Part shown: positions 1-64,000 of the stretch, piece after piece
How the letters are laid out: each line of letters opens with the position of its first letter
How positions within the stretch are numbered: the stretch's first letter is position 1
From: an uncultured Chloroflexia bacterium
GTDB lineage: Bacteria > Chloroflexota > Anaerolineae > B4-G1 > SLSP01
Direction: 5' to 3'
Assembly (NCBI GenBank): GCA_963751345.1
Contig: CAVVUS010000030.1
Coordinates: 64,001 to 128,000 of the forward strand
DNA length: 64,000 bases
Translations under genes and position numbers: made by a program
The notes under the pieces: model-generated
Seen by the model: the letters and a program-made list of their open reading frames with translations, nothing else
Told to the model about the DNA's origin: nothing
Database searches by the model: none

Positions 1-1
1 T

Positions 2-1681
2 GGGGCGTCACCGATCTACGCTAACAGCCAGAGCCCGCACGTCAATCGGGACACCGCCGCCCAGGTGCTGGGACTGGACGTCGACCGGGTCCGCGTGATC
101 CAGCCGCCCGTCGGAGGCTCTTTCGGCGGGAAGGACGACGTACTCTACCAGACCTCGGCACAGGCCGCCAAGCTGGCGCTGCTCTCAGGCCTTCCGGTGC
201 GCATCGTCCTCACACGGCCCGAGTCGATGGCCGCCTCCTACAAGCGCCAGGCAATGCGCAGCCGGATCACGCTGGCGGCGGAGCACGATGGCACGCTGCG
301 CGCCGCCAAAGCCCGGCTGACGATAGACAACGGTGCCTATGCCGCGGCCACGCCCCTGGCGTCGTGGCGTGCGACGATGCACGCCGCGGGCGCCTATCGT
401 TACGAGGCCGTGCACGTGGACACGCAGGTGGTCTACACCAACAATGGCTATGCGGGCGCCTTTCGCGGTTTCGGCAACACGCAGGCAAGCGGCGCGGCGG
501 AGCTGGCGATCGACGAGTTAGCAGAGCGACTGGGCCGCGACCCGCTTGAGTTCCGGCTGCAGAACTGTCTCAGACCGGGAGATCGCACGATGACAGGCGA
601 CCGGTTGGGGGACTCCGTCGGCCTGGCAGCGTGTCTCGAATGGGTGCGAGATCGCTCCGATTGGGCACGCAAGCGAGCGCTGTATACTGCGCAGCCCGGC
701 GACGCAGACAGTCGCCGCGGCATCGGCGTGGCCTGCTACTTCCACGGGAGCGGGCTCGGCGGCGAGGGCCTGGACTTTGCCACGGCGACGATCACCATCG
801 AACACGATAACGGGATCACATTGACCTCCGGGCTGACCGACTTCGGGCAGGGGAGCCGCACCGTTTTTGCCCTGCTGGCGGCCGAGACGCTGGGCGTGGA
901 GATGTCGCGCGTCCGCGTCCTGCGCCCGGACACCCAGACCGCGCTCGACTCGGGGCCCACGGTGGCCTCCCGTGCGTCAATCGTCGGTGGCAATGCCGTG
1001 CGCGTCACAGCCGAGAAGATCGTCCGTGTCCTGGCGCTGGCGGCTGCCGACCTGCTGGGCTGCACGCCGGAGCAGCTCATCCGCGACGGGGAACGGTATA
1101 TCGGCCCTTCAGAGGAGCCCGCATCCTTTGAGACCGTCGTCGGCCACGCACGCGAGATGGGGCTACAGCTCTCGGCGGAGGGGCGGTGGCAGATCCCCAC
1201 CATCGATTGGGACTTCAGCCACGGCACCGGCAAGCCCTATGCCATCTACGTCTTTGGCGCGCAAGTGGCCGAGGTAGAGGTCAACGGTCGCACAGGGCGA
1301 ACCCGCGTGCTCAAGATCTGGGCTGCCCACGATGCCGGGACCATCCTCTACCCTCAGGGGGCGCTCGGGCAGATGTACGGTGGCATCGCTCAGGGGTTGG
1401 GCTATGCGCTGACGGAGACCTTCCGTTTCGTGAACGGCGTCCCCCAGGCGTTGGATTATGACCGGTACCGGATCCCCCGCGCGATGGACGTCCCGGAGAT
1501 CGAGGCGACCTACATCGAGACGAGTGCCCTTAAGGGTACAAGCGGCTCCCAGGGTCCCTACGGTGCCAAGAACCTCGCGGAACCCGTGATGATCGCGACG
1601 GCCCCCGCCATCGCCAACGCCTTTGCCCAGGCTACCGGACAGCGGGTGCGCACGCTACCGCTTCCGAGGCTGCCATATTAG
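2..1681 (+). CDS. Xanthine dehydrogenase family molybdopterin-binding subunit (5' partial)
   Basis: Motifs VGGSFGGKD, GAFRGFG, GQGSRT, GPTVASR, GGIAQGLGYAL, GPYGAK. The frame is open from the window start (IYANSQSPH...). Confidence 0.9.
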   Translation, partial: GASPIYANSQSPHVNRDTAAQVLGLDVDRVRVIQPPVGGSFGGKDDVLYQTSAQAAKLALLSGLPVRIVLTRPESMAASYKRQAMRSRITLAAEHDGTLRAAKARLTIDNGAYAAATPLASWRATMHAAGAYRYEAVHVDTQVVYTNNGYAGAFRGFGNTQASGAAELAIDELAERLGRDPLEFRLQNCLRPGDRTMTGDRLGDSVGLAACLEWVRDRSDWARKRALYTAQPGDADSRRGIGVACYFHGSGLGGEGLDFATATITIEHDNGITLTSGLTDFGQGSRTVFALLAAETLGVEMSRVRVLRPDTQTALDSGPTVASRASIVGGNAVRVTAEKIVRVLALAAADLLGCTPEQLIRDGERYIGPSEEPASFETVVGHAREMGLQLSAEGRWQIPTIDWDFSHGTGKPYAIYVFGAQVAEVEVNGRTGRTRVLKIWAAHDAGTILYPQGALGQMYGGIAQGLGYALTETFRFVNGVPQALDYDRYRIPRAMDVPEIEATYIETSALKGTSGSQGPYGAKNLAEPVMIATAPAIANAFAQATGQRVRTLPLPRLPY

Positions 1682-2847
1682 GCTTGGGGATTTGGATTGC
1701 CGTCGCGCTCAGAGCTGTGCATCCATGGCCGCAGATATAGGGTCGCCTCGGGGCCGTGCGGCCCATTCGTCTGCGAACGCCCGTTCGTCTGCGAACGCCC
1801 GTTCGTCTGCGAACGCTCGATCGTGCGCGTGAACAGGCTGTGCATGCGTAGGTGTCCGGTGGTTGGGGCAGCGACCGCGTCGGCAGCTTGCCAGTCCGGC
1901 AAGAGCACGTCGGCTACGGCGCGAAAGGGAGCACTGTCCCAGCCCAGCGACTCGATCCAGACTGCCACCCTATGGGCCGTCTCCTGAGGCGTGAGCATCG
2001 GCGGGGGAAAAGCCGCGGTAACGGTCAGTTCGCGCACGAGCGCCGCTGGCGGGATCCAGGCGCAGCGCGATGCCGGATCTGCTCTTGGCAGCCAGCGATT
2101 CGCGCAGGATGCCGGGAATCTCAGGGACCACTGCTTCGGGATCGGCGGGGAGACCCAGGGCGGCGAGCAGCTCGCCCACAAAGGCGCGGCGCCAGCCGTG
2201 GAGTTCATAGTAGAGCTTACAGGCTATCCGACCGTCCTTCCCCAGGCCGAAGCCTAACTCCTGTGGGAAGCCAACCGCGTCCAGCCGATCGAGAGCGGCC
2301 CGCGACCAGCGGCCCCAGGCTGGAGCGGGATACCCGCGGCTGCCAACGCCGCTTCGAGACGAGCGCGCCCACCCCCACCCAGCTCGGTATCCATCAAATT
2401 CAGGTATATCTTGAGTATGGGCTGCATCGGGGCCTGATCGGTTCCAGGGGCAACGTCCAGCCCGCCCCACACCCAGAAGCGGGTCGTCTCCGGCACGGGC
2501 AGATCGGGGGAAACCAACTGGCTTATCCCGGGCATGATCCGGTCATAGGCCTGGGCGTAGCCCAGTTCCTGCGCCAGCTCGGCCAGGCTCTCCAGAGCCG
2601 AGAGTGCCCGAGGGTAGGGCGGCAGATACGGGTCGCCCACCTCAGCGGCACAGCGCAGCGCCGGGCTGGCGGAAGGACCAACATTGACCGAGAACTCCAA
2701 CGGTAGCCCACCTGCCAGTGTCGAGAGCTGTGCGGAGGGAAAGGGGCACGGCGCAGCCAGGCTGCGTGCTGTCAGACGGTCGACCAGGTGCTGCGCCTCA
2801 TGAGCGGCCGGGGGCGAAATCCGACTGCCAGACGCCACACCTTGCAC
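1678..2847 (-). CDS. Putative ABBA/DMATS-like aromatic prenyltransferase domain (split over three frames; possibly the C-terminal half of a fusion with 2926-3966)
   Basis: Joining ORFs 2254-2847, 1970-2470 and 1678-2208 gives PLEFSV, LKIYL, CKLYY and terminal TLYLRP. These resemble the P-x-EFS / K-x-Y / K-x-Y / Y-x-x-P pattern of tryptophan dimethylallyltransferase-like enzymes. Confidence 0.5.
1761..1814. repeat. 3 x 18-bp tandem repeat (GCCCGTTCGTCTGCGAAC), in frame, encoding RSQTNG x3
   Basis: Directly visible. Units contain the inverted repeat GTTCG-N4-CGAAC (first unit has one mismatch); no spacers. Confidence 0.95.
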
Positions 2848-2925
2848 CAGATTCGCGCCAGGCCAGAGGACACAAATGCTGCGGTATGCCCCCCGGCGTG
2901 AACCTCCATAAGTGTCTGGACGAAT

Positions 2926-3966
2926 CTACCGGGTCTGTAGAGCAGACGGCGAGATCGGTCGCCAGAGGCTTTCGTCCCGCGCAGGATGCCGATTGGGGGA
3001 CAGCAACGCTCCCTCAACCATCCCGGCGTGCAGAGCCAATGCGCGGAGGGCGCTGGACGTCGCAAACAGCCGCCTGGCGTCTGTGGCCTGCAGGTCGTCG
3101 AGCCCGCGCGCCCCCGGATGAGAAGGGGGAACCCGCAGCACCGGTGCAGAGGGCCAGCCGCCGTCGCTATCCTGGCGAGAGAGCAGGCGGCGCGCCAGGC
3201 GGTGGACAGCCTGCTCATCGCCCAGCAAGGCATAGGCGTGCAGGGCCCAGGCCTCGTCAAATGCGGTCAGCGGCATCCGGCGCAGCCGCACCGGGCGAGC
3301 CAGTAAGGGGGAACCGGACTGCGCCCGAGCTTCCAGCGCCATTCCGGTAGCGTAAGCAGGAGAGGTCCACCAATATCCATCCCAGCCACCATCCAGCCTC
3401 TGGGCCGGGACCAGCAGATGGGCCCACTCTGCCGCCAGCTCAGCACGGGAGAGGCGCCCCAGATCGAACAACGCCCTGAGCGCGGCAGCGGTTACGCCGG
3501 CGTGTGGCTGCGCCCACGGGTTCTCCGGGTCGGAGAAGGTGTAGGTGCGGAAGCCGCCGGGTGCAGCATCCACATCGCTCCAGGTGCGGCAGCTCAACAA
3601 GAATGCAATCGCCTCGGCCGGTGCAGGCAGCCCCAGCCGAGCCAGCAGGGAAAGACTGTGGGCGGTCGAGTCGGCATCCGGCGCCACCTGGCTGTTATAT
3701 CCCCAGCCGCCGTGTGGACGCGGCTGGGCCAGCAGCCAAGCTGCAGCGCGCTGTGCTGCAGACAATGCCTCTTGCCGGACCTGCGGATCGAGCACAGGGC
3801 TTCCCGAGGCGGCATGCATCCCCAGGCCAACGAAGGCGGTCGCCCAGGCATCCGAAGTGCCCACCGGAAGCCAGAAGTCAGTCCAGGCGCCAGAGGACGC
3901 CTGCAAGCGCAGCAGATAAGCAATGGCCGCCGTCAGACGGCGGCCAAGTTCCCGATCAGCTCCCAT
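2926..3966 (-). CDS. Prenyltransferase/squalene-hopene cyclase-like QW-repeat (alpha/alpha barrel) protein
   Basis: QW-type repeats YLLRLQASSGAW, WLLAQPRPHGGW, AQRLDGGW, LLSRQDSDGGW, and a DADST motif resembling the class II DxDD motif. Confidence 0.75.
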   Translation of the reverse strand: MGADRELGRRLTAAIAYLLRLQASSGAWTDFWLPVGTSDAWATAFVGLGMHAASGSPVLDPQVRQEALSAAQRAAAWLLAQPRPHGGWGYNSQVAPDADSTAHSLSLLARLGLPAPAEAIAFLLSCRTWSDVDAAPGGFRTYTFSDPENPWAQPHAGVTAAALRALFDLGRLSRAELAAEWAHLLVPAQRLDGGWDGYWWTSPAYATGMALEARAQSGSPLLARPVRLRRMPLTAFDEAWALHAYALLGDEQAVHRLARRLLSRQDSDGGWPSAPVLRVPPSHPGARGLDDLQATDARRLFATSSALRALALHAGMVEGALLSPNRHPARDESLWRPISPSALQTR

Positions 3967-3983
3967 AGATGCCCCGATCAGAT

Positions 3984-6255
3984 CTAGTCAGACTCCGGGG
4001 GATTAGGGAAGACGAATACGTTGGTCCCCTCGCCGTCTTTCTCGTCACTCCACTGGCCTTCGTGATCGAAGTACACGTTCTGGACCTGATACTTGAAGGT
4101 TGCCAGGGCGCCGGCCTGCTCCCCCAGGATTTCCTTCAGATTGCGCTGCAAGGTCACCTGAGCGGATGCTGCTATCCTTGCCCAACACCACTTGCTCGGC
4201 GGCAAAGCCCGCGCGCAGGAGCTTCACCTTCAGGCGAAACAGGTTGGCGAATTTGTCGGGTAGAGTAGCCTGCTCAAAGACTGGGCACTCAACGGTTACC
4301 TTCTGGGCCAGGCTGGTGTTGGGGAAGATCTCGTGAACGCGGTCGAGCACCCGGCTTGGAGTTTCGGTGAGGTTCTGCCCTGCCAGTTCGGCCTGAATGG
4401 CATTCCACACCTGGGAGGCGTCTTCGCTGCCCGAGGAGCTGGCGGATTTCGGTTCCAGATCAACCGTCAAGGTGCCTTGGGCCGCCAATGTGGCGGGGAA
4501 GTCCGGTGCGACAGCTTCGGCTTCGTACACCTCCAGTGGCGTGACCGAGTTTGTATCGTACTGGAGTAGGCGCGGCAGACAGCCGCCCAGGCTGACCTCC
4601 AGTGGGGCCAGGTTAGTGATCTCTACCTGCCGGGGCGAGAGTGAGTCGGGAGGCAGATGCACTTCCAGCGGTAATCCGGCAAGGTCGTCAAACGTCAGGC
4701 GTACGGGCACGCGCCGCTCCAACACCTGTTCCGTCCCGCCTTCGCTAGCAGGTGGGCGGGTTTCCAGGCGCACCTTCACCTCTCCGGTCAGGCCGGGAGA
4801 GTTCTCACGCGTCAGCAACTCCGCCAGGAATCGGTAGAATTCCAGGCTCAGATCGAGCGTGACCTGGAAGCCGTTCTCCAGGCTGATCGCCACCTCTTCC
4901 CCATCCAAGGCCTGAATCTGCTCGGGGAAAGCACTGGTCAAGCGCAGGCTTGCGCTTTCATAGCCACCCGTCACCACGCTAGGAGATGCCAGGGCGCCGC
5001 CGGTCGACACCCGCAGGAAGTCGCGCAGCCGCACCAGTTGGACCGGATCGTGCCAGGGCATCGCGCCCAGGGTCACGCGGACGCGCACTTCGTCCTGGTC
5101 GCTGCGGTACAGGAACGGGATCAGATAGGGGGTCCCCATCTCGACGTGGAATGCCAGCCGTATCTCGTCCGGCAGGCGATAGACCGTGTTCGGGAAGTCC
5201 GCCGTGCGCACCAATCCGAAACCCGAATCTGTCCAATGCTCGGTGATGCCGGAGGTGCCCAGGAGCGCGGCGTAGATCGGCCGGTTGGCCTGCAAGTCAG
5301 AATCGAAGGTGAACGGCAGCCGGCGGTCAAGGCTGGCGGTATGGAAGTTGGGTTGGGTTCGGCGTTTGCGTTCCGCGTCGACGACCATCTTGAGCCGGTC
5401 GGCCATCAGCAAGGTGGCGAATCTGTTCCTGGGCACAGCAGCCCCGCCGGCGCCGGCGAACGTCGCGATGAGGTGCGGTGAAAGGGTGTGAGATGCTGCT
5501 GCCGGGTGGCCGGAGGACGGCTGTGCCCCGGCGGTGTGCAATAGAGTAGCCGCAAGATGGGCCTCGTGAGCGGCGATAACAGGGCCATGGTGTATGACCG
5601 GGCCGACGACACCTCCCGAACCCGTGTGGCCACCGCCCGACTGCGGATCGTCGGTCCAGTAACCGAACGACAGGACCACCTGCAGGGACGCGGCGGAGTC
5701 TGCCCGGCTGAGGGCCTGGAAAAGCGGCTCGACCTCGCCCGAATCCAACTCACTCCCCACACGAATGACGAAGTTGGACTGCGTGCTGTCCTCCGGGTTG
5801 TCCGTGCCCATAAGGGTAGGCTGATCAAAGACGCGCTGGTGGTCTTGGCCCTGTGCGTCGCGCCAATGCAGGGTGACGGAGTCGACCCGCACGTTGAACG
5901 GTTCGGCATCCGCCGGTAGCCCTGGAAGAGGGGACTCTTCCAGGCTGAACTGCAGGCGCACGTTTCCATCCGCGTCCTTGAGGAAGCGCACGTCGGGGCC
6001 GGGGAGGTCGCCGGGGCGCCGGCTAATACTCAGTAACGGGCGGTAGTAAAGATGGCCATCCTTCGCAGTGTAGGCGCGCCCATCTTGGAGTGGCTGCTGA
6101 GATGGATCGAAGTGCGGAGCGTTCTCATCTCCGGCGATCCCCGCAATGTAACGCATCTTGGCAAAGGGCATGCCCACCGCCAGCCTGGGTTCCACGGCAG
6201 TGGTCGTGACTGCGGCGGGCAGTGCATTGATCTTCAGAGTGTTCTTTTCAGGCAT
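3984..6255 (-). CDS. Hypothetical protein, divergent member (H) of the paralog cluster; frameshift near 4150
   Basis: ORF 4045-6288 plus C-terminal piece 3984-4205; ATG at 6255 with a GGAG RBS. TVYRLPDEIRLAFHVEMGTPYLIPFLY resembles the family motif; His/Gly-rich linker. Confidence 0.75.
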
Positions 6256-6309
6256 ATCTATCGTCTCCAGTTCCGGGTGGCGTTCCAAGTCCCCCGGTAT
6301 CCGAGCCGC

Positions 6310-8577
6310 CTACTGCACCACCAGCACCGGTTCCTCAGTCGGCTGCCAATCCTCTTCGCGGTTATCAGCAGGGTCTTGTGCGATTAGCCGCAAGCGGTAC
6401 TGATAACCTTTCTTGGATGCGTCACGCAACAGCACCTTCCAGGACTGATCGGCTGAGTTCACCTCGTTGAAGGTGAAGTTCTTGGTCTGGTGAACGTCGT
6501 TGGCGTCATCGTCGTACTTGAGCATCACGATGGCGATCTTGTACTTGCTCCAATCCACCAGGCTGGCGATAACCGTGACCTCCAGGGCGTCCACCGCTCC
6601 CACGCCAACCGGGATGGTCTCGTCCAACTTACCTTTCTGGGCGGGCTTCTCCTGCCGCGAGCCGTTCGTGAAGACGATGATCACGTCATACTCGAAATCG
6701 AGGCTGTTCGGATCGCGAAGGCCTAGGGTCCAGGCGCTGGTATCGCCGTTCTTGATCAGTTCCGCGTGGAACGTCCCGGTGAGGTCATTCGCGGCGTCCG
6801 TATAGCGCGCATCCACGATAATCTTGTCGACCACGGCGAAATCGGCTTGGGCCAGAAAGCGGGTCGTGGTAGTGCGCTCGAACGGGTCAGGGATGGTCAG
6901 GATCTCAGCCTGGCTGCTCTGTTCGGGCGTATCCATCTTCTGTCCATCTGCCAGTACGTACGTAAGCTGATAGCGGTAGGGATCCGGCTCGCCGGTTTTC
7001 CCGGTGTAGATGAAGTACGTAGCGGTCGGCTTCTCACGCGTCAATTCGAACTGCTGTTGGGCACCGGGCGTCGTGATGCCGGGATAGCGGATATTAGCAT
7101 TGACTGACGTCACATTGTCTGGTAGGGCGCCCAGGGTCAGGTTGACCTTGACAAACCCCAGGCGCCGATAAGAGATCACCAATTGACGCTCGCTCGACTC
7201 CAACGCCCCACTGGAGGGAATGCGAATGCTCTGACCGGTATCCTTGTAGGTTAGCTCGCTCCAGTAGTGATAGCTGTCCTTGGGAGCGCCGTCACTGCCT
7301 TTCGCCATGATCACCCGCCAGCGCCCAATCTGGTCAGACTGTCTGAAGAGGAAATCCTTGGCACGCTTGATGTGCTCGTTGCGGATCTCATCCTGTTGGT
7401 CGTAATCCAATGAAACCTTGAGGGCGAAGACCGGGTCGTCGGTGAAGTTGACGTTGGGGTAGACGGTGACGTCCAGCTCCTGGAAGAAGGTCTGGCTGAG
7501 ATCCACATAGACGGTGTTAGCCTTGATTTCCTCTGGCGTAAGCGCCTGGAACAGCAAAGCGTTGGGGTTGCAGACCTTTTTCACCAGCTGTGAACGCGTG
7601 ATGGTCATATCGATGTGCCCGGTGAGCGACTCGTGCACCGGGATCATGGCATGGGGATCCTTGATCTCCTTGGCAACGTCCTCGAAGGCCTTTTCGAAGA
7701 ACGCCGGCAGGATGTTGGTCTGCACGATCTGGAAGGCCATATCCTGAAGTTTGTCGTTCATCTCGCTGCGTTCATCGCCGGGCAGGGAGGTGTCGTCGAC
7801 ATCGATCGTCAGGTTGTGAAACTCATTGCGGAAGCGGCTGATGCTCGACAGTTCATTCCATTCCACCGTCCAACTACGTTCGGTCCAGGTAATGCCCAGG
7901 AACGTATCACGCTCGACGTGTGTCCAGCGGTGGCGAACATAGTTCTTGACCTCATCGTAGAACGCGCCGCGATCGCCGTGAATACGAATGGTAATCGCCG
8001 GGATCTTGGCGGCGAACGACAGGTTGTACCATACACCGGAGGGGTTCTTGCCCTTTTCCACCGACTGGCGGAACAGCTCGGCACCGTCCTGGTTCAGGTT
8101 GGCCGTAAAGCTGGCGACATTGGTACCGATGAGCGACGGCACACTCGAACCGGCAGACTGGATGACCATATCGTCGGGCACCACCCGGAACTCCACTTTG
8201 CCGTCCAACCAGAGCGGCGGATACCCCAGCTCCGGCTCTGTGTTAGTGACCCGGTTGCGCAGGAAGAAAAAGCCGCGATTGCGCTCTTCCGCCAGCTTCT
8301 GGCGCAGGAAGTCACGGATCTTATCCTCGGCATCCTTGGTGACCGCTGCCTGGGTCGTCATCGCCACATAGCCGCGCTCGACCTCAAGCTGGTCGGGCGG
8401 CAGGGTGTCGGCATTGCGGGCGTAGAGAATGAACAGGAAGATCGGCTGGTTCTCATCGTCGCGGGCCACCGTGGCGCGCTCTGAAACCATGTAGAAGCGG
8501 TGAGGTACGTCATCATCGCGGTAGATCTTGACGTTCGGAACCGTCGGGACGTCAAACGAATCATAGAGAGTGAGCAT
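6310..8577 (-). CDS. Uncharacterised paralog G (755 aa): conserved core plus beta-sandwich-like repeats
   Basis: Intact ORF with an AGGAG RBS. Motifs IYRDDDVPHRFY, VPSLIGTNVASF...DGAELF and repeated Y-x-Y...DG modules. Confidence 0.85.
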   Translation of the reverse strand: MLTLYDSFDVPTVPNVKIYRDDDVPHRFYMVSERATVARDDENQPIFLFILYARNADTLPPDQLEVERGYVAMTTQAAVTKDAEDKIRDFLRQKLAEERNRGFFFLRNRVTNTEPELGYPPLWLDGKVEFRVVPDDMVIQSAGSSVPSLIGTNVASFTANLNQDGAELFRQSVEKGKNPSGVWYNLSFAAKIPAITIRIHGDRGAFYDEVKNYVRHRWTHVERDTFLGITWTERSWTVEWNELSSISRFRNEFHNLTIDVDDTSLPGDERSEMNDKLQDMAFQIVQTNILPAFFEKAFEDVAKEIKDPHAMIPVHESLTGHIDMTITRSQLVKKVCNPNALLFQALTPEEIKANTVYVDLSQTFFQELDVTVYPNVNFTDDPVFALKVSLDYDQQDEIRNEHIKRAKDFLFRQSDQIGRWRVIMAKGSDGAPKDSYHYWSELTYKDTGQSIRIPSSGALESSERQLVISYRRLGFVKVNLTLGALPDNVTSVNANIRYPGITTPGAQQQFELTREKPTATYFIYTGKTGEPDPYRYQLTYVLADGQKMDTPEQSSQAEILTIPDPFERTTTTRFLAQADFAVVDKIIVDARYTDAANDLTGTFHAELIKNGDTSAWTLGLRDPNSLDFEYDVIIVFTNGSRQEKPAQKGKLDETIPVGVGAVDALEVTVIASLVDWSKYKIAIVMLKYDDDANDVHQTKNFTFNEVNSADQSWKVLLRDASKKGYQYRLRLIAQDPADNREEDWQPTEEPVLVVQ

Positions 8578-8648
8578 TGACTATCTCTCCTTATCGGCGA
8601 ACTCTTCGACTACGCTAACTGCGATCGCATCGTTTGCCTGCCCATCCC

Positions 8649-9363
8649 TCACAGTACGATCTCCTCGACCCCGGAACGCAGTTCGCCTGCTGTAAGGCCT
8701 AACGGGCCTTGCGCCTCAACGGGAAAAGGGATCGCTTGGGTGAAGGAAGCATCATAGGTACTTTGAACACTGTAAATGCTGCTGCTGCCGGCGGCGCTAT
8801 CATCGTCGAAGACCTCGGTCGTGCCCGTATACCGCTCTTGGCGGGCGGCCTCGGTCTGCAGGTCGTAGCGGATGGTTGCATCGGGCAGCCCCTCTTTCCA
8901 CAGGTGCTGAAGCTGCCGAGCCTGCTCGGCGTCCAGAGACAAACTCAGGGCCGCTTCATTGCGCGCCCAACAAGGAGGGCTCACCACGCAATTCCAGGTC
9001 GGCGCCGAGGCGAACGATCACCGCGCCGCTCGTCCATGCCGGAGCAACCAGGTCGATCGTTACCGGCGCGCCAGGCGATAGCTTCTCTTCCTGGCGCCGG
9101 AGGGCCTGCAGGCGCCGGCGCAGCAGGTCGGCCTCATCGGCACTCAGCGCGAAGCTGGTCGCCAGATTCAAGTAACCGCCGGAAAGCTGAAAACCACCGG
9201 CGGTCTTTCTGCCATACAGCAGCAGAGAGATGATAGGACCACCGTCAGGATCGCGTGCCAAGCGCGGGGCAGACGGGTAGGCGTAGAAACGCTGCGGCTG
9301 CCGGTCATCCCGGTAGACCGTCACGTCCGGTAGAACGGAAACTGGCTGAGCAGGATCGAGCAT
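8649..9363 (-). CDS. Short core-only paralog F (~238 aa; frameshift near 8960)
   Basis: ORFs 8956-9363 and 8649-8987 join at GEPSLLG/NEAALSLSL. Motifs VYRDDRQPQRFYAYPSAPRLARD and GGYLNL. Confidence 0.8.
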
Positions 9364-9403
9364 CAGGCCTCCGTTACGTCAACACCAGAATTCGGTTCGC
9401 AAC

Positions 9404-11083
9404 TCAGCTCGATCCACCGCCGCCCCCACCATCGGAACCGCCACCACCGCCAGAAGTCCCCCCTCCCCCCCCGGAGATCGAGGTAGAGCCGCTCATACTC
9501 ATCACCGCCTTCACCAGGTCTTCACCCCACACCTGGGTAGAGTCGATGTCCAACAACTCATCCAGTTGGAGATGATCGTCGCTGGTCAGCGAGGTCTCCC
9601 GGAAGAAGCTGCCGGCTGGGAAGATGGGTGCTTGCCAGAAGAGCAGCGGGTTGGTGGCCCCCGAGCCTTGCATCGGGATGGCAAACCAGCGGGCGATGAA
9701 CGCGCTTAAGCTGAGTGGGCCAGGCGACTGCAGATGGAAGTTCCATAGCTCCGTGCGGTACGCCGCCACTTCGGCGCCATCCTCGTCCATAAAGGCCACG
9801 GCGTGCTCGATATCGGTGTAGAGGCTGCGGCGCATCGCATTGGCCGAGCCAATCAGCGCCCATTGATCGTCGATGATGGTGCTCTTGGTGTGGATCAACC
9901 GCCCATTGCCGAAGACCTCAGCGGATCGGTCCAGAAACAACCCGACGCGAGCCGCCTGGGAGGCACTTAACCCGTTCAGCAGGACGGTGTTGACGCCCAC
10001 ATGGAAGGCCTTGGTCAGGGCCTGCGGGGAAGGGGCAGTCGGGTCGTCGGCGCCCGCCACCAGGATCACCTTCAACTCATTATTGGCCTTGATCGCCTGG
10101 TTGATCCAGCCAAAGATCTCCAGCGACGAGAAAGCCTGGTCCTCAATGTAGATATAGGTGCGAGCCGCCAGAATCGCGTGCTTCCACACCGCTTTGATCT
10201 CCTGGGCGCCGGAAGGCGCAAAGGAAAGGGGAGCGTTGCTGGGAATCGACATGCCGAGGCTGCTGCCGGAGTAGAATCGCATCTGGGGAAGAGTGCGCGC
10301 GCTCTGGACGTGCATGTGCCCACCACTGCTGGTCAGGGTGCGGGCAGGCAGGTCGGGCATCGACGTAGTGTGGCTATCGAGGGTGATCCGGGCACGGGTC
10401 GTGCGCGAGACTGCCGAGAGGCCCGGTGAGACCGGACGGCTGCGAACCTCGTTCCACATCGCGCGGAACAGGTCGAACAGCCCCTGAACGGCGGGGCCTG
10501 TCACCTGTGCCTGGACGTCATGCCAGAGGCGCTGCATGTGGCGGACCTTCTCCAGATCGATGCCCCCCGTGTACCCCTCGGCCCACGTCGTGCCGCCTAC
10601 GATGGACATCTTGGTGTGCACCGCACCGGCCGGATGGGCCAGGATGTTCAGCACAGCTTTGTTGCGCAGCGTCGCTTCGGCACGCAGCAAGTTGATGAAC
10701 GTCATCGTGTCGCCGTTGATATCCAGACCGAACAGGCCGGCGCCGGCGCTCTGCACACGTGGATTATTGAGCACCTCGGGCGCCATCACCCAGCCCAGGA
10801 CGCGCACATCCACCCCGGCGGCAGACTTGGCCTTGAGTAAATCGGCCAACAGGTTACTGCTGGTCGGGCCATCCAGCGAGAAGTCCGGCCCCAACCACCA
10901 CCCGGCGATATAGACGAAGGTCAGGTCAGATCGATTGAGAGCTGCCTTCAGGCGGTCGAAGTAGACCTTGTCGCCGGTCGAATTGTAGATGAGGTGATTG
11001 ACCCGGCTGTTGGTGAACGAAGCCACCGCCGGGGAGGTACCGGAGTACATATATCGAGCTTTCAGTTCGCTAAAAGTTGGCAT
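9404..11083 (-). CDS. Phospholipase D family protein (two HKD-type motifs)
   Basis: HTKMSIVG and HTKSTIIDD...IGSAN, plus YIAGW, GGIDL, WHDV...GPAV and YIYIEDQ, as in eukaryote-like/Tle5-type PLDs. No signal peptide; Gly/Ser tail. Confidence 0.9.
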   Translation of the reverse strand: MPTFSELKARYMYSGTSPAVASFTNSRVNHLIYNSTGDKVYFDRLKAALNRSDLTFVYIAGWWLGPDFSLDGPTSSNLLADLLKAKSAAGVDVRVLGWVMAPEVLNNPRVQSAGAGLFGLDINGDTMTFINLLRAEATLRNKAVLNILAHPAGAVHTKMSIVGGTTWAEGYTGGIDLEKVRHMQRLWHDVQAQVTGPAVQGLFDLFRAMWNEVRSRPVSPGLSAVSRTTRARITLDSHTTSMPDLPARTLTSSGGHMHVQSARTLPQMRFYSGSSLGMSIPSNAPLSFAPSGAQEIKAVWKHAILAARTYIYIEDQAFSSLEIFGWINQAIKANNELKVILVAGADDPTAPSPQALTKAFHVGVNTVLLNGLSASQAARVGLFLDRSAEVFGNGRLIHTKSTIIDDQWALIGSANAMRRSLYTDIEHAVAFMDEDGAEVAAYRTELWNFHLQSPGPLSLSAFIARWFAIPMQGSGATNPLLFWQAPIFPAGSFFRETSLTSDDHLQLDELLDIDSTQVWGEDLVKAVMSMSGSTSISGGGGGTSGGGGGSDGGGGGGSS

Positions 11084-11094
11084 ATGTCACCTTG

Positions 11095-13607
11095 TCAGAA
11101 CTGCGGCATGCGGAGAAGAAGATGGTCGCGAGTGTCTTCGGTAAACTCGGTGCTGTTCTCGCTTCCATCATCCATCATCACAGTAAGCTTCCATTGTGTA
11201 AGTGCGGGCCAGGGCATCCGGCAGGCGGATCTTCCACTCCTGGCGCTGGGTGGCCACATCGTCGCGGATCAGGATCGAGGTGCTCTGTTCGAAAAGCGGG
11301 TCGCCCTGTGGATCCTTGTACTCCAGGTCGACGACGAGGGCGCTGACGCCCATATCTGAGAGATCGGGGCCGATATACTCGACCACTACGTCTTTGACGC
11401 GCTCGGCTGGGATGCCGACCCGAACGTTAGCGGAGGGCGACTCTTTCCACGGGAACTCCTCCAGCCCGCCATCCTTGAACAAACGACGCTCGCGGAAGCT
11501 CAACACCGGGCGCGGCGTCGGCTGCGGCAGGCGAATCGAGAACCGCTCCGGTTTGAGCGCTTGCGTCAACTCCAGGCTGCGGCTATCGAGCAAGTTACTG
11601 TTCTGTTCTGTCTTCAGATCCACCAGCGCGCTCTGCAACTCACCCAGCGGGTCCTGGAGGATCACGTCGCCATCAAGACGGTTGGCCGGCGGCGCGCTGA
11701 CCACCACCACACTGCCGTCCAGGTTGGCGTCGGGGTCGGGCAGTGTCTGGGCGGGCAAGTCCTGCTGGGTGCCATCCGCGAAGAACAGGCTGGTCTCTAC
11801 GGTATAGGTGTCGGCAGGGTCTGCCAGGCGGATCGCGACGGTTTGGGCCGGGTCGCCGGGCTTGAGGTGCAAGGTCGCCGCATCGTCGACGCCATTGGCA
11901 GGGCTGACGTAATGCAAGCGCACGTCAGCCTGGCTCACGTCAGTCGGCAGGTTGGGCGCCGGCTGGACCGTCACGGAGCGGACACGCCCCAGCACGGACG
12001 GATGGACGCGCAGGCTGCGGTCCTCGGTGGTCACCCAATCGGTCTCCAAACGTGGCGCTTTGAGGCCGATGCCGAAGTCGGTGCGGTAGTCGGCAATCAG
12101 TTTGTACTCGTACGACTGGGTCAGGGCCTTGTCGACAAAGAAGGTGAAGTCAGCCTTATCGTCAGCGGAGCGCAGGATGGATTCGACGCTGTCCTTTGGC
12201 TTGGTGCCATCCGGGCGGGTGCCGTAACGCAGTTGGACGGTCATCTGGGTCAGGCCTTCTGCAGTGAAATCCACACCCGCAGCACTCACATCGATGTTGA
12301 TGCGCTGGAAGAAGGGGTGGTTCAGGTCAATCGCCTGGATATGGCGCCGCAGCTCTGCCGGACTGGCGAGGAATTGGATGAAGCTCTGCGGGGCAAAAGT
12401 CTGTTTCTGGGCGGTGACCTGGGTCAGGGAGTACGTGATCGTGCGCTGCTCTTCCTGGCGCAGTGATTTGAGGGCGTAAGCCGCCTGCGGACGGCCCAGG
12501 CGGTTCCACAGGTCCGTAGCGGTGTTGCCTCCGCCGGATGCCGGCTGACCGCCGGTGGGTTGGGTGCCGCTGGGCTGCGCCGTGCCCGAGCCGACCCGAC
12601 GCCGCCGTCTGCGCCCCTGCTTGGTTGCGATATACCTCGCTCAGCCCTGTGGCCACCGCGGGCGCGATACCTTGTCGCAGCGCGGCAAGGGCGGGCGGCT
12701 GTCCGGCTGAGGCCGCTGCATCGGAGGCGGAGAGCGTCGTTGGCTGCGTCTTCGGCTGCCCGGGGGTCAGCGCCGGATTGAACAGCGCCCCGGTTGCCAG
12801 GTCCTTCACCACCTGGTCGATGTGGTTCTGGCGCTCACGCACCGCCTCGGGGGTGGAAAGCTCCAGGGTTCGAGCTGTCTCGCGGATCTTGATCGACTGG
12901 TTACGCTTGAGCTGCTCCAGGATGTTATCCACCTCGGTCTTGAAGAACAAGGTATTCAGGCTGAAGCGGTTCTGCATATAGGTGTAGGCCGACTTGAAGT
13001 CGATGGTGATCTCCAAATCGTAAGCAGGCAGCAGGCCCACGTACTCAAGCTCGTAGATCACGCCCACCGGGCGAGCCGTGACCGAGCCGCTCAAAGCCCC
13101 CAGGAAGAAGGCTGCTCCCTCCTCGCTGAGTGAGAAGGAGAAGATAGCGCGATTGGCGGCGTCCAGGGAAGGCGTGCCCGCGCCGAGGATGTTCTGGATG
13201 AAGCGCGGCCCGCTCGCGACCACCGGCTGACCATCGGGCGTAGTCTCTGAAGCCACGCCCCCTTTGAGGGCATCGCTGTCCTCACCCAGGGCAATCACGC
13301 GCACGGTGCCCTTGGTCAGCGGCACTGAGGCCAGGGTAACGTTGTCGCCAAAACGCTCTTTTAGCTGACTTTCAATGCGATCCTTAAGGGTCCCAATGCC
13401 CGTCTCCACCGCCATGTTGAGGAAACCGCCGGAGAGGGTCGTCCCGGACGCGCCACCACGATTGTAGGTGAAAAGGTCGAAGAGCGGATCACCACCTTCA
13501 CGAGCGATGTGTGGCTGACCGGGGAGATAGTAGAACTGATCCGAGGCATCGGTGTCTTGAAAGACCGTGATGCCGAGAATTTCCATTCGAGATTCCAGAT
13601 TGAGCAT
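11095..13607 (-). CDS. Uncharacterised paralog D (~835 aa; frameshifts near 12530-12600 and 11195)
   Basis: ORFs 12327-13607 and 11168-12289, with a corrected C-terminus QWKLTVMMDDGSENSTEFTEDTRDHLLLRMPQF* ending at 11095. Motifs VFQDTDASDQFYYLP, GGFLNM, GTPSLDAANRAIF. Confidence 0.8.
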
Positions 13608-13640
13608 GCTCCCTCCTTCGGGAAACGAGCCCTCAATGAC

Positions 13641-15934
13641 CTACAGATTCACCACCTGCAGCACGAGCAGGGTGGTACTGGACTCTTTCCACTGCGATTC
13701 CTGCATCGTGCCGTCCTTATGGAAACTGATCGTCTGGTAACGATAGTGAAGCGGGACGGACGGCGGCAAGGTCAAGTCGACGGTGTCGCTCGTCGCCGTA
13801 CCATCAAAGAGAAGGTTGACCGCCTCGTCGGGATTCCCCGGCGGCAGGCCAGGGGCGACGGGTAGGAAACGCACCTGCACGCCGTCCAATCCTGCTGCTT
13901 CCAGGGCCGGGCCGAGAAGTTGCACCTTGACCCGTCCGACTTTGTGGGCCTCGGCACCGACGGTGATAGACGGTCCATCCTCGCTCTCCCAGTCGCCCTC
14001 GCTGACCATGCCCGGCTCCTGAACGGTGACCCGGTAACGCACGGTCTGCTTGTTGCGATCCAAGATGGGCCAGGTCAAACGGACCGCTGCAAAGGGAGGA
14101 TCGATGTGGACCATCCGGCGGCGGTGGTAATCGGCCTCCCGGTCATCGTACTCAATTTCGACGGTCAGGCCCTCGACCGTCGCGCCCGAAGGGATGACCG
14201 GCTTGATGGTCAGCTCGCGTTCGCCGGCAAATGGGGTATCCACTTCCAGCAGCCGCTCGCTTGAGCTGAGTGGCGGGGCGGTCCAGGTACCATCGTCGAA
14301 GGTAAATGTGTAGGTCGCGGTATAGGGATTGAGATCGGTAGTACGGGTGCGCACCAGCCAACGCGGCGGGGTGGCGGGCGGCTGGGAGGGCGTCAACCGG
14401 AAATGCTCCTTGGCACTGAACTTTGCCGTCCGGTGAGCTGTATGCCAGATCGACGTCCACCTGGCGAACGTCGGCGTGGATGCGCCCCAACTCGACCTCC
14501 ACCTCCAGCACGCCAAAGTCTGCTGACGGGTTGATCGCCAGCGACCGCCCTGTGCGCTGGAGAGGCGGAAGCTCGTAACGGAAGCTGTCGCTGTCGGCTT
14601 GATCACGGGTGAAATCATAGGCCAGGGCAAGGGTGTAAGCGAGGCTCTGACGCCCATTACGCTGAAATGCGACCACCTTATCACCGGTCGAGTCGGGACG
14701 GAAGAGCACCGACTGTGTCTCGGCTGCCCCATCGCCACCGTACACCAGGGTCGCTTCGATCTGCCGGATGCCCAGGGCCGTGAACTCCTCCTTGGGTGGT
14801 CCGCTGACCAGAACCTCCAGCAGCTCGAAGAACGGGCTGCCGAGCGAGACGTGATGGATATGTTCCTGCAGCTGGCTAGGGGAGAGCATAGCCGGCATAA
14901 ACCCCTGCGGCGCGTGCGTGCGCTCCTCCGGAGAGCGCTCACTGTAGTCGTAGGTAGCCTCCTTAAGCTCCTCCTGGCGCTTGAACTGCAGCGTAAGGTT
15001 GACGGGCGCCGTGCTGCCAACCGTACCTCTCGCCAGACCACTCAGGGCTGAGGCCAGGTTGGTGGCCTGGTTAGGCTGGGTAGGCGGCGTGGGACGGAAC
15101 AGGTTCTGGATGATATCCTCTTTGAACAGCGACATGGCGCGGTCCTCGGCCTTCTGAGCATCCTCGCCCACCGCCTGGCTGATCAGCTCGACCTCGACCG
15201 CGTGCTGCTCGCGCAAGTAATCCAGGCCGGCCTCGACCTCTGCCTTGACCCATTTGAACTGCAAGCCCAGGCTGCCGCCGAAATGGGTATAGATCCGTGA
15301 GAGGTCAGCGTGGACGCGGGCCTCGACAGAAGGACGCAGGCCGTAGTAGTTCAACTCGTAGACCACGCCCACCGGTGCGGCGCCATCGGCGTACAGGCCC
15401 TGCAGGAAAGCTGCCCCGTTCTGACTCAGGCTGAGCGAGAAAATCGAGCGCAGGTCGCCCAACAATGAGGGCGTGCCGCTGCCCAGGATGGCCTCCACGA
15501 AGGTCGGGCGATTGTTCAGCGGTGCATCCGACGCCGCACTCGCCGGATCGCCGGCAGGAGACTTGAACTGGTCGAGGGCCAGAACGCTGACCGTGCCCTT
15601 GTGATAAGGGAATGGGGAAGAGCTGGATCTGGTCTGACGAGAGGCCGGTGGCTCCCTGCAACCCATCCAGAACGGCGCTGCGCTGAGCGGGGCTTAGCGG
15701 ACACTCGGTCGCCATCGTCAAGAATCCGGCACCCAACTCGTCGGGGATGGTGGTGCCCGACAACACCGAATGCTTCAGGTCCACGGTGTAGGTCATCAGG
15801 TCGAAGATCGGTCGCCCGGCCTGGCGGGCGATGACAGGGTTAGGCGCGGCATAGAAGAACTGGGTCGGAACGGCGTGATCACGGAAGACCGCGATGCCGG
15901 AAAACGAATAGAAAGGAGGTTCGAGCGTTAACAT
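13641..15934 (-). CDS. Uncharacterised paralog C (~765 aa; frameshifts near 15615 and 14425)
   Basis: ORFs 15305-15934, 14152-15666 and 13641-15041 form one protein. Motifs VFRDHAVPTQFFY, GAGFLTM, GTPSLLGDLRSIF...NGAAFL. Confidence 0.8.
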
Positions 15935-15936
15935 CG

Positions 15937-18301
15937 TTATGTGCTCACTGTCTTCGTGTTCAGGTGCACGATGAGCAGATCCGCCTGAGTCTGGATAGCG
16001 GGCAGATCGGTGACAAAGCCGTTGTTGTCGACAAACGTGGCCGTGACCTGCACGGAACGGGCAGGTGGGTCGCCCAGCAGATACTCCCAGGTGAGCGGTT
16101 GGGCTTCCTGTCCGGGAGGAATCGAAAGCTGGGTGTCCTGACGCGGCGGCCCGCCGTCCGGATCCAAGACCTGTAGATGCAGCGTCGCCGCGTTGAGCTT
16201 ATTCTGCGCCAGGCTGCCACCCAACGTGCGCACGGTGACGCGGCGGCTGTCGACCAGCCGGCGGTCCAGCACCAGGCGGTCATCGTCGGTTTCGCGCCAC
16301 GAGCCCTCCATCAGCGACCCGTTGGTGAACAACAAAGTGAGACGGTAGGCCAGGGTGCGCGGTCCATGAGCGTCGATCGGATAATCGCGGCGCAAAAACG
16401 GCGTACTGCTATCCAAGTCGATCTGTTCTTCATAATGGATCCCGTGGGCTTCGTCGTCGTAGCGAAGCTGGACAAAGGCCACCGACAGATCGCTCCACGG
16501 CAGGCTGGTGAATAGGTTGAGCGTTCGTTTGACCGGCATCGGATCGGGCACCGACAACCATTTGTCCAGGTGCGGCTGCCAGGGGATGGTAATCGCACCA
16601 CCTGCCTGGGGCAGGCGGTGGTAGGTCAGACGGTATTCGCAAGGCTGCGGGCCCGAGCCAAAAGCGGCATAGCGCCAGCTGCCCTGCGACTGCTCCACCT
16701 TCAACTCCACCCGCCCGGTCTGCGGCCCGCTGCCCGCCTCTGTGTAACGCAGCTCAACCGTCACCGCAGGAAACTGTTCGAACGAAAACGTCGGCGCCAC
16801 GGCGACCGTCAACTCTTGCACCCAGTAGACGTCGCGCGGCTCAACGTACAGATCCGCTGCGTTGCTGTCATTCCAGTCGGACTGCAGGGCCGGATGCGGG
16901 CCAAACGGCCCTGCGGGATCGAACAAGATGGTCGGGCGAAAACGGTAGGGCCGGCGCAAATCGGCGGGCGCTTCGCCGAGCAGGTTGACCACGTAAGGAA
17001 GCCGCTGGGCAGCAGAACGGAAAACCAGCGTCTTCTGATCGTGGCCCGCGTTGCTGCTGTCCAGGCGCTCCAGCTCCACCTGGACTTGTGAGAGCCCGTC
17101 CGTCGCAAAACGATCCTCCACGCCCACCTGCACCTCCAGGCGGGGAAAGCCCTCCAGGTTCACCTGCGTCAGCAGGCGAGCGCGCCGGGCGGGCCAGTCA
17201 GGGCGAACCTGACCATGCTCGTCCACCCGATAGTGATTCAACATACCGCCCAACGTGCCCTGCGGGATGACCTGGTGAGTCTCAGCCACGGCTTCTTCCA
17301 TGCGGGCAGAGAGCAGGCGCAGCTCGGTCTCCTGCAGATCGCGCAGCCGGTATCCAACGCCCGGCAGCACGCTGCGCACCAGGCTCCACACCGTATCATC
17401 GATCACCTGTCCAATGGAGTTGGCAGTCGCCGCAGCAGGGTCCGCCTGCGGGGCGAAAAAGTGCTCCAGGGTCCACTCGACCAGTTGGTTGCGGGCACGC
17501 TCGGCGGCTGCCTGAGCGCCGGCACCGGTACCGAATACGTCGGTCTGCACTCGGATGCTCTGCTCCTGGAGGGTTTCCTGGACCAGGCGCTCGGCGTCGG
17601 CGGCCACGATCCACAGGTTGGCCTTGGCCTTATCCTGCAGCGAATGGTAGACCTTGCTCCAATCAGCCTGGACATTGATCTCATAGGAGGGCCGGAGTGC
17701 GGCGAACGTCAGACGATAGATAGCGATCAGGGGCAGATCGGGAGCCTCAAGGGCGCGCTCGACGAGCTCGGCAGCGGTTTCATCCAGCAACAACTGGAAG
17801 ACTGCGCGATTGTCACCACCCAGGGAAGGCCGCCCCGCCCCCAGGAAATGGATCTGGAAAGGGCCACTGCCCGCCCCCGCATCAGGGAGCTGAGGTTGGC
17901 TGGGCCCGGTCGATACACCGCCCTCCGATGTGCCTCCGGATGGAGCGCCGGACGTGCTCCCCAGGGCAATAAGCTCGACCGTGCCACTATCATAGAGGAC
18001 CGGGGCCAAATGCAGCGGGCCGGTGTTGCCTCCCAGGCGGCTGGCGAGCCTGCCCGCCAGATCAGCCAGAGTCGCTGTGGGCACGTCGAGCTCGGTGGTC
18101 AAGGTCAGCAGGCCGCCCGAGATCCTTTGGGCACCGGCGCCTCCCCCCAGGTACTGCACCAACGAAAACGACGGGCGCCCATCCTGCTCTTGCGCCAGGG
18201 AAGGCGCGGGCGGGAGAACGTAGTATTGGCGCGGATCGGCATGGTCGGGGCAGAAGAGTGTAGCCCTGGATCACGTGATAGGGCGGCGTTAGGGAGATCA
18301 T
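15937..18301 (-). CDS. Uncharacterised paralog B (~788 aa; +1 frameshift in the G run at 18247-18250)
   Basis: N-terminus MISLTPPYHVIQGYTLLP/DHADPRQYYVLPPAP joins ORF 15937-18162. Motif GRPSLGGDNRAVF. ATG lies 1 nt after the stop of the previous gene. Confidence 0.8.
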
Positions 18302-18302
18302 C

Positions 18303-20582
18303 TTAGTCCGGCTGTGTTGGCAGGAACAGGAAGTCGTTGATGGCGCTGATGTGTCCGGCCTGCGCTCGCGTCGAGGCGCCACCGCCGTCCGAGGCGCCCA
18401 GGCTGCGGTGCGTGCCGTCACTCATGATGTACTCGACGTTGTAGGAGTAGTCGTTCACATTGGCGTCTTGGCGGGCGATCGTCCAGGTCTGCGGGGTGGC
18501 ATCTTTGAAGACCAGGGCTTCACTGTCCACGAAATTGTGGGCTGCATCGCGGTACTCCAGACGCACGATCACGCGCTTGACCTTGGTGAAGTCGATGTCG
18601 GAGGGATCTACCGACATCGTCACTACCCCGCCGGGCGCATTGCCCACGACAAGTGCCTGGGCATCGGTGTCGCGCTCTTTCCAGTCATCCTGTTGGACAA
18701 CGGCGTTCTTCATCAAGAGCGTCTGTGCGTAACGGTAGTTGCGTCGCTTTGGGTTGCGAAGCGGGAAACGCCAGGCAAGGGGATTCTTGGCGGCTTCCGA
18801 GAAGCTCTTGGAGGTTGCCATACGGTAATCGCTATCCGGATCGTTATATTCCAGGTCGACCACCAGTTGAGCCACCTCTTGCCAATCAACAGCAGGGATG
18901 ATCGTCAGACCGAACGTCTCGTCAAAGGGCGAGTTGACGGTGACGAACTGCTTCTGCCCGTTGCTCGAGTCCTGCTGAATCCACTCACCGGTGGAACGGT
19001 GCAGGTCGCCGGCCTCATCGGTGAAGACGTACGTGGCACGATACTGGTAGGGTTGGTCCCACGGGGCGTAGATCACGCGACGATAATCCTTGGTCGGGTG
19101 ATCCTTATCAAGCAGCAGCGTCTCCGTGACATCGGGGACCTTGCGCTTGGGATCGGCGTAGCGCACCTCTACCTCGACGCTCTGCAGCTTATCCTCGAAA
19201 CTGGCAGCGGCGGCGGCGAAGTTGAGTTCGATCACGCCGGGATTGGGCACGTCGAGGGTCAGGTTGCGGACCATCGTATCGAAGCTCTGCAAGGTGGTCT
19301 GCAGCACCGGACCGGATTTGTAGTTGACCTCCAGGTCCACGTGATAGAAATCCTTGCCCACCTCCGCGAGGCGGGTCTTGAACTCCTTTGGATTCCGGTC
19401 GTCGGCGGTGAACATGACACTCTCACGCTTCGTCAGGCGGGTACCGTCGGGCCTGGTCTGGTCATAGCTCAGATGACCGACTACGCTGTGGATGATGTCG
19501 CCGTACTGCTCGAAATCCAGGTTGGTATCAACGGTGACCTCCAGTGTGTTGAAGTACCAGGGAGCGTTGCCCAGATCGATGTCCATCACCACCTGGTCCA
19601 GCGCCGCGCCGACGAAGTCAGGGTTCACCTGAGAGCTGGGATTGTACGGGCGGGGAACGACATCGCGGTACGAGACATTCAGGTCAAAGCGTTTCTGAAT
19701 GTCCTGTGAGAGGAATGACATCCACTGGCTCTCGCGGTCGGCAGCGGTCTCGATCGTGCCACCCTTGAGGAAATTGTTCTTGATGAAATCGTCCATTGCT
19801 CGGAAGGCAAAAGACTGGAGCGATTCCATATCGTCGGCGGTGAGCGATACGCTGCCCTTGAGGATGGTGAGTTGGATCAAGCCCTGAGATTCCATCGTTT
19901 CGGCTATGGAGGTGCGGTGCGCCACCTCGTGGCTTTCCTCGTTGCCCCAGGTATCATCGGAAGTGACCTTCTCACGGGTGTAGCCTATGACCGCGGTCTT
20001 GACTTCCTTTGAGTCGACGTGCCCAAGGATAGTGATCGCCGGCAGCCGTACGGGAAAGGTCAGAGAGTACTGAATGGCCCCAACACTGCCGCCGCCCCTG
20101 AGGGCCTCGCGGAAGAGCGTAGCGCCATCCTCGGGCAGCTCGACGGCGACCGAAGCGGTGTTGTCACCAAAGAGCGAGGGCTTGCCCAACGTGACCTCTT
20201 TGACGAAGCGCTGATCCTTGAACGTGATCAGCGATATCTCGCCATCGGTGAAATCCACCGGCGCCAGCGACACCTGTAGGGGCACAACCTCGGTGGGGTG
20301 CTCGGTGCGGTAGCGCGACTGCAACACGGTGCGGATCTGCTCTACCAACTGCGGGTCCTCTTTGAGCACCGTGGTGAAGGTCAGATAGCCGCCACCTTTT
20401 TCATTCGACGGGCCGGGACGGTCGACTGCGAACTGGTAATACAAGAAGGTGAACTGCGGTTTGCCGGAGGGATCCACCGCGATACGCGGTTGCCGCGGTA
20501 GGTAGTAAAAGCGGGTCGCGTCCTCATCGTCACTAAATATCGACAATCCCTGGATCGTGTCGAAGATCGGAATAGTGATCAT
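18303..20582 (-). CDS. Uncharacterised paralog A (759 aa), first gene of the operon
   Basis: Intact ORF with a GGAGG RBS. Motifs IFSDDEDATRFYYLPRQPRI, GGGYLTF, GKPSLFGDNTAS...DGATLF. Confidence 0.85.
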   Translation of the reverse strand: MITIPIFDTIQGLSIFSDDEDATRFYYLPRQPRIAVDPSGKPQFTFLYYQFAVDRPGPSNEKGGGYLTFTTVLKEDPQLVEQIRTVLQSRYRTEHPTEVVPLQVSLAPVDFTDGEISLITFKDQRFVKEVTLGKPSLFGDNTASVAVELPEDGATLFREALRGGGSVGAIQYSLTFPVRLPAITILGHVDSKEVKTAVIGYTREKVTSDDTWGNEESHEVAHRTSIAETMESQGLIQLTILKGSVSLTADDMESLQSFAFRAMDDFIKNNFLKGGTIETAADRESQWMSFLSQDIQKRFDLNVSYRDVVPRPYNPSSQVNPDFVGAALDQVVMDIDLGNAPWYFNTLEVTVDTNLDFEQYGDIIHSVVGHLSYDQTRPDGTRLTKRESVMFTADDRNPKEFKTRLAEVGKDFYHVDLEVNYKSGPVLQTTLQSFDTMVRNLTLDVPNPGVIELNFAAAAASFEDKLQSVEVEVRYADPKRKVPDVTETLLLDKDHPTKDYRRVIYAPWDQPYQYRATYVFTDEAGDLHRSTGEWIQQDSSNGQKQFVTVNSPFDETFGLTIIPAVDWQEVAQLVVDLEYNDPDSDYRMATSKSFSEAAKNPLAWRFPLRNPKRRNYRYAQTLLMKNAVVQQDDWKERDTDAQALVVGNAPGGVVTMSVDPSDIDFTKVKRVIVRLEYRDAAHNFVDSEALVFKDATPQTWTIARQDANVNDYSYNVEYIMSDGTHRSLGASDGGGASTRAQAGHISAINDFLFLPTQPD

Positions 20583-20799
20583 AAAAATCCTCCCGAAGCA
20601 ATTTCACTCAGCCAAGACCCGGCATGCTTTGAAGCCACAGTGAACCACTTCGCGCAACCGATACCCGAACAGCACAACAGCAAGTGTCTAATTCCAGCGG
20701 AGGTAGTTGAGGAAACGTATCGTCGGAGATTGATACCAGCCCTCGACGACGAAGAATACTTCACGATGTTGAGGGCTGCTGCCCACTCAGCTACCCCTA

Positions 20800-20839
20800 G
20801 ATATATAAATATATAAGCACATATCTTCTAAAATGTCAA
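20800..20839 (-). promoter_or_regulatory. Putative sigma70 promoter of the paralog operon
   Basis: Perfect TTGACA on the minus strand (20839-20834) followed by an AT-rich TATATATTTATATA tract. The exact -10 register is ambiguous. Confidence 0.5.
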
Positions 20840-20862
20840 TCATGAGTAATCTGTTTCCGACC

Positions 20863-20891
20863 TTGCCATTAGAACGTTTGAACTATATAAT
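20863..20891 (+). promoter_or_regulatory. sigma70 promoter of the DinG gene with a LexA-like box in the spacer
   Basis: TTGCCA-17 bp-TATAAT. The spacer contains TAGAACGTTTGAACTA, 2 mismatches from TAGAAC-N4-GTTCTA. Confidence 0.65.
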
Positions 20892-20969
20892 GAGAGCACG
20901 CGCCCAACCGGGACAGGCTGTCCTGCCGTTGCGCGTAGCATCCATCGCAACAACTGACAAGGGGATCGC

Positions 20970-23579
20970 ATGGGAGCCTCAAAGCCCATTCGGCTCGGCC
21001 AAAGCGTAACCGATATCGCCGTTCGCGCCCAGGAGCGCCGCGCGCGAAAACTGATGCTGCAGGGAGATCTCGACGGTGCCATCGCGGTCTACCGTGAGAT
21101 CGTGGCTCTCGACCCGGACGGCAGCGGTGCCCACTATCAGCTTGGCCTCTGCTACCGCCAACGCCGGCAGTGGGATGAGGCCGCGGCAGCGCTGGCCCGA
21201 GCGCGCGATTTGGGCGAGACACGGGCCATCGGGCTGCTCCATGAGATGCGCCGGATGCTGCCGAACTCCCAACACCTACACGCCCCCGCCGACGATGAGA
21301 TGGCTCCAGCCGTGGTTGTGGGCGGCAAGATTCTTACGCAAAGCCCTCCGCCGGCCACGGCACCGGGGCCCGACGCTCCCCCCGACGAAGCCGAGGGAAG
21401 CCCGCGCGTCGCCGAATCGCCCGCGGTCTATGTAGTCGAAGAGCGCCGGTCGGCGGGATCCAGGGCCGACATTGAGATCGCCGGGCGCCCCATCGTGTGT
21501 CCCCCGGTGGCCTCCGTCTTTGCCCCCGGTGGGACGCTGGCAAATGCTCTTGGAGATCGCTTTCGGGCCCGCGCAGGCCAGGCCAAAATGGCCGACCTTG
21601 TGCGGGACGCCCTCCAGAACCGCCACCACGCCATCCTGGAAGCCGGAACGGGGATCGGCAAGTCGTTCGCTTACCTGGTCCCGGTGCTCTGGTCGGGCGC
21701 GCCCGCGGTCGTCAGCACGTCGAACAAGGGGCTGATGAACCAGCTCTGGGAACAGGATATTCCCCGGCTTCAGGAGATCGCCCCCCGCCCGACCAAGGCG
21801 GCATTGCTCAAGGGCAGGGGTAATTACGTCTGTGCGATGCACCTGGACCGCTTGCGCCAGCAGGTGGGCCTGCCGAACCAGAGGACGTGGCTCGCCCTGG
21901 TTGCTCGGGGACTGGAGACCGTGCCCACCGGCGACATGGAGACCATGCGCCTGCCTCCCGACCTCGTCGCACGGCTCGCCGTGGGGGGGCGGGAGTGCAG
22001 AGGCCATCACTGTCCGCAGTTCGACTCTTGCTTCTACGAGAATGCCAAGCGCGAAGCCGCGGAGGCAGACCTGGTGGTCACCAACCACGCGCTGCTCTGC
22101 TATAACGCACTCCTCGCCGACAACCATATCCTGCCGGTCCGCGCCGTCCTCATCATCGATGAGGCCCACCAACTGCCCCGCTACGCGGTCGAGGCCCTTA
22201 CAATGGCGCTGGGACACGACGAGTTCTGGGGTCTGGTCAACAGCCCACCCGTGCGATCGGCGCTCCCCGATGCCGACCTGCTCACCGAGGCACGAACCGC
22301 ATATGACGACTTCTTCGGTGCAGTCGAACGACAGCGACCGGGCGACACCCGGTCTGCCACGCGTCCGACACGTTGGCAACTCACGGGTGAAATCCAAACC
22401 GGCCTGGCGCTTTGGGATGTCCTGGAACAGCTCCGGCGCACCCTCACCCACGCTGCCCAGTTGGACGATGGGGACCGCGAGGCTGCATTGATGCAGACCG
22501 CGGAGGTCGCCGAGACGGTGCATGCCCTTTCGCTCCCCGAACCGGAAACCCACATCCGGCTCTGCGAGACGGAGGATGATACTTCGTTCGGTACACCCGG
22601 CGCCTTCCACGCGCTCTATCGCCCCTTGGAGGTGACGGATCCACTCAGGCGGATGCTCTTTGATACGTGGCCCCGCGTGATTTGCACCAGCGCGACGCTC
22701 GGCGTGAACAACGATCTGGGATGGTTCGGCCGGCAAATCGGGCTGGTCCCGAGTGACAACCACGCGTCCACTCGTGGCACCCGCCAGTCTTCTGGCGACA
22801 CCCACCAGTCCGCTGGCCGCACCCGTCAGTCCGTTCCTGGCACCCTCCAGTCTGCTGGCGGCACCCGCCAGTCTGCTGGAGGCACCCGCCAGTCCGCTGG
22901 CGGCGTGATCTTCCAAGCGCTCCCCGGCCCCTTTGACTACGCAAAACAGATGCTGCTCTACACCCCCGAGATCCTCATGCCCGTCTACGACGAAGAACGC
23001 CAGGCTTTTTCAGGGGACTACGTCGACGAACTCACCGCGGAGGTCGGGCGGCTCTTGGAGACCAGCCGGGGGCGAGCGCTGGTCCTGTGTACCAGTCGCA
23101 GACGCATGATGCAACTGTACGACACGTTGGCCCCATCGCTCAACCCTCGCTATCCCTGTTATCTACAGGGCGACGCTACCCAACCGGAGCTTGTAGCGCG
23201 GTTCAAGGAGGATGGCAACGCGATCCTGTTCGCCACCCGCGGGTTCTGGGAGGGGCTGGATATCCCCGGCGAGTCGCTGGCGCTGGTGATCCTGGACAAG
23301 ATCCCGTTCGTGCCGTACGACGATCCCGTCATACGGCGACAGGAGGAACGCATCCGTGCTCGTGGCGGCAATTCATTCTACGAGTTGCAGCTCGGCTCTG
23401 CGATTCTCAGCCTCCGCCAGGGAGCCGGGCGGCTGATCCGCTCCGAGACCGACCGCGGCGTCATTGCACTGTTGGATGCCCGCGTCCTGAGCAAGCGTTA
23501 CGGACAGCAGATCATCCGGTCGCTGCCGGAAGGCTGTCACACCACCGATTTCGCAGATGTGGCGGCGTTTCTGAGCTAG
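20970..23579 (+). CDS. dinG: DinG/YoaA-family ATP-dependent DNA helicase with an N-terminal TPR domain
   Basis: EAGTGIGKS, KGRGNYVC, Fe-S cysteines CRGHHCPQFDSC, DEAH, TSATL, FWEGLDIPG, QGAGRLIR. N-terminal TPR AHYQLGLCYRQRRQWDEA. Confidence 0.9.
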   Translation: MGASKPIRLGQSVTDIAVRAQERRARKLMLQGDLDGAIAVYREIVALDPDGSGAHYQLGLCYRQRRQWDEAAAALARARDLGETRAIGLLHEMRRMLPNSQHLHAPADDEMAPAVVVGGKILTQSPPPATAPGPDAPPDEAEGSPRVAESPAVYVVEERRSAGSRADIEIAGRPIVCPPVASVFAPGGTLANALGDRFRARAGQAKMADLVRDALQNRHHAILEAGTGIGKSFAYLVPVLWSGAPAVVSTSNKGLMNQLWEQDIPRLQEIAPRPTKAALLKGRGNYVCAMHLDRLRQQVGLPNQRTWLALVARGLETVPTGDMETMRLPPDLVARLAVGGRECRGHHCPQFDSCFYENAKREAAEADLVVTNHALLCYNALLADNHILPVRAVLIIDEAHQLPRYAVEALTMALGHDEFWGLVNSPPVRSALPDADLLTEARTAYDDFFGAVERQRPGDTRSATRPTRWQLTGEIQTGLALWDVLEQLRRTLTHAAQLDDGDREAALMQTAEVAETVHALSLPEPETHIRLCETEDDTSFGTPGAFHALYRPLEVTDPLRRMLFDTWPRVICTSATLGVNNDLGWFGRQIGLVPSDNHASTRGTRQSSGDTHQSAGRTRQSVPGTLQSAGGTRQSAGGTRQSAGGVIFQALPGPFDYAKQMLLYTPEILMPVYDEERQAFSGDYVDELTAEVGRLLETSRGRALVLCTSRRRMMQLYDTLAPSLNPRYPCYLQGDATQPELVARFKEDGNAILFATRGFWEGLDIPGESLALVILDKIPFVPYDDPVIRRQEERIRARGGNSFYELQLGSAILSLRQGAGRLIRSETDRGVIALLDARVLSKRYGQQIIRSLPEGCHTTDFADVAAFLS
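22776..22901 (+). repeat. 6 x 21-bp in-frame tandem repeat (GTRQSAG-like heptads) inside the DinG gene
   Basis: Degenerate copies of GGCACCCGCCAGTCTGCTGGC, directly visible. Confidence 0.95.
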
Positions 23580-23586
23580 GCAGCCG

Positions 23587-23632
23587 ATAACGACCACGGC
23601 CCGGTGCGCGCGCACCGGGCCGTGGTGGTTAT
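23587..23632. terminator. Long palindrome between convergent genes (34-bp perfect core, 23593-23626)
   Basis: ACCACGGCCCGGTGCGC/GCGCACCGGGCCGTGGT flanked by ATAAC...GTTAT. Confidence 0.7.
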
Positions 23633-23653
23633 AGAGAAGGTGAAATCGGCACT

Positions 23654-24754
23654 CTAACGATGTGCCAACTCGTGGCTCAGATCCAGATACAGCTTCACCG
23701 CCTCCGGTGGCGTCGTCCACGTGAACTCATTGCCGATGCGCATGAAGTACCCGCCGGTCATCTGTGACGTCTCCACCATGCTCTCCACCATCGCGCGAAT
23801 TTCCGCGGGGTTATTCCGCGCCAGGATGCGCGTGTCCCCCTCGCCCGTCAGATAGCAGTCCGGGTGCTTGCGAGCAATCGTCTTGTAGTCATTGTACGGC
23901 TCACCGAGCAGGCCGCGCGCGCCACAGGCGAAGACGTCATCCACATAAGCGTCCATACAGCCGTCGGAGATAAACGTAACCTCTTTGCCGGCATCTTTGA
24001 CGATGCCCCAGAACTCCTCGTACCGGGGGAAGATGTACTTGTGCATCCACTTAGGCGAGCAGACCGGCCCCCGTGTATTGACGATGTCATCGTGACAGTG
24101 CACAAAGTTCACGGGCAACCGCGCAAACGCACGAAACAATCGCCGGTTGAGCTCCGCAAACTCGTCCATGACCCGCTCGAACCGCGGATCGAGACAGGCT
24201 TGCATAAAGAGCTCCCACCCGAAGGTGAGCAGCGGCCACATAAACATCGTCTGGTATATGCCCACATGGGCCGGAGATCCCTCAGGGGCTTTGTCGCCCC
24301 ATTCGGCGGGATAATCCTTGCGGAAGTGCTGATAGAGCGTCTCCTCGCTGGTGAAGTCCCAGGTCGTGACGATGTAGCTATCCGTCCAATCCGGCTCCGC
24401 CAGCGGCGAAAAGGCAAAAACATCTTCGACAGTTTTGAACCTGGGGTCGCTGTCCCAGTGGTGGGTTACCCCATTCCCCCAGCGAACCACACGCCGCCCT
24501 TGCGCGTCCTCGCCGATGGTGTCCTGAGTCAACCCCAGGCCGGGACGCTCAACCGGGTCGTCGGTCTCGGGGATCTCGACGTTGAGTTTGGGATACATCT
24601 CCGCCAGTCGCTGACGGCACCGGCGAGGATGGTCGAAATAGTCGATGCCCGTGATGTAAGTCTCGGCTTGCGGGCAGCCCAGATACTCCCAATGCGGAAT
24701 GTCCTTGGGAGCGAGTCCCATTAATGCCTGGTAACAGATATCGTCGTATGCCAT
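23654..24754 (-). CDS. Uroporphyrinogen decarboxylase-family (URO-D/MtaA-like) protein
   Basis: C-terminal barrel pattern CHDDI...GPVCSP.W..KYIFPRY, FISDG, GEGDTRIL...EIRAMVE, GGYFMRIGN. Confidence 0.75.
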   Translation of the reverse strand: MAYDDICYQALMGLAPKDIPHWEYLGCPQAETYITGIDYFDHPRRCRQRLAEMYPKLNVEIPETDDPVERPGLGLTQDTIGEDAQGRRVVRWGNGVTHHWDSDPRFKTVEDVFAFSPLAEPDWTDSYIVTTWDFTSEETLYQHFRKDYPAEWGDKAPEGSPAHVGIYQTMFMWPLLTFGWELFMQACLDPRFERVMDEFAELNRRLFRAFARLPVNFVHCHDDIVNTRGPVCSPKWMHKYIFPRYEEFWGIVKDAGKEVTFISDGCMDAYVDDVFACGARGLLGEPYNDYKTIARKHPDCYLTGEGDTRILARNNPAEIRAMVESMVETSQMTGGYFMRIGNEFTWTTPPEAVKLYLDLSHELAHR

Positions 24755-24777
24755 GGAGTCCTCGATGTCTTGCGGAA

Positions 24778-24838
24778 ACCTTGCGAGGGTTAGGACGGTG
24801 CCCGTCTACGACGGCGCGTCACTAACCCTCGCAAGGGT
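24778..24838. repeat. REP-like inverted repeat (CCTTGCGAGGGTTAG ... CTAACCCTCGCAAGG)
   Basis: Visible arms between two co-directional genes; each arm is itself a small hairpin. Confidence 0.65.
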
Positions 24839-24850
24839 AGCGTGATATTG

Positions 24851-27086
24851 TTATCCTTCCGCGATGATCCGATCCACAACCAACTGCCGGAACTCAGGCG
24901 ACAACCGGTTGAAGTACGCGCTGAATCCCGTCACCCGCACGATCAGATCGGGATAGAGTGAGGGATCCTCGTGCGCGGCGAGGACCTGCTCCTTGTTCAG
25001 GATGTTCATGTTGATCTGCGTGCCACCGAGCTCAAAGTGCGTCTTGATGAGCTCCACCACATTCTCGACGCCATCTTCGTCGCGGACCAGGCCCGGGTCG
25101 AGGTCGATCTGCATAGGTGCCGAGTTGCCCCATCCGGGGTTGACGTCGGCAATGGCGACGGCCATGGCCGAGGGGGCGCCGTCCTTCCGGAAGCCAGGGT
25201 CGGGGTTCGCACCGTGCGAGATAGGAGCCCCCGCAAGCCGCCCGTTGGGGGTCGCTTTCAGACCCCTCCCGAGACCGATTGTGTTGGCCCACGAGAAGAG
25301 CCCGGGGATCATGTTGTGCCCATTGGGGGTCGGCCCTGCTTTAACGTACGAGCTGAAGGTATCCTCGATGCGCTTGGCCCAACTATCGCCAAGCGAGCTT
25401 CCACTACCGAACCGGGGGATGGACTTCATCATCAGCCGGATGCGCTCGCCCTCAGGGCCCTCATAGTTGGTATCAATCGCGTGCTTGATCTCCGCCCAGG
25501 TCAAGCGCTGCTCCTGCTCCACGCGCTGCTCCAGCGCTGCGAAAGAGTCCGCCACGGTGGCCAACGCGGCCCCGTCCACGCAGAGGTTCATGTACTCGAC
25601 ACCGCCGTGGGAGGCGTCCACGGCGTTCTCGATCGGCCCGTAGCAAAGCAGATCGAGCACCAGCTCCGGGAAGACCTCGTGCATATGCTCGACTTGGAAG
25701 TCGAGGCTTTGGGCGATCACCTCAACGGCCCGGTGAAGGTGCTGCTGATAGAGCTCCCACAGGCGGGCGATCAGAGGGTTCCCCGTCTTCAGCATAGAGA
25801 TCCTCGAAGGCGGTCTGGAAGACCGCGCCGAAGTTAATCTTGACGCAGTCATTGAGCGTGTACTCACGTCCCGGCAGTGCGCACCAGTGACAACCCGAAT
25901 AAGCCCGCTGGGTTGCCAGCTCCATCGGATAGCCATTTCTGGCAAATCCCTTTGCGAAGTTATCGATGCCCAGGAACTTCGGCACACCGATCTTGTCCTC
26001 GAACATGATCTCAACGCCACGCCGCAACAGGGCGGGATCGACATCCGCGCCGACGGAGACTGCGACGTTGCAAGGAATGCGCAGCCAGTGCGCGGCCTCC
26101 AGCGTCAGGAAGGAGACCTTGTTCGTCACATCCTTGATCATACCGTCCGGACCACCCAAATGAATGTAGGCGGTATCTCGCAGCAAGAGGCAGGCAATGT
26201 GAAAGGTAGCTTCCTCATCCGTCAGGATGCCCGCGGCCATATCGCGCTCGTAATAGGGCTGAAGGATAAGGTCAAGCTTGCCCAGCGAGCCGCTGCCGTT
26301 GTACATGCGCGCTGCCATCTGGTACCAGACCATCCACTGGCAGGCCTCGCGGAAAGTCTGCGGCGGCTCTGCCACAAGCCGTTCATTGATCTCGGCAATC
26401 GTGAGAAGGTTCGCCCGCATCTGGGGGCGCACTTCAGTCTCCGCCATCTCGCGAGCCATCGCAGCGTTGCGAGAGATCCAGTCCTGCATCCCCAACGCGA
26501 TTGCCTCCAAACCATCGTAGAAGTCCTGAGCTTCCTGGGAGGTGTTGACCTCGCGATACTGATGGATCTTGTCGAGGATGCCGCCCCAGCCCAACTCCAG
26601 GCCCAGGGTGAGATCCTGACAGAAGTGCTGGGGCGCACCGATCCCCCCGATCAACTGGTACTTCTTCCAATCAACAAGAAGGTCGCTGAAATCCAGTTCC
26701 GGCTTCCACCCGCCCTTGCGGTACGATCCAAAGTTGGTCATATAGGCCCCGGCCAGAGAGCTCATCGGATCGACAAAAGCGGGGTGGCTCTTCAGAAGCG
26801 ATGCGTAGTTCTCACCGCAGGCCTTGGGGCCGAAGAATCCGCCATTGGGATGGTTGCTGGTGATCTCGACGCCGTCCAGTATCACGTCGGTGATCGGCAC
26901 GCCCGACCCGCTGATAGCCTGAACGACTTTTCGCCGGTCCTCAGGAGGTAGAATAAACGCCAGATCATCGCTATTGAGACACCCGGTCATCTCCTGTTTT
27001 TCGTTATTCGACTTCTGCTTGGCTTCCCGGAGCGCGTCAATACGCTGCTGGTAAGTGAGCGTTTCGGCCATAATCCTTGTTGCCAT
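24851..27086 (-). CDS. Glycyl radical enzyme (pyruvate formate-lyase family); frameshift near 25780
   Basis: C-terminal LIVRVTGFSAYF glycyl loop, ATPNGRLAGAPISHG, PPQTFREACQ, and Cys loop YSGCHW. Confidence 0.9.
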
Positions 27087-27228
27087 TTTGCATTGTCTCC
27101 TTTGATGGATCCGTTTGGCACCAAATCGATGCTAACAACATAACGAGTGACAAACAACGATCGAGACGCCGTCATCTGCATTGGCGCTCCGAGCCCGTCG
27201 TTGCCCGTCACTCGTCAATCGTCACCCC

Positions 27229-28203
27229 TCACTTCCCCTTCTTGACCTCAATCCCATATCCGCGCGCGATATCTCGCAGTTCATCCATATAGGCGAGACT
27301 CGGTGCCTCCAGATTGCTTGCCTCGTAAGCGAGCCCCAGGCTGCGATACTTGTCCGCTGCCAGACGATGGAAACGCAGCAGATCCAGCTCCGGTGGCGGT
27401 GCCGGGACGGCGTCGCCCTGGGCCTCGCGTTTGTCCGCCAGGTGACGCACGAATGCGGCGATCTCGCCAATCGCTTCCGGCGTATCGTTGACCGTGGGAA
27501 TGACGGGCGTGCGGAACCAGACCGGCTTGTCGGTGGTCATCAGTCCCTCAGCGATTTTCAGGATGCGCTCGTTGGACACGCCGGTGACCTCGCGATGCAC
27601 CTCCGGGTCCATGAGCTTGATGTCCATCATCACCAGGTCGATCAACGGCAGCAGCTCTTCAAGATCGGCCCATCGATAGTTGCCACAGGTCTCAATGGCC
27701 GTGTGCAGCCCTTCCGCTTTGGCGCGTTCAAGGAGTGCCTTGGTGAATGCCTTCTGAAGCAGAGGTTCTCCTCCGGAGAGGGACATACCACCGCCGGAGT
27801 TCTGGTAAAACGCCCGGTCGGCCAGAACCTCCTTCATAACATCCTCGACGGTCATCGTCTCTCCGGTCAGTTCCAAAGCGCCGGAGAAACAGTTATCGAC
27901 GCACGCGCCGCACATCGTGCAGTTATCGCGCACATAGATTCGGACGTCGTCTTCCAGAACCTGCGCCCCATACTCACATGCATCAACACACGCGCCGCAG
28001 CCGATGCACCGTTCGGGATAGAACTGGATCTCCGGCTTGGAGCGAATCCCCTCGGGATTGTGACACCAGAAACAGTGAAGCGAGCATCCCTTCAGGAAGA
28101 CGGTCGTTCGGATGCCGGGCCCATCGTGGACCGAGAACCGCTGGATGTTGAAGACAATACCTTCCACCGCATCCCTATCCACAACCCCCGGTGCATCCGC
28201 CAC
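27229..28203 (-). CDS. Glycyl-radical enzyme activating protein (radical SAM with ferredoxin insert)
   Basis: IQRFSVHDGPGIRTTVFLKGCSLHCFWCHNPE, two CxxCxxCxxxC motifs, SGGEP, HTAIETCG. Start may lie slightly upstream. Confidence 0.92.
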   Translation of the reverse strand: MADAPGVVDRDAVEGIVFNIQRFSVHDGPGIRTTVFLKGCSLHCFWCHNPEGIRSKPEIQFYPERCIGCGACVDACEYGAQVLEDDVRIYVRDNCTMCGACVDNCFSGALELTGETMTVEDVMKEVLADRAFYQNSGGGMSLSGGEPLLQKAFTKALLERAKAEGLHTAIETCGNYRWADLEELLPLIDLVMMDIKLMDPEVHREVTGVSNERILKIAEGLMTTDKPVWFRTPVIPTVNDTPEAIGEIAAFVRHLADKREAQGDAVPAPPPELDLLRFHRLAADKYRSLGLAYEASNLEAPSLAYMDELRDIARGYGIEVKKGK

Positions 28204-28372
28204 AAGCGCCTTCGACCTTCGTATCGGAACTCAAATCTCAACCTCCTCCCCAATGCTTGTCTTTTTTCGTCTCAATACCGTTCACGGACACGGCTCTGTG
28301 GGTAGTATAAGACAATGCAAGGGACTCGTCCACCATGAATACACCGGCAATTGCCGGGGTTGTGACACACTT

Positions 28373-28401
28373 AGGGGGCGCTGCACATAGCAGCGCCCCC
28401 C
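28373..28401. terminator. Hairpin downstream of the ABC solute-binding protein gene
   Basis: AGGGGGCGCTGC-ACATA-GCAGCGCCCCCT. Confidence 0.55.
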
Positions 28402-28500
28402 TTCCTCAGAGCCTGTCAGGAATGATCGAGGCCCATCCTGGTGCGTCGTGGCGTGATGCCCGATCTTATCCTCCTGACGGAAGTCTGCGTTCGGAAGGCA

Positions 28501-30271
28501 CTATGCCTGCCGTGACGCCAGCCACTCAGCGTGAGGGCCGGCTTCCCATTCGGCGAGCTTGGCCTTCGCCCGTGCCAACTGATCGGAGAACGTCGCCTCA
28601 TTCTCGGAAATCCAGGTATCCAACTGCTCCTGGAAGACGGCCTTGACCTCCTGGCGCCCGGCGTCATCGAGCGCCTTCTTGTACGCTGCGATGCCGGTTG
28701 CGGGATCCAGCTGACCAGCGCTGAGGGGCAACACCGCCTCCTTGGCGGCCGCATCCATCTGAGCCAGCTCCGTCTCGACGACCTTACGGTCGGGCTCGTA
28801 GAGCTCGAGCGGGTTGGGCAGATGGTACTCAGGATTGGTGATGTACTCCAGCATCGCGAGGAACTCGTCGGAGGCATCGCGCGGGCACGCGCTCGAAGCG
28901 ACCGGGCACACCGGCAACATACCAGCGGCGGCGGTAGTTCGTCGTGCCGTCGACGTCGGGGAGGTCCTCATATCGAAGGTCGGGCAGCTTCTTGTAGTTG
29001 ACGCCATCGATGCCGAAGAGCCAGATGTCGATGTTGTCCTGGTCCGCCAGCAGCCAGTCAAAGAACTCGAGTCCGGACTTGGTGTCTTCCAGGGCGCTGT
29101 TAGCATTGAAGACCTGGAAGTTCCACTGTCTGAAGACGGCAAAGGCGATGCTGCCGCCCTGGCGGAACTGACCCTCGTCGAACCCGGCCACTTTGCCCTC
29201 AGGCACATAGGTTTGGAGGGCCGGCTGGATCTGCAGCCGGGCCTTGAGAATCGCCTCATTGTAGGTAATCGCCGCGCACTTGCCGGGGTTGAAGAACTCG
29301 TCGAAAGCGTTGACCTCCAGCAGAGAGAGCATGTCCTTGTTGACGTAGCCCTTCTCATTCCACTGCCGTGCACGCTCGGTCTGCGCGCGGAAGCTGTCCT
29401 CGTCCTCGGTATCGGAATAGGTCAGCTTGTCGTGAAGGAGATCCTCGACCTGACCACCGATCATCGCGCTGCCGGGATTGTAGCCGTATTTCGCCGGATA
29501 CTGCTCGGGCTGGTACCAGCTCCACGGTGCGCCGCCCAGGTAGAAGGTGTTGAATGTGGGATCCGCACCGAAGGGGATCATGCCAGGCTCGTTGTTCTTG
29601 ACCTCCTCCAGGAAGGCCTCGAGCTCGTCCATGGTCTTGAGAGGGTACATCCCATACTTCTCGGCGAGGTCCTGCCGGTAGACGACGTGACCGGCTGAAT
29701 GGGACGCGACATAGTACCCGGTCGGCAGACCGTACAGATGGCCGAGCATATAGTTGTACTCGACCACCTCAGGCGTGATCGCATCGACGATGTTCTGATA
29801 GTCGCCGATCAGGTCGTCCAGGGGGCGCAGATAGCCCTGGTCGCGGAGCGCGTTCATATTCTTCCAGGGGGCATCGAACGCGAAGGTAAAGTCGGCGCCA
29901 CTTGCATAGAGCAGCGGGTACTCATTGGTGGGGTCGTCCAGCAGCAGCACCTGCAGCTCCAGATTCACGCCCTCACTCTGCATCTTCTCCGACAGCGCTT
30001 TGGCGATGGGATCGATCGTCTCCCGGTACTGCGGCACGCCGAATCCGGCGGAGTCCACATAGGTGATCATCTTGGGCCCTTCAGGTGCGGGCACGGCGGT
30101 GACGACCTTCTCAACCTCAACCGTCGTCTCAACCTCGACGGTTTTCTCAACCTCCACCGTCTGTTCGACGGTCTGAACGATGGTCTCGGGTGTAGCACAG
30201 CCGGCCAGGACACCGGCACTGGCCAGCCCCATCAGGCGCAACATTTCACGTCGCGAGAGCTTCATAGCCAT
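28501..30271 (-). CDS. Carbohydrate ABC transporter solute-binding lipoprotein (Tat signal; DUF3502-like C-terminus); frameshift near 28880
   Basis: SRREMLRL twin-arginine motif plus LAGC lipobox, VEKTVEVE linker, YRQDLAEKYG, FGIDGVNY. Confidence 0.85.
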
Positions 30272-30413
30272 CTAGATTCCTCCTCTTGCATCACTTGAAT
30301 CAACTCGGATAGGGAGCAGGTCCACAATTCTGTCAGCGCCAAATGGTCATCGATTTTCCAGGTGAGCTGTGGTTCCTCCTTTCCTTTTCCTTCGTATCTC
30401 TTACGTCCGGGAT

Positions 30414-31307
30414 CTATCCCTTGATGGATCCTACGGTCAGCCCCTTGATGAAATACCGTTGTACGAAAGGATAAAACAGGATGACCGGGCCGATGGTGAC
30501 GACGACAATAGCCATACGGATGGACTTGGCGGGAATCTGCGCAGAGCTCAGGGCAAGGGTGTTGCCCCCTTCCATCGCCATGGCCTGTCGAATAGCGCGA
30601 ATGCTGTTGATGATGCGCAGGATGATCACCTGAAGGGGCCGAAAGTGGGCGAAGTCAAGGAGGATCACGCCGTGCCACCAGTCGTTCCAATAGGCTACCG
30701 CTACGAATAACGCAGTTGTCGCCAACACGGGCAGCGACAGGGGCAGCACAATCCGGGCGAGGATGGTCCAATCCGAAGCCCCATCGATAATCGCGGACTC
30801 CATGATCTCGCCGGGCAAGCTGTTGAAGTAGTTCCGCAGGATGAAGATCCACCACGGATTGATCAACATCGGGACGATCAGCGCCCAGATGTTATCGTAG
30901 AGTCCCACCATCCGGCACGTGATAAACCACGGGATCAGGCCGCCCGAGAAAATCATCGTGAAGTAGACGTAGAACGAGAGCGGGTTCCGCAGCTTGAATT
31001 TCTTGACGGACAGAGCGTAGGCCACGCCGCACATCAATGTCACACTGAGGAACGTGCCCACAACCGTGACAAAGGTCGAGACTTGGTAGCCGACCAACAC
31101 CTGTTTGCCGCCCAACACCCACTTGTAGGCCTCAATCGATAGCTTTCGCGGCCACAGGGAATACCCGTCCAATTGCAGGACCTGCTGATCCGTGAACGAC
31201 GAGATCACCAGAAGGTAGAAAGGCAGAAAACAGAACAAAGTGAACAACGCCACTACCGTGTAGTTGAATCCGGCAAACAACTTGTCACCCAGATTGCCAC
31301 GCCTCAT
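30414..31307 (-). CDS. Carbohydrate ABC transporter permease
   Basis: EAA loop EIMESAIIDGAS, FSGGLIP, YWNDWW, YFIKGLTVGSIKG. Confidence 0.92.
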   Translation of the reverse strand: MRRGNLGDKLFAGFNYTVVALFTLFCFLPFYLLVISSFTDQQVLQLDGYSLWPRKLSIEAYKWVLGGKQVLVGYQVSTFVTVVGTFLSVTLMCGVAYALSVKKFKLRNPLSFYVYFTMIFSGGLIPWFITCRMVGLYDNIWALIVPMLINPWWIFILRNYFNSLPGEIMESAIIDGASDWTILARIVLPLSLPVLATTALFVAVAYWNDWWHGVILLDFAHFRPLQVIILRIINSIRAIRQAMAMEGGNTLALSSAQIPAKSIRMAIVVVTIGPVILFYPFVQRYFIKGLTVGSIKG

Positions 31308-31365
31308 ACACACCTCGCCAAGGACGTCAGAAGTCCGCCACAAGAGATCGACATCGCCGGATTAC

Positions 31366-32370
31366 TTAGAAGAGCGAATAGTCTTCGCCACGACGCTCGG
31401 ACCATTTCTTAACCAACCAATTGGAGCCAAAGACGCAGATGAAGCCCAGCACTGATTGGCTTAGGCCAACAGCAGTGCTCATCCCGAAGTTCGTCGTGGT
31501 CTGTAGTGCACGGATGATGTAGGTGTCAATGACGTCGGTCGTAGGATAGAGCAGGGCATTACTGCCGATGATCGCATACAGCATACCAAAATCACCGTAG
31601 AAAATGCGCCCGATAGAAAGCAGCGTCAACAAGATAATGGTCGGCACCAGAAGCGGCAAACTGATGAAACGGATCCGCTGCCACCGGCTGGCGCCGTCCA
31701 TCTCGGCTGCTTCGTAGAGTTGCGTGTCAATACCCACGAGAACCGCGAGATAGAGAATGCAGCCACTCCCGGTACCCTTCCAGATATTCAGTACGGTGAG
31801 AATCGTCGGCCAAAGATTAGGTTGCTCGTAGAACGAGAATCGTTGCATCCCCAGGGTCTGAACAACGTTGTTCACCATGCCGGATTCATAATCGAAGAAC
31901 CCGTAGAGGATCATGGCCACCACAGTCCAGGACATGAAGAACGGCAAGTACATGATCGACTGGGAGAGCTTCTTGAAGAGCGGGTGCATGATCTCGTTGA
32001 GCATCAACGCCATACCGACGGCAGTGATCGTGCCGAAGGTGATAAACAACACGTTGAGAAAGAGGGTATTGCGCACAATGCGCCAGAGAACGGGCGAGCC
32101 AAAAAGCAGACGGAAATTGTCCAATCCCACCCAAGGGCTGAAAAATCCGGTCTGTGCTCGGAAATCCTCGAAAGCCACAACGATCCCGAACATAGGGACG
32201 TACTTGAGCAGGAAAATCAGCGCGACGCCCGGCAGCGCCAGTAACAATATCAACCGGCTCCTGTAAAGACTACGCAGCAGTTGCCAGATGGGGCCCTGTT
32301 TTGGCTGAGGTGTCGGGGTTGTCAGTTGGCCTGGCCTCGATCTCGATAGTTGGATCATATCTGGAGTCAC
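31366..32370 (-). CDS. Carbohydrate ABC transporter permease (LplB-like)
   Basis: KYVPMFGIVVAF, SPWVGLDNF, LYEAAEMDGASRWQRI, TTDVIDTY. Confidence 0.92.
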   Translation of the reverse strand: MTPDMIQLSRSRPGQLTTPTPQPKQGPIWQLLRSLYRSRLILLLALPGVALIFLLKYVPMFGIVVAFEDFRAQTGFFSPWVGLDNFRLLFGSPVLWRIVRNTLFLNVLFITFGTITAVGMALMLNEIMHPLFKKLSQSIMYLPFFMSWTVVAMILYGFFDYESGMVNNVVQTLGMQRFSFYEQPNLWPTILTVLNIWKGTGSGCILYLAVLVGIDTQLYEAAEMDGASRWQRIRFISLPLLVPTIILLTLLSIGRIFYGDFGMLYAIIGSNALLYPTTDVIDTYIIRALQTTTNFGMSTAVGLSQSVLGFICVFGSNWLVKKWSERRGEDYSLF

Positions 32371-32524
32371 CTTTGGTGATATGAGTATAGGGCAAGCGAA
32401 ACAGGAAACTGGGAGAAATCCGGCACAAACCGACAGAGGTTGAACCCTCGCTATCTATCCAGTATAATCGACCTTGACTCGGATTTGGTATGGAAATCGG
32501 ACAGCCACAGGACAGCTAGCGGAC

Positions 32525-33802
32525 ATGGCAGAACAACAGGACACGGATTTGTTCGAGGAGGAGCTGCGCCATGCGCTACAGTCTCTGTACGATCCATCCG
32601 AACTCCGCAAGAGCCGGTTGCTTGGCCTTCTCCAACTCGATGATGGACACAGCCCCCTCACGCAAGTTCGGCGAGCGCTGGCCGAGTCCATCGAGGCGCT
32701 TCACCCGGAGAGCCACGTCCCCCCTGATGCCGCCGCCTGGCGCATCTACAACGTCCTCACGTATCGCTACATTGAGCAGTTGGGCCAAAGGGAGGCCGCT
32801 GCCGATCTGTGTCTGAGTGTACGGCAATTGCGTCGTGACGAACACGCCGCGATACGAGTCCTGGCCGATCACCTCAGGCATCGATTCAACATCCGGCCCG
32901 AAACACCCCAGGCGGACGACGGGATGGCAGGCAAATCGGACACCTTTCTCACCGGAACAAAGCAGGAACTGGATTGGCTGCGCCTCACCTTTCCCCAGGA
33001 GACCGTCAGCGTCCACACAATCATCGAAACTGCCCTGGCTACGGCGGCCCCCTTGATCAATGCCTCGCGCGTTAAGGTCAGCTATGACCTTCCGCCGGAT
33101 CTTGCGCCTGTCGTAGGGCAACTGAATACGGCCCGCCAGGCGCTTCTCAACGTCTTATCCGCCACTGTGCCGGCAGCGGCAGGCGGGGAAATCGAGATCA
33201 AGGCAGCAGAACTTCGAGACCGATCGCAACAGACCGAACTCACCATCTGCGCACAGCTAGAGGACGGCACGCCGGTCACGAAAGACGTACAGATGGCCGA
33301 GGCGTTTGCGGTCAGCCGGCAGCTTCTGGCGTTAGCGGGCGGTGCCTTGCGGATCGACAATGCCTGCTGCGAATGCCTCGTCACGCTCTCCCTTCCAACG
33401 GCACTTCCACAACGGGTACCCATTCTCGTGGTGGACGACAACGTCGATACCCTCCAGCTATTCCGCCGCTATCTTGCGGAGAACGCCTTTGACCTCGTCA
33501 GCGTTTCAGATCCCGAGATGGCCCTAAGTCGGGCGGTTGACGTTCAGCCCGACATCATCGTCCTCGACGTCATGTTGCCGGGTATCGATGGGTGGGAACT
33601 GTTGGGCCGGCTCCGGGAACATCCCGATACCCGCGAGATTCCCGTCATCATCTGCACCATCCTGCCCCAGGAGAAACTCGCCATGGCCCTGGGCGCGGCG
33701 GGTTTCCTGCAAAAGCCCTTCAGTCGGGAATCCTTGTTTGCCGTTCTGGCCGATCTGGTAGATCAGACGGACTCTCCCGAGTCCCTGATGGAACAGCCAT
33801 AG
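32525..33802 (+). CDS. Response regulator with N-terminal HTH, degenerate HATPase-like region and C-terminal REC domain
   Basis: RYIEQLGQREAAADLCLSVRQLRR (HTH); ILVVDDN, LDVMLP, FLQKP (REC). Confidence 0.8.
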   Translation: MAEQQDTDLFEEELRHALQSLYDPSELRKSRLLGLLQLDDGHSPLTQVRRALAESIEALHPESHVPPDAAAWRIYNVLTYRYIEQLGQREAAADLCLSVRQLRRDEHAAIRVLADHLRHRFNIRPETPQADDGMAGKSDTFLTGTKQELDWLRLTFPQETVSVHTIIETALATAAPLINASRVKVSYDLPPDLAPVVGQLNTARQALLNVLSATVPAAAGGEIEIKAAELRDRSQQTELTICAQLEDGTPVTKDVQMAEAFAVSRQLLALAGGALRIDNACCECLVTLSLPTALPQRVPILVVDDNVDTLQLFRRYLAENAFDLVSVSDPEMALSRAVDVQPDIIVLDVMLPGIDGWELLGRLREHPDTREIPVIICTILPQEKLAMALGAAGFLQKPFSRESLFAVLADLVDQTDSPESLMEQP

Positions 33803-36014
33803 GATCACCAGGCGTTCGGGGCATGCCGGGGGACAGCATCGTCGTCAGCATCTTCAGCGTGGTCAGAATCTGATTGACGGATAGCCCGTTCGCCGAGGTG
33901 ACGGCGAGCGAATTGCTGACAATCGGATGCCCCAAAGGATCGCGGGCAGAGATCAGGATGATCGGGATATCCTGCCACGGAGCACCTTCCCTCAGCCTGA
34001 GGAACTCAAATCCATCCATCTCCGGCATCGTCAAGTCCAGTAGAATCACGTCGGGAAGCTGTTGTTGGAGGATCCCGATGGCCTGATGGCCATTCCGCGC
34101 CCGTAGGACCCGATAGGGCCTTTCAGCAGATGAAAGCATCCGGCGGAAGAGCATTAGAGCTTCACGCTCGTCATCGACAATCAGCACAGTCTCCACCGGG
34201 GGATCAAGCTGCTCCAAAGCCGACAGCAGAGACTCTCGGGAGATGGGCTTTACCAGATATCCGGAAACGCCGAGTTCGTTGACCGCTTGCTCCACCCCGG
34301 GTACCGAACAGACAATGACCGGAACACCGTAGGGCAAACGGGGCTGATTGTGCATTCGCTGAAGCATCTGTCCCACATCCAGTTCGTTGATGAGGAGCGC
34401 CTGACTGGGTGTCGTCGTCAGCGCGCCAATCGCGGCCTCCATTGTCCGAACGGATACCAGGTCAATCCCCTCCAAATGCCTCGCCAGCAGGCGCCGCATG
34501 GCGTCCCCCCGTTCGAGGATGACCCAGCGCGGCTGCACTTGCACCCGGGGGAGCCTGAGCGGACGGGAACGAGGCTCATAGGGGTTGTAGGGGCTCATCC
34601 AGCGCATGAAGCTATCGTCAGAAGGGGACGGTGAAGTGACAGGCAGGCTGAATGAAAAGACCGTTCCCTTCCCTTCCTGGCTCTCGACCCACATCTTTCC
34701 GCCATGAAGCTCGACAAAGCTCCGGCTGATGCTGAGTCCCAGACCCGTCCCACCATAGCGCCGGCGAATCGTGCCGTCCAGTTGCTCAAAGGGCCGGAAG
34801 AGCCGGGCCTGCTGCCCTTCCGGAATCCCAGGCCCGGTATCGGCGATGCTTACCACAAGCTGAGCCCCGTCTTCCCTGACCTTTATCTTGACGCCACCCT
34901 TCTCGGTAAAGCGTCCCGCATTGCTCAGCAAGTTCAGCATCACCTCACGTATACGAATGCGGTCACAGAACACGGGGAGGAGATCCGTGGGCACGTCGAT
35001 GTCAAGGTAGAGCGCTTTCGACTGGTAGAGAGGTCGTACGGCAGTCACTGCCGAGTTCAGGATCTCCTGGAATCCGACGTGCTCGCGGACAAGCGCCATC
35101 TGTCCCGCCTCGATCTGGCTGAGGTCGAGCACATCGTCGACTAACCCCGAAAGATGCTGGCTGTTCCGGAAGACGACATCCAGATCGGCAAGCAGCTTGG
35201 GAGACAGCGACCCACCGTAAGCTTCCGGCGTCTCCATGATCATCTCGCAGAAGCCTACAATCATATTCAGGGGAGTCCGCAACTCGTGGCTCACGTTAGC
35301 CACAAACTGCTCTTTTGTGCGGCGCTCTTCGTCCGCCGTCTGGCGCAATGCCTGGGCGAGCCGATTCAGCCTCATCAACTGAGCATTTGCCTCGGTCAGG
35401 TCCTCCAGGGTCTCGTGCAATTGCTGCTGGTAGGTCCGCGCCTCTTCGAGGCTCTCACGACCGCGCTCGTAGCCAAACCACGCCCATTCCACAGTCCTCA
35501 AGAGTGGGCGCAGCGTCATGACCAACGCACCCTCGATCGACCATATGGTGACTATGGCAATGGCGCGCAGGCCAACGTCCACCGGTGGGAGTGCTCCGGA
35601 TGGCACGACCAGCAAGAGCGTCGCTAACATCGATGCGGTCAGGCCCAGAGGGATGCTGATCAAGATCGTGGCAATGGCAGCCGGCAGCGCGAGAAGACAG
35701 ACCAGAGGGGCATAGGCCGTCCAATGGATGATGAGCCCCAACAGAGCGGCGGAACCCAGGGTGAGCAGCCAGGCTGCCGCATCGTTCCGCCAGCGACGGG
35801 CAAAAAAGGCAAGCGTCACCACCGCAAATGCCAGGGCTGCAGAGACCAGGCTCCGCCCGACGGCAAGGAGTTCGTCAGGCACCCGCAGCAGCAGCACCCC
35901 GATGCATGCGATGGCGACCATCACAGCATAGAGCGCATCTGTTTGGAGTTGTTGAAGGCGCGCTTCCAACTCAGCCGTCAGGTCGGGAGCAGGAGGCGCA
36001 GACTCTGTGGTCAT
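33720..36014 (-). CDS. Membrane-bound hybrid sensor histidine kinase (HisKA, HATPase, two REC-like domains)
   Basis: TM helices, VSHELRTPL, NLLSNA, DTGPGI, GGTGLGL, VLIVDD, LDLTMP. Confidence 0.9.
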   Translation of the reverse strand: MTTESAPPAPDLTAELEARLQQLQTDALYAVMVAIACIGVLLLRVPDELLAVGRSLVSAALAFAVVTLAFFARRWRNDAAAWLLTLGSAALLGLIIHWTAYAPLVCLLALPAAIATILISIPLGLTASMLATLLLVVPSGALPPVDVGLRAIAIVTIWSIEGALVMTLRPLLRTVEWAWFGYERGRESLEEARTYQQQLHETLEDLTEANAQLMRLNRLAQALRQTADEERRTKEQFVANVSHELRTPLNMIVGFCEMIMETPEAYGGSLSPKLLADLDVVFRNSQHLSGLVDDVLDLSQIEAGQMALVREHVGFQEILNSAVTAVRPLYQSKALYLDIDVPTDLLPVFCDRIRIREVMLNLLSNAGRFTEKGGVKIKVREDGAQLVVSIADTGPGIPEGQQARLFRPFEQLDGTIRRRYGGTGLGLSISRSFVELHGGKMWVESQEGKGTVFSFSLPVTSPSPSDDSFMRWMSPYNPYEPRSRPLRLPRVQVQPRWVILERGDAMRRLLARHLEGIDLVSVRTMEAAIGALTTTPSQALLINELDVGQMLQRMHNQPRLPYGVPVIVCSVPGVEQAVNELGVSGYLVKPISRESLLSALEQLDPPVETVLIVDDEREALMLFRRMLSSAERPYRVLRARNGHQAIGILQQQLPDVILLDLTMPEMDGFEFLRLREGAPWQDIPIILISARDPLGHPIVSNSLAVTSANGLSVNQILTTLKMLTTMLSPGMPRTPGDPMAVPSGTRESPSDLPDRPERQTRIPD

Positions 36015-36080
36015 CGGACGCTCAGTTCTCCACCGGCGAATGAAAGGCAACGGCCCGAGCATAAGCCCGGGCCGCCTAGG

Positions 36081-36153
36081 CTGGGGCGGTAGGATTCGAA
36101 CCTACGATACACGGATTCAAAGTCCGTTGCCTTGCCAACTTGGCCACGCCCCA
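36081..36153 (-). tRNA. tRNA-Gln (anticodon TTG), CCA not encoded
   Basis: Acceptor stem TGGGGCG/CGCCCCA, anticodon arm ACGGA-CTTTGAA-TCCGT, T loop GGTTCGAATCC; TATAAT just upstream. Confidence 0.95.
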
Positions 36154-36199
36154 ACACTGATTCCATTATACCGTAGGATCTGGCAGCGACAAGCGACAA

Positions 36200-36247
36200 T
36201 CGAGCTCCGCGGTCTCAGTTCATAGGTGTCGAGCTCCGCGGTCTCAG
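36200..36247. repeat. 19-bp direct repeat TCGAGCTCCGCGGTCTCAG (36200-36218, 36229-36247)
   Basis: Directly visible between the MscS stop codon and the tRNA promoter. Confidence 0.85.
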
Positions 36248-37482
36248 CTAGCGATAGGTGGCGATGCACTCCAGGCTTGATCCGCATCGGCATCGCGCAC
36301 CACCGCGGGGACCGATCGCCAACCGAGTTGCTTGCACGCTGCAACCCGCATGTGACCGACTACGACCCGATAGGCCCCACCCGGCACCGGGCTGACGACA
36401 ACAGGTTGGATCAGCCCCTCGGTCTTGATCCGCTCGGCCAGGTCGTCGATCTCGTCCTCGTTGGCCCTGAGATAAGCTTTGTCTTCCTCGCCAAAGACGA
36501 TCTCGCTGAGCTGCAAGTCGATGGTGGCCTTGGACTGCTCGGCCTCACCGAAGCGCGCCGAGGCCTGCACACCCTTACGAAACGAGTAGATATAGGGAAT
36601 CGCGAAGTCAATCTGCGCGTTCTCCTGGAAGCCCTGGAAGATCAGCTTGATGATCTGATAGCTGATCCGGGGGCGATCCGTCGCGCTGGTCGTATAACGG
36701 AGTCGCATATAGATGCCGTAATCGTACATATCCGCGCGGACGTATGGCTCATGCCCCGTCTGCTCAATGATGTTCGCAGTCACCTGACGCGCAGCCGAAA
36801 GAAGGATCTCCTCGGCCAAATCCCAGTTCGTGTCATACGTGATACGGATCACCACCTCATCCAGAATGAAGGCGGCATCCTGCCGCGCCGTGTAATTGAT
36901 CACCACATTGCTGAAGAGCATAGCGTTGGGAATCAAAATCGGCCGGCCGACCGCCTCTTCGCTGCCCACCGCCCCGCCTACCTGGTTGAGCTCGGTGTAC
37001 ATCGGGCTCAAGTTGACGACATCCCCAACCAGGCCCAGGGAGGGCAGTTGGATGCGATCGCCGACCCGGAAGGGCCGCTTCAGCGAGATCATGATCCAAG
37101 CCGCCATACCGCTGACCGGTGCCTGCAGGGACCAACCCAGAAGTAGGCCGCTGAACGCTCCCACTGCCGTGCCAACGGTTTGGAGCTGACCGAAAAACGC
37201 GAGGAGCAAGGCGATCACAGCAACACCCGCGACAAGGCGGAGAACGCCGGAGAGCATCGTAACCTCCCCGGGGGCCCCCTTCTTGACGTGCACGCTCCCC
37301 TTGATCATCAGTACACCCAATTGATACCCCGCCAGGATCGCGAACAGAAACATTAACCCCTTGCTCAACGAGACCCCATTGGGCAGGGATGCAAATCGGA
37401 TGCCCTGGGCGTCCAAGATGCCAAATAGGGCAGCCAACACACACCACCCCGTGAGTATCAATAGGTTTCGCTTATAGCGCAT
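36244..37482 (-). CDS. MscS-family mechanosensitive channel fused to a C-terminal ParB/Sulfiredoxin-like domain
   Basis: GLLLGWSLQ...KRPFRVGDRI...GDV, IPNAMLF (MscS); IDDLAERIKTEGLIQPVVV...YRVVVGHMRVAA (ParB N-domain). AAGGAG RBS. Confidence 0.85.
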   Translation of the reverse strand: MRYKRNLLILTGWCVLAALFGILDAQGIRFASLPNGVSLSKGLMFLFAILAGYQLGVLMIKGSVHVKKGAPGEVTMLSGVLRLVAGVAVIALLLAFFGQLQTVGTAVGAFSGLLLGWSLQAPVSGMAAWIMISLKRPFRVGDRIQLPSLGLVGDVVNLSPMYTELNQVGGAVGSEEAVGRPILIPNAMLFSNVVINYTARQDAAFILDEVVIRITYDTNWDLAEEILLSAARQVTANIIEQTGHEPYVRADMYDYGIYMRLRYTTSATDRPRISYQIIKLIFQGFQENAQIDFAIPYIYSFRKGVQASARFGEAEQSKATIDLQLSEIVFGEEDKAYLRANEDEIDDLAERIKTEGLIQPVVVSPVPGGAYRVVVGHMRVAACKQLGWRSVPAVVRDADADQAWSASPPIAS

Positions 37483-37716
37483 AGGGTCTCCTTGCATCCG
37501 AACCTCCGCCAACCATGCCGCCGATGCTGCACTAGGTATGATATGCGGCTCGCCGCTTGGGACAAGCTCTCGATGCCCTGATGGCCCTGCGTAGGCTGAC
37601 CGTATGGAACTTCCTGAAGGGGATGTGCGTCTTAGGTAGTGAGAGGCACAAGACAGTCGGCCTCAAACATACAGTGTCTGACACCGTCAGATGAGAGAAA
37701 TATCAGGAGGACAGGA

Positions 37717-38505
37717 ATGAAGAAGTTGCATTGGCCCTTCGCAGGCCTAATCGTAGTGGCTGTGGCCGTCGCACTGAGCGCGTGTGGTTCGCTCTTACCC
37801 CCAGCTACGCTGGCATCCAGTCAGGCTGCACCGCTGGCCGGCGGCGGCACGGCGGCCGTAGTCAACGGGCAGTACCAGGAAGGCGTGGTCGTCTCCGGGA
37901 CGGGTGTGGCCAGCGCGGACCCCGAGATCGCCCAGGTCACCTTTGGAATTGAGCTCCAGGGAGCGAATCCCGACGAGCTCGTCTCGCAGGCCGCAACGAA
38001 GATGGATGCGGCGATGGCGGCAGCGACGAGCTTTGGTATCCTTGAGGACAAGACCCAGACCGTAACCTACAACCTTTGGGTCGAGACCGTCCGCGATCCT
38101 GACACGGGTCGCCCTACCGGAGAGATCGTCTATCACCTGTCCCATCAGGTGCAGGTGACGACGGATCGCATCGGCTCTGTCGGTGAGCTTCTGGCCGGCG
38201 TCGTCGATGCGGGGATGAACGTCGTCAACGGTGTCAACTTCACGCTTCAGGACCCCAGCGCTCTTGAGGAGCAGGCCCGGAACGCAGCGCTGACTGACGC
38301 CCAGGGGAAGGCTCAGCAGATGGCCGATCAACTGGGGATCACGCTCGGTAAGCCGGCCCTGGTGATGGAGACAGGGAATAACGTTCCGGTCTACGCAGCT
38401 CAGGGCATTGGTGGCGGCGCGATGATGGAAGCGGCCGCTCCCAACGTTACACCCGGATCGTTCTCGGTTACGGTGAGTGTGCAGATCGTCTACACCATCC
38501 AATAA
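37717..38505 (+). CDS. SIMPL (DUF541) domain lipoprotein
   Basis: LSAC lipobox, VVSGTGVASADPEIA, ARNAALTDAQGKAQQMA, VTVSVQIVY. Confidence 0.85.
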   Translation: MKKLHWPFAGLIVVAVAVALSACGSLLPPATLASSQAAPLAGGGTAAVVNGQYQEGVVVSGTGVASADPEIAQVTFGIELQGANPDELVSQAATKMDAAMAAATSFGILEDKTQTVTYNLWVETVRDPDTGRPTGEIVYHLSHQVQVTTDRIGSVGELLAGVVDAGMNVVNGVNFTLQDPSALEEQARNAALTDAQGKAQQMADQLGITLGKPALVMETGNNVPVYAAQGIGGGAMMEAAAPNVTPGSFSVTVSVQIVYTIQ

Positions 38506-38539
38506 CGGTTGAGCCTGACGCCGATAGCGTGGGACAACA

Positions 38540-38578
38540 CAAGAGGGCCTGCGGTCATCAAGATCGCAGGCCCTTTTG
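38540..38578 (+). terminator. Intrinsic terminator after the SIMPL gene
   Basis: AGGGCCTGCG-loop-CGCAGGCCCT followed by TTT. Confidence 0.7.
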
Positions 38579-38631
38579 GTTGGGGCCGACCTGGGCTACA
38601 ATGGCACCCATACCGCACATAAGGAGGCCTT

Positions 38632-39693
38632 GTGATAGTCACACATCTGGAGATCACGCTGCACCGCCGTGAACCGAATCCCAATCCTATCCGCGACGCC
38701 CTGCAGAGTCTGCCCGGTGCCGGTTCGGTCGAGGTCACCGTCCACACGGACACGTCCGTGCACGGTATGGCCATCACCGGCACCGGTGAAGCCGGGTTCG
38801 GCCGCATCGCCGGGGCGCCCGACGCCTTGGCTGCTCTCATCAAGCACGAACTGGAGCCCCTGGTGGTGGGTACCGACCCCGCTTTCGTCACGGCGACGCA
38901 CGAGGCGATGGTACGCGAGACCGAGTATCATGGCACCTTCGGCCTGGCGACCTTTGGCATTGCTGCGATCGATACGGCCCTGTGGGACTGCCAGGGCAGG
39001 GCGCTGGATGTTCCGTGCTGGCACCTATGGGGCGGCGTCCACACGCGAATCCCCGCCTACGCGATGGTCGGTTGGCTCAACTTCGAGGTCGATCGTCTCA
39101 AGGACATCGCGGCGCAGGCCGTAGATCAAGGCTTCCGTGGGGTGAAGATGAAGGTGGGAGCGCCTACTCTCAAGGAGGATGTCGCTCGGGTTGAGGCCGT
39201 GCGCGCCGTCATCGGCGATACCACCGACCTGATGGTCGATGCCAACCAGTCTCTGTCGACCGCAGAGGCCATCCGCCGAGGTCGCGCCTTCCAGGATCTC
39301 GGCTGTCTGTGGTGGGAAGAGCCCATCGCGGCGGACGACGTCGACGGCTACGCGGCACTCGTCCGCGCGCTGGATATCCCTATCGCGACCGGCGAAAACC
39401 TCTATACGCGGGCGGACTTCGCCCGCTTCCTCCGCCGCGATGCGGTGGATGTGATTCAGCCTGACCTGCGTCGCGCCGGGGGCCCTACCGCGATGCTGCA
39501 GGTCGGGACGATGGCAGCGGCATTCCGTCGTTCCTACGCTTCCCACGGCGGCGGCCCCGTGCAGCTCAACGTGATGGCGTCTCTGTCGAATGCGATCTAC
39601 CTGGAGACAGGTCTCATCGGCCCCAATTCGCCCTTCGAGCTTGAAGAGGGGTGCGCCCCGGTGCCGCAGGGGCCGGGGTTTAGCTGGGCGTAG
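38632..39693 (+). CDS. Mandelate racemase/muconate lactonizing enzyme family protein
   Basis: AAIDTALWD, KMK, MVDAN, WEEP, ATGEN, IQPD, SH. Confidence 0.9.
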   Translation: MIVTHLEITLHRREPNPNPIRDALQSLPGAGSVEVTVHTDTSVHGMAITGTGEAGFGRIAGAPDALAALIKHELEPLVVGTDPAFVTATHEAMVRETEYHGTFGLATFGIAAIDTALWDCQGRALDVPCWHLWGGVHTRIPAYAMVGWLNFEVDRLKDIAAQAVDQGFRGVKMKVGAPTLKEDVARVEAVRAVIGDTTDLMVDANQSLSTAEAIRRGRAFQDLGCLWWEEPIAADDVDGYAALVRALDIPIATGENLYTRADFARFLRRDAVDVIQPDLRRAGGPTAMLQVGTMAAAFRRSYASHGGGPVQLNVMASLSNAIYLETGLIGPNSPFELEEGCAPVPQGPGFSWA

Positions 39694-39923
39694 GGAGAGA
39701 ATAAGAGGGGATGAGGAAATCAGGGGATAAGGAGAGCTCGCGGCTTGCCCCCCTTATCCCTATCCGTAAAGTACGCACCCAATGGTCGTAGTCGGGTGTA
39801 AGCCACGGCGGGTCCTCCTCATCGAAGATGTCGGGCCGCATCGCTTTTCGACCGTGTGCTTCGTTCACCATAGGACTGATAGCCGGAAATTGGCAACCCC
39901 GCGAGCGGACTGACCGCCGGAAT

Positions 39924-40814
39924 CTAACCATAGAGCCCGTCGAAGACGATCTGCAGATCGGCGAGCATCCTAGGGTCAATGGGGTGTACCGGACCGCGCA
40001 CCACACTGGTCCGGATGACACCCCGCTGGCGCAGAATCTCCTTGTGGACACTGTAGAACGCGCCCCAACCCTGCTCCGCGACACGGTTAATGGGGACGAT
40101 GTTGCGGTAGAAGACCTCAATGGCTCCCGGCTCATCGCCGGCGCGATACCTCTGCCACAGTTCGACAAAGGCTTCGGGATTGGAGCATCCGGGCATGGTG
40201 CCCTGCGACCCACGACGCAGCTCTTCGATGATGAAGTGCCCACCGGCACCGCCGAAGACCGTGAGGACGTCGGAGGCCGTCCGCACGACCTCATCGACCA
40301 TCACCGGCGTGGGATGGCTCTCCACCTTGATATAGCGCACCTGGGAGCACGCCTCGGCGATGCGCCGCGCCGTACCCGCCGAGACGTGTGCATTGCTCAC
40401 ATCCTGGATAAAGATCGGCAGGTCAACAGCCTCAGCCACAGCCTCGTAGTACGCCACCAGCCCTTCTGCTCCTACGTCGGAGGAAGGAGGGATGATCATC
40501 ACGGCATCGGCCCCGTTTTCCTGGGCCTGACGGCTGTTGTGCACCGTGATCACGGTGCTCGCGCCGCCGGTATTCACGACGACGGGCACCCGACCGGCGA
40601 CGCGCTCGGTCACAGTGCGCGTCACCAACACGCGTTCGGCCTCGGTCAGCATCATCACCTCGCTGCCCAGGGCGATCCCCATCCCGTGTACACCTGCCGC
40701 CAACAGGAAATCCACGAGACTCTGTAGGCTATCGATATCGACACGTTCATCCGTGTCAAACGGAGTCAAAAGGATCGGGAACACGCCTTCCACAGGGTGT
40801 TGGGTCATCACCAT
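39924..40814 (-). CDS. Dihydrodipicolinate synthase-family aldolase/dehydratase
   Basis: GVFPILLTPF, GRVPVVV, GADAVMIIPP, Schiff-base lysine in YIKVE. Confidence 0.85.
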   Translation of the reverse strand: MVMTQHPVEGVFPILLTPFDTDERVDIDSLQSLVDFLLAAGVHGMGIALGSEVMMLTEAERVLVTRTVTERVAGRVPVVVNTGGASTVITVHNSRQAQENGADAVMIIPPSSDVGAEGLVAYYEAVAEAVDLPIFIQDVSNAHVSAGTARRIAEACSQVRYIKVESHPTPVMVDEVVRTASDVLTVFGGAGGHFIIEELRRGSQGTMPGCSNPEAFVELWQRYRAGDEPGAIEVFYRNIVPINRVAEQGWGAFYSVHKEILRQRGVIRTSVVRGPVHPIDPRMLADLQIVFDGLYG

Positions 40815-41045
40815 TGATCTCCTCCCAGACGCTGCCCGGATCGTAGTGGCTGTGCAATTGTGGCATCCTAGTGGTCGCACTATAATGTCATGTTATTCAT
40901 ACTTTCGGCATAGGCAAGTTCGCGCTTTCTTGATCTACACTTCATAAAATGGACAATGGCATCGCGAGAGAGTACAATGCCTTGATTCATCCCCTCGGGG
41001 CTCCGCTCCCGATCGAGGGTTCGAGTGGCACAAGGAGATACGCAT

Positions 41046-42532
41046 ATGCCGTTGACTAAGATTGTCTGTACCCTGGGGCCGGCCACAGAAGACCCCGAAG
41101 TGATTCGAGCCATGATCGATGCCGGAATGACCGTGGCGCGTCTGAACTTCTCCCACGGTACCCCAGATCAGAAACGCAGCACAGCCGAGATGGTCCGGCG
41201 GGTTGCGGCCGAAGAGGGCCACTACATCGCGTTGATGGGCGACCTCCAGGGACCCAAGATCCGGGTAGGCACGCTCCCGGAAGATGGGGTGCTGCTGGTC
41301 GAGGGCAGTGAGATCATGCTCACATCCGGCACCGTCCACGACCCGCAGCGAGAGATTCCTTTTCCACATCCCGACATTATCGAGGACGTCAAGGCAGGAG
41401 ATCATTTGCTCCTCGATGACGGAACGTTGGAACTGGTGGCTGTCGCTTCAGATCCGCCCCGGCTCACGTGCCGCGTCGTGGTGGGTGGGATTCTGACGTC
41501 ACATAAAGGTGTGAATCTTCCCGGTGTGAAACTCAGGATCGAGGCACTGACCGAAAAGGACAAGCAGGATGCCCTCGTCGCCCTCGAGCTCAAGGTGGAC
41601 TACCTGGCGCTCTCCTTTGTTCGCAGGGCAACGGATGTCACAGCGCTGCGGGATTACCTGCTCGCGCACGTCGATGCACCCACGACACGTCACGTTGGAG
41701 AAGACCCCCACCAGATCCCGGGGTTGGTCGCGAAGATTGAGAAGCCCGAGGCCCTGGACGATCTTGAGGGCATCGTGCGTGCCTCGGATGGTGTGATGGT
41801 CGCGCGGGGCGATCTTGGCGTCGAAATTGCACCCGAACGAGTGCCCCTGGTCCAGAAACACCTCATCCACCTGAGCAATGTGCTCGGCAAACCCGTCATC
41901 ACCGCGACACAGATGCTCCAGTCGATGATTGATCTACCGCGCCCTACCCGCGCCGAGGCCTCGGACGTGGCAAACGCGATCCTCGACGGCAGCGATGCCG
42001 TGATGCTCTCGGGGGAGACCTCCGTCGGCAAGTATCCTGTCGAGGCAGTCCAGATGATGGCTCGCATCGCCGAGAACGTCGAGGCTGCCGAGGACTTCCC
42101 CTACGACCAGATGCTCGATCTGCCTATCGACGGCGACCAGGCCAACGCCGAGATGGTCACAACGGCCATCAGCAGCGCGACGGTGGCCCTTTCCAAGACC
42201 GCCAGAGTCGCCGCTATCCTCTGCTCCACCGAATCAGGACGCACGGCCCGCATCGTCGCGCGGCACAGGCCCAGAGTGCCCTCTATTGGGGATCACGCCC
42301 TTCCCGACGACGGCCTGCCGTATGCAGTTGATGTGGGGGGTGATCCCAATCGTCGTTGCAGCTTTCCATACCACCGATGAGATGATCCAACGCATGGTCA
42401 ACGCCGCCAACCAGCGTGAGCACGCCAACGTGGGCGACAATATCGTGCTTGACGGCCGGCATCCCGCTTGAGATACACGGCGTGACCAACATGATCAAGG
42501 TGCACACCATCCGCGAGGCCGATCTCGGCTAG
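41046..42532 (+). CDS. pyk: Pyruvate kinase (frameshifts near 42285 and 42450)
   Basis: TKIVCTLGPA, ARLNFSHG, DLQGPKIR, MVARGDLG, ATQMLQSM, MLSGET; C-terminus TNMIKVH in a shifted frame. Confidence 0.95.
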
Positions 42533-42550
42533 ACTCAAACCCAACAAAAA

Positions 42551-42578
42551 GACACCGGGACTTCAAAGTCCCGGTGTC
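42551..42578. terminator. Hairpin between convergent pyk and the zinc-ribbon gene
   Basis: GACACCGGGACT-TCAA-AGTCCCGGTGTC with an A tract on the left (U tract on the minus strand). Confidence 0.7.
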
Positions 42579-42603
42579 CGTACAAACTGACCTGCGCAGT
42601 TGC

Positions 42604-43116
42604 TTAAGCCTGGATCGGGGCCTCAGGCTCCGGCGCGAGATCAACCTCACGATCCATCACAGGCTCGACGACCTTACTGCCTTGTGAGGTACCGCAGTAG
42701 GGGCAGATGTTCCAATCGAGGGCCAGGACCGCGTCGCAGGCGACGCACTTCTTCTTCAGGTGTGTGTGGCAATAGGGGCAATAGATGAAGTCGTCCCGGA
42801 TCTTGGCGCCACAACCGGGACACACCTCGGGTTCTTCGATGGCCTGAAGCAGCGCTTCCTGTTCCAGTGCGTGCTCATACGCCTCGGCGAGCGTTTCACG
42901 GGGGCGGATCAGGAAGTAGACAATCAGACCGGGCAACGTGAGCACGCCGACCATGAAGGTCGCCATAATCTGGACCACGATATCCCGGGTGCGGGCGCGA
43001 ATGTCGCGGAAGGTCCACAAGACCATGCCCAGCCACAGACTGGTGACAAAAACCGCGGTGACCAACGTAAGGACCGTCACCACCTGCGGCAGGATTTCCA
43101 GAAGTTGGTCGATCAT
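42604..43116 (-). CDS. Membrane protein with C-terminal double zinc ribbon
   Basis: Two TM segments; CPGC, CPYC, CVAC, CPYC. Confidence 0.8.
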   Translation of the reverse strand: MIDQLLEILPQVVTVLTLVTAVFVTSLWLGMVLWTFRDIRARTRDIVVQIMATFMVGVLTLPGLIVYFLIRPRETLAEAYEHALEQEALLQAIEEPEVCPGCGAKIRDDFIYCPYCHTHLKKKCVACDAVLALDWNICPYCGTSQGSKVVEPVMDREVDLAPEPEAPIQA

Positions 43117-43235
43117 TTACTAAGGACTCCTTCGGCCGAATTAGGGACGCAATGAGACCCCGGCCAGGATATTAGAGGCGTTGCGCTAGCTTAAGCGCAG
43201 AAAATTATACCATCGCCCATAGGGGAGGCAAGCCG

Positions 43236-43931
43236 ATGAGCTATATCACGGTCAAAGAGATGCCGATCGAAGAGCGACCTCGCGAGCGTCTGATGCGTGC
43301 GGGACCTCAAGCGCTCTCCACCGCGGAGCTTCTGGCGATCATCCTGCGCGTGGGCGTTGGCGGTGAGAATGTGCTGACTATGGCAAGCCGCATCCTCGCC
43401 AACCACAATGGGCTCAGCGGACTTGCGCGGGCTGACTTCGCCCAGCTTGCCGCCGAGCGGGGGCTTGGTCCGGCAAAGACGGCGCAGATCCTGGCAGCCC
43501 TCGAACTTGGCCGGCGCCTGATGGCAGAAAGCCCGGAAGAGCGCTGGCAGATCCGGGCGCCCAGCGATGCTGCGCATGTCCTGATGCCGAAAATCGGCTT
43601 CCAGCAGCAGGAACACTTCGTCGTCCTCTACCTGGATACGCGCAATCGCGTCATCGACCAGGAGGTCCTCTACGTGGGCAGCCTCAACACGTCGTTGGTG
43701 CGCATCGCCGAGGTATTCCGCGGCGCGGTTCGGCGCAATTGCGCAGCCGTGATCGTGGCCCACAATCACCCGTCGGGTGATCCCAACCCATCGCCCGAGG
43801 ATGTGGCACTGACCCGGCGGCTCGTCGATGCAGGCAAGCTGCTCGAGGTGGATGTCCTCGATCACCTCGTGATCGGCCAGAATCGATATGTGAGCCTGCG
43901 TGAGCGCGCCCTGGGCTTTGAGGCCGCGTGA
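43236..43931 (+). CDS. radC: RadC family JAB/MPN domain protein
   Basis: EERPRERL, ELLAIILR, AHNHPSGDPNPSPED, LDHLVIG. Confidence 0.95.
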   Translation: MSYITVKEMPIEERPRERLMRAGPQALSTAELLAIILRVGVGGENVLTMASRILANHNGLSGLARADFAQLAAERGLGPAKTAQILAALELGRRLMAESPEERWQIRAPSDAAHVLMPKIGFQQQEHFVVLYLDTRNRVIDQEVLYVGSLNTSLVRIAEVFRGAVRRNCAAVIVAHNHPSGDPNPSPEDVALTRRLVDAGKLLEVDVLDHLVIGQNRYVSLRERALGFEAA

Positions 43932-43934
43932 GAA

Positions 43935-43994
43935 AAACCTTTGGGGTTTCCCTGTAGTGTAAGCACCTGCTTAACAGAGAAACCCCAAAGGTTT
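43935..43994. repeat. REP-like long inverted repeat (AAACCTTTGGGGTTTC ... GAAACCCCAAAGGTTT)
   Basis: 16-bp perfect arms plus an inner TAAGCA/TGCTTA stem, between convergent genes. Confidence 0.75.
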
Positions 43995-44015
43995 CTTCCC
44001 TACGGACCCGCCTGC

Positions 44016-45203
44016 TCAGAAGCGTAACTCGGGATCGACCGGATAACGGGCGCGGAAGATCGTGCCCTCATCTGGCTGCGAGGTAAAGGTAATCTTGCCC
44101 TCAAGATAGCGCTCGGTGAGCATTCTCATACTGTAGGTACCCAGCCCGCGGCCCTCGCCCTTCGTCGTAAAAGAGCGGTGAAAGATCTGCCGCTGCACGG
44201 ACTCACTCATCACGGTCAGGTTACGCACCCAGAACTCGACCGCGGCTATGTGGGTATGCGGCTTGCCGTTTGTAACGCTTAGCGGGCGACACCCGACGAT
44301 GATGGTCGAATCCGGCGCTTCCGCATCCAGAGCGTTTCGAATCATATTGTCCAGGACGCGCCGCAATTTGACCGGATCGATGACGAACGTCACGTCGTCG
44401 CTATCAGGATCAAGCAGCAACCGGCCCCTCTGCGCTTCACTGTAGTCCGGATAAGATTGCAGAAGATCCTCGAGGAATGCTCGCGATCTCACCTCAACCG
44501 GTCTCAACTTGAGTTCGTTGCGCTCCATCGTTGCCAGGTCGCGTTGGGCCTGGATCTCCTCGGTCAGTCGCAAGACCGCTTTTCGGATCGTCCCCCACGC
44601 CAGCCCCGTTTCGTCCCCTCCCGCCTCATCCACAAGATCAACGGCGGCGCGCAGCTTCTGCACAGTATTCAGGACATCGTGAAAGAAGATCCGCTCCAGC
44701 GCTTGCCGGCGTTTCTGATCGCTGATATCGGTGATCGTCAGCATTGTGAAGACGTCGCCGCCCACCTGAAAGGTCCTGCTTGAGACCCGCACGTCAAGGG
44801 CTTCCGGAGGCTCGTCAGGCGGTCTGACGATGTGTGCCTCTTCCGCCTGCAATGCCCGGATCGTGGACTCTTCCATGGCACGTGCCGCACCACAATAGCG
44901 GCAGAAAGGTGACGTGCCGCATCCACCCTCTCCCTGCAGCACGTGGCTACACCCAAGCGCCTCACCCGGGCGCAATCCAATCAACGACTCTGCCGCGTCA
45001 GCACCGACGAAGCCTACCATCGCCTCGTTGGCGTAGACGATCTGGCGATTGGCGTTCACCGCCACGATAGGGACCGGCACGGCAGCGAGGGCCGCGGTCA
45101 CCGCACTCAAACAAGAGACAGCAATCGCTTGTCTCCGGAGATCATCCTCCGGCGTGCGCTCCAACGACGCCAGCTTAACTGGCGATACCTCTGATAGAGC
45201 CAT
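44016..45203 (-). CDS. Cytoplasmic PAS-domain histidine kinase
   Basis: GLRPGEALGC...CGTSPFCRYC, FFHDVLN, NMIRNA, FTTKGEGRGLGTY. Confidence 0.85.
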   Translation of the reverse strand: MALSEVSPVKLASLERTPEDDLRRQAIAVSCLSAVTAALAAVPVPIVAVNANRQIVYANEAMVGFVGADAAESLIGLRPGEALGCSHVLQGEGGCGTSPFCRYCGAARAMEESTIRALQAEEAHIVRPPDEPPEALDVRVSSRTFQVGGDVFTMLTITDISDQKRRQALERIFFHDVLNTVQKLRAAVDLVDEAGGDETGLAWGTIRKAVLRLTEEIQAQRDLATMERNELKLRPVEVRSRAFLEDLLQSYPDYSEAQRGRLLLDPDSDDVTFVIDPVKLRRVLDNMIRNALDAEAPDSTIIVGCRPLSVTNGKPHTHIAAVEFWVRNLTVMSESVQRQIFHRSFTTKGEGRGLGTYSMRMLTERYLEGKITFTSQPDEGTIFRARYPVDPELRF

Positions 45204-45247
45204 TTTACTTCCTCATCATCGGGCCCGAGACCGCGGTGCCCTGTAGT

Positions 45248-45898
45248 TTACCCAACCTCACCCGCGTCTTCATCAATCAACTGGGGGTATGCGGCCTTGA
45301 CCTCGGCCAGAGCGTCACCGAAGACGGTCGGGGCATAGGGCACAAGCTGCTTGAGCATCTCGATCGCCATCCGGCGTATCTCCCATTGTGCCTCCGGCGA
45401 GATGCGCAGCCGGAAAAAGTGGCGCAGCTCGCGGAAGTTCATCGTCACGATGATGCGCGTCTCCACAGCATTCGGAAGAACGAAGCGGGCGTCCTCTTTT
45501 CGCACGCCTCGCGCCCGAAGCTTGCGGTAAGTATCCTTGACATAAGCCTGGAACTCGGCCCAGGTCGCACGGGATTCCTCGTCCTCTTCGATCGCATCGG
45601 GAACTACCAGCACCGGCTCCGACATATCGACGTACCGCTGGCTCTCCTGGCTATAGGAGGCCAGACGGTGACGCACGAGCTGGTGGGAGCAAGCACGGCT
45701 GATCCCGGATATCTCAAAAGTGGCGCTCGCGTGTTCGATGATGCTCTCGTGACCTTCTTTCAGTCGTGCCCGGAGAAACGCAGCCGGATCGCCCTTGCCT
45801 CGGCTACGATAGCAGACACGGCCGGCATGCTCGATCAGGCGCTCGGCACCTCCACTGTCTCGAAGGTATTGGGTAATGGCGATGAGTTCAACCTTCAT
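45248..45898 (-). CDS. thyX: FAD-dependent thymidylate synthase
   Basis: GHESIIEH, RHRLASYSQESQRY, EDARFVLP, AQWEIR. Confidence 0.95.
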   Translation of the reverse strand: MKVELIAITQYLRDSGGAERLIEHAGRVCYRSRGKGDPAAFLRARLKEGHESIIEHASATFEISGISRACSHQLVRHRLASYSQESQRYVDMSEPVLVVPDAIEEDEESRATWAEFQAYVKDTYRKLRARGVRKEDARFVLPNAVETRIIVTMNFRELRHFFRLRISPEAQWEIRRMAIEMLKQLVPYAPTVFGDALAEVKAAYPQLIDEDAGEVG

Positions 45899-45908
45899 AT
45901 CTGGCCCC

Positions 45909-47252
45909 TTAGGACATCTCGATAGCGACTGCGCGTTGTGCCATCTCAGATCGCAGCCGGGATGAGTCTTTCGGGTAGGTGAAATAGAACCCCGAATAGA
46001 GGACAGCACAGATGATCCAGGGGAAGGGGATGGTCCAGAGCAACGCCCGGGTGAGTCCCATTGCATCGGCCAAGCTCCCGGCAACATACGCAGCCAATGC
46101 AGCGAAGCCGCTCTCGATGAACGTCGTCATGGCGAAAGCAGTCGCGCGAAGTTCGGGCGTCACCACACCCTGCATCATGGGCTCCTTGGCTCCCTTCCCG
46201 GGCCAACTGATCAGCAGCGCCGTGAGAAAACAGAGCGCAAAAAGCCGCCAGAAGCCCCAGGTTGCTGTCTGGGTGAAGAGGACATAGGTCAGCGGAATCC
46301 CGCTCACAATTGAGATCTGCCCGACGATCGTCCGTCCATACTTGGGATTCCTGCCCTCGGCCCAGTCTCCCAGGACCCCACCGATGACGTTGCTGATTGC
46401 CGTACCGACGACGATGGCAGCAAAGGCCAACGTCGCACTGCCCACCGGGTGGTTGAAGGTGATCGCCTCAGTCATCCCCCGTACGTCGACCAACCACGTG
46501 ATGAGGTAGAGGCCCAGCACCACCCACGGCATACTGCCTGCCAATCCCTGCGCAATCGCCACCCAGATTGTGGGAATCGAGAGCACCCGCCACACGTCAG
46601 AGAGCTGTGCGCGGTAGTGTGCGGCAGCGGCCTCCGTAATCTTGCCGGCCAACTCCGGCTCGGCGCTCCCACGGACAGGCTCTTTGACAAACACCGCGAC
46701 GAAGAGACCGGAGACAACGCTGAAGCCGCCCAGAAGGAAGAAACCCCAACGCCACAGCGTGGGTGTCGCGAGCATACCCAGGCCCAGTGTGCCCACGATG
46801 ATGCCCGTCACGCCGACCGACTCAAGCGTTCCCAACGCCCTGCCCCGGCGGTGGGGCGGGAAAATGTCCGACATCAGCGAGAAAGTGGCAGGCATCAGAC
46901 AACCCAGCCCAATCCCAGAAACAGCACGAATCGCCAGCAGTTGGCCGAAGTTCTGGGCAAGCCCGCAGGCTAACGTCCAGAGCCCCCAGATCCCGGTGCC
47001 GAAGATGATGACCTTCTTGCGTGAGAACCGGTCCGCAGCGAAGCCCCAGAACGGCGCGCTGATCGACTGAAGGATATTACGAACTGTGCCAATGGCGCCC
47101 AGCGCGGTGTAATCCAGCCCCCATAGCACCTTGATCGTCGGGAAGAGAACGGACATGGCCTGCCCTTCCCCTTGATCGATGAAATAGCCGAAAGCCAGTG
47201 CGATAAGCGTCCAAACGCGAGATCGTTTTTCGGGGACGGTTTCGGAAGCCAT
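45909..47252 (-). CDS. Major facilitator superfamily transporter
   Basis: Motif A WGFAADRFSRKK, about 12 hydrophobic segments, RRGRALG. Confidence 0.9.
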   Translation of the reverse strand: MASETVPEKRSRVWTLIALAFGYFIDQGEGQAMSVLFPTIKVLWGLDYTALGAIGTVRNILQSISAPFWGFAADRFSRKKVIIFGTGIWGLWTLACGLAQNFGQLLAIRAVSGIGLGCLMPATFSLMSDIFPPHRRGRALGTLESVGVTGIIVGTLGLGMLATPTLWRWGFFLLGGFSVVSGLFVAVFVKEPVRGSAEPELAGKITEAAAAHYRAQLSDVWRVLSIPTIWVAIAQGLAGSMPWVVLGLYLITWLVDVRGMTEAITFNHPVGSATLAFAAIVVGTAISNVIGGVLGDWAEGRNPKYGRTIVGQISIVSGIPLTYVLFTQTATWGFWRLFALCFLTALLISWPGKGAKEPMMQGVVTPELRATAFAMTTFIESGFAALAAYVAGSLADAMGLTRALLWTIPFPWIICAVLYSGFYFTYPKDSSRLRSEMAQRAVAIEMS

Positions 47253-47294
47253 GTCACCTCGTAGAGACTGGAGTAGGAGGGTTGGGCTGGAACC

Positions 47295-50200
47295 TTACTT
47301 GACCACGATGCTCACGAGCTGCCCGCGGGGAACAATAATCTTGAGAACCCTCTTGCCTTCCAGGTAACGCTGGACGTTGGCATCGGCGAGCGCGGCGGCC
47401 TTGATCGCCTCCTCGTCCGCCTGCGCCGGCAGCGTGACGCGTCCGCGCACCTTGCCGTTGACCTGGACGGGGATCTCCACCGTATCCTCAACCAACATCG
47501 CTTCGTCCCAGGTAGGCCACGCCTGCTGGTGAATGCTGTAGGGCTGCCCCTGTCTCGCCCAAAGCTCCTCCGCGAAGTGCGGCGCAATCGGGGCCAGTAG
47601 CAACAGGAGCGTGTTGACACTTTCGTGCCAGAGATCGCTCTGCCAATAGGCAGGCTTCGCCTTGCCGAGAGCATTGGTCAGCTCCATCAACCGGGCAATC
47701 GTCGTGTTGAAGCTGAAAGTCTCCATATCCTCGGTAACGCTCTGGATCCCATAGTGCACGGCACGCAGCAGTTCCCGCGCGGCGGCATCGTCCGGCACGT
47801 CAGTCTCGCCCGGAGCCTCCAGTACCAGGTTCCAGATACGGTTGAGCCACCTGGACACACCCCCGATGCCCTGGCTATCCCAGGGTCCGCCCTGCTCCCA
47901 GCGCCATCCGAACATCAGGTAGGCCCGGACGGTATCAGCCCCGTACACGGCCACGAGGTCATCAGGCGATACGACGTTCTTCTTGCTCTTGGACATCTTC
48001 TCGACATCCAGGTGATAGAGCACGTCGCCCATACTCCCATGGCCTTCCTTGCCGGGAATCAGGACCTCCATCTCCTCGTCCACCAGCACCACCACCAGAT
48101 TGCCGGCCTCGCTCGTCCGCACCTTCAGGCTGACCTCGTCGCGATCCATCACCTCACCGCAGACACGACCGTCATCTCGCGCGAAGGCGGGCCAGGCAGC
48201 CTGATCCTCGAAGCTGTAGACGGTGATGCTCTTGGCCTGAAAGGCGGCACCATCCCAGCTCCCCCGAACGTCAACACAATCACCGGAACGGGGCTCGCCC
48301 AGGATGATGCCCTGGTTGCGCAGTTGCAGCATCGGCTCATCGAAGTTCAACACGCCGGCATCTCGCAGCGCCTTGGTGAAGAACCGAGTGTAGAGCAGAT
48401 GCAGCACCGCGTGCTCGGCCCCTCCCGTATACGTGTCGACGGGGGCCCAATAGGCCTGCTCCACCGGGTCCCAGGGCATTGCGTCGCCGGTCACCGGTTC
48501 GCCCTCGCGATAGTAGGGGCTCAGGTAGGCGTACTGGTACCAGGAAGAGCAGACAAAAGTGTCCATCGTGTCCGTCTCGCGGGTTGCGGGTCCGCCGCAC
48601 TGCGGACAGGTCGTGTTCAAGAAGCCCTCATGGTACTTGAGAGGACTCTCGCCGGTAGGCATGAAATCGACGTCATCGGGCAGCAGGACCGGCAGATCCT
48701 CATAGGGCACAGGGACAATGCCGCATTTGTCGCAATAGACGATAGGAATCGGAGCGCCCCAATAGCGCTGGCGGCTTACCAGCCAGTCACGCAACCGGTA
48801 GTTGATCGCGGCCTCGCCCACTCCCTTATCGGCCAACCAAGCCGTGACCTTGGCCACGGCTTCCTCGCCGGGAGTGCCGCCGAAGGGGCCCGAGTTAATC
48901 ATCATACCGTGCTCGTGGTGGAAGAGCACGTCGCTATAGAACTCACAGTGCTGGAGCATCTCCATCACCGTACGATTGTCGCCGACCGGCGGATAGAGCG
49001 CCTTGCAGCGCTCCAGGATCTCCTGGTCGGACGCTACGGAGTCCAGCTGCTTGACCCCATCCTCGAAGATGAAATACCAACCGGTGCCGACCACCTCGTT
49101 CCAGTTGCCCGGAAGCAGATGATCGCGCACGAGCTGCACATAGCGGTCGATTTCGTCGTCGCCCTGGAGGCTGACGTAGAGACCCTCGCCGACGTCGCCC
49201 ACAGGCCCGGGCTTATACTCGATGCCGGCGTCGTCCAGCTTGGCAGCAAATCCCTCGGGCACCGAACCCGGCCACACGAGGCTCTTGGCCCTGCGATCAG
49301 GCCGTGCAATAACCGGGATGACCGGAAGACCAAACTTCACGGCGAACGCCAAGTCGCGTTCGTCGTGCGCGGCCACGGCCATGATCGCGCCCGTCCCGTA
49401 ACCCATCATCACGTAATCGGCCACCCAGATGGGGATATGCGCTCCGTTGACCGGGTTGATGGCGTACGCCCCGGTGAAGACCCCCGTCTTCTCCTTTTCG
49501 GTGCTCAGTCGCTCGATCTCGCTCTGCCGTCCGGCCTGGAACTGGTACTCGTGGATTGCAGCGTGATATTCGGACTTGGTGATCACATTGACCAGGGGAT
49601 GCTCCGGAGCCAGCACCATAAAGGTGGCGCCCCACAGCGTGTCCGGACGCGTGGTGAACACGACCAGGTCACCGGTTCCGGGCTCCGCATCCTCGGGCAG
49701 ATCCTCAGGCGCGACCTTGAAGACGACCTCGGCTCCCTCGCTGCGTCCGATCCAGTTGGTCTGCAACAGCCGAATGCGCTCGGGCCAGTCAATCTTCGAG
49801 AAGTCCAGCAGCTCCTCGGTATAGTTCGTGATCTTCCAGAACCACTGTTCCAGGTCCTTCTTGATGACCGGGGACCCGCAGCGTTCGCAGATACGCTCCT
49901 CACCGATAACCTGTTCCCGCGCCAGCGTCGTCTTACACGAGGGACAGTAGTCTACGGGCGACATCTTGCGATAGGCGAGCCCCATATCGTAGAACTTGCG
50001 GAAGAACCACTCGCTCCAGCGATAGTAACCGGGCAGGCAAGAGATCGCCTCACGGTCCCAATCGATCATCGCGCCCATCGTGTGAAGCTGCTGTCGCTCG
50101 CGATCGATGTTGGCCAGCGTCCACTCCTTGGGGTGGATCCCACGCTGGATCGCCGCGTTCTCGGCCGGCAGGCCAAAGGCATCGAACCCCATGGGGAACA

Positions 50201-50420
50201 TCACGTTGAATCCCTGCATCCGCTTGAACCGGGCCCGCACATCGCTCGGCGCCATGGCATACCAGTGGCCGATGTGGATGTCGCCGCTGGGATACGGAAG
50301 CATCGTAAGGGCATAGAACTTGGGGCGCGTCTCGTCAATGACGGCCTTGTAGAGCTCGTCATGCTCCCATTTCTGCTGCCACTTCGGCTCGATCTCCCGC
50401 GGATTATAGGGCTCCGGCAT
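47295..50420 (-). CDS. leuS: Leucine--tRNA ligase with two large insertions
   Basis: PYPSGDIHIGHW, FTTRPDT, GTGAIMAV, DWLVSRQRYWG, KMSKSK, VQVNGKVR. Confidence 0.97.
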   Translation of the reverse strand: MPEPYNPREIEPKWQQKWEHDELYKAVIDETRPKFYALTMLPYPSGDIHIGHWYAMAPSDVRARFKRMQGFNVMFPMGFDAFGLPAENAAIQRGIHPKEWTLANIDRERQQLHTMGAMIDWDREAISCLPGYYRWSEWFFRKFYDMGLAYRKMSPVDYCPSCKTTLAREQVIGEERICERCGSPVIKKDLEQWFWKITNYTEELLDFSKIDWPERIRLLQTNWIGRSEGAEVVFKVAPEDLPEDAEPGTGDLVVFTTRPDTLWGATFMVLAPEHPLVNVITKSEYHAAIHEYQFQAGRQSEIERLSTEKEKTGVFTGAYAINPVNGAHIPIWVADYVMMGYGTGAIMAVAAHDERDLAFAVKFGLPVIPVIARPDRRAKSLVWPGSVPEGFAAKLDDAGIEYKPGPVGDVGEGLYVSLQGDDEIDRYVQLVRDHLLPGNWNEVVGTGWYFIFEDGVKQLDSVASDQEILERCKALYPPVGDNRTVMEMLQHCEFYSDVLFHHEHGMMINSGPFGGTPGEEAVAKVTAWLADKGVGEAAINYRLRDWLVSRQRYWGAPIPIVYCDKCGIVPVPYEDLPVLLPDDVDFMPTGESPLKYHEGFLNTTCPQCGGPATRETDTMDTFVCSSWYQYAYLSPYYREGEPVTGDAMPWDPVEQAYWAPVDTYTGGAEHAVLHLLYTRFFTKALRDAGVLNFDEPMLQLRNQGIILGEPRSGDCVDVRGSWDGAAFQAKSITVYSFEDQAAWPAFARDDGRVCGEVMDRDEVSLKVRTSEAGNLVVVLVDEEMEVLIPGKEGHGSMGDVLYHLDVEKMSKSKKNVVSPDDLVAVYGADTVRAYLMFGWRWEQGGPWDSQGIGGVSRWLNRIWNLVLEAPGETDVPDDAAARELLRAVHYGIQSVTEDMETFSFNTTIARLMELTNALGKAKPAYWQSDLWHESVNTLLLLLAPIAPHFAEELWARQGQPYSIHQQAWPTWDEAMLVEDTVEIPVQVNGKVRGRVTLPAQADEEAIKAAALADANVQRYLEGKRVLKIIVPRGQLVSIVVK

Positions 50421-50508
50421 TGATGTTCCTCCTTGGAAAACAATACGATATCCGCGCCATTGTACCGCAGCGGATGGAAATTGCCAGATAAGCGTGCGTC
50501 GGCATGCG

Positions 50509-51069
50509 TCAGAGGACAAACTGGGGCAGGACGGCTTCGCAGAGATAGACCGCGTCGGCGGGATGGTAGAACCGCATGCCGGCAGCAGATGCTGCAGCGG
50601 CATCTATGGTGAGGACAACCGGTTCAGAGGCATACCGGAGCGCGTCCTCTCGCGCGAGGTCCGGATTCGAGGTGAGGTGAACGTACTGCCGCTCCCCCGG
50701 CTGCAGCCCCTGGCGGCGGATCCCGTCCACGTCCTCGGGCACAGCCCCATAGTAAAGCTTCTCAGGGGGATCGACCGGCTCATACGTTGGACGGAGCGCC
50801 GTATGGCCATAGAGCGCACGGATCCGGCGGGTGCCGGTCTCCGTCTCGACCACCTCGAAGCGCGCGCGACCGGGGAGGTCAAGCACGGCCTCGATATCCC
50901 GCAAGCCGGCCCACCGGAAATTGGGCAGCGCATGTACGATGTGCAGCACCTCATCAAGGTCTGCAAAACCCTGCGCGTCCAGACGAATGGGAAAGCGGGC
51001 CGGTTGGTGGCGCAGCAGCATCGAGAGAAAGCGGCTGAGTTTGGTCAACTGGTAGTGGTGCTTATTCAC
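50509..51069 (-). CDS. kptA: RNA 2'-phosphotransferase (Tpt1/KptA family)
   Basis: SRFLSMLLRH, RFE, RIRALYGH, RQYVHL. Confidence 0.88.
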   Translation of the reverse strand: MNKHHYQLTKLSRFLSMLLRHQPARFPIRLDAQGFADLDEVLHIVHALPNFRWAGLRDIEAVLDLPGRARFEVVETETGTRRIRALYGHTALRPTYEPVDPPEKLYYGAVPEDVDGIRRQGLQPGERQYVHLTSNPDLAREDALRYASEPVVLTIDAAAASAAGMRFYHPADAVYLCEAVLPQFVL

Positions 51070-51110
51070 GCCCGCACACCTTCCCGGCCCTTCTCAGCCC
51101 TTCGCCCTCG

Positions 51111-52139
51111 TCAGGCCTCCTCCAGTCGCTTGCCGTACTGCTGAGCGTAATAGGTCTTGTAGAGGTCCCCACTCTTGATAGGACGCCACCACCAGGGGTT
51201 GTCCGCATACCAGCGGGTCGTCCTCTCAATGGACTCCTCGCAGGTGAAGTCATTCGTCCACCCAAGTCCCCGGAGCTTAGAGACGTCGAGCGCGTAACGC
51301 CGATCGTGACCCGGACGGTCTTCCACATACTTGATGAGGCTCTCCGGCTTGCCGAGCGTCGAGAGGACGATCCGGGTCATCTCCAGGTTGGTCATCTCCG
51401 CGCCCGTGCCCACGTTGTAGACCTCGCCTAACTCACCCCTATGGAGCACCAGGTCGATGCCGGAACAGTGGTCAAGCACGTGCTGATAGTCTCGCATCTG
51501 CCTGCCATCGCCGTAGACCGGGAGGGGTTGATCGTCCAGAGCATTGGTGGCGAAGAGAGGTACCACTTTCTCGGGATACTGATAGGGGCCGATATTGTTG
51601 GCGCCCCGCGTGATGGTCACGGGGAGCCCCCAGGACTCACGATAGGCCAGAACCATAAGATCCGCGCCGGCCTTACTGGCTGAGTAGGGGCTGCGGGGCT
51701 CCAGAGGGTCGGTTTCGCACGAACGCCCATCCAGGACCTGCCCATAGACCTCATCAGTGCTGATCTGATGATAGCGCTCGATGCCAAACTTGCGGGCGGC
51801 CTCCAGCAACACATACGTACCGTACACGTCGGTCTGTATGAAGGAACCCGGTTCCATCAGCGAGCGGTCGACGTGTGTTTCGGCTGCGAAATTGACGATG
51901 GTGTCGATCTCCTGAGCCTGAACCGTCTGCTCCACCGCCTGGACGTCACAGATATCCCCCTTGACGAAGGTGTAGCGGTCGGCGAAGTTCTCGGCCACGT
52001 CTTGCAGATTCTCCAGGCGCCCGGCATACGTGAGTTTGTCATAGACCACCATATGGTAGTCAGGGTGAGTCTCAAGCATGTAGCGGGCGAAGTTTGAGCC
52101 GATGAACCCTGCTCCACCCGTCACCATGAGTCGACGCAT
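51111..52139 (-). CDS. rfbB: dTDP-glucose 4,6-dehydratase
   Basis: VTGGAGFIGSNF, DKLTYAG, AAETHVDRS, STDEVYG, YSASK, DRPGHDRRY. Confidence 0.95.
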   Translation of the reverse strand: MRRLMVTGGAGFIGSNFARYMLETHPDYHMVVYDKLTYAGRLENLQDVAENFADRYTFVKGDICDVQAVEQTVQAQEIDTIVNFAAETHVDRSLMEPGSFIQTDVYGTYVLLEAARKFGIERYHQISTDEVYGQVLDGRSCETDPLEPRSPYSASKAGADLMVLAYRESWGLPVTITRGANNIGPYQYPEKVVPLFATNALDDQPLPVYGDGRQMRDYQHVLDHCSGIDLVLHRGELGEVYNVGTGAEMTNLEMTRIVLSTLGKPESLIKYVEDRPGHDRRYALDVSKLRGLGWTNDFTCEESIERTTRWYADNPWWWRPIKSGDLYKTYYAQQYGKRLEEA

Positions 52140-52265
52140 AGATTGGCCTCCTCAATCTGAACTACAGCAAGGTCGCGCGTAGATGCTCAGCGCGCCGACC
52201 GCATTCTATCATAAAGAGGAGTGCGTGTCATTCCAGATCATAGTGTTGTCGAAGGGCGTCCGGCG

Positions 52266-52293
52266 TTGACTAAGACACCTTGTTAGGTAGAAT
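52266..52293 (+). promoter_or_regulatory. sigma70 promoter of the XPB operon
   Basis: TTGACT-16 bp-TAGAAT; the ATG follows 9 nt later. Confidence 0.6.
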
Positions 52294-52302
52294 GTATAGG
52301 TT

Positions 52303-54051
52303 ATGAATTACAGGATTGATGCCCCGCTGATTGTCCAGGGGGACAGAACCGTCCTCCTGGAAGTCAATAGCCCGGACTACGAAGCCGCTCGCGATCACTT
52401 GGCAAGATTCGCTGAACTGGAGAAGAGTCCGGAGTACATCCATACCTATCGCATCTCCTCCCTCTCCCTTTGGAACGCTGCAGCGGCGGGCTTCGATGCG
52501 GACGAGATCATCGAAGGGCTGCAGCACTTCGCCAAGTATCCGCTGCCTGACAACGTCGTCTTTGAGATACGCGACGCCATCGAACGTTACGGCAGGGTCC
52601 GCCTGACTCGCGATCCCTACGACCCCGAACGGCTGCGGCTGATGTCCGACGAGCCACTGCTGCTCATCGAGCTGGAACGCAATCGCTATCTCAAGCCCTA
52701 CGTGCTGGAGCGACTCGGGCCGCACACCCTTCAGGTCCCCTCCTCGCGACGCGGGCATGTGAAGCAAGCGCTGGTCAAGGCAGGCTATCCGGCCGAGGAC
52801 CTGGTCGGCTACATGATAGGCGCCGCACTTCCCCTGCAACTGCGCGAGGTGATGGTCGAGGGAGCGCCGTTCGTGGTCCGTGACTACCAGCGCGACGCGG
52901 CGGAGATCTTCTGGGCCAACGGCTCCGATGCGGGCGGCGCCGGGGTGATCGTGCTGCCTTGCGGCGCCGGCAAGACGATCGTGGGGATGGCTGCGATGGC
53001 GCAGATCCAGATGAACACATTGATCCTGACCCCAAGTACGGTCGCTGCGCGTCAGTGGCGAGAGGAGCTACTCGACAAGACGACGCTCTCCGAGGAGATG
53101 ATCGGTGAGTATACCGGGCAGCGCAAGCAGATCCGCCCGGTTACGGTGACGACGTACCAGATTCTCACCCACCGGAAGCGCGGGACCAAGGACAACGATC
53201 ACCTTCCCCTGTCTGAGCAGTACCCGCATTTCGCGCTCTTTAGCGAGGGCAATTGGGGACTGATCATCTACGACGAGGTACATCTGCTACCGGCCCCGGT
53301 CTTCCGCATCACGGCAGAGCTCCAGGCTCGCCGCCGGCTGGGTCTGACAGCGACCTTGGTCCGCGAGGACCAACGAGAAGAGGATGTCTTTTCACTGATC
53401 GGGCCGAAAAAGTACGACGTCCCCTGGCACGATCTGGAGCGCCAGGGATGGATCGCGCCGGCCATCTGCTACGAGATACGCGTCCCGATGCCGGAAGTCG
53501 AGCGGATGGAGTACATCATGGCCGAGACGCGCCAGAAGTACCGCGTCGCCGCCGACAACTCCGTCAAACTGGACATGCTTGACCGCCTCTTGACCTATCA
53601 CGCGGGCGACCGCATTCTCATCATCGGCATGTATCTCGACCAGCTGGAGCAGATCGCCCAGCACTACGGCTACCCGATCATCACGGGCAAGACCAAGGTC
53701 GCCGAGCGAGAGGAGCTCTACGAGAAATTCCGCACTGGGGAGATCACGACGCTCGTCGTCTCCAAAGTCGCCAACTTCTCCATTGACCTCCCGGATGCAA
53801 ACGTGGCCATCCAGATCTCGGGCACCTTCGGATCGCGGCAGGAGGAGGCACAGCGCCTCGGTCGGATCTTGCGGCCCAAGTCGGATGGCAGTCAGGCCTA
53901 CTTTTACAGCATCGTGACAAAAGAGACCGTCGACCAGGACTACAGCGCAAATCGTCAACGCTTCCTGACAGAACAGGGCTACCGCTATCTGATCCTCTAC
54001 GGTGAGGAGATTCCCGGGGCGCTGGCCCATACCCAGACGAGACATGGTTAA
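52303..54051 (+). CDS. XPB/Ssl2/Rad25-family DNA helicase
   Basis: PLIVQGDRTVLLE, FAELEKSPEYIHTY, LPCGAGKT, DEVH, LGLTAT, RED motif, QEEAQRLGRILR. Confidence 0.93.
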   Translation: MNYRIDAPLIVQGDRTVLLEVNSPDYEAARDHLARFAELEKSPEYIHTYRISSLSLWNAAAAGFDADEIIEGLQHFAKYPLPDNVVFEIRDAIERYGRVRLTRDPYDPERLRLMSDEPLLLIELERNRYLKPYVLERLGPHTLQVPSSRRGHVKQALVKAGYPAEDLVGYMIGAALPLQLREVMVEGAPFVVRDYQRDAAEIFWANGSDAGGAGVIVLPCGAGKTIVGMAAMAQIQMNTLILTPSTVAARQWREELLDKTTLSEEMIGEYTGQRKQIRPVTVTTYQILTHRKRGTKDNDHLPLSEQYPHFALFSEGNWGLIIYDEVHLLPAPVFRITAELQARRRLGLTATLVREDQREEDVFSLIGPKKYDVPWHDLERQGWIAPAICYEIRVPMPEVERMEYIMAETRQKYRVAADNSVKLDMLDRLLTYHAGDRILIIGMYLDQLEQIAQHYGYPIITGKTKVAEREELYEKFRTGEITTLVVSKVANFSIDLPDANVAIQISGTFGSRQEEAQRLGRILRPKSDGSQAYFYSIVTKETVDQDYSANRQRFLTEQGYRYLILYGEEIPGALAHTQTRHG

Positions 54052-55978
54052 GGCCCCACACTCTCTGAAACCCCAGCTTGGCTACAAGCGGATCAGTCCA
54101 CTGCCCCCAGAGGAGGTCCAGGACCAGGCCTTCTGGCAGTCGGATCCGGAGGACCCGGTCGAGACAATTGTCGATGAGATTGTCAGGGCAGAGTGGCGAG
54201 TGAACCATCTCCGCGAGGAAATTGAGACGCTCGGCCTAGAGCCCAAGGGCCGTACACGTCACAACCTGGCACAACAGATGGCCAAGCGCTTCCTGGACCC
54301 GACCCGGCTGGTCAAGGCCATCCAGCAGCTCTCTGACGAGGAGTTCCGTTACTACGTCACCTTGCAGCTTCAAGCTAACCTCGCCAGCTACTATACCAAC
54401 CCACAGGGGCAGAAGCTGTGGCAGGGGTTCTCGACATCCTGGTCCACGATGTCCGCGCGAATTACAAAACTCGGTCTTGCCCTCACCATGGAGGATGGAC
54501 AGCTCTTCCTACCGAGGGCTTCCCGCCGGTGGCTCACGACACTTCAGCTTCCGTTTCCGGCGACGGCGCCGCCAACATCGTCTGCGCAGCCTGCAGACCC
54601 CCGGGAAATCCTGATGCAGATCCAGCAGTTGCTCAACCTGCTCCAGGTTGAGCGGTTCAAGCTCAGAGATCATCTCGTGTGGGAAGCACCCGACTACCCC
54701 TATGCAGAGCCGGTCGTCTGTTGGCCCTTGATGCCGGAAGATGCACAGAAGCTCAAAGCTAACGTTAACATAGAGACAATCATTGGATTGTACCCGCCTG
54801 AACCCTCTCTGGACGGCGCCTCGCTCAAACGATGGGCCGAAGTGCTCAGCGTGACGGAAGATCGGGCGGAGTTCCTGTACCACATTCTGGTGGTGGCAGG
54901 GCTCATCCTGCGGGGCAGTCCCCTCACCGTGGACCCTGACCGCGTCCGTGATTGGATGGCACTCACGCCGAGCCGGCAACTGGGCGTCCTGTTTCATTCG
55001 TATCTCTATATCACGCCATGGGCCGTGTGGTGGCCCCTCTGGCGCGAGGGTAGCGTACGGGTGTCCCGAGCCTATCATGGATATTGGGGCCTGGTGTCGA
55101 TCGACCAGGCCGTGTTCCAAAGCGCGAATCACCTTCGATGGACATTGATCGAGCTGCTCTCCTTCCTGCCGGAGGGCACCTGGCTGGCGACCGAGGACGT
55201 CACACGGTGGATTGTTGACCTCTTTCCTACCTCCGACAGCCACAACTATCTGATGGGTCTGAATCTTGAGGATACGCAGGGTGGGTGGCCGAAGTTTCTC
55301 GAGGAGGCTCTGCTGTTGACCATTGCCGGGCCCCTCCAGACCCTGGGGCTGGCGGACGTCGGACCGTCGCCAGAGATCCCGACACCCCTGCAGAGTGGTC
55401 AGGCCTTCCGCCTGCATGGCTTGAGGGACCTGCATTGGGGGCGTGTCGAGGAAGTATCCCTGGAGGCCCCAACCCCTTTGAATGCCGCGGGGCGACTGAG
55501 TCGCCAGGTCCTACGATTCATACCGTCGGAGTCGGTGCTTGAGGTCGAATCGCCTGTGCCGCCGGCTTTCCTGACCTTTCTGCTCAAGTGGTCGCGGCCG
55601 GTGGGATTCTCCCGGAACTTGGTGCGTTACCAATTGGACGTGCCGCAGCTACACCAGGCTTTCGAAGAGGGAGAGGATCCGGCATCTCTGGGGAACACGT
55701 GGAAGTCGAGTATCGAGGTTGAGCCTCTCCCGGAGATCACGGGATGGTGGGCCTACTGGTGGGAGCGCTATGGGCACGTCAGGCTCTATCCCGCTCAAGC
55801 GATGCTCCAGACCCGCGATGCTTTGACGATGCACGAATTACAGGTAGCTCTGCCGGTCCTGGAGACTGCGTTCCAGGGAATGCTCACGCCCAACGCAGCT
55901 CTGCTGCGAGACGAGGACGTCGACCGGGTCCTCGACGATCTGATGCGGCAGGGCTATATGCCGAAGGAGACCTCATAG
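54044..55978 (+). CDS. Putative XPB partner 1 (helicase-associated domain protein)
   Basis: Overlaps the XPB stop codon. C-terminal RYQLDVPQLHQAFEEGEDP...WWERYGHVRL resembles the XPB N-terminal/Helicase_C_3 domain. Confidence 0.65.
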   Translation: MVKAPHSLKPQLGYKRISPLPPEEVQDQAFWQSDPEDPVETIVDEIVRAEWRVNHLREEIETLGLEPKGRTRHNLAQQMAKRFLDPTRLVKAIQQLSDEEFRYYVTLQLQANLASYYTNPQGQKLWQGFSTSWSTMSARITKLGLALTMEDGQLFLPRASRRWLTTLQLPFPATAPPTSSAQPADPREILMQIQQLLNLLQVERFKLRDHLVWEAPDYPYAEPVVCWPLMPEDAQKLKANVNIETIIGLYPPEPSLDGASLKRWAEVLSVTEDRAEFLYHILVVAGLILRGSPLTVDPDRVRDWMALTPSRQLGVLFHSYLYITPWAVWWPLWREGSVRVSRAYHGYWGLVSIDQAVFQSANHLRWTLIELLSFLPEGTWLATEDVTRWIVDLFPTSDSHNYLMGLNLEDTQGGWPKFLEEALLLTIAGPLQTLGLADVGPSPEIPTPLQSGQAFRLHGLRDLHWGRVEEVSLEAPTPLNAAGRLSRQVLRFIPSESVLEVESPVPPAFLTFLLKWSRPVGFSRNLVRYQLDVPQLHQAFEEGEDPASLGNTWKSSIEVEPLPEITGWWAYWWERYGHVRLYPAQAMLQTRDALTMHELQVALPVLETAFQGMLTPNAALLRDEDVDRVLDDLMRQGYMPKETS

Positions 55979-55979
55979 C

Positions 55980-58299
55980 GTGGAGCGTCTTTCGACAGCC
56001 TTACAAGCCTATCACATTAACGCGCTCCAACAGATCGCGGACCAACTGGCGCTCACCCCGGACCGAACGCCGGTGCGCAAGGAGTGGCTGGTTAAAGAAC
56101 TCAGCCGACTGATTCCCAAGATGGCGCGGTCCAAGGAGTATATCGGCTCACTCTCAGAGGCCGAGCGGGCCACCCTCGCGATCGTGCAGCACCAGGAAGG
56201 CACCGCCTTGCTCAGAGATGTCGCCGTTCCGCTCGTGTTGGCAGGTCTGGTCCGCGTCGATGAGTACCCGGAGACTGCCGGTCGACCGAAGGTCGATGAC
56301 GTGCTCGCGGCGCTGATGAGCAAGGGACTGCTGGTCAACCTATCCGCTCCTCGCAGCTCGTCAACCTTGCGCACATTTGCGGCGCCCTACCGTTTCGGCA
56401 TTCCGGCTGAGGTGCAGAATGCGCTGCCCTCGGCTATGTTCTCATTTCCGACGCCTCAACCGCAGGTCTCCACCACCTCAGATAGCTCGATCCCTGTGGG
56501 CATAGGACGTATGGTTCCCCCGGCTGCATCACAAGTAGCCTCACGTGACGTGCAGCAGTTTCTGCGCGAGCTGCTCTTTGCGTGGACGGAGCTCCGACGA
56601 CAGCCGGCACGACAGCTCAAAGCCGGCGGTATGGGCAAACGGGATAGCCGGAGGTTGGCTGAAGCGCTTGGATTTGAGGGTGAGCCAGGGCTGGAGCGGG
56701 TTGCACGGCTCTACGATATGTTGGTGGCCCTAAACTTGGTCGACCAAGATGGAGAGAGTATCACGGCAGTCGAGGGCAACGCCGTTACCCTCTTCTGGGG
56801 CGCCAAACCCGTTCAGCACTGGCGCCAGCTTATTCGGGCCTACACTCGCCTTTCGACACCGTTGGTCCAAGGATCGGCTTCCAGCTACCTGCCCGGATAC
56901 TATCAAGGGGCGACGCAACGCCCGTCGACCGAGATGCGACAGTACGTCCTCGACACACTTGAGCGGATCGCAGACCTGGGCTGGCTATCCTTCCCGTTCT
57001 TTGTGAGACTTCTCACGGGGGGGCAGTCGGGCACCCTGTTGTTCGACGAAGAGATCCTGGAAATCCTCTCCGAGCACATGCGGTGGTATGGTGGCGCCTA
57101 CAGGGGTGAGATGGAAACCGCCATCCAGGGCGTTGAGTACCAGATCGCACGGACGGCCATCGAGGAACTGCGATGGATGGGCATCGTCGACGTGAGCTAT
57201 CAGACGTCAGATGGATGCCGAAATCGCAGCCATCCGTGCCACTCCCGTGATTCGTGCCCCTTCCGATTCTCCCTCCCCCTCCAAGGGAGCAAAGTCCTCG
57301 GTTCAGGGGAGGTCGGGGAGGAGGACACCCGCGGCAATGAGCGAAGAACCGCCCTGGCAGGTGATTCTCCAGCCCGACTTCCAACTGCTTGCGCTGGGTC
57401 CGGTACCGCTCCGAGTGCTGGCCAACCTCGAGCAATTCACCGAGCGGGAGAAGATCGATGAGAGCGTGATCACGTATCGTCTCACACGTGACGTCGCATA
57501 CCAAGCTCTCCAGCGCGGGGAGACGGCGGAATCCATCCTTGTCTATCTGCAGGAGGCCACGGAGCAACCCGTCCCTCAAAACATACAGCGCTCTCTGGAG
57601 GACTGGAGCCGCCTTTACGAACGCATTATTGTCAGGCGCCAGGCCAGGATTCTCCAGGTCGACAACGCCGAGCTCCTCGATCAATTGACATCCGATCCTG
57701 AGCTGTCACAGTGCCTCCACCCGCTCAATGACCGCACAGCCTGGTTCCGACCCGAGGACACCCAACAGATCGAGAAGCGGCTCTTCGACCACGAGATCCT
57801 GGTAGCCCAATCGCGTGGGGCCCAGGCGGATCTGCCCAACAGCCTGAGGTGGCAGGACAACGAGCTGATGCCACGTGCCGCATTGCCGAGCCTTTATGTG
57901 ACGGGGCAGTTGCGCCGCATCGCCGAAGCTCGCGACGGGCGGTGGGCGCTGACCCCGGAAAGCATACAGGCAGCCATCGTTACGGGCTCAGATTCGCTAA
58001 AGATCATCGCAGAGCTCGAGGAAATGACCGGTTCTGACCTGTCGGATGACTGGAAAAAGCGGTTGAAGTCCTGGGGTGGCTACTTTGGCAATGGGGAGAC
58101 GGCGGAGGTCAGGCTACTGCACCTCAAGCGTAAGGACGCCCTTGATGAACTCCGCAATGCCGATGCCGATCTACATCGTTGGCTGCGCCCGCTGGCCGGT
58201 GACGGCAATCTCGCGGTGGTGAACCAGGCGCACTGGCAAGAAGTCCTCGAACTACTGGCTACCTGGGGTGTGGAGATAGAGCCGGACCACTGGTGGTAA
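55980..58299 (+). CDS. Putative XPB partner 2 (helicase-associated domain protein; frameshift near 57210)
   Basis: LKAGGMGKRDSRRL; ILQPDFQLL...YRLTRDVAYQALQRG...VPQNIQRSLEDW, and a second copy WALTPESIQAAI. Confidence 0.7.
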
Positions 58300-58420
58300 C
58301 CTCGAGCGTCTCTGGTAGCCTCCTACGTCGATGATATAATGGCCACTGTAGAGGTCGTCAGCTACTCCAGGGGATGTCCTGAGCATATCCCCACTGCATG
58401 GCGGCAGCGAAGGAGTCGTG

Positions 58421-59091
58421 ATGAGTCCTGAACAATCAGCGGCGGTAAAGCGACGTAAAGCGCAGGGGCTGTACGACAGGCCATCGCGTCATATGAGCAC
58501 TGGGATGTCGAAGACGCGATCAAGGGCTTGGAGGAGGTCATTGCCCTCCATCCTGATAACGCGACTTACCAGATGAGTTTGGCCCAGGTGCTCTCCCGTT
58601 CCGGGGACTTCGACCGCGCGCTTCACGCGCTGGCGAACTATCTGAGGCTGGAGCCGGATTCAAAGGTCGCCGATCGCATCGAGCAGCTATTTGGCAGCGG
58701 CATGGACCCGGTTGAGGGCCACCTCACCGACGGGATGACGACTGCCCATCTGCCCATCGACTTGATCGGCGCGGCCATCCAGATGTGGCTTGAATTCCGG
58801 ATCGCCCTGGGTGAAGAGCCCCTCAATATCCCAAAACCTGAAGCCTGGGCAGCCGCCTTGGACTACACGGTCTGCAAAGTCAACCTCCGCGATGTGCCGA
58901 TGGAGGAGTTGGCCTCGCACTACGGTGTCTCGCCTGATACGCTGCGCAAGCACCACAACACGCTGGTAGAGCGGTTGGACGTCATGCCCTGCGACTACCG
59001 GTATTTCACGGGCAAGCAGAATCCCCTCGATAAGCTGATTGAGGCCGCCGAACTTCTGGAGGAACTGGAAGCTCGCTTTAGCCAGGAATAG
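58421..59091 (+). CDS. TPR protein with C-terminal TFIIB/cyclin-like HTH region (frameshift near 58480)
   Basis: TPR YQMSLAQVLSRSGDFDRA...LRLEP; C-terminal PEAWAAALDY...EELASHYGVSPDTLRK. AAGGAG RBS before ATG 58421. Confidence 0.7.
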
Positions 59092-59096
59092 GCCCC

Positions 59097-60016
59097 TTGG
59101 AATTGCCGGACCCGGTCACCATCGGCCAAGCTCTGCGTTGGGCCGCGGGGCAACTGGCAAGCGCAACAGATCGTCCCCACACTGAGGCCGAACGCCTCCT
59201 TGCGCACGTGCTGCAGATCGAACGGACCACGCTCCTGGCTCATCCCGAATGGGCCTTGAAGCAAGCTGAGAGGCACACGCTACGTCAACATCGTTGATCA
59301 GCGGGCGACAGGGGTGCCGCTACCCTATCTCCTGGAGGAAGTCGGAGTTCTACGGCCTCACCTTCTCAGTTACCCCGGACGTTCTCATTCCCAGACCGGA
59401 GACCGAGCGTCTGGTCGACCTCGCTCTGGCGTGGATTCAGGGGCACCGGCAGCCTCGCGTGATCGATGTCGGCACCGGCTCCGGATGCATCGCGGTGACC
59501 TTGGCGGTGATGGCACCGGGACTAAGGGTCTATGCCACAGACATTTCGGCGGAAGCATTGCACGTTGCCCGGGCAAACGGTCGGCGCAACAGCGTGGATG
59601 CCCGCGTGACGTGGCTCCAGGCCGACCTTTTGACGCCCCTCGCATTCCCTCTCGACCTGATCGTGAGCAACCCACCCTACGTTGCCGATGGGGAGTGGGA
59701 GCACCTCCCGACATCCGTGCGCAGCGAACCCAGCCTAGCGCTCCTCGCCGGGACCGAGGGGCTTGACGTGATCCGGCGTCTCCTCGTCCAGGCCGCTCGA
59801 CGCCTCTCAGCAACGGGATGTCTCCTCGTTGAGATTGGCGAAGAGCAAGGCCGCGCCGTCTGCTCGCTCGCCCGGGCGGCATTTTCCGGACCGCCCCACC
59901 GCGACGTCGATATCCGTCTGCATCGCGATCTTGCCGGAAAAGATCGTATCCTTGAAGTCTCGATGGCTCCGACTGGCTCGCTATCCGGCCCAGCGAATGA
60001 ACCCACGCTGAAATAG
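59097..60016 (+). CDS. prmC: Release factor glutamine methyltransferase (frameshifts near 59290-59340)
   Basis: EAERLLAHVL, VLIPRPETE, DVGTGSGCIA, NPPY, DLAGKDR. Confidence 0.92.
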
Positions 60017-62555
60017 CGTGACCAGATCCGGATGGTAGGGCAGGACCCGCACCGTAAACCCGTGGAGGCCGCTCATCGTACACGCCGTCCGGGCCTCGTA
60101 GAGATAGCCGTGATCGTCGCGGGTCTCGACGACTGCCATCGGCACCGATCTACCCAGAACGAGTTCTCCGCTCGGATTCACCATACCCACGTATAGCTCC
60201 ACGCGAACGTCCTCGGGCTTGACCTCCCCAAGGAAGACCGTCGCGTGAGCTACGAACGTCTCGCCAACGTGAAGCTCGCCGGACAAATCTGCGTGAACCG
60301 ACTCCACACGAATCTGGGACCAGACACCCGAGAGCCTCGCACGCCACGCCGCGAGGTCCTTGGTCGCCCCGAAGTCGTTCTCGGCCAATCCCTGATAACG
60401 AGCCATCAACGGCACGTAGAAATTGTCAGCATACTCCGCCACCATCCGGTTCGTGTTAAAGTAATGGGAAAGCGAGCCGATGCTGGCCTTCATCTTCTCT
60501 GCCCAACGCCTGGGCACCCGACCCGTACGATCGTAGAACATAGGTACAACGTCGCGCTCTAGCAGATCGTAAAGCGCTTCGGCCTCGACCTTGTCCTGAT
60601 AGGCCGAATCCTCATATACTTCACCCCTACCGATGGCCCATCCCGCTTCAGGCGTGTAGGCCTCCGCCCACCACCCGTCCAGGGTACTGAGATTGAGCAC
60701 CCCATTGGCGGCAGCTTTCATGCCGCTGGTCCCACTGGCCTCCCGCGGACGACGTGGGTTGTTGAGCCATATATCGCAGCCCTGGACCAGATATCGAGCG
60801 GTGATCATGTCATAGTCTTCCAGGAAGACTATCCGGTTGCGAAAGCGATCCTGCCTCGCAAGGCTGGCGATCTCCTGGATCATGGCCTTCCCCGGATTGT
60901 CCAGCGGATGGGCCTTGCCCGAGAAGATGATCTGAACAGGGTGATCGGGATCGTTCAGAATCCGGGCCAGTCGATCGGGATCCCACAGGACTAACGTGGC
61001 ACGTTTGTAGGTAGCAAAACGGCGGGCAAAGCCGATGGTCAAGGCCTCGGGATCGAGAACTTCCTCAGCGGCTTGCACTTCACTCGGAGAGGCGCCTCGC
61101 CCTGCCAACTGCTGGCGAAGTCGCATGCGCGCAAATGACACCAGCCGCTCACGGCGGCGCTCGTGGGTCCGCCATAGCTCATCCGGCGCGATGTCCGCGG
61201 CGAGGTGCCACGCCTCCCGGTCCCCGTGTTCTTCTCGCCACCGCGGCCCGAGATAGCGATCGTACAGCACCTTCATATCCCGCGAAATCCAGGAAAGAAT
61301 GTGCACACCGTTGGTGACGTGTGAGATTGGGATCTCATCTTGGGGCACACCGGGCCACAATCCTTGCCACATCTGACGTGTGACCTCACCGTGCAGTTCG
61401 CTCACGCCGTTGGTACCCGACGAGAGCTGAATCGCCAGGACCGTCATGCAGAAGGATTCGTTATAATCAAATGGATTCTCACGCCCCAGCGCCATGAAAC
61501 CATTCCAGTCCAGCTTCAGGTCGTTAGCGGCATAGTCGCCGAAATAGCGCTGCATCAACTGCGGCGGGAACCGGTCGTGCCCCGCGGGAACCGGCGTATG
61601 CGTCGTGAAGACACAGCCGGCGGATGCTGCCTCCCGCGCTTGCGCGAACGTGAGATCGTGATCAACCATCAACTGCCGAATGTGCTCTAGTGCCAGGAAC
61701 GCCGAGTGTCCTTCGTTCATATGGTAGACGACCGGCGCCAAATGGAGTGCTCGGAGCGCACGATATCCACCGATACCCAGCAGAATCTCCTGGCGAATGC
61801 GGAGGTCCTGATCGCCCCCATAAAGTTGGTCGGTGATGTCCCGGTCCTGGGGCCTGGTGTTTTCGGGGACGTTCGTATCCAGCAGATAGAGTGGAATCCG
61901 CCCCACCTGGATGCGCCAGATCTGGGCCGTGACCTTGCGACCGGATATCTGAACGTCGATCGTCAGCGCCCGACCATCATCTCCCCGCTCGAGGGTGAGT
62001 GGCAGGTTGTCAAAATGATTGTCTTCGTAAGCCTCCTGCTGCCACCCGGCCTGATTCAGGTATTGCCGAAAATACCCCTGTTGGTAAAGCAGACCGATAC
62101 CTACCAGGGGAACACCAAGGTCGCTGGACGACTTCAGGTGGTCGCCTGCAAGCACCCCGAGGCCGCCGGCGAAGATCATCAAGCGACTCCGTCAGGCCGA
62201 ACTCAAGGGAGAAGTACGCGATCAAGGGCTTCTCGGAGTGACCATAGACGCGTGGGAACCAGGTGGCATCGCCTACGGTCATATAGTTGTCAAGGTAACT
62301 CGTAACCCGCTCCAAATGAGCCACGAAACCAGCATCCGTGGCGAGCTTCTCCAGGCGTTCCTGCTCGATCATACCCAGCATCCGGACAGGATTGTGATTG
62401 GTCTCTTCCCATAGGTCGCTGTCGAGACGCTGGAAAAGCTCGATGATGTCGTGCTTCCAGGACCAAAGCAAGTTGTAGGCCAGCTTCCACAGGGGTTGAA
62501 GAGGCTCAGGCAAGAGCGGAATAACCGAAACCGTTCGGATAGGCTTAGGCTTCAT
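59981..62555 (-). CDS. glgP: Alpha-glucan (glycogen) phosphorylase (frameshift near 62180)
   Basis: LAYNLLWSW, AYFSLEFG, GGLGVLAGD, NEGH, FARRFATYKR, EASGTSGMK. Confidence 0.95.
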
Positions 62556-62782
62556 ATCCAGGTACCCTCCTTGGTGACCACGTGACGCAAACCCGCCTGT
62601 CGACGTCCGCAGTAGTAGCAGGACCTACCTTACCACGCTTTGCGACCAGAGCAAAAAGGGAACCGCAGAGAGGGCTGGCGCATTTTGGAGGCGATATCGC
62701 TGTCACGGGTGCCGGGCGCAAGCCTTCCGAGGCACTTCGCCACGGCATCCAACGTCTGAAGCCCGCAGCTTGGGTCGTGCCC

Positions 62783-63364
62783 TTACAGAACGTCGCGGCG
62801 CGTCACCTCCCAACCAGCCAGGACCGCGGCTATGAGGCCACCTACGCTTCCGACCAGCAGTTCCTTCACGGGGCGAACGCCCTCCTCCAGGATGTTGAGG
62901 GGCCGGATAGTGTCACTGAAACCGTTCGCGACCAGGACCGGCAGGGTGTAGGGATAGAAGCCGGCGTAGTCGCTTTGGATGACCATCACGCCGATGATGG
63001 TCATGGCCACGCCCACGGCACTGGCGACGAGTTCGCGCATGCTGAAAGGCTTGGTCAAATAGTCGTCTGCTCCCACCTCCAGGCCGATGACCCGATCAGC
63101 CTCCTCGCCGCGGGCCGTCAACATGAGGATAGGTACCGGCGAGGTTTGCCTAATCTGGCGCAAAACCTCCAGGCCATCAAGGCCCGGCAGCATCCAGTCA
63201 AGGATGATCAGATCGGGGTCGTGCCTGGCGTGAAGCTGCAGTGCCGAGAGTCCATCACCGGCGTGGACGACATCGTAGCCAAAGCCCTGCAGTTCCCGAT
63301 GGATGACCTCCGCAAGCTCAAAGGCATCCTCTACGAGCAAGATCGTGGTCATGGATGTCATCAC
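62783..63364 (-). pseudogene. Chimeric ORF: OmpR-type receiver domain fused in frame to the C-terminal end of an ABC-2 type permease (probable deletion scar)
   Basis: The REC domain ends DDYLTKPFSMRELVA and continues directly into SAVGVAMTIIG...FYPYTLP...VTRRDVL. No winged-helix DNA-binding domain. Confidence 0.65.
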
Positions 63365-63462
63365 TTCGTTTCTATCCTAAATGAATCGAGACCATCGTCC
63401 CACGAAGGATCTGCATAGCGCCATCTTGAGCTTGCATGCACTCATGTTAGAATACACCCCTG

Positions 63463-64000
63463 ATGCATATCCGAAACCTGAGCTTGCGGCAATTCCGCAC
63501 GTACAATCGTCTGGAGCTAGATCTGCCCGCCGCCCCCATTCTCCTCTTGGGTGCAAATGCACAAGGCAAAACCAGCCTTCTTGAGGCCATGGCCTTCCTT
63601 GCACTCGGATCCTCTCCCCTCACCAGTGTTGACCAACAGGTGATCCATTGGAACGCGGAAGAGGCAATGCTACCCTACTCCCACTTGAGGGCAGAGGTCA
63701 CCCACAAAGATCGGACGGAAACCCTGGAAGTTGCTCTTGAGCGGAAGTCCCTGGCCAATGGGCAGCGAAGGATGCAGAAAAGCTTCCGTATCGATCAACG
63801 CTCGGTGCGGCGCTCCGACCTTGCCGGGCACCTGAACGTGGTGCTTTTCCTGCCCGAGGACTTGATGCTCGTCCACGGGCCGCCATCGGATCGCCGTCGA
63901 TACCTGGACAACCTCCTCTCGCAAGTCTACCCTTCCTACGTTGAGGTATACGCAGTCTACCGCAACGCAGTTTCGCGGCGCAATGCCCTGCTCCGGCATC
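63463..64000 (+). CDS. recF: DNA replication and repair protein RecF (3' partial; absent from the ORF track)
   Basis: Manual translation: MHIRNLSLRQFRTY...GANAQGKTSLLEA...NVVLFLPEDLMLVHGPPSDRRRYLD...RRNALLR. Confidence 0.93.
   Translation, partial: MHIRNLSLRQFRTYNRLELDLPAAPILLLGANAQGKTSLLEAMAFLALGSSPLTSVDQQVIHWNAEEAMLPYSHLRAEVTHKDRTETLEVALERKSLANGQRRMQKSFRIDQRSVRRSDLAGHLNVVLFLPEDLMLVHGPPSDRRRYLDNLLSQVYPSYVEVYAVYRNAVSRRNALLRH

Follow-up and report, generated by a model that had tools for sequence, protein, structure and literature searches.

Operon layout and gene calls

The window (the whole stretch of 64,000 nucleotides that was analysed) carries on its minus strand an operon with the gene order A-B-C-D-PLD-E-G-H-J (Table 1). 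The middle part of H is weakly similar to the core sandwich of the paralogs described below (hhalign probability 19%, E 0.001).

Table 1. Genes of the operon and hairpins of the large subunits, with their positions in the window.
Feature	Position	Strand	Description
Paralog A	18303..20582	-	759 aa, intact; opens the operon; hairpin acidic, tipped by Trp-Gly
A hairpin	19923..19982	-	aa 201-220; both faces polar; Trp212 is the tip
Paralog B	15937..18301	-	transmembrane-type hairpin; frame break at ~18250 (assembly)
B hairpin	17584..17640	-	faces alternate; aromatic turn
Paralog C	13641..15934	-	transmembrane-type hairpin; frame breaks at ~15610 and ~14425 (assembly)
C hairpin	15223..15285	-	clearest alternation of all hairpins
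Paralog D	11168..13607	-	transmembrane-type hairpin; low-complexity insertion; frame breaks at ~12590 and ~11200 (position of 3' end approximate)
D hairpin	12918..12977	-	faces alternate; turn is Leu/Phe-Phe
PLD gene (Phospholipase D superfamily)	9404..11083	-	559 aa; HxKx4G (156) and HxKx4D (398); likely lytic cargo
Paralog E	8649..9363	-	~237 aa; core sandwich only, with long polar Ser/Thr-rich insertion; frame break at ~8960
Paralog G	6310..8577	-	755 aa, intact; hairpin long, polar, hypervariable
G hairpin	7858..7935	-	aa 215-240; strands predicted at 215-226 and 229-241
H	3984..6255	-	~750 aa; conserved companion; frame break at ~4170
J	1678..3966	-	fusion of an MstE-like class II terpene cyclase with a DMATS/PriB-like prenyltransferase; frame broken at several sites (assembly)

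Frame breaks affect B, C, D, E, H, and J in this assembly. Because the corresponding genes of relatives are intact, unrelated genes of the window likewise look split in the list of open reading frames, and short-read contigs of near-identical strains deviate from the assembly by a gap at seven of the break sites (the break at ~12590 and some of those in J are not among the sites reported), we consider that the frame breaks are probably assembly errors. Two further genes on the minus strand, labelled by eye as glycyl-radical-enzyme-like (24851-27086) and sugar-binding-protein-like (28501-30271), are each split into overlapping ORFs in a manner consistent with assembly indels. Divergent from the operon lies a fusion of a TPR domain with a DinG-family helicase (20970-23579, plus strand), which was otherwise found in the closest relative only. 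A scan for promoters and terminators gave results at chance level. One metatranscriptome has seven short contigs which match A and B; we take this as a weak hint and do not count it as evidence of expression.

Paralogous subunits and their predicted fold

A tblastn search within the genome revealed that A, B, C, D, and G are paralogs (E 1e-5 to 1e-43, all on one contig stretch), and a profile comparison covers 702 columns with a probability of 100. As the original prediction had stated, a strand-turn-strand segment is present in all five, in the minus-strand ORFs and as quoted, and it occupies the same place in each: the segments align at one homologous position, after a conserved P-x-x-strand and the helix named in the prediction.

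AlphaFold2 was applied to G, which was interpreted in terms of secondary structure and confidence; the hairpins of B, C, D, and A were assigned by homology to G. The model of the complete protein has a mean pLDDT of 79 (59-67 in the hairpin block), and that of the first 364 residues (150 rows) has a mean pLDDT of 88 and a pTM of 0.76 (hairpin 74-91). The predicted structure consists of a beta-sandwich core with two long strands (181-202 and 321-336). Between these are a helix (203-214), a beta-hairpin (215-226/229-241), a helix (246-252), a strand (256-261), and a long helix (267-306), so that the predicted strand-turn-strand shape is modelled in G, the paralog that was folded, as a hairpin between two helices. 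Four Ig/FnIII-like domains are predicted to follow the N-domain. According to this model, G would have an Ig-like core, a two-strand stalk which bears a helix-hairpin-helix, and then four Ig-like domains. Going by the secondary structure predicted for G, the hairpins, including those of B, C, and D, may project. A complex prediction for two copies of C (residues 1-370 of the protein from relative L001) returned ipSAE values of 0.01 and 0.00, the mark being 0.42.

Foldseek found nothing at E<=0.001 for the N-domain model of G, nor did a fold search against 48,161 chains yield a hit with Z>=8. All rows listed by the fold search are Ig-like, the best having Z 6.2, rmsd 3.1, and 93 aligned residues; MACPF, CDC, aerolysin, and gasdermin are not among the rows listed, but a relationship to these may still exist. 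A match of the complete G model to CDC domain 4 (Z 7) was treated as generic, the rows being filled by Ig/FnIII domains. One viral match was returned for the N-domain, the uncharacterised Medusavirus stheno protein A0A7S7YF07, which is weak (E 3e-5, TM-score 0.28). At the sequence level, the paralogs have no match in Pfam or NCBIfam, and sequence and profile searches against the PDB were empty or at chance level. An Atlas search returned only unnamed or 'Ig-like' clusters with low recognition score, and no named match for G 100-360. Judged by these searches, the family is one without a name, a Pfam model, or a solved relative in the libraries searched.

Several family members carry additional domains: proteins P0171, P0172, P0186, P0196, P0213, and P0294 have either a beta/gamma-crystallin domain within the stalk region or a peptidoglycan-binding domain at the C-terminus. 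Beta/gamma-crystallin inserts were found in 5 of the 49 relatives scanned.

Three classes of hairpins

Viewed by their sequences, the hairpins fall into three classes: alternating in B, C, and D, acidic in A, and polar and hypervariable in G. The hairpins of the first class are short (~9+2+9 residues). When their residues are read in a fixed register, which was picked by eye with C as the guide and then transferred to the others at a fixed offset, one face is apolar (mean hydropathy +1.5 to +2.4, 0-3% charged) and the opposite face is polar (-1.8 to -2.4, 35-57% charged). In column permutations, the alternation has p 6e-4 for B (21 of 22 sequences, one of other length being left out), p 2.5e-4 for C (21 of 23, two of other length being left out), and p 0.015 for D (19 of 19); for the 18 of 165 distant members which share the hairpin length, p is 5e-5. 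An aromatic residue is found at the turn in 21/21 B, 20/21 C, and 14/19 D sequences. A per-sequence test with free register is weak, as only 4 of the 64 B, C, and D sequences reach p<0.05 against their own shuffles. Ordinary Ig-domain hairpins of G served as a control, and with guessed turns one of seven reached p 0.047.

In the fixed register, B, C, and D have an amphipathic beta-hairpin that would be long enough to cross a bilayer, whereas A and G do not. Alternation is lacking in A (p 0.82) and in G (p 0.35 and 0.55), so these two would be unable to span a bilayer as such. Both faces of the A hairpin are polar and its net charge is -3; Trp is found at its tip in 96 of 98 sequences. The tip of G is hydrophobic in 47 of 71 sequences, and in the other 24 it is short and basic with no aromatic residue at the turn. 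The hairpins of A and G fit anchoring or recognition fingers. At the same position, distant members have longer Gly/Ala/Val-rich alternating hairpins, an amphipathic helix, or a single Cys.

The original prediction of a variable hairpin with an aromatic tip in every large paralog needs to be narrowed accordingly. Hypervariability applies to G, where the hairpin has 18% identity to the window copy compared to 43-56% elsewhere in the protein (55 homologs), but not to A (47% versus 50-60%, 90 homologs), and the aromatic tip is missing from the 24 G orthologs with a basic tip. The proposal that the hairpins insert into membranes is supported by the sequence pattern for B, C, and D, but not for A and G, so that a transmembrane appearance is confined to three of the five. 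Alternation would also be compatible with a hairpin that packs against a helix or a neighbour. The division into transmembrane-type and finger-type hairpins agrees with the suggestion that the subunits have different roles.

Distribution and conservation of gene order

When one genome per species was scanned, 22 loci were retrieved, which according to the record titles span Chloroflexota, Deinococcota, Cyanobacteria, Actinomycetota, Acidobacteriota, Bacillota, Armatimonadota, Deltaproteobacteria, and Eisenbacteria. The closest locus is labelled as Chloroflexia (93% identity in A). Gene A is followed by B in 21 of the 22 loci, and PLD follows D in 12 of 22; the other stretches end early, except for four actinobacterial loci that are devoid of PLD. 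Among the stretches of sufficient length, G is followed by H in 18/18 and H by J in 16/16, to which Paracoccus adds a further case (17/17 loci where this is visible). The full gene set is encoded on a Paracoccus plasmid.

Among close relatives of the window genome, the system is present in 2 of 40; it was found in 0 of 300 other genomes sampled from the window's phylum, and in 7/300, 1/250, and 2/250 genomes in samples from three other phyla. The occurrence is patchy and resembles that of conflict systems. The wider family comprises 2,127 representatives at 50% identity (E up to 0.001), which are distributed across many phyla. A phage origin of the operon was considered and dropped, as neither 50,697 phage records nor viral contigs contained a match. 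A contractile tail-sheath gene is encoded in the same genome (C11:313519-313944). It is located on a contig other than that of the operon, and no more than 13 of 28 carrier genomes have similar sheath genes, so that a contractile injection system is not obligatory for delivery.

The paralogs of a distant operon type (L059, L061-L064, L075, L076) all begin with signal-peptide-like N-termini and have a smaller number of Ig domains; a YdbH-like lipid-transport gene is located upstream in L061 and L063. A second operon type carries, at the place of PLD in the window type, a gene with Cys/His motifs (L024:28481-30247 and L060:7573-8466), which has no Pfam match and was suggested by eye to be a papain-like protease. 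In a cyanobacterial locus (L074:6488-16535), two distant family members precede genes for a subtilase of 1310 aa and for a protein of 580 aa with no assigned function.

PLD, lytic neighbours, and secretion

The PLD protein matches PF13091 (E 6e-11). Its first motif, HxKx4G, is present in 12 of 13 sequences, and the second, HxKx4D, is canonical; PLD, a putative lipase or nuclease, is a likely lytic cargo. In other loci, the paralogs are flanked by genes for a muramidase/lysozyme and a Tae4 amidase (L057), an alpha/beta hydrolase (L056), or, with a weak match, a PG-binding peptidase (L053), and subtilase genes are found beside paralogs in further loci.

Window-type proteins are devoid of a signal peptide as judged by N-terminal hydropathy. 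In five distant genomes, signal-peptide-like N-termini, called by eye and by hydropathy, immediately precede the residue which matches the first Met of the window proteins, and the N-terminal hydropathy peak is 2.1-2.8 in the five distant proteins tested versus 0.4-1.3 in window-type proteins. These N-termini suggest that the fold can act outside the cell.

On the Paracoccus plasmid, genes for a trypsin, EAD1, and an ATPase directly precede the operon (L023:3218-8105), and tyrosinase and trypsin genes are encoded after it (L023:26604-29070). A tyrosinase gene is also found after J in L046. In the available part of the relevant publication, EAD1-type neighbours are parts of conflict systems from multicellular bacteria, and the genes of our operon are not described alongside them (PMC7159879). 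When A, B, G, H, PLD, and J were compared to PADLOC defence models, no match was obtained at E 1e-4, and there were no recurring defence neighbours among the 87 proteins scanned. A defence-island context was thus rejected as not recurrent. An immunity gene was not identified for the operon.

The terpene-transfer enzyme J and its putative substrate

A profile built from 14 J proteins matches MstE (E 2e-34) and 8PAK/8PAJ (E 1e-41), which identifies an MstE-like monodomain class II cyclase in J; D-x-D-S-T-A is invariant in the 14 proteins. The profile also identifies an ABBA-type prenyltransferase domain (PriB, E 1.3e-5; DMATS, E 2-6e-5), in which the motifs P-x-E-x-S, R, and K-x-Y are invariant as well. 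The 3' part of J in the window has a short tandem repeat (1775-1822; R-S-Q-T-N-G three times) that is not found in distant J proteins. J was not found in or beside the other operon types.

The same pairing of an ABBA-type prenyltransferase with an MstE-like cyclase in one chain is known from NctPC, to which we liken J by domain pairing. According to the available text on that enzyme, a Trp of a ribosomal peptide is geranylgeranylated and the terpene is then cyclised (PMC13290415); prenylation of peptide Trp by ABBA enzymes is likewise confirmed in what is available of a second report (PMC12715784). J differs from NctPC in that it is encoded among genes for 750-residue proteins, among which a candidate substrate is proposed here by inference, whereas NctPC acts on a ribosomal peptide.

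Judged by sequence and context, the Trp212 at the hairpin tip of A may be the substrate of J, which would provide A with a lipid anchor. We consider this mainly because of a locus on plasmid AZO_p5 of Azospirillum lipoferum 4B (L073:11430-19234), where a Trp-tipped family member adjoins a prenyltransferase/cyclase pair. This single member (E 2e-84, D-T-W-G tip) is encoded after HBL/NHE-type genes (PF05791, E 2e-12) and before separate prenyltransferase-like and DxDD cyclase-like genes, all in one apparent operon with transposases on both sides. The matches of the two enzyme genes are weak (E ~2e-3) with concordant motifs, and as single sequences these have no PDB match.

It comes close to an even chance in our view that J instead has a small indole-terpenoid as its product or a short peptide as its substrate, with no lipidation of A. 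The closest solved relatives of J (MstE, PriB, and DMATS) are small-molecule enzymes, the substrates of NctPC are peptides in the available text (PMC13290415), and the tip Trp of A is not uniquely conserved: it is present in 86 of 91 rows, and eight other Trp residues of A are as conserved (77-87 of 91). Against this stand the position of J at the operon end in all 17 loci where this is visible, the enzyme pair after the lone Trp-tipped member in Azospirillum, and the fact that a limited scan of both ends of the operon in the window revealed no precursor-like short ORF.

A proposed mixed beta-pore and its alternatives

Starting from the paralogy, the single hairpin position, the three hairpin classes, the conserved gene order, and the domain content of J and PLD, we consider the operon to encode, with a probability of about one half, a hetero-oligomeric mixed beta-pore, which would work like the complement MAC or the CDCLs but with a different core. 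The five large homologous subunits and their companions would co-assemble on a membrane into a shared beta-barrel. J would prenylate the Trp at the hairpin tip of A and cyclise the terpene, thereby generating a lipid anchor. Lipid-anchored A together with G, the variable tip of which may confer recognition, would seed the assembly on the target membrane, and B, C, and D would then be added in order, their two-faced hairpins crossing the bilayer. PLD, or elsewhere a muramidase, amidase, peptidase, or hydrolase, would damage the target envelope. The target would probably be another bacterium, and the signal-less type found in the window could be released via lysis or via an unknown route. Ordered co-assembly is proposed by analogy with the complement MAC and the CDCLs. 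A role in membrane attack is favoured by the gene context, with its lytic enzymes, HBL-type neighbours, and signal-peptide-like N-termini in distant members. The mixed beta-pore is weakened by the poor result in free register, by the shortness of the B, C, and D hairpins, by the lack of a signal peptide in the window type and of an identified immunity gene, and by the incomplete presence of sheath genes among carriers; in addition, J is missing from the other operon types and PLD from four actinobacterial loci.

The apolar, uncharged faces and aromatic turns in three separate paralog classes, the amphipathic helices that other members have at this tip, and the terpene-transfer enzyme and HBL-type neighbours, which point to a membrane, make it unlikely that the proteins form a non-pore structure. 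This could be a filament, sheath, coat, or adhesive lattice, in which strand addition pairs the hairpins with neighbours and enzymes are displayed on the Ig domains. Such a structure would be consistent with an Ig-like sandwich core followed by four Ig-like domains, which resembles adhesins and S-layer proteins, with the polar hairpins of A, G, and E, and with the tyrosinase and protease genes after some operons.

We hold it to be equally unlikely that the complex resides in the envelope of its producer, as an enzyme-export channel or as a lysis or suicide pore triggered by infection, and is not a weapon. Signal peptides are missing from the window-type subunits, no immunity gene was seen, and the Paracoccus operon directly follows the trypsin, EAD1, and ATPase genes, which are conflict-system parts as far as the available text goes (PMC7159879). 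However, the EAD1 context is restricted to one locus, the PADLOC and neighbour scans described above gave neither matches nor recurring defence genes, and the operon is absent from the phage collections searched. It is highly improbable that the hairpins, instead of being barrel strands, enter the membrane only shallowly as fingers of a machine for tethering or fusion, as hydrophobic G tips on a polar stem and the amphipathic helix at that site in some members might suggest, since B, C, and D alternate along both strands and not just at the tip.

The mixed beta-pore can be extended, tentatively and with considerable doubt, to a class of membrane-attack complexes that would combine a terpene-anchored first subunit, ordered paralogs, and swappable lytic enzymes, which the pore would admit or assist. 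In this extended form, the lipidated subunit might be a portable anchor which also serves HBL-type pores, and five to seven paralogs would share an undescribed stalked Ig core, which is likewise a rather doubtful proposition at present. Of greater weight than the hairpins is the operon itself, which has no name, is scattered widely, comprises multiple subunits, and includes a terpene-transfer enzyme. If Trp terpene lipidation indeed occurs in a folded 750-residue protein, this would extend a chemistry that has been described for short ribosomal peptides. Both this idea and that of the pore are testable in cultured and non-pathogenic carriers (Deinococcus aquatilis, Paracoccus sp. SMMA_5, and Azospirillum lipoferum).

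Comparison with known systems

A literature search retrieved nothing on the operon or its proteins and nothing that links Trp terpene lipidation to a pore toxin; most subscription papers and supplements were outside the search, and a mention in a supplement is possible. The original prediction had likened the hairpins to those of beta pore-forming toxins, which is supported by the alternating faces of B, C, and D, but not by the fold, as no known beta-PFT fold was matched.

Aerolysin-type beta-pore toxins have a single alternating hairpin with long flanking strands. The paralogs resemble these by a single alternating hairpin between long strands, by the long Ser/Thr-rich insertion in E, and by the beta/gamma-crystallin inserts in 5/49 relatives. 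They differ by the lack of a Pfam or PDB-sequence match, by the absence of this type from the fold-search rows listed, and by being encoded in an operon for a putative hetero-oligomer.

The tripartite alpha-pore toxins HBL and NHE are paralog sets, the tips of which differ in length and hydrophobicity, and in Azospirillum a member of our family lies next to HBL-type genes. An assignment to the HBL/NHE/ClyA alpha-PFTs was rejected, as the G model is mostly beta with an all-beta core and PF05791 is matched neither by the paralogs nor in the window genome.

The MACPF signature motif, in what we take to be its pattern, occurs in none of 398 family sequences. The YGR motif, which is a feature of CDCs and CDCLs in the available part of PMC11169675, occurs anywhere in just 12 of the 398 and in no consensus. 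The N-domain model of G has one helix-hairpin-helix on a stalk, with only Ig-like folds in the fold-search rows. We thus did not assign the family to MACPF/CDC/CDCL, given these motif counts and one hairpin versus two bundles.

The resemblance to CDCLs and the complement MAC lies in the architecture of the system. In these, one subunit anchors and the others polymerise, as far as the accessible texts describe it (PMC11169675, PMC11952106). Several paralogous subunits, the roles of which would here too be divided between anchor and pore subunits, and hairpins which emerge between helices are common to both, and CDCLs are antibacterial (PMC11169675, available part). The differences are the lack of a sequence match, a single hairpin in each subunit where CDCLs and the MAC have two helical bundles, an Ig-like core on a stalk with four C-terminal Ig domains, and the five to seven different subunits of an operon which also encodes a prenyltransferase-cyclase and PLD. 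A pore of at least five different subunits on a new scaffold, if it exists, would be an independently arisen counterpart of the complement MAC.
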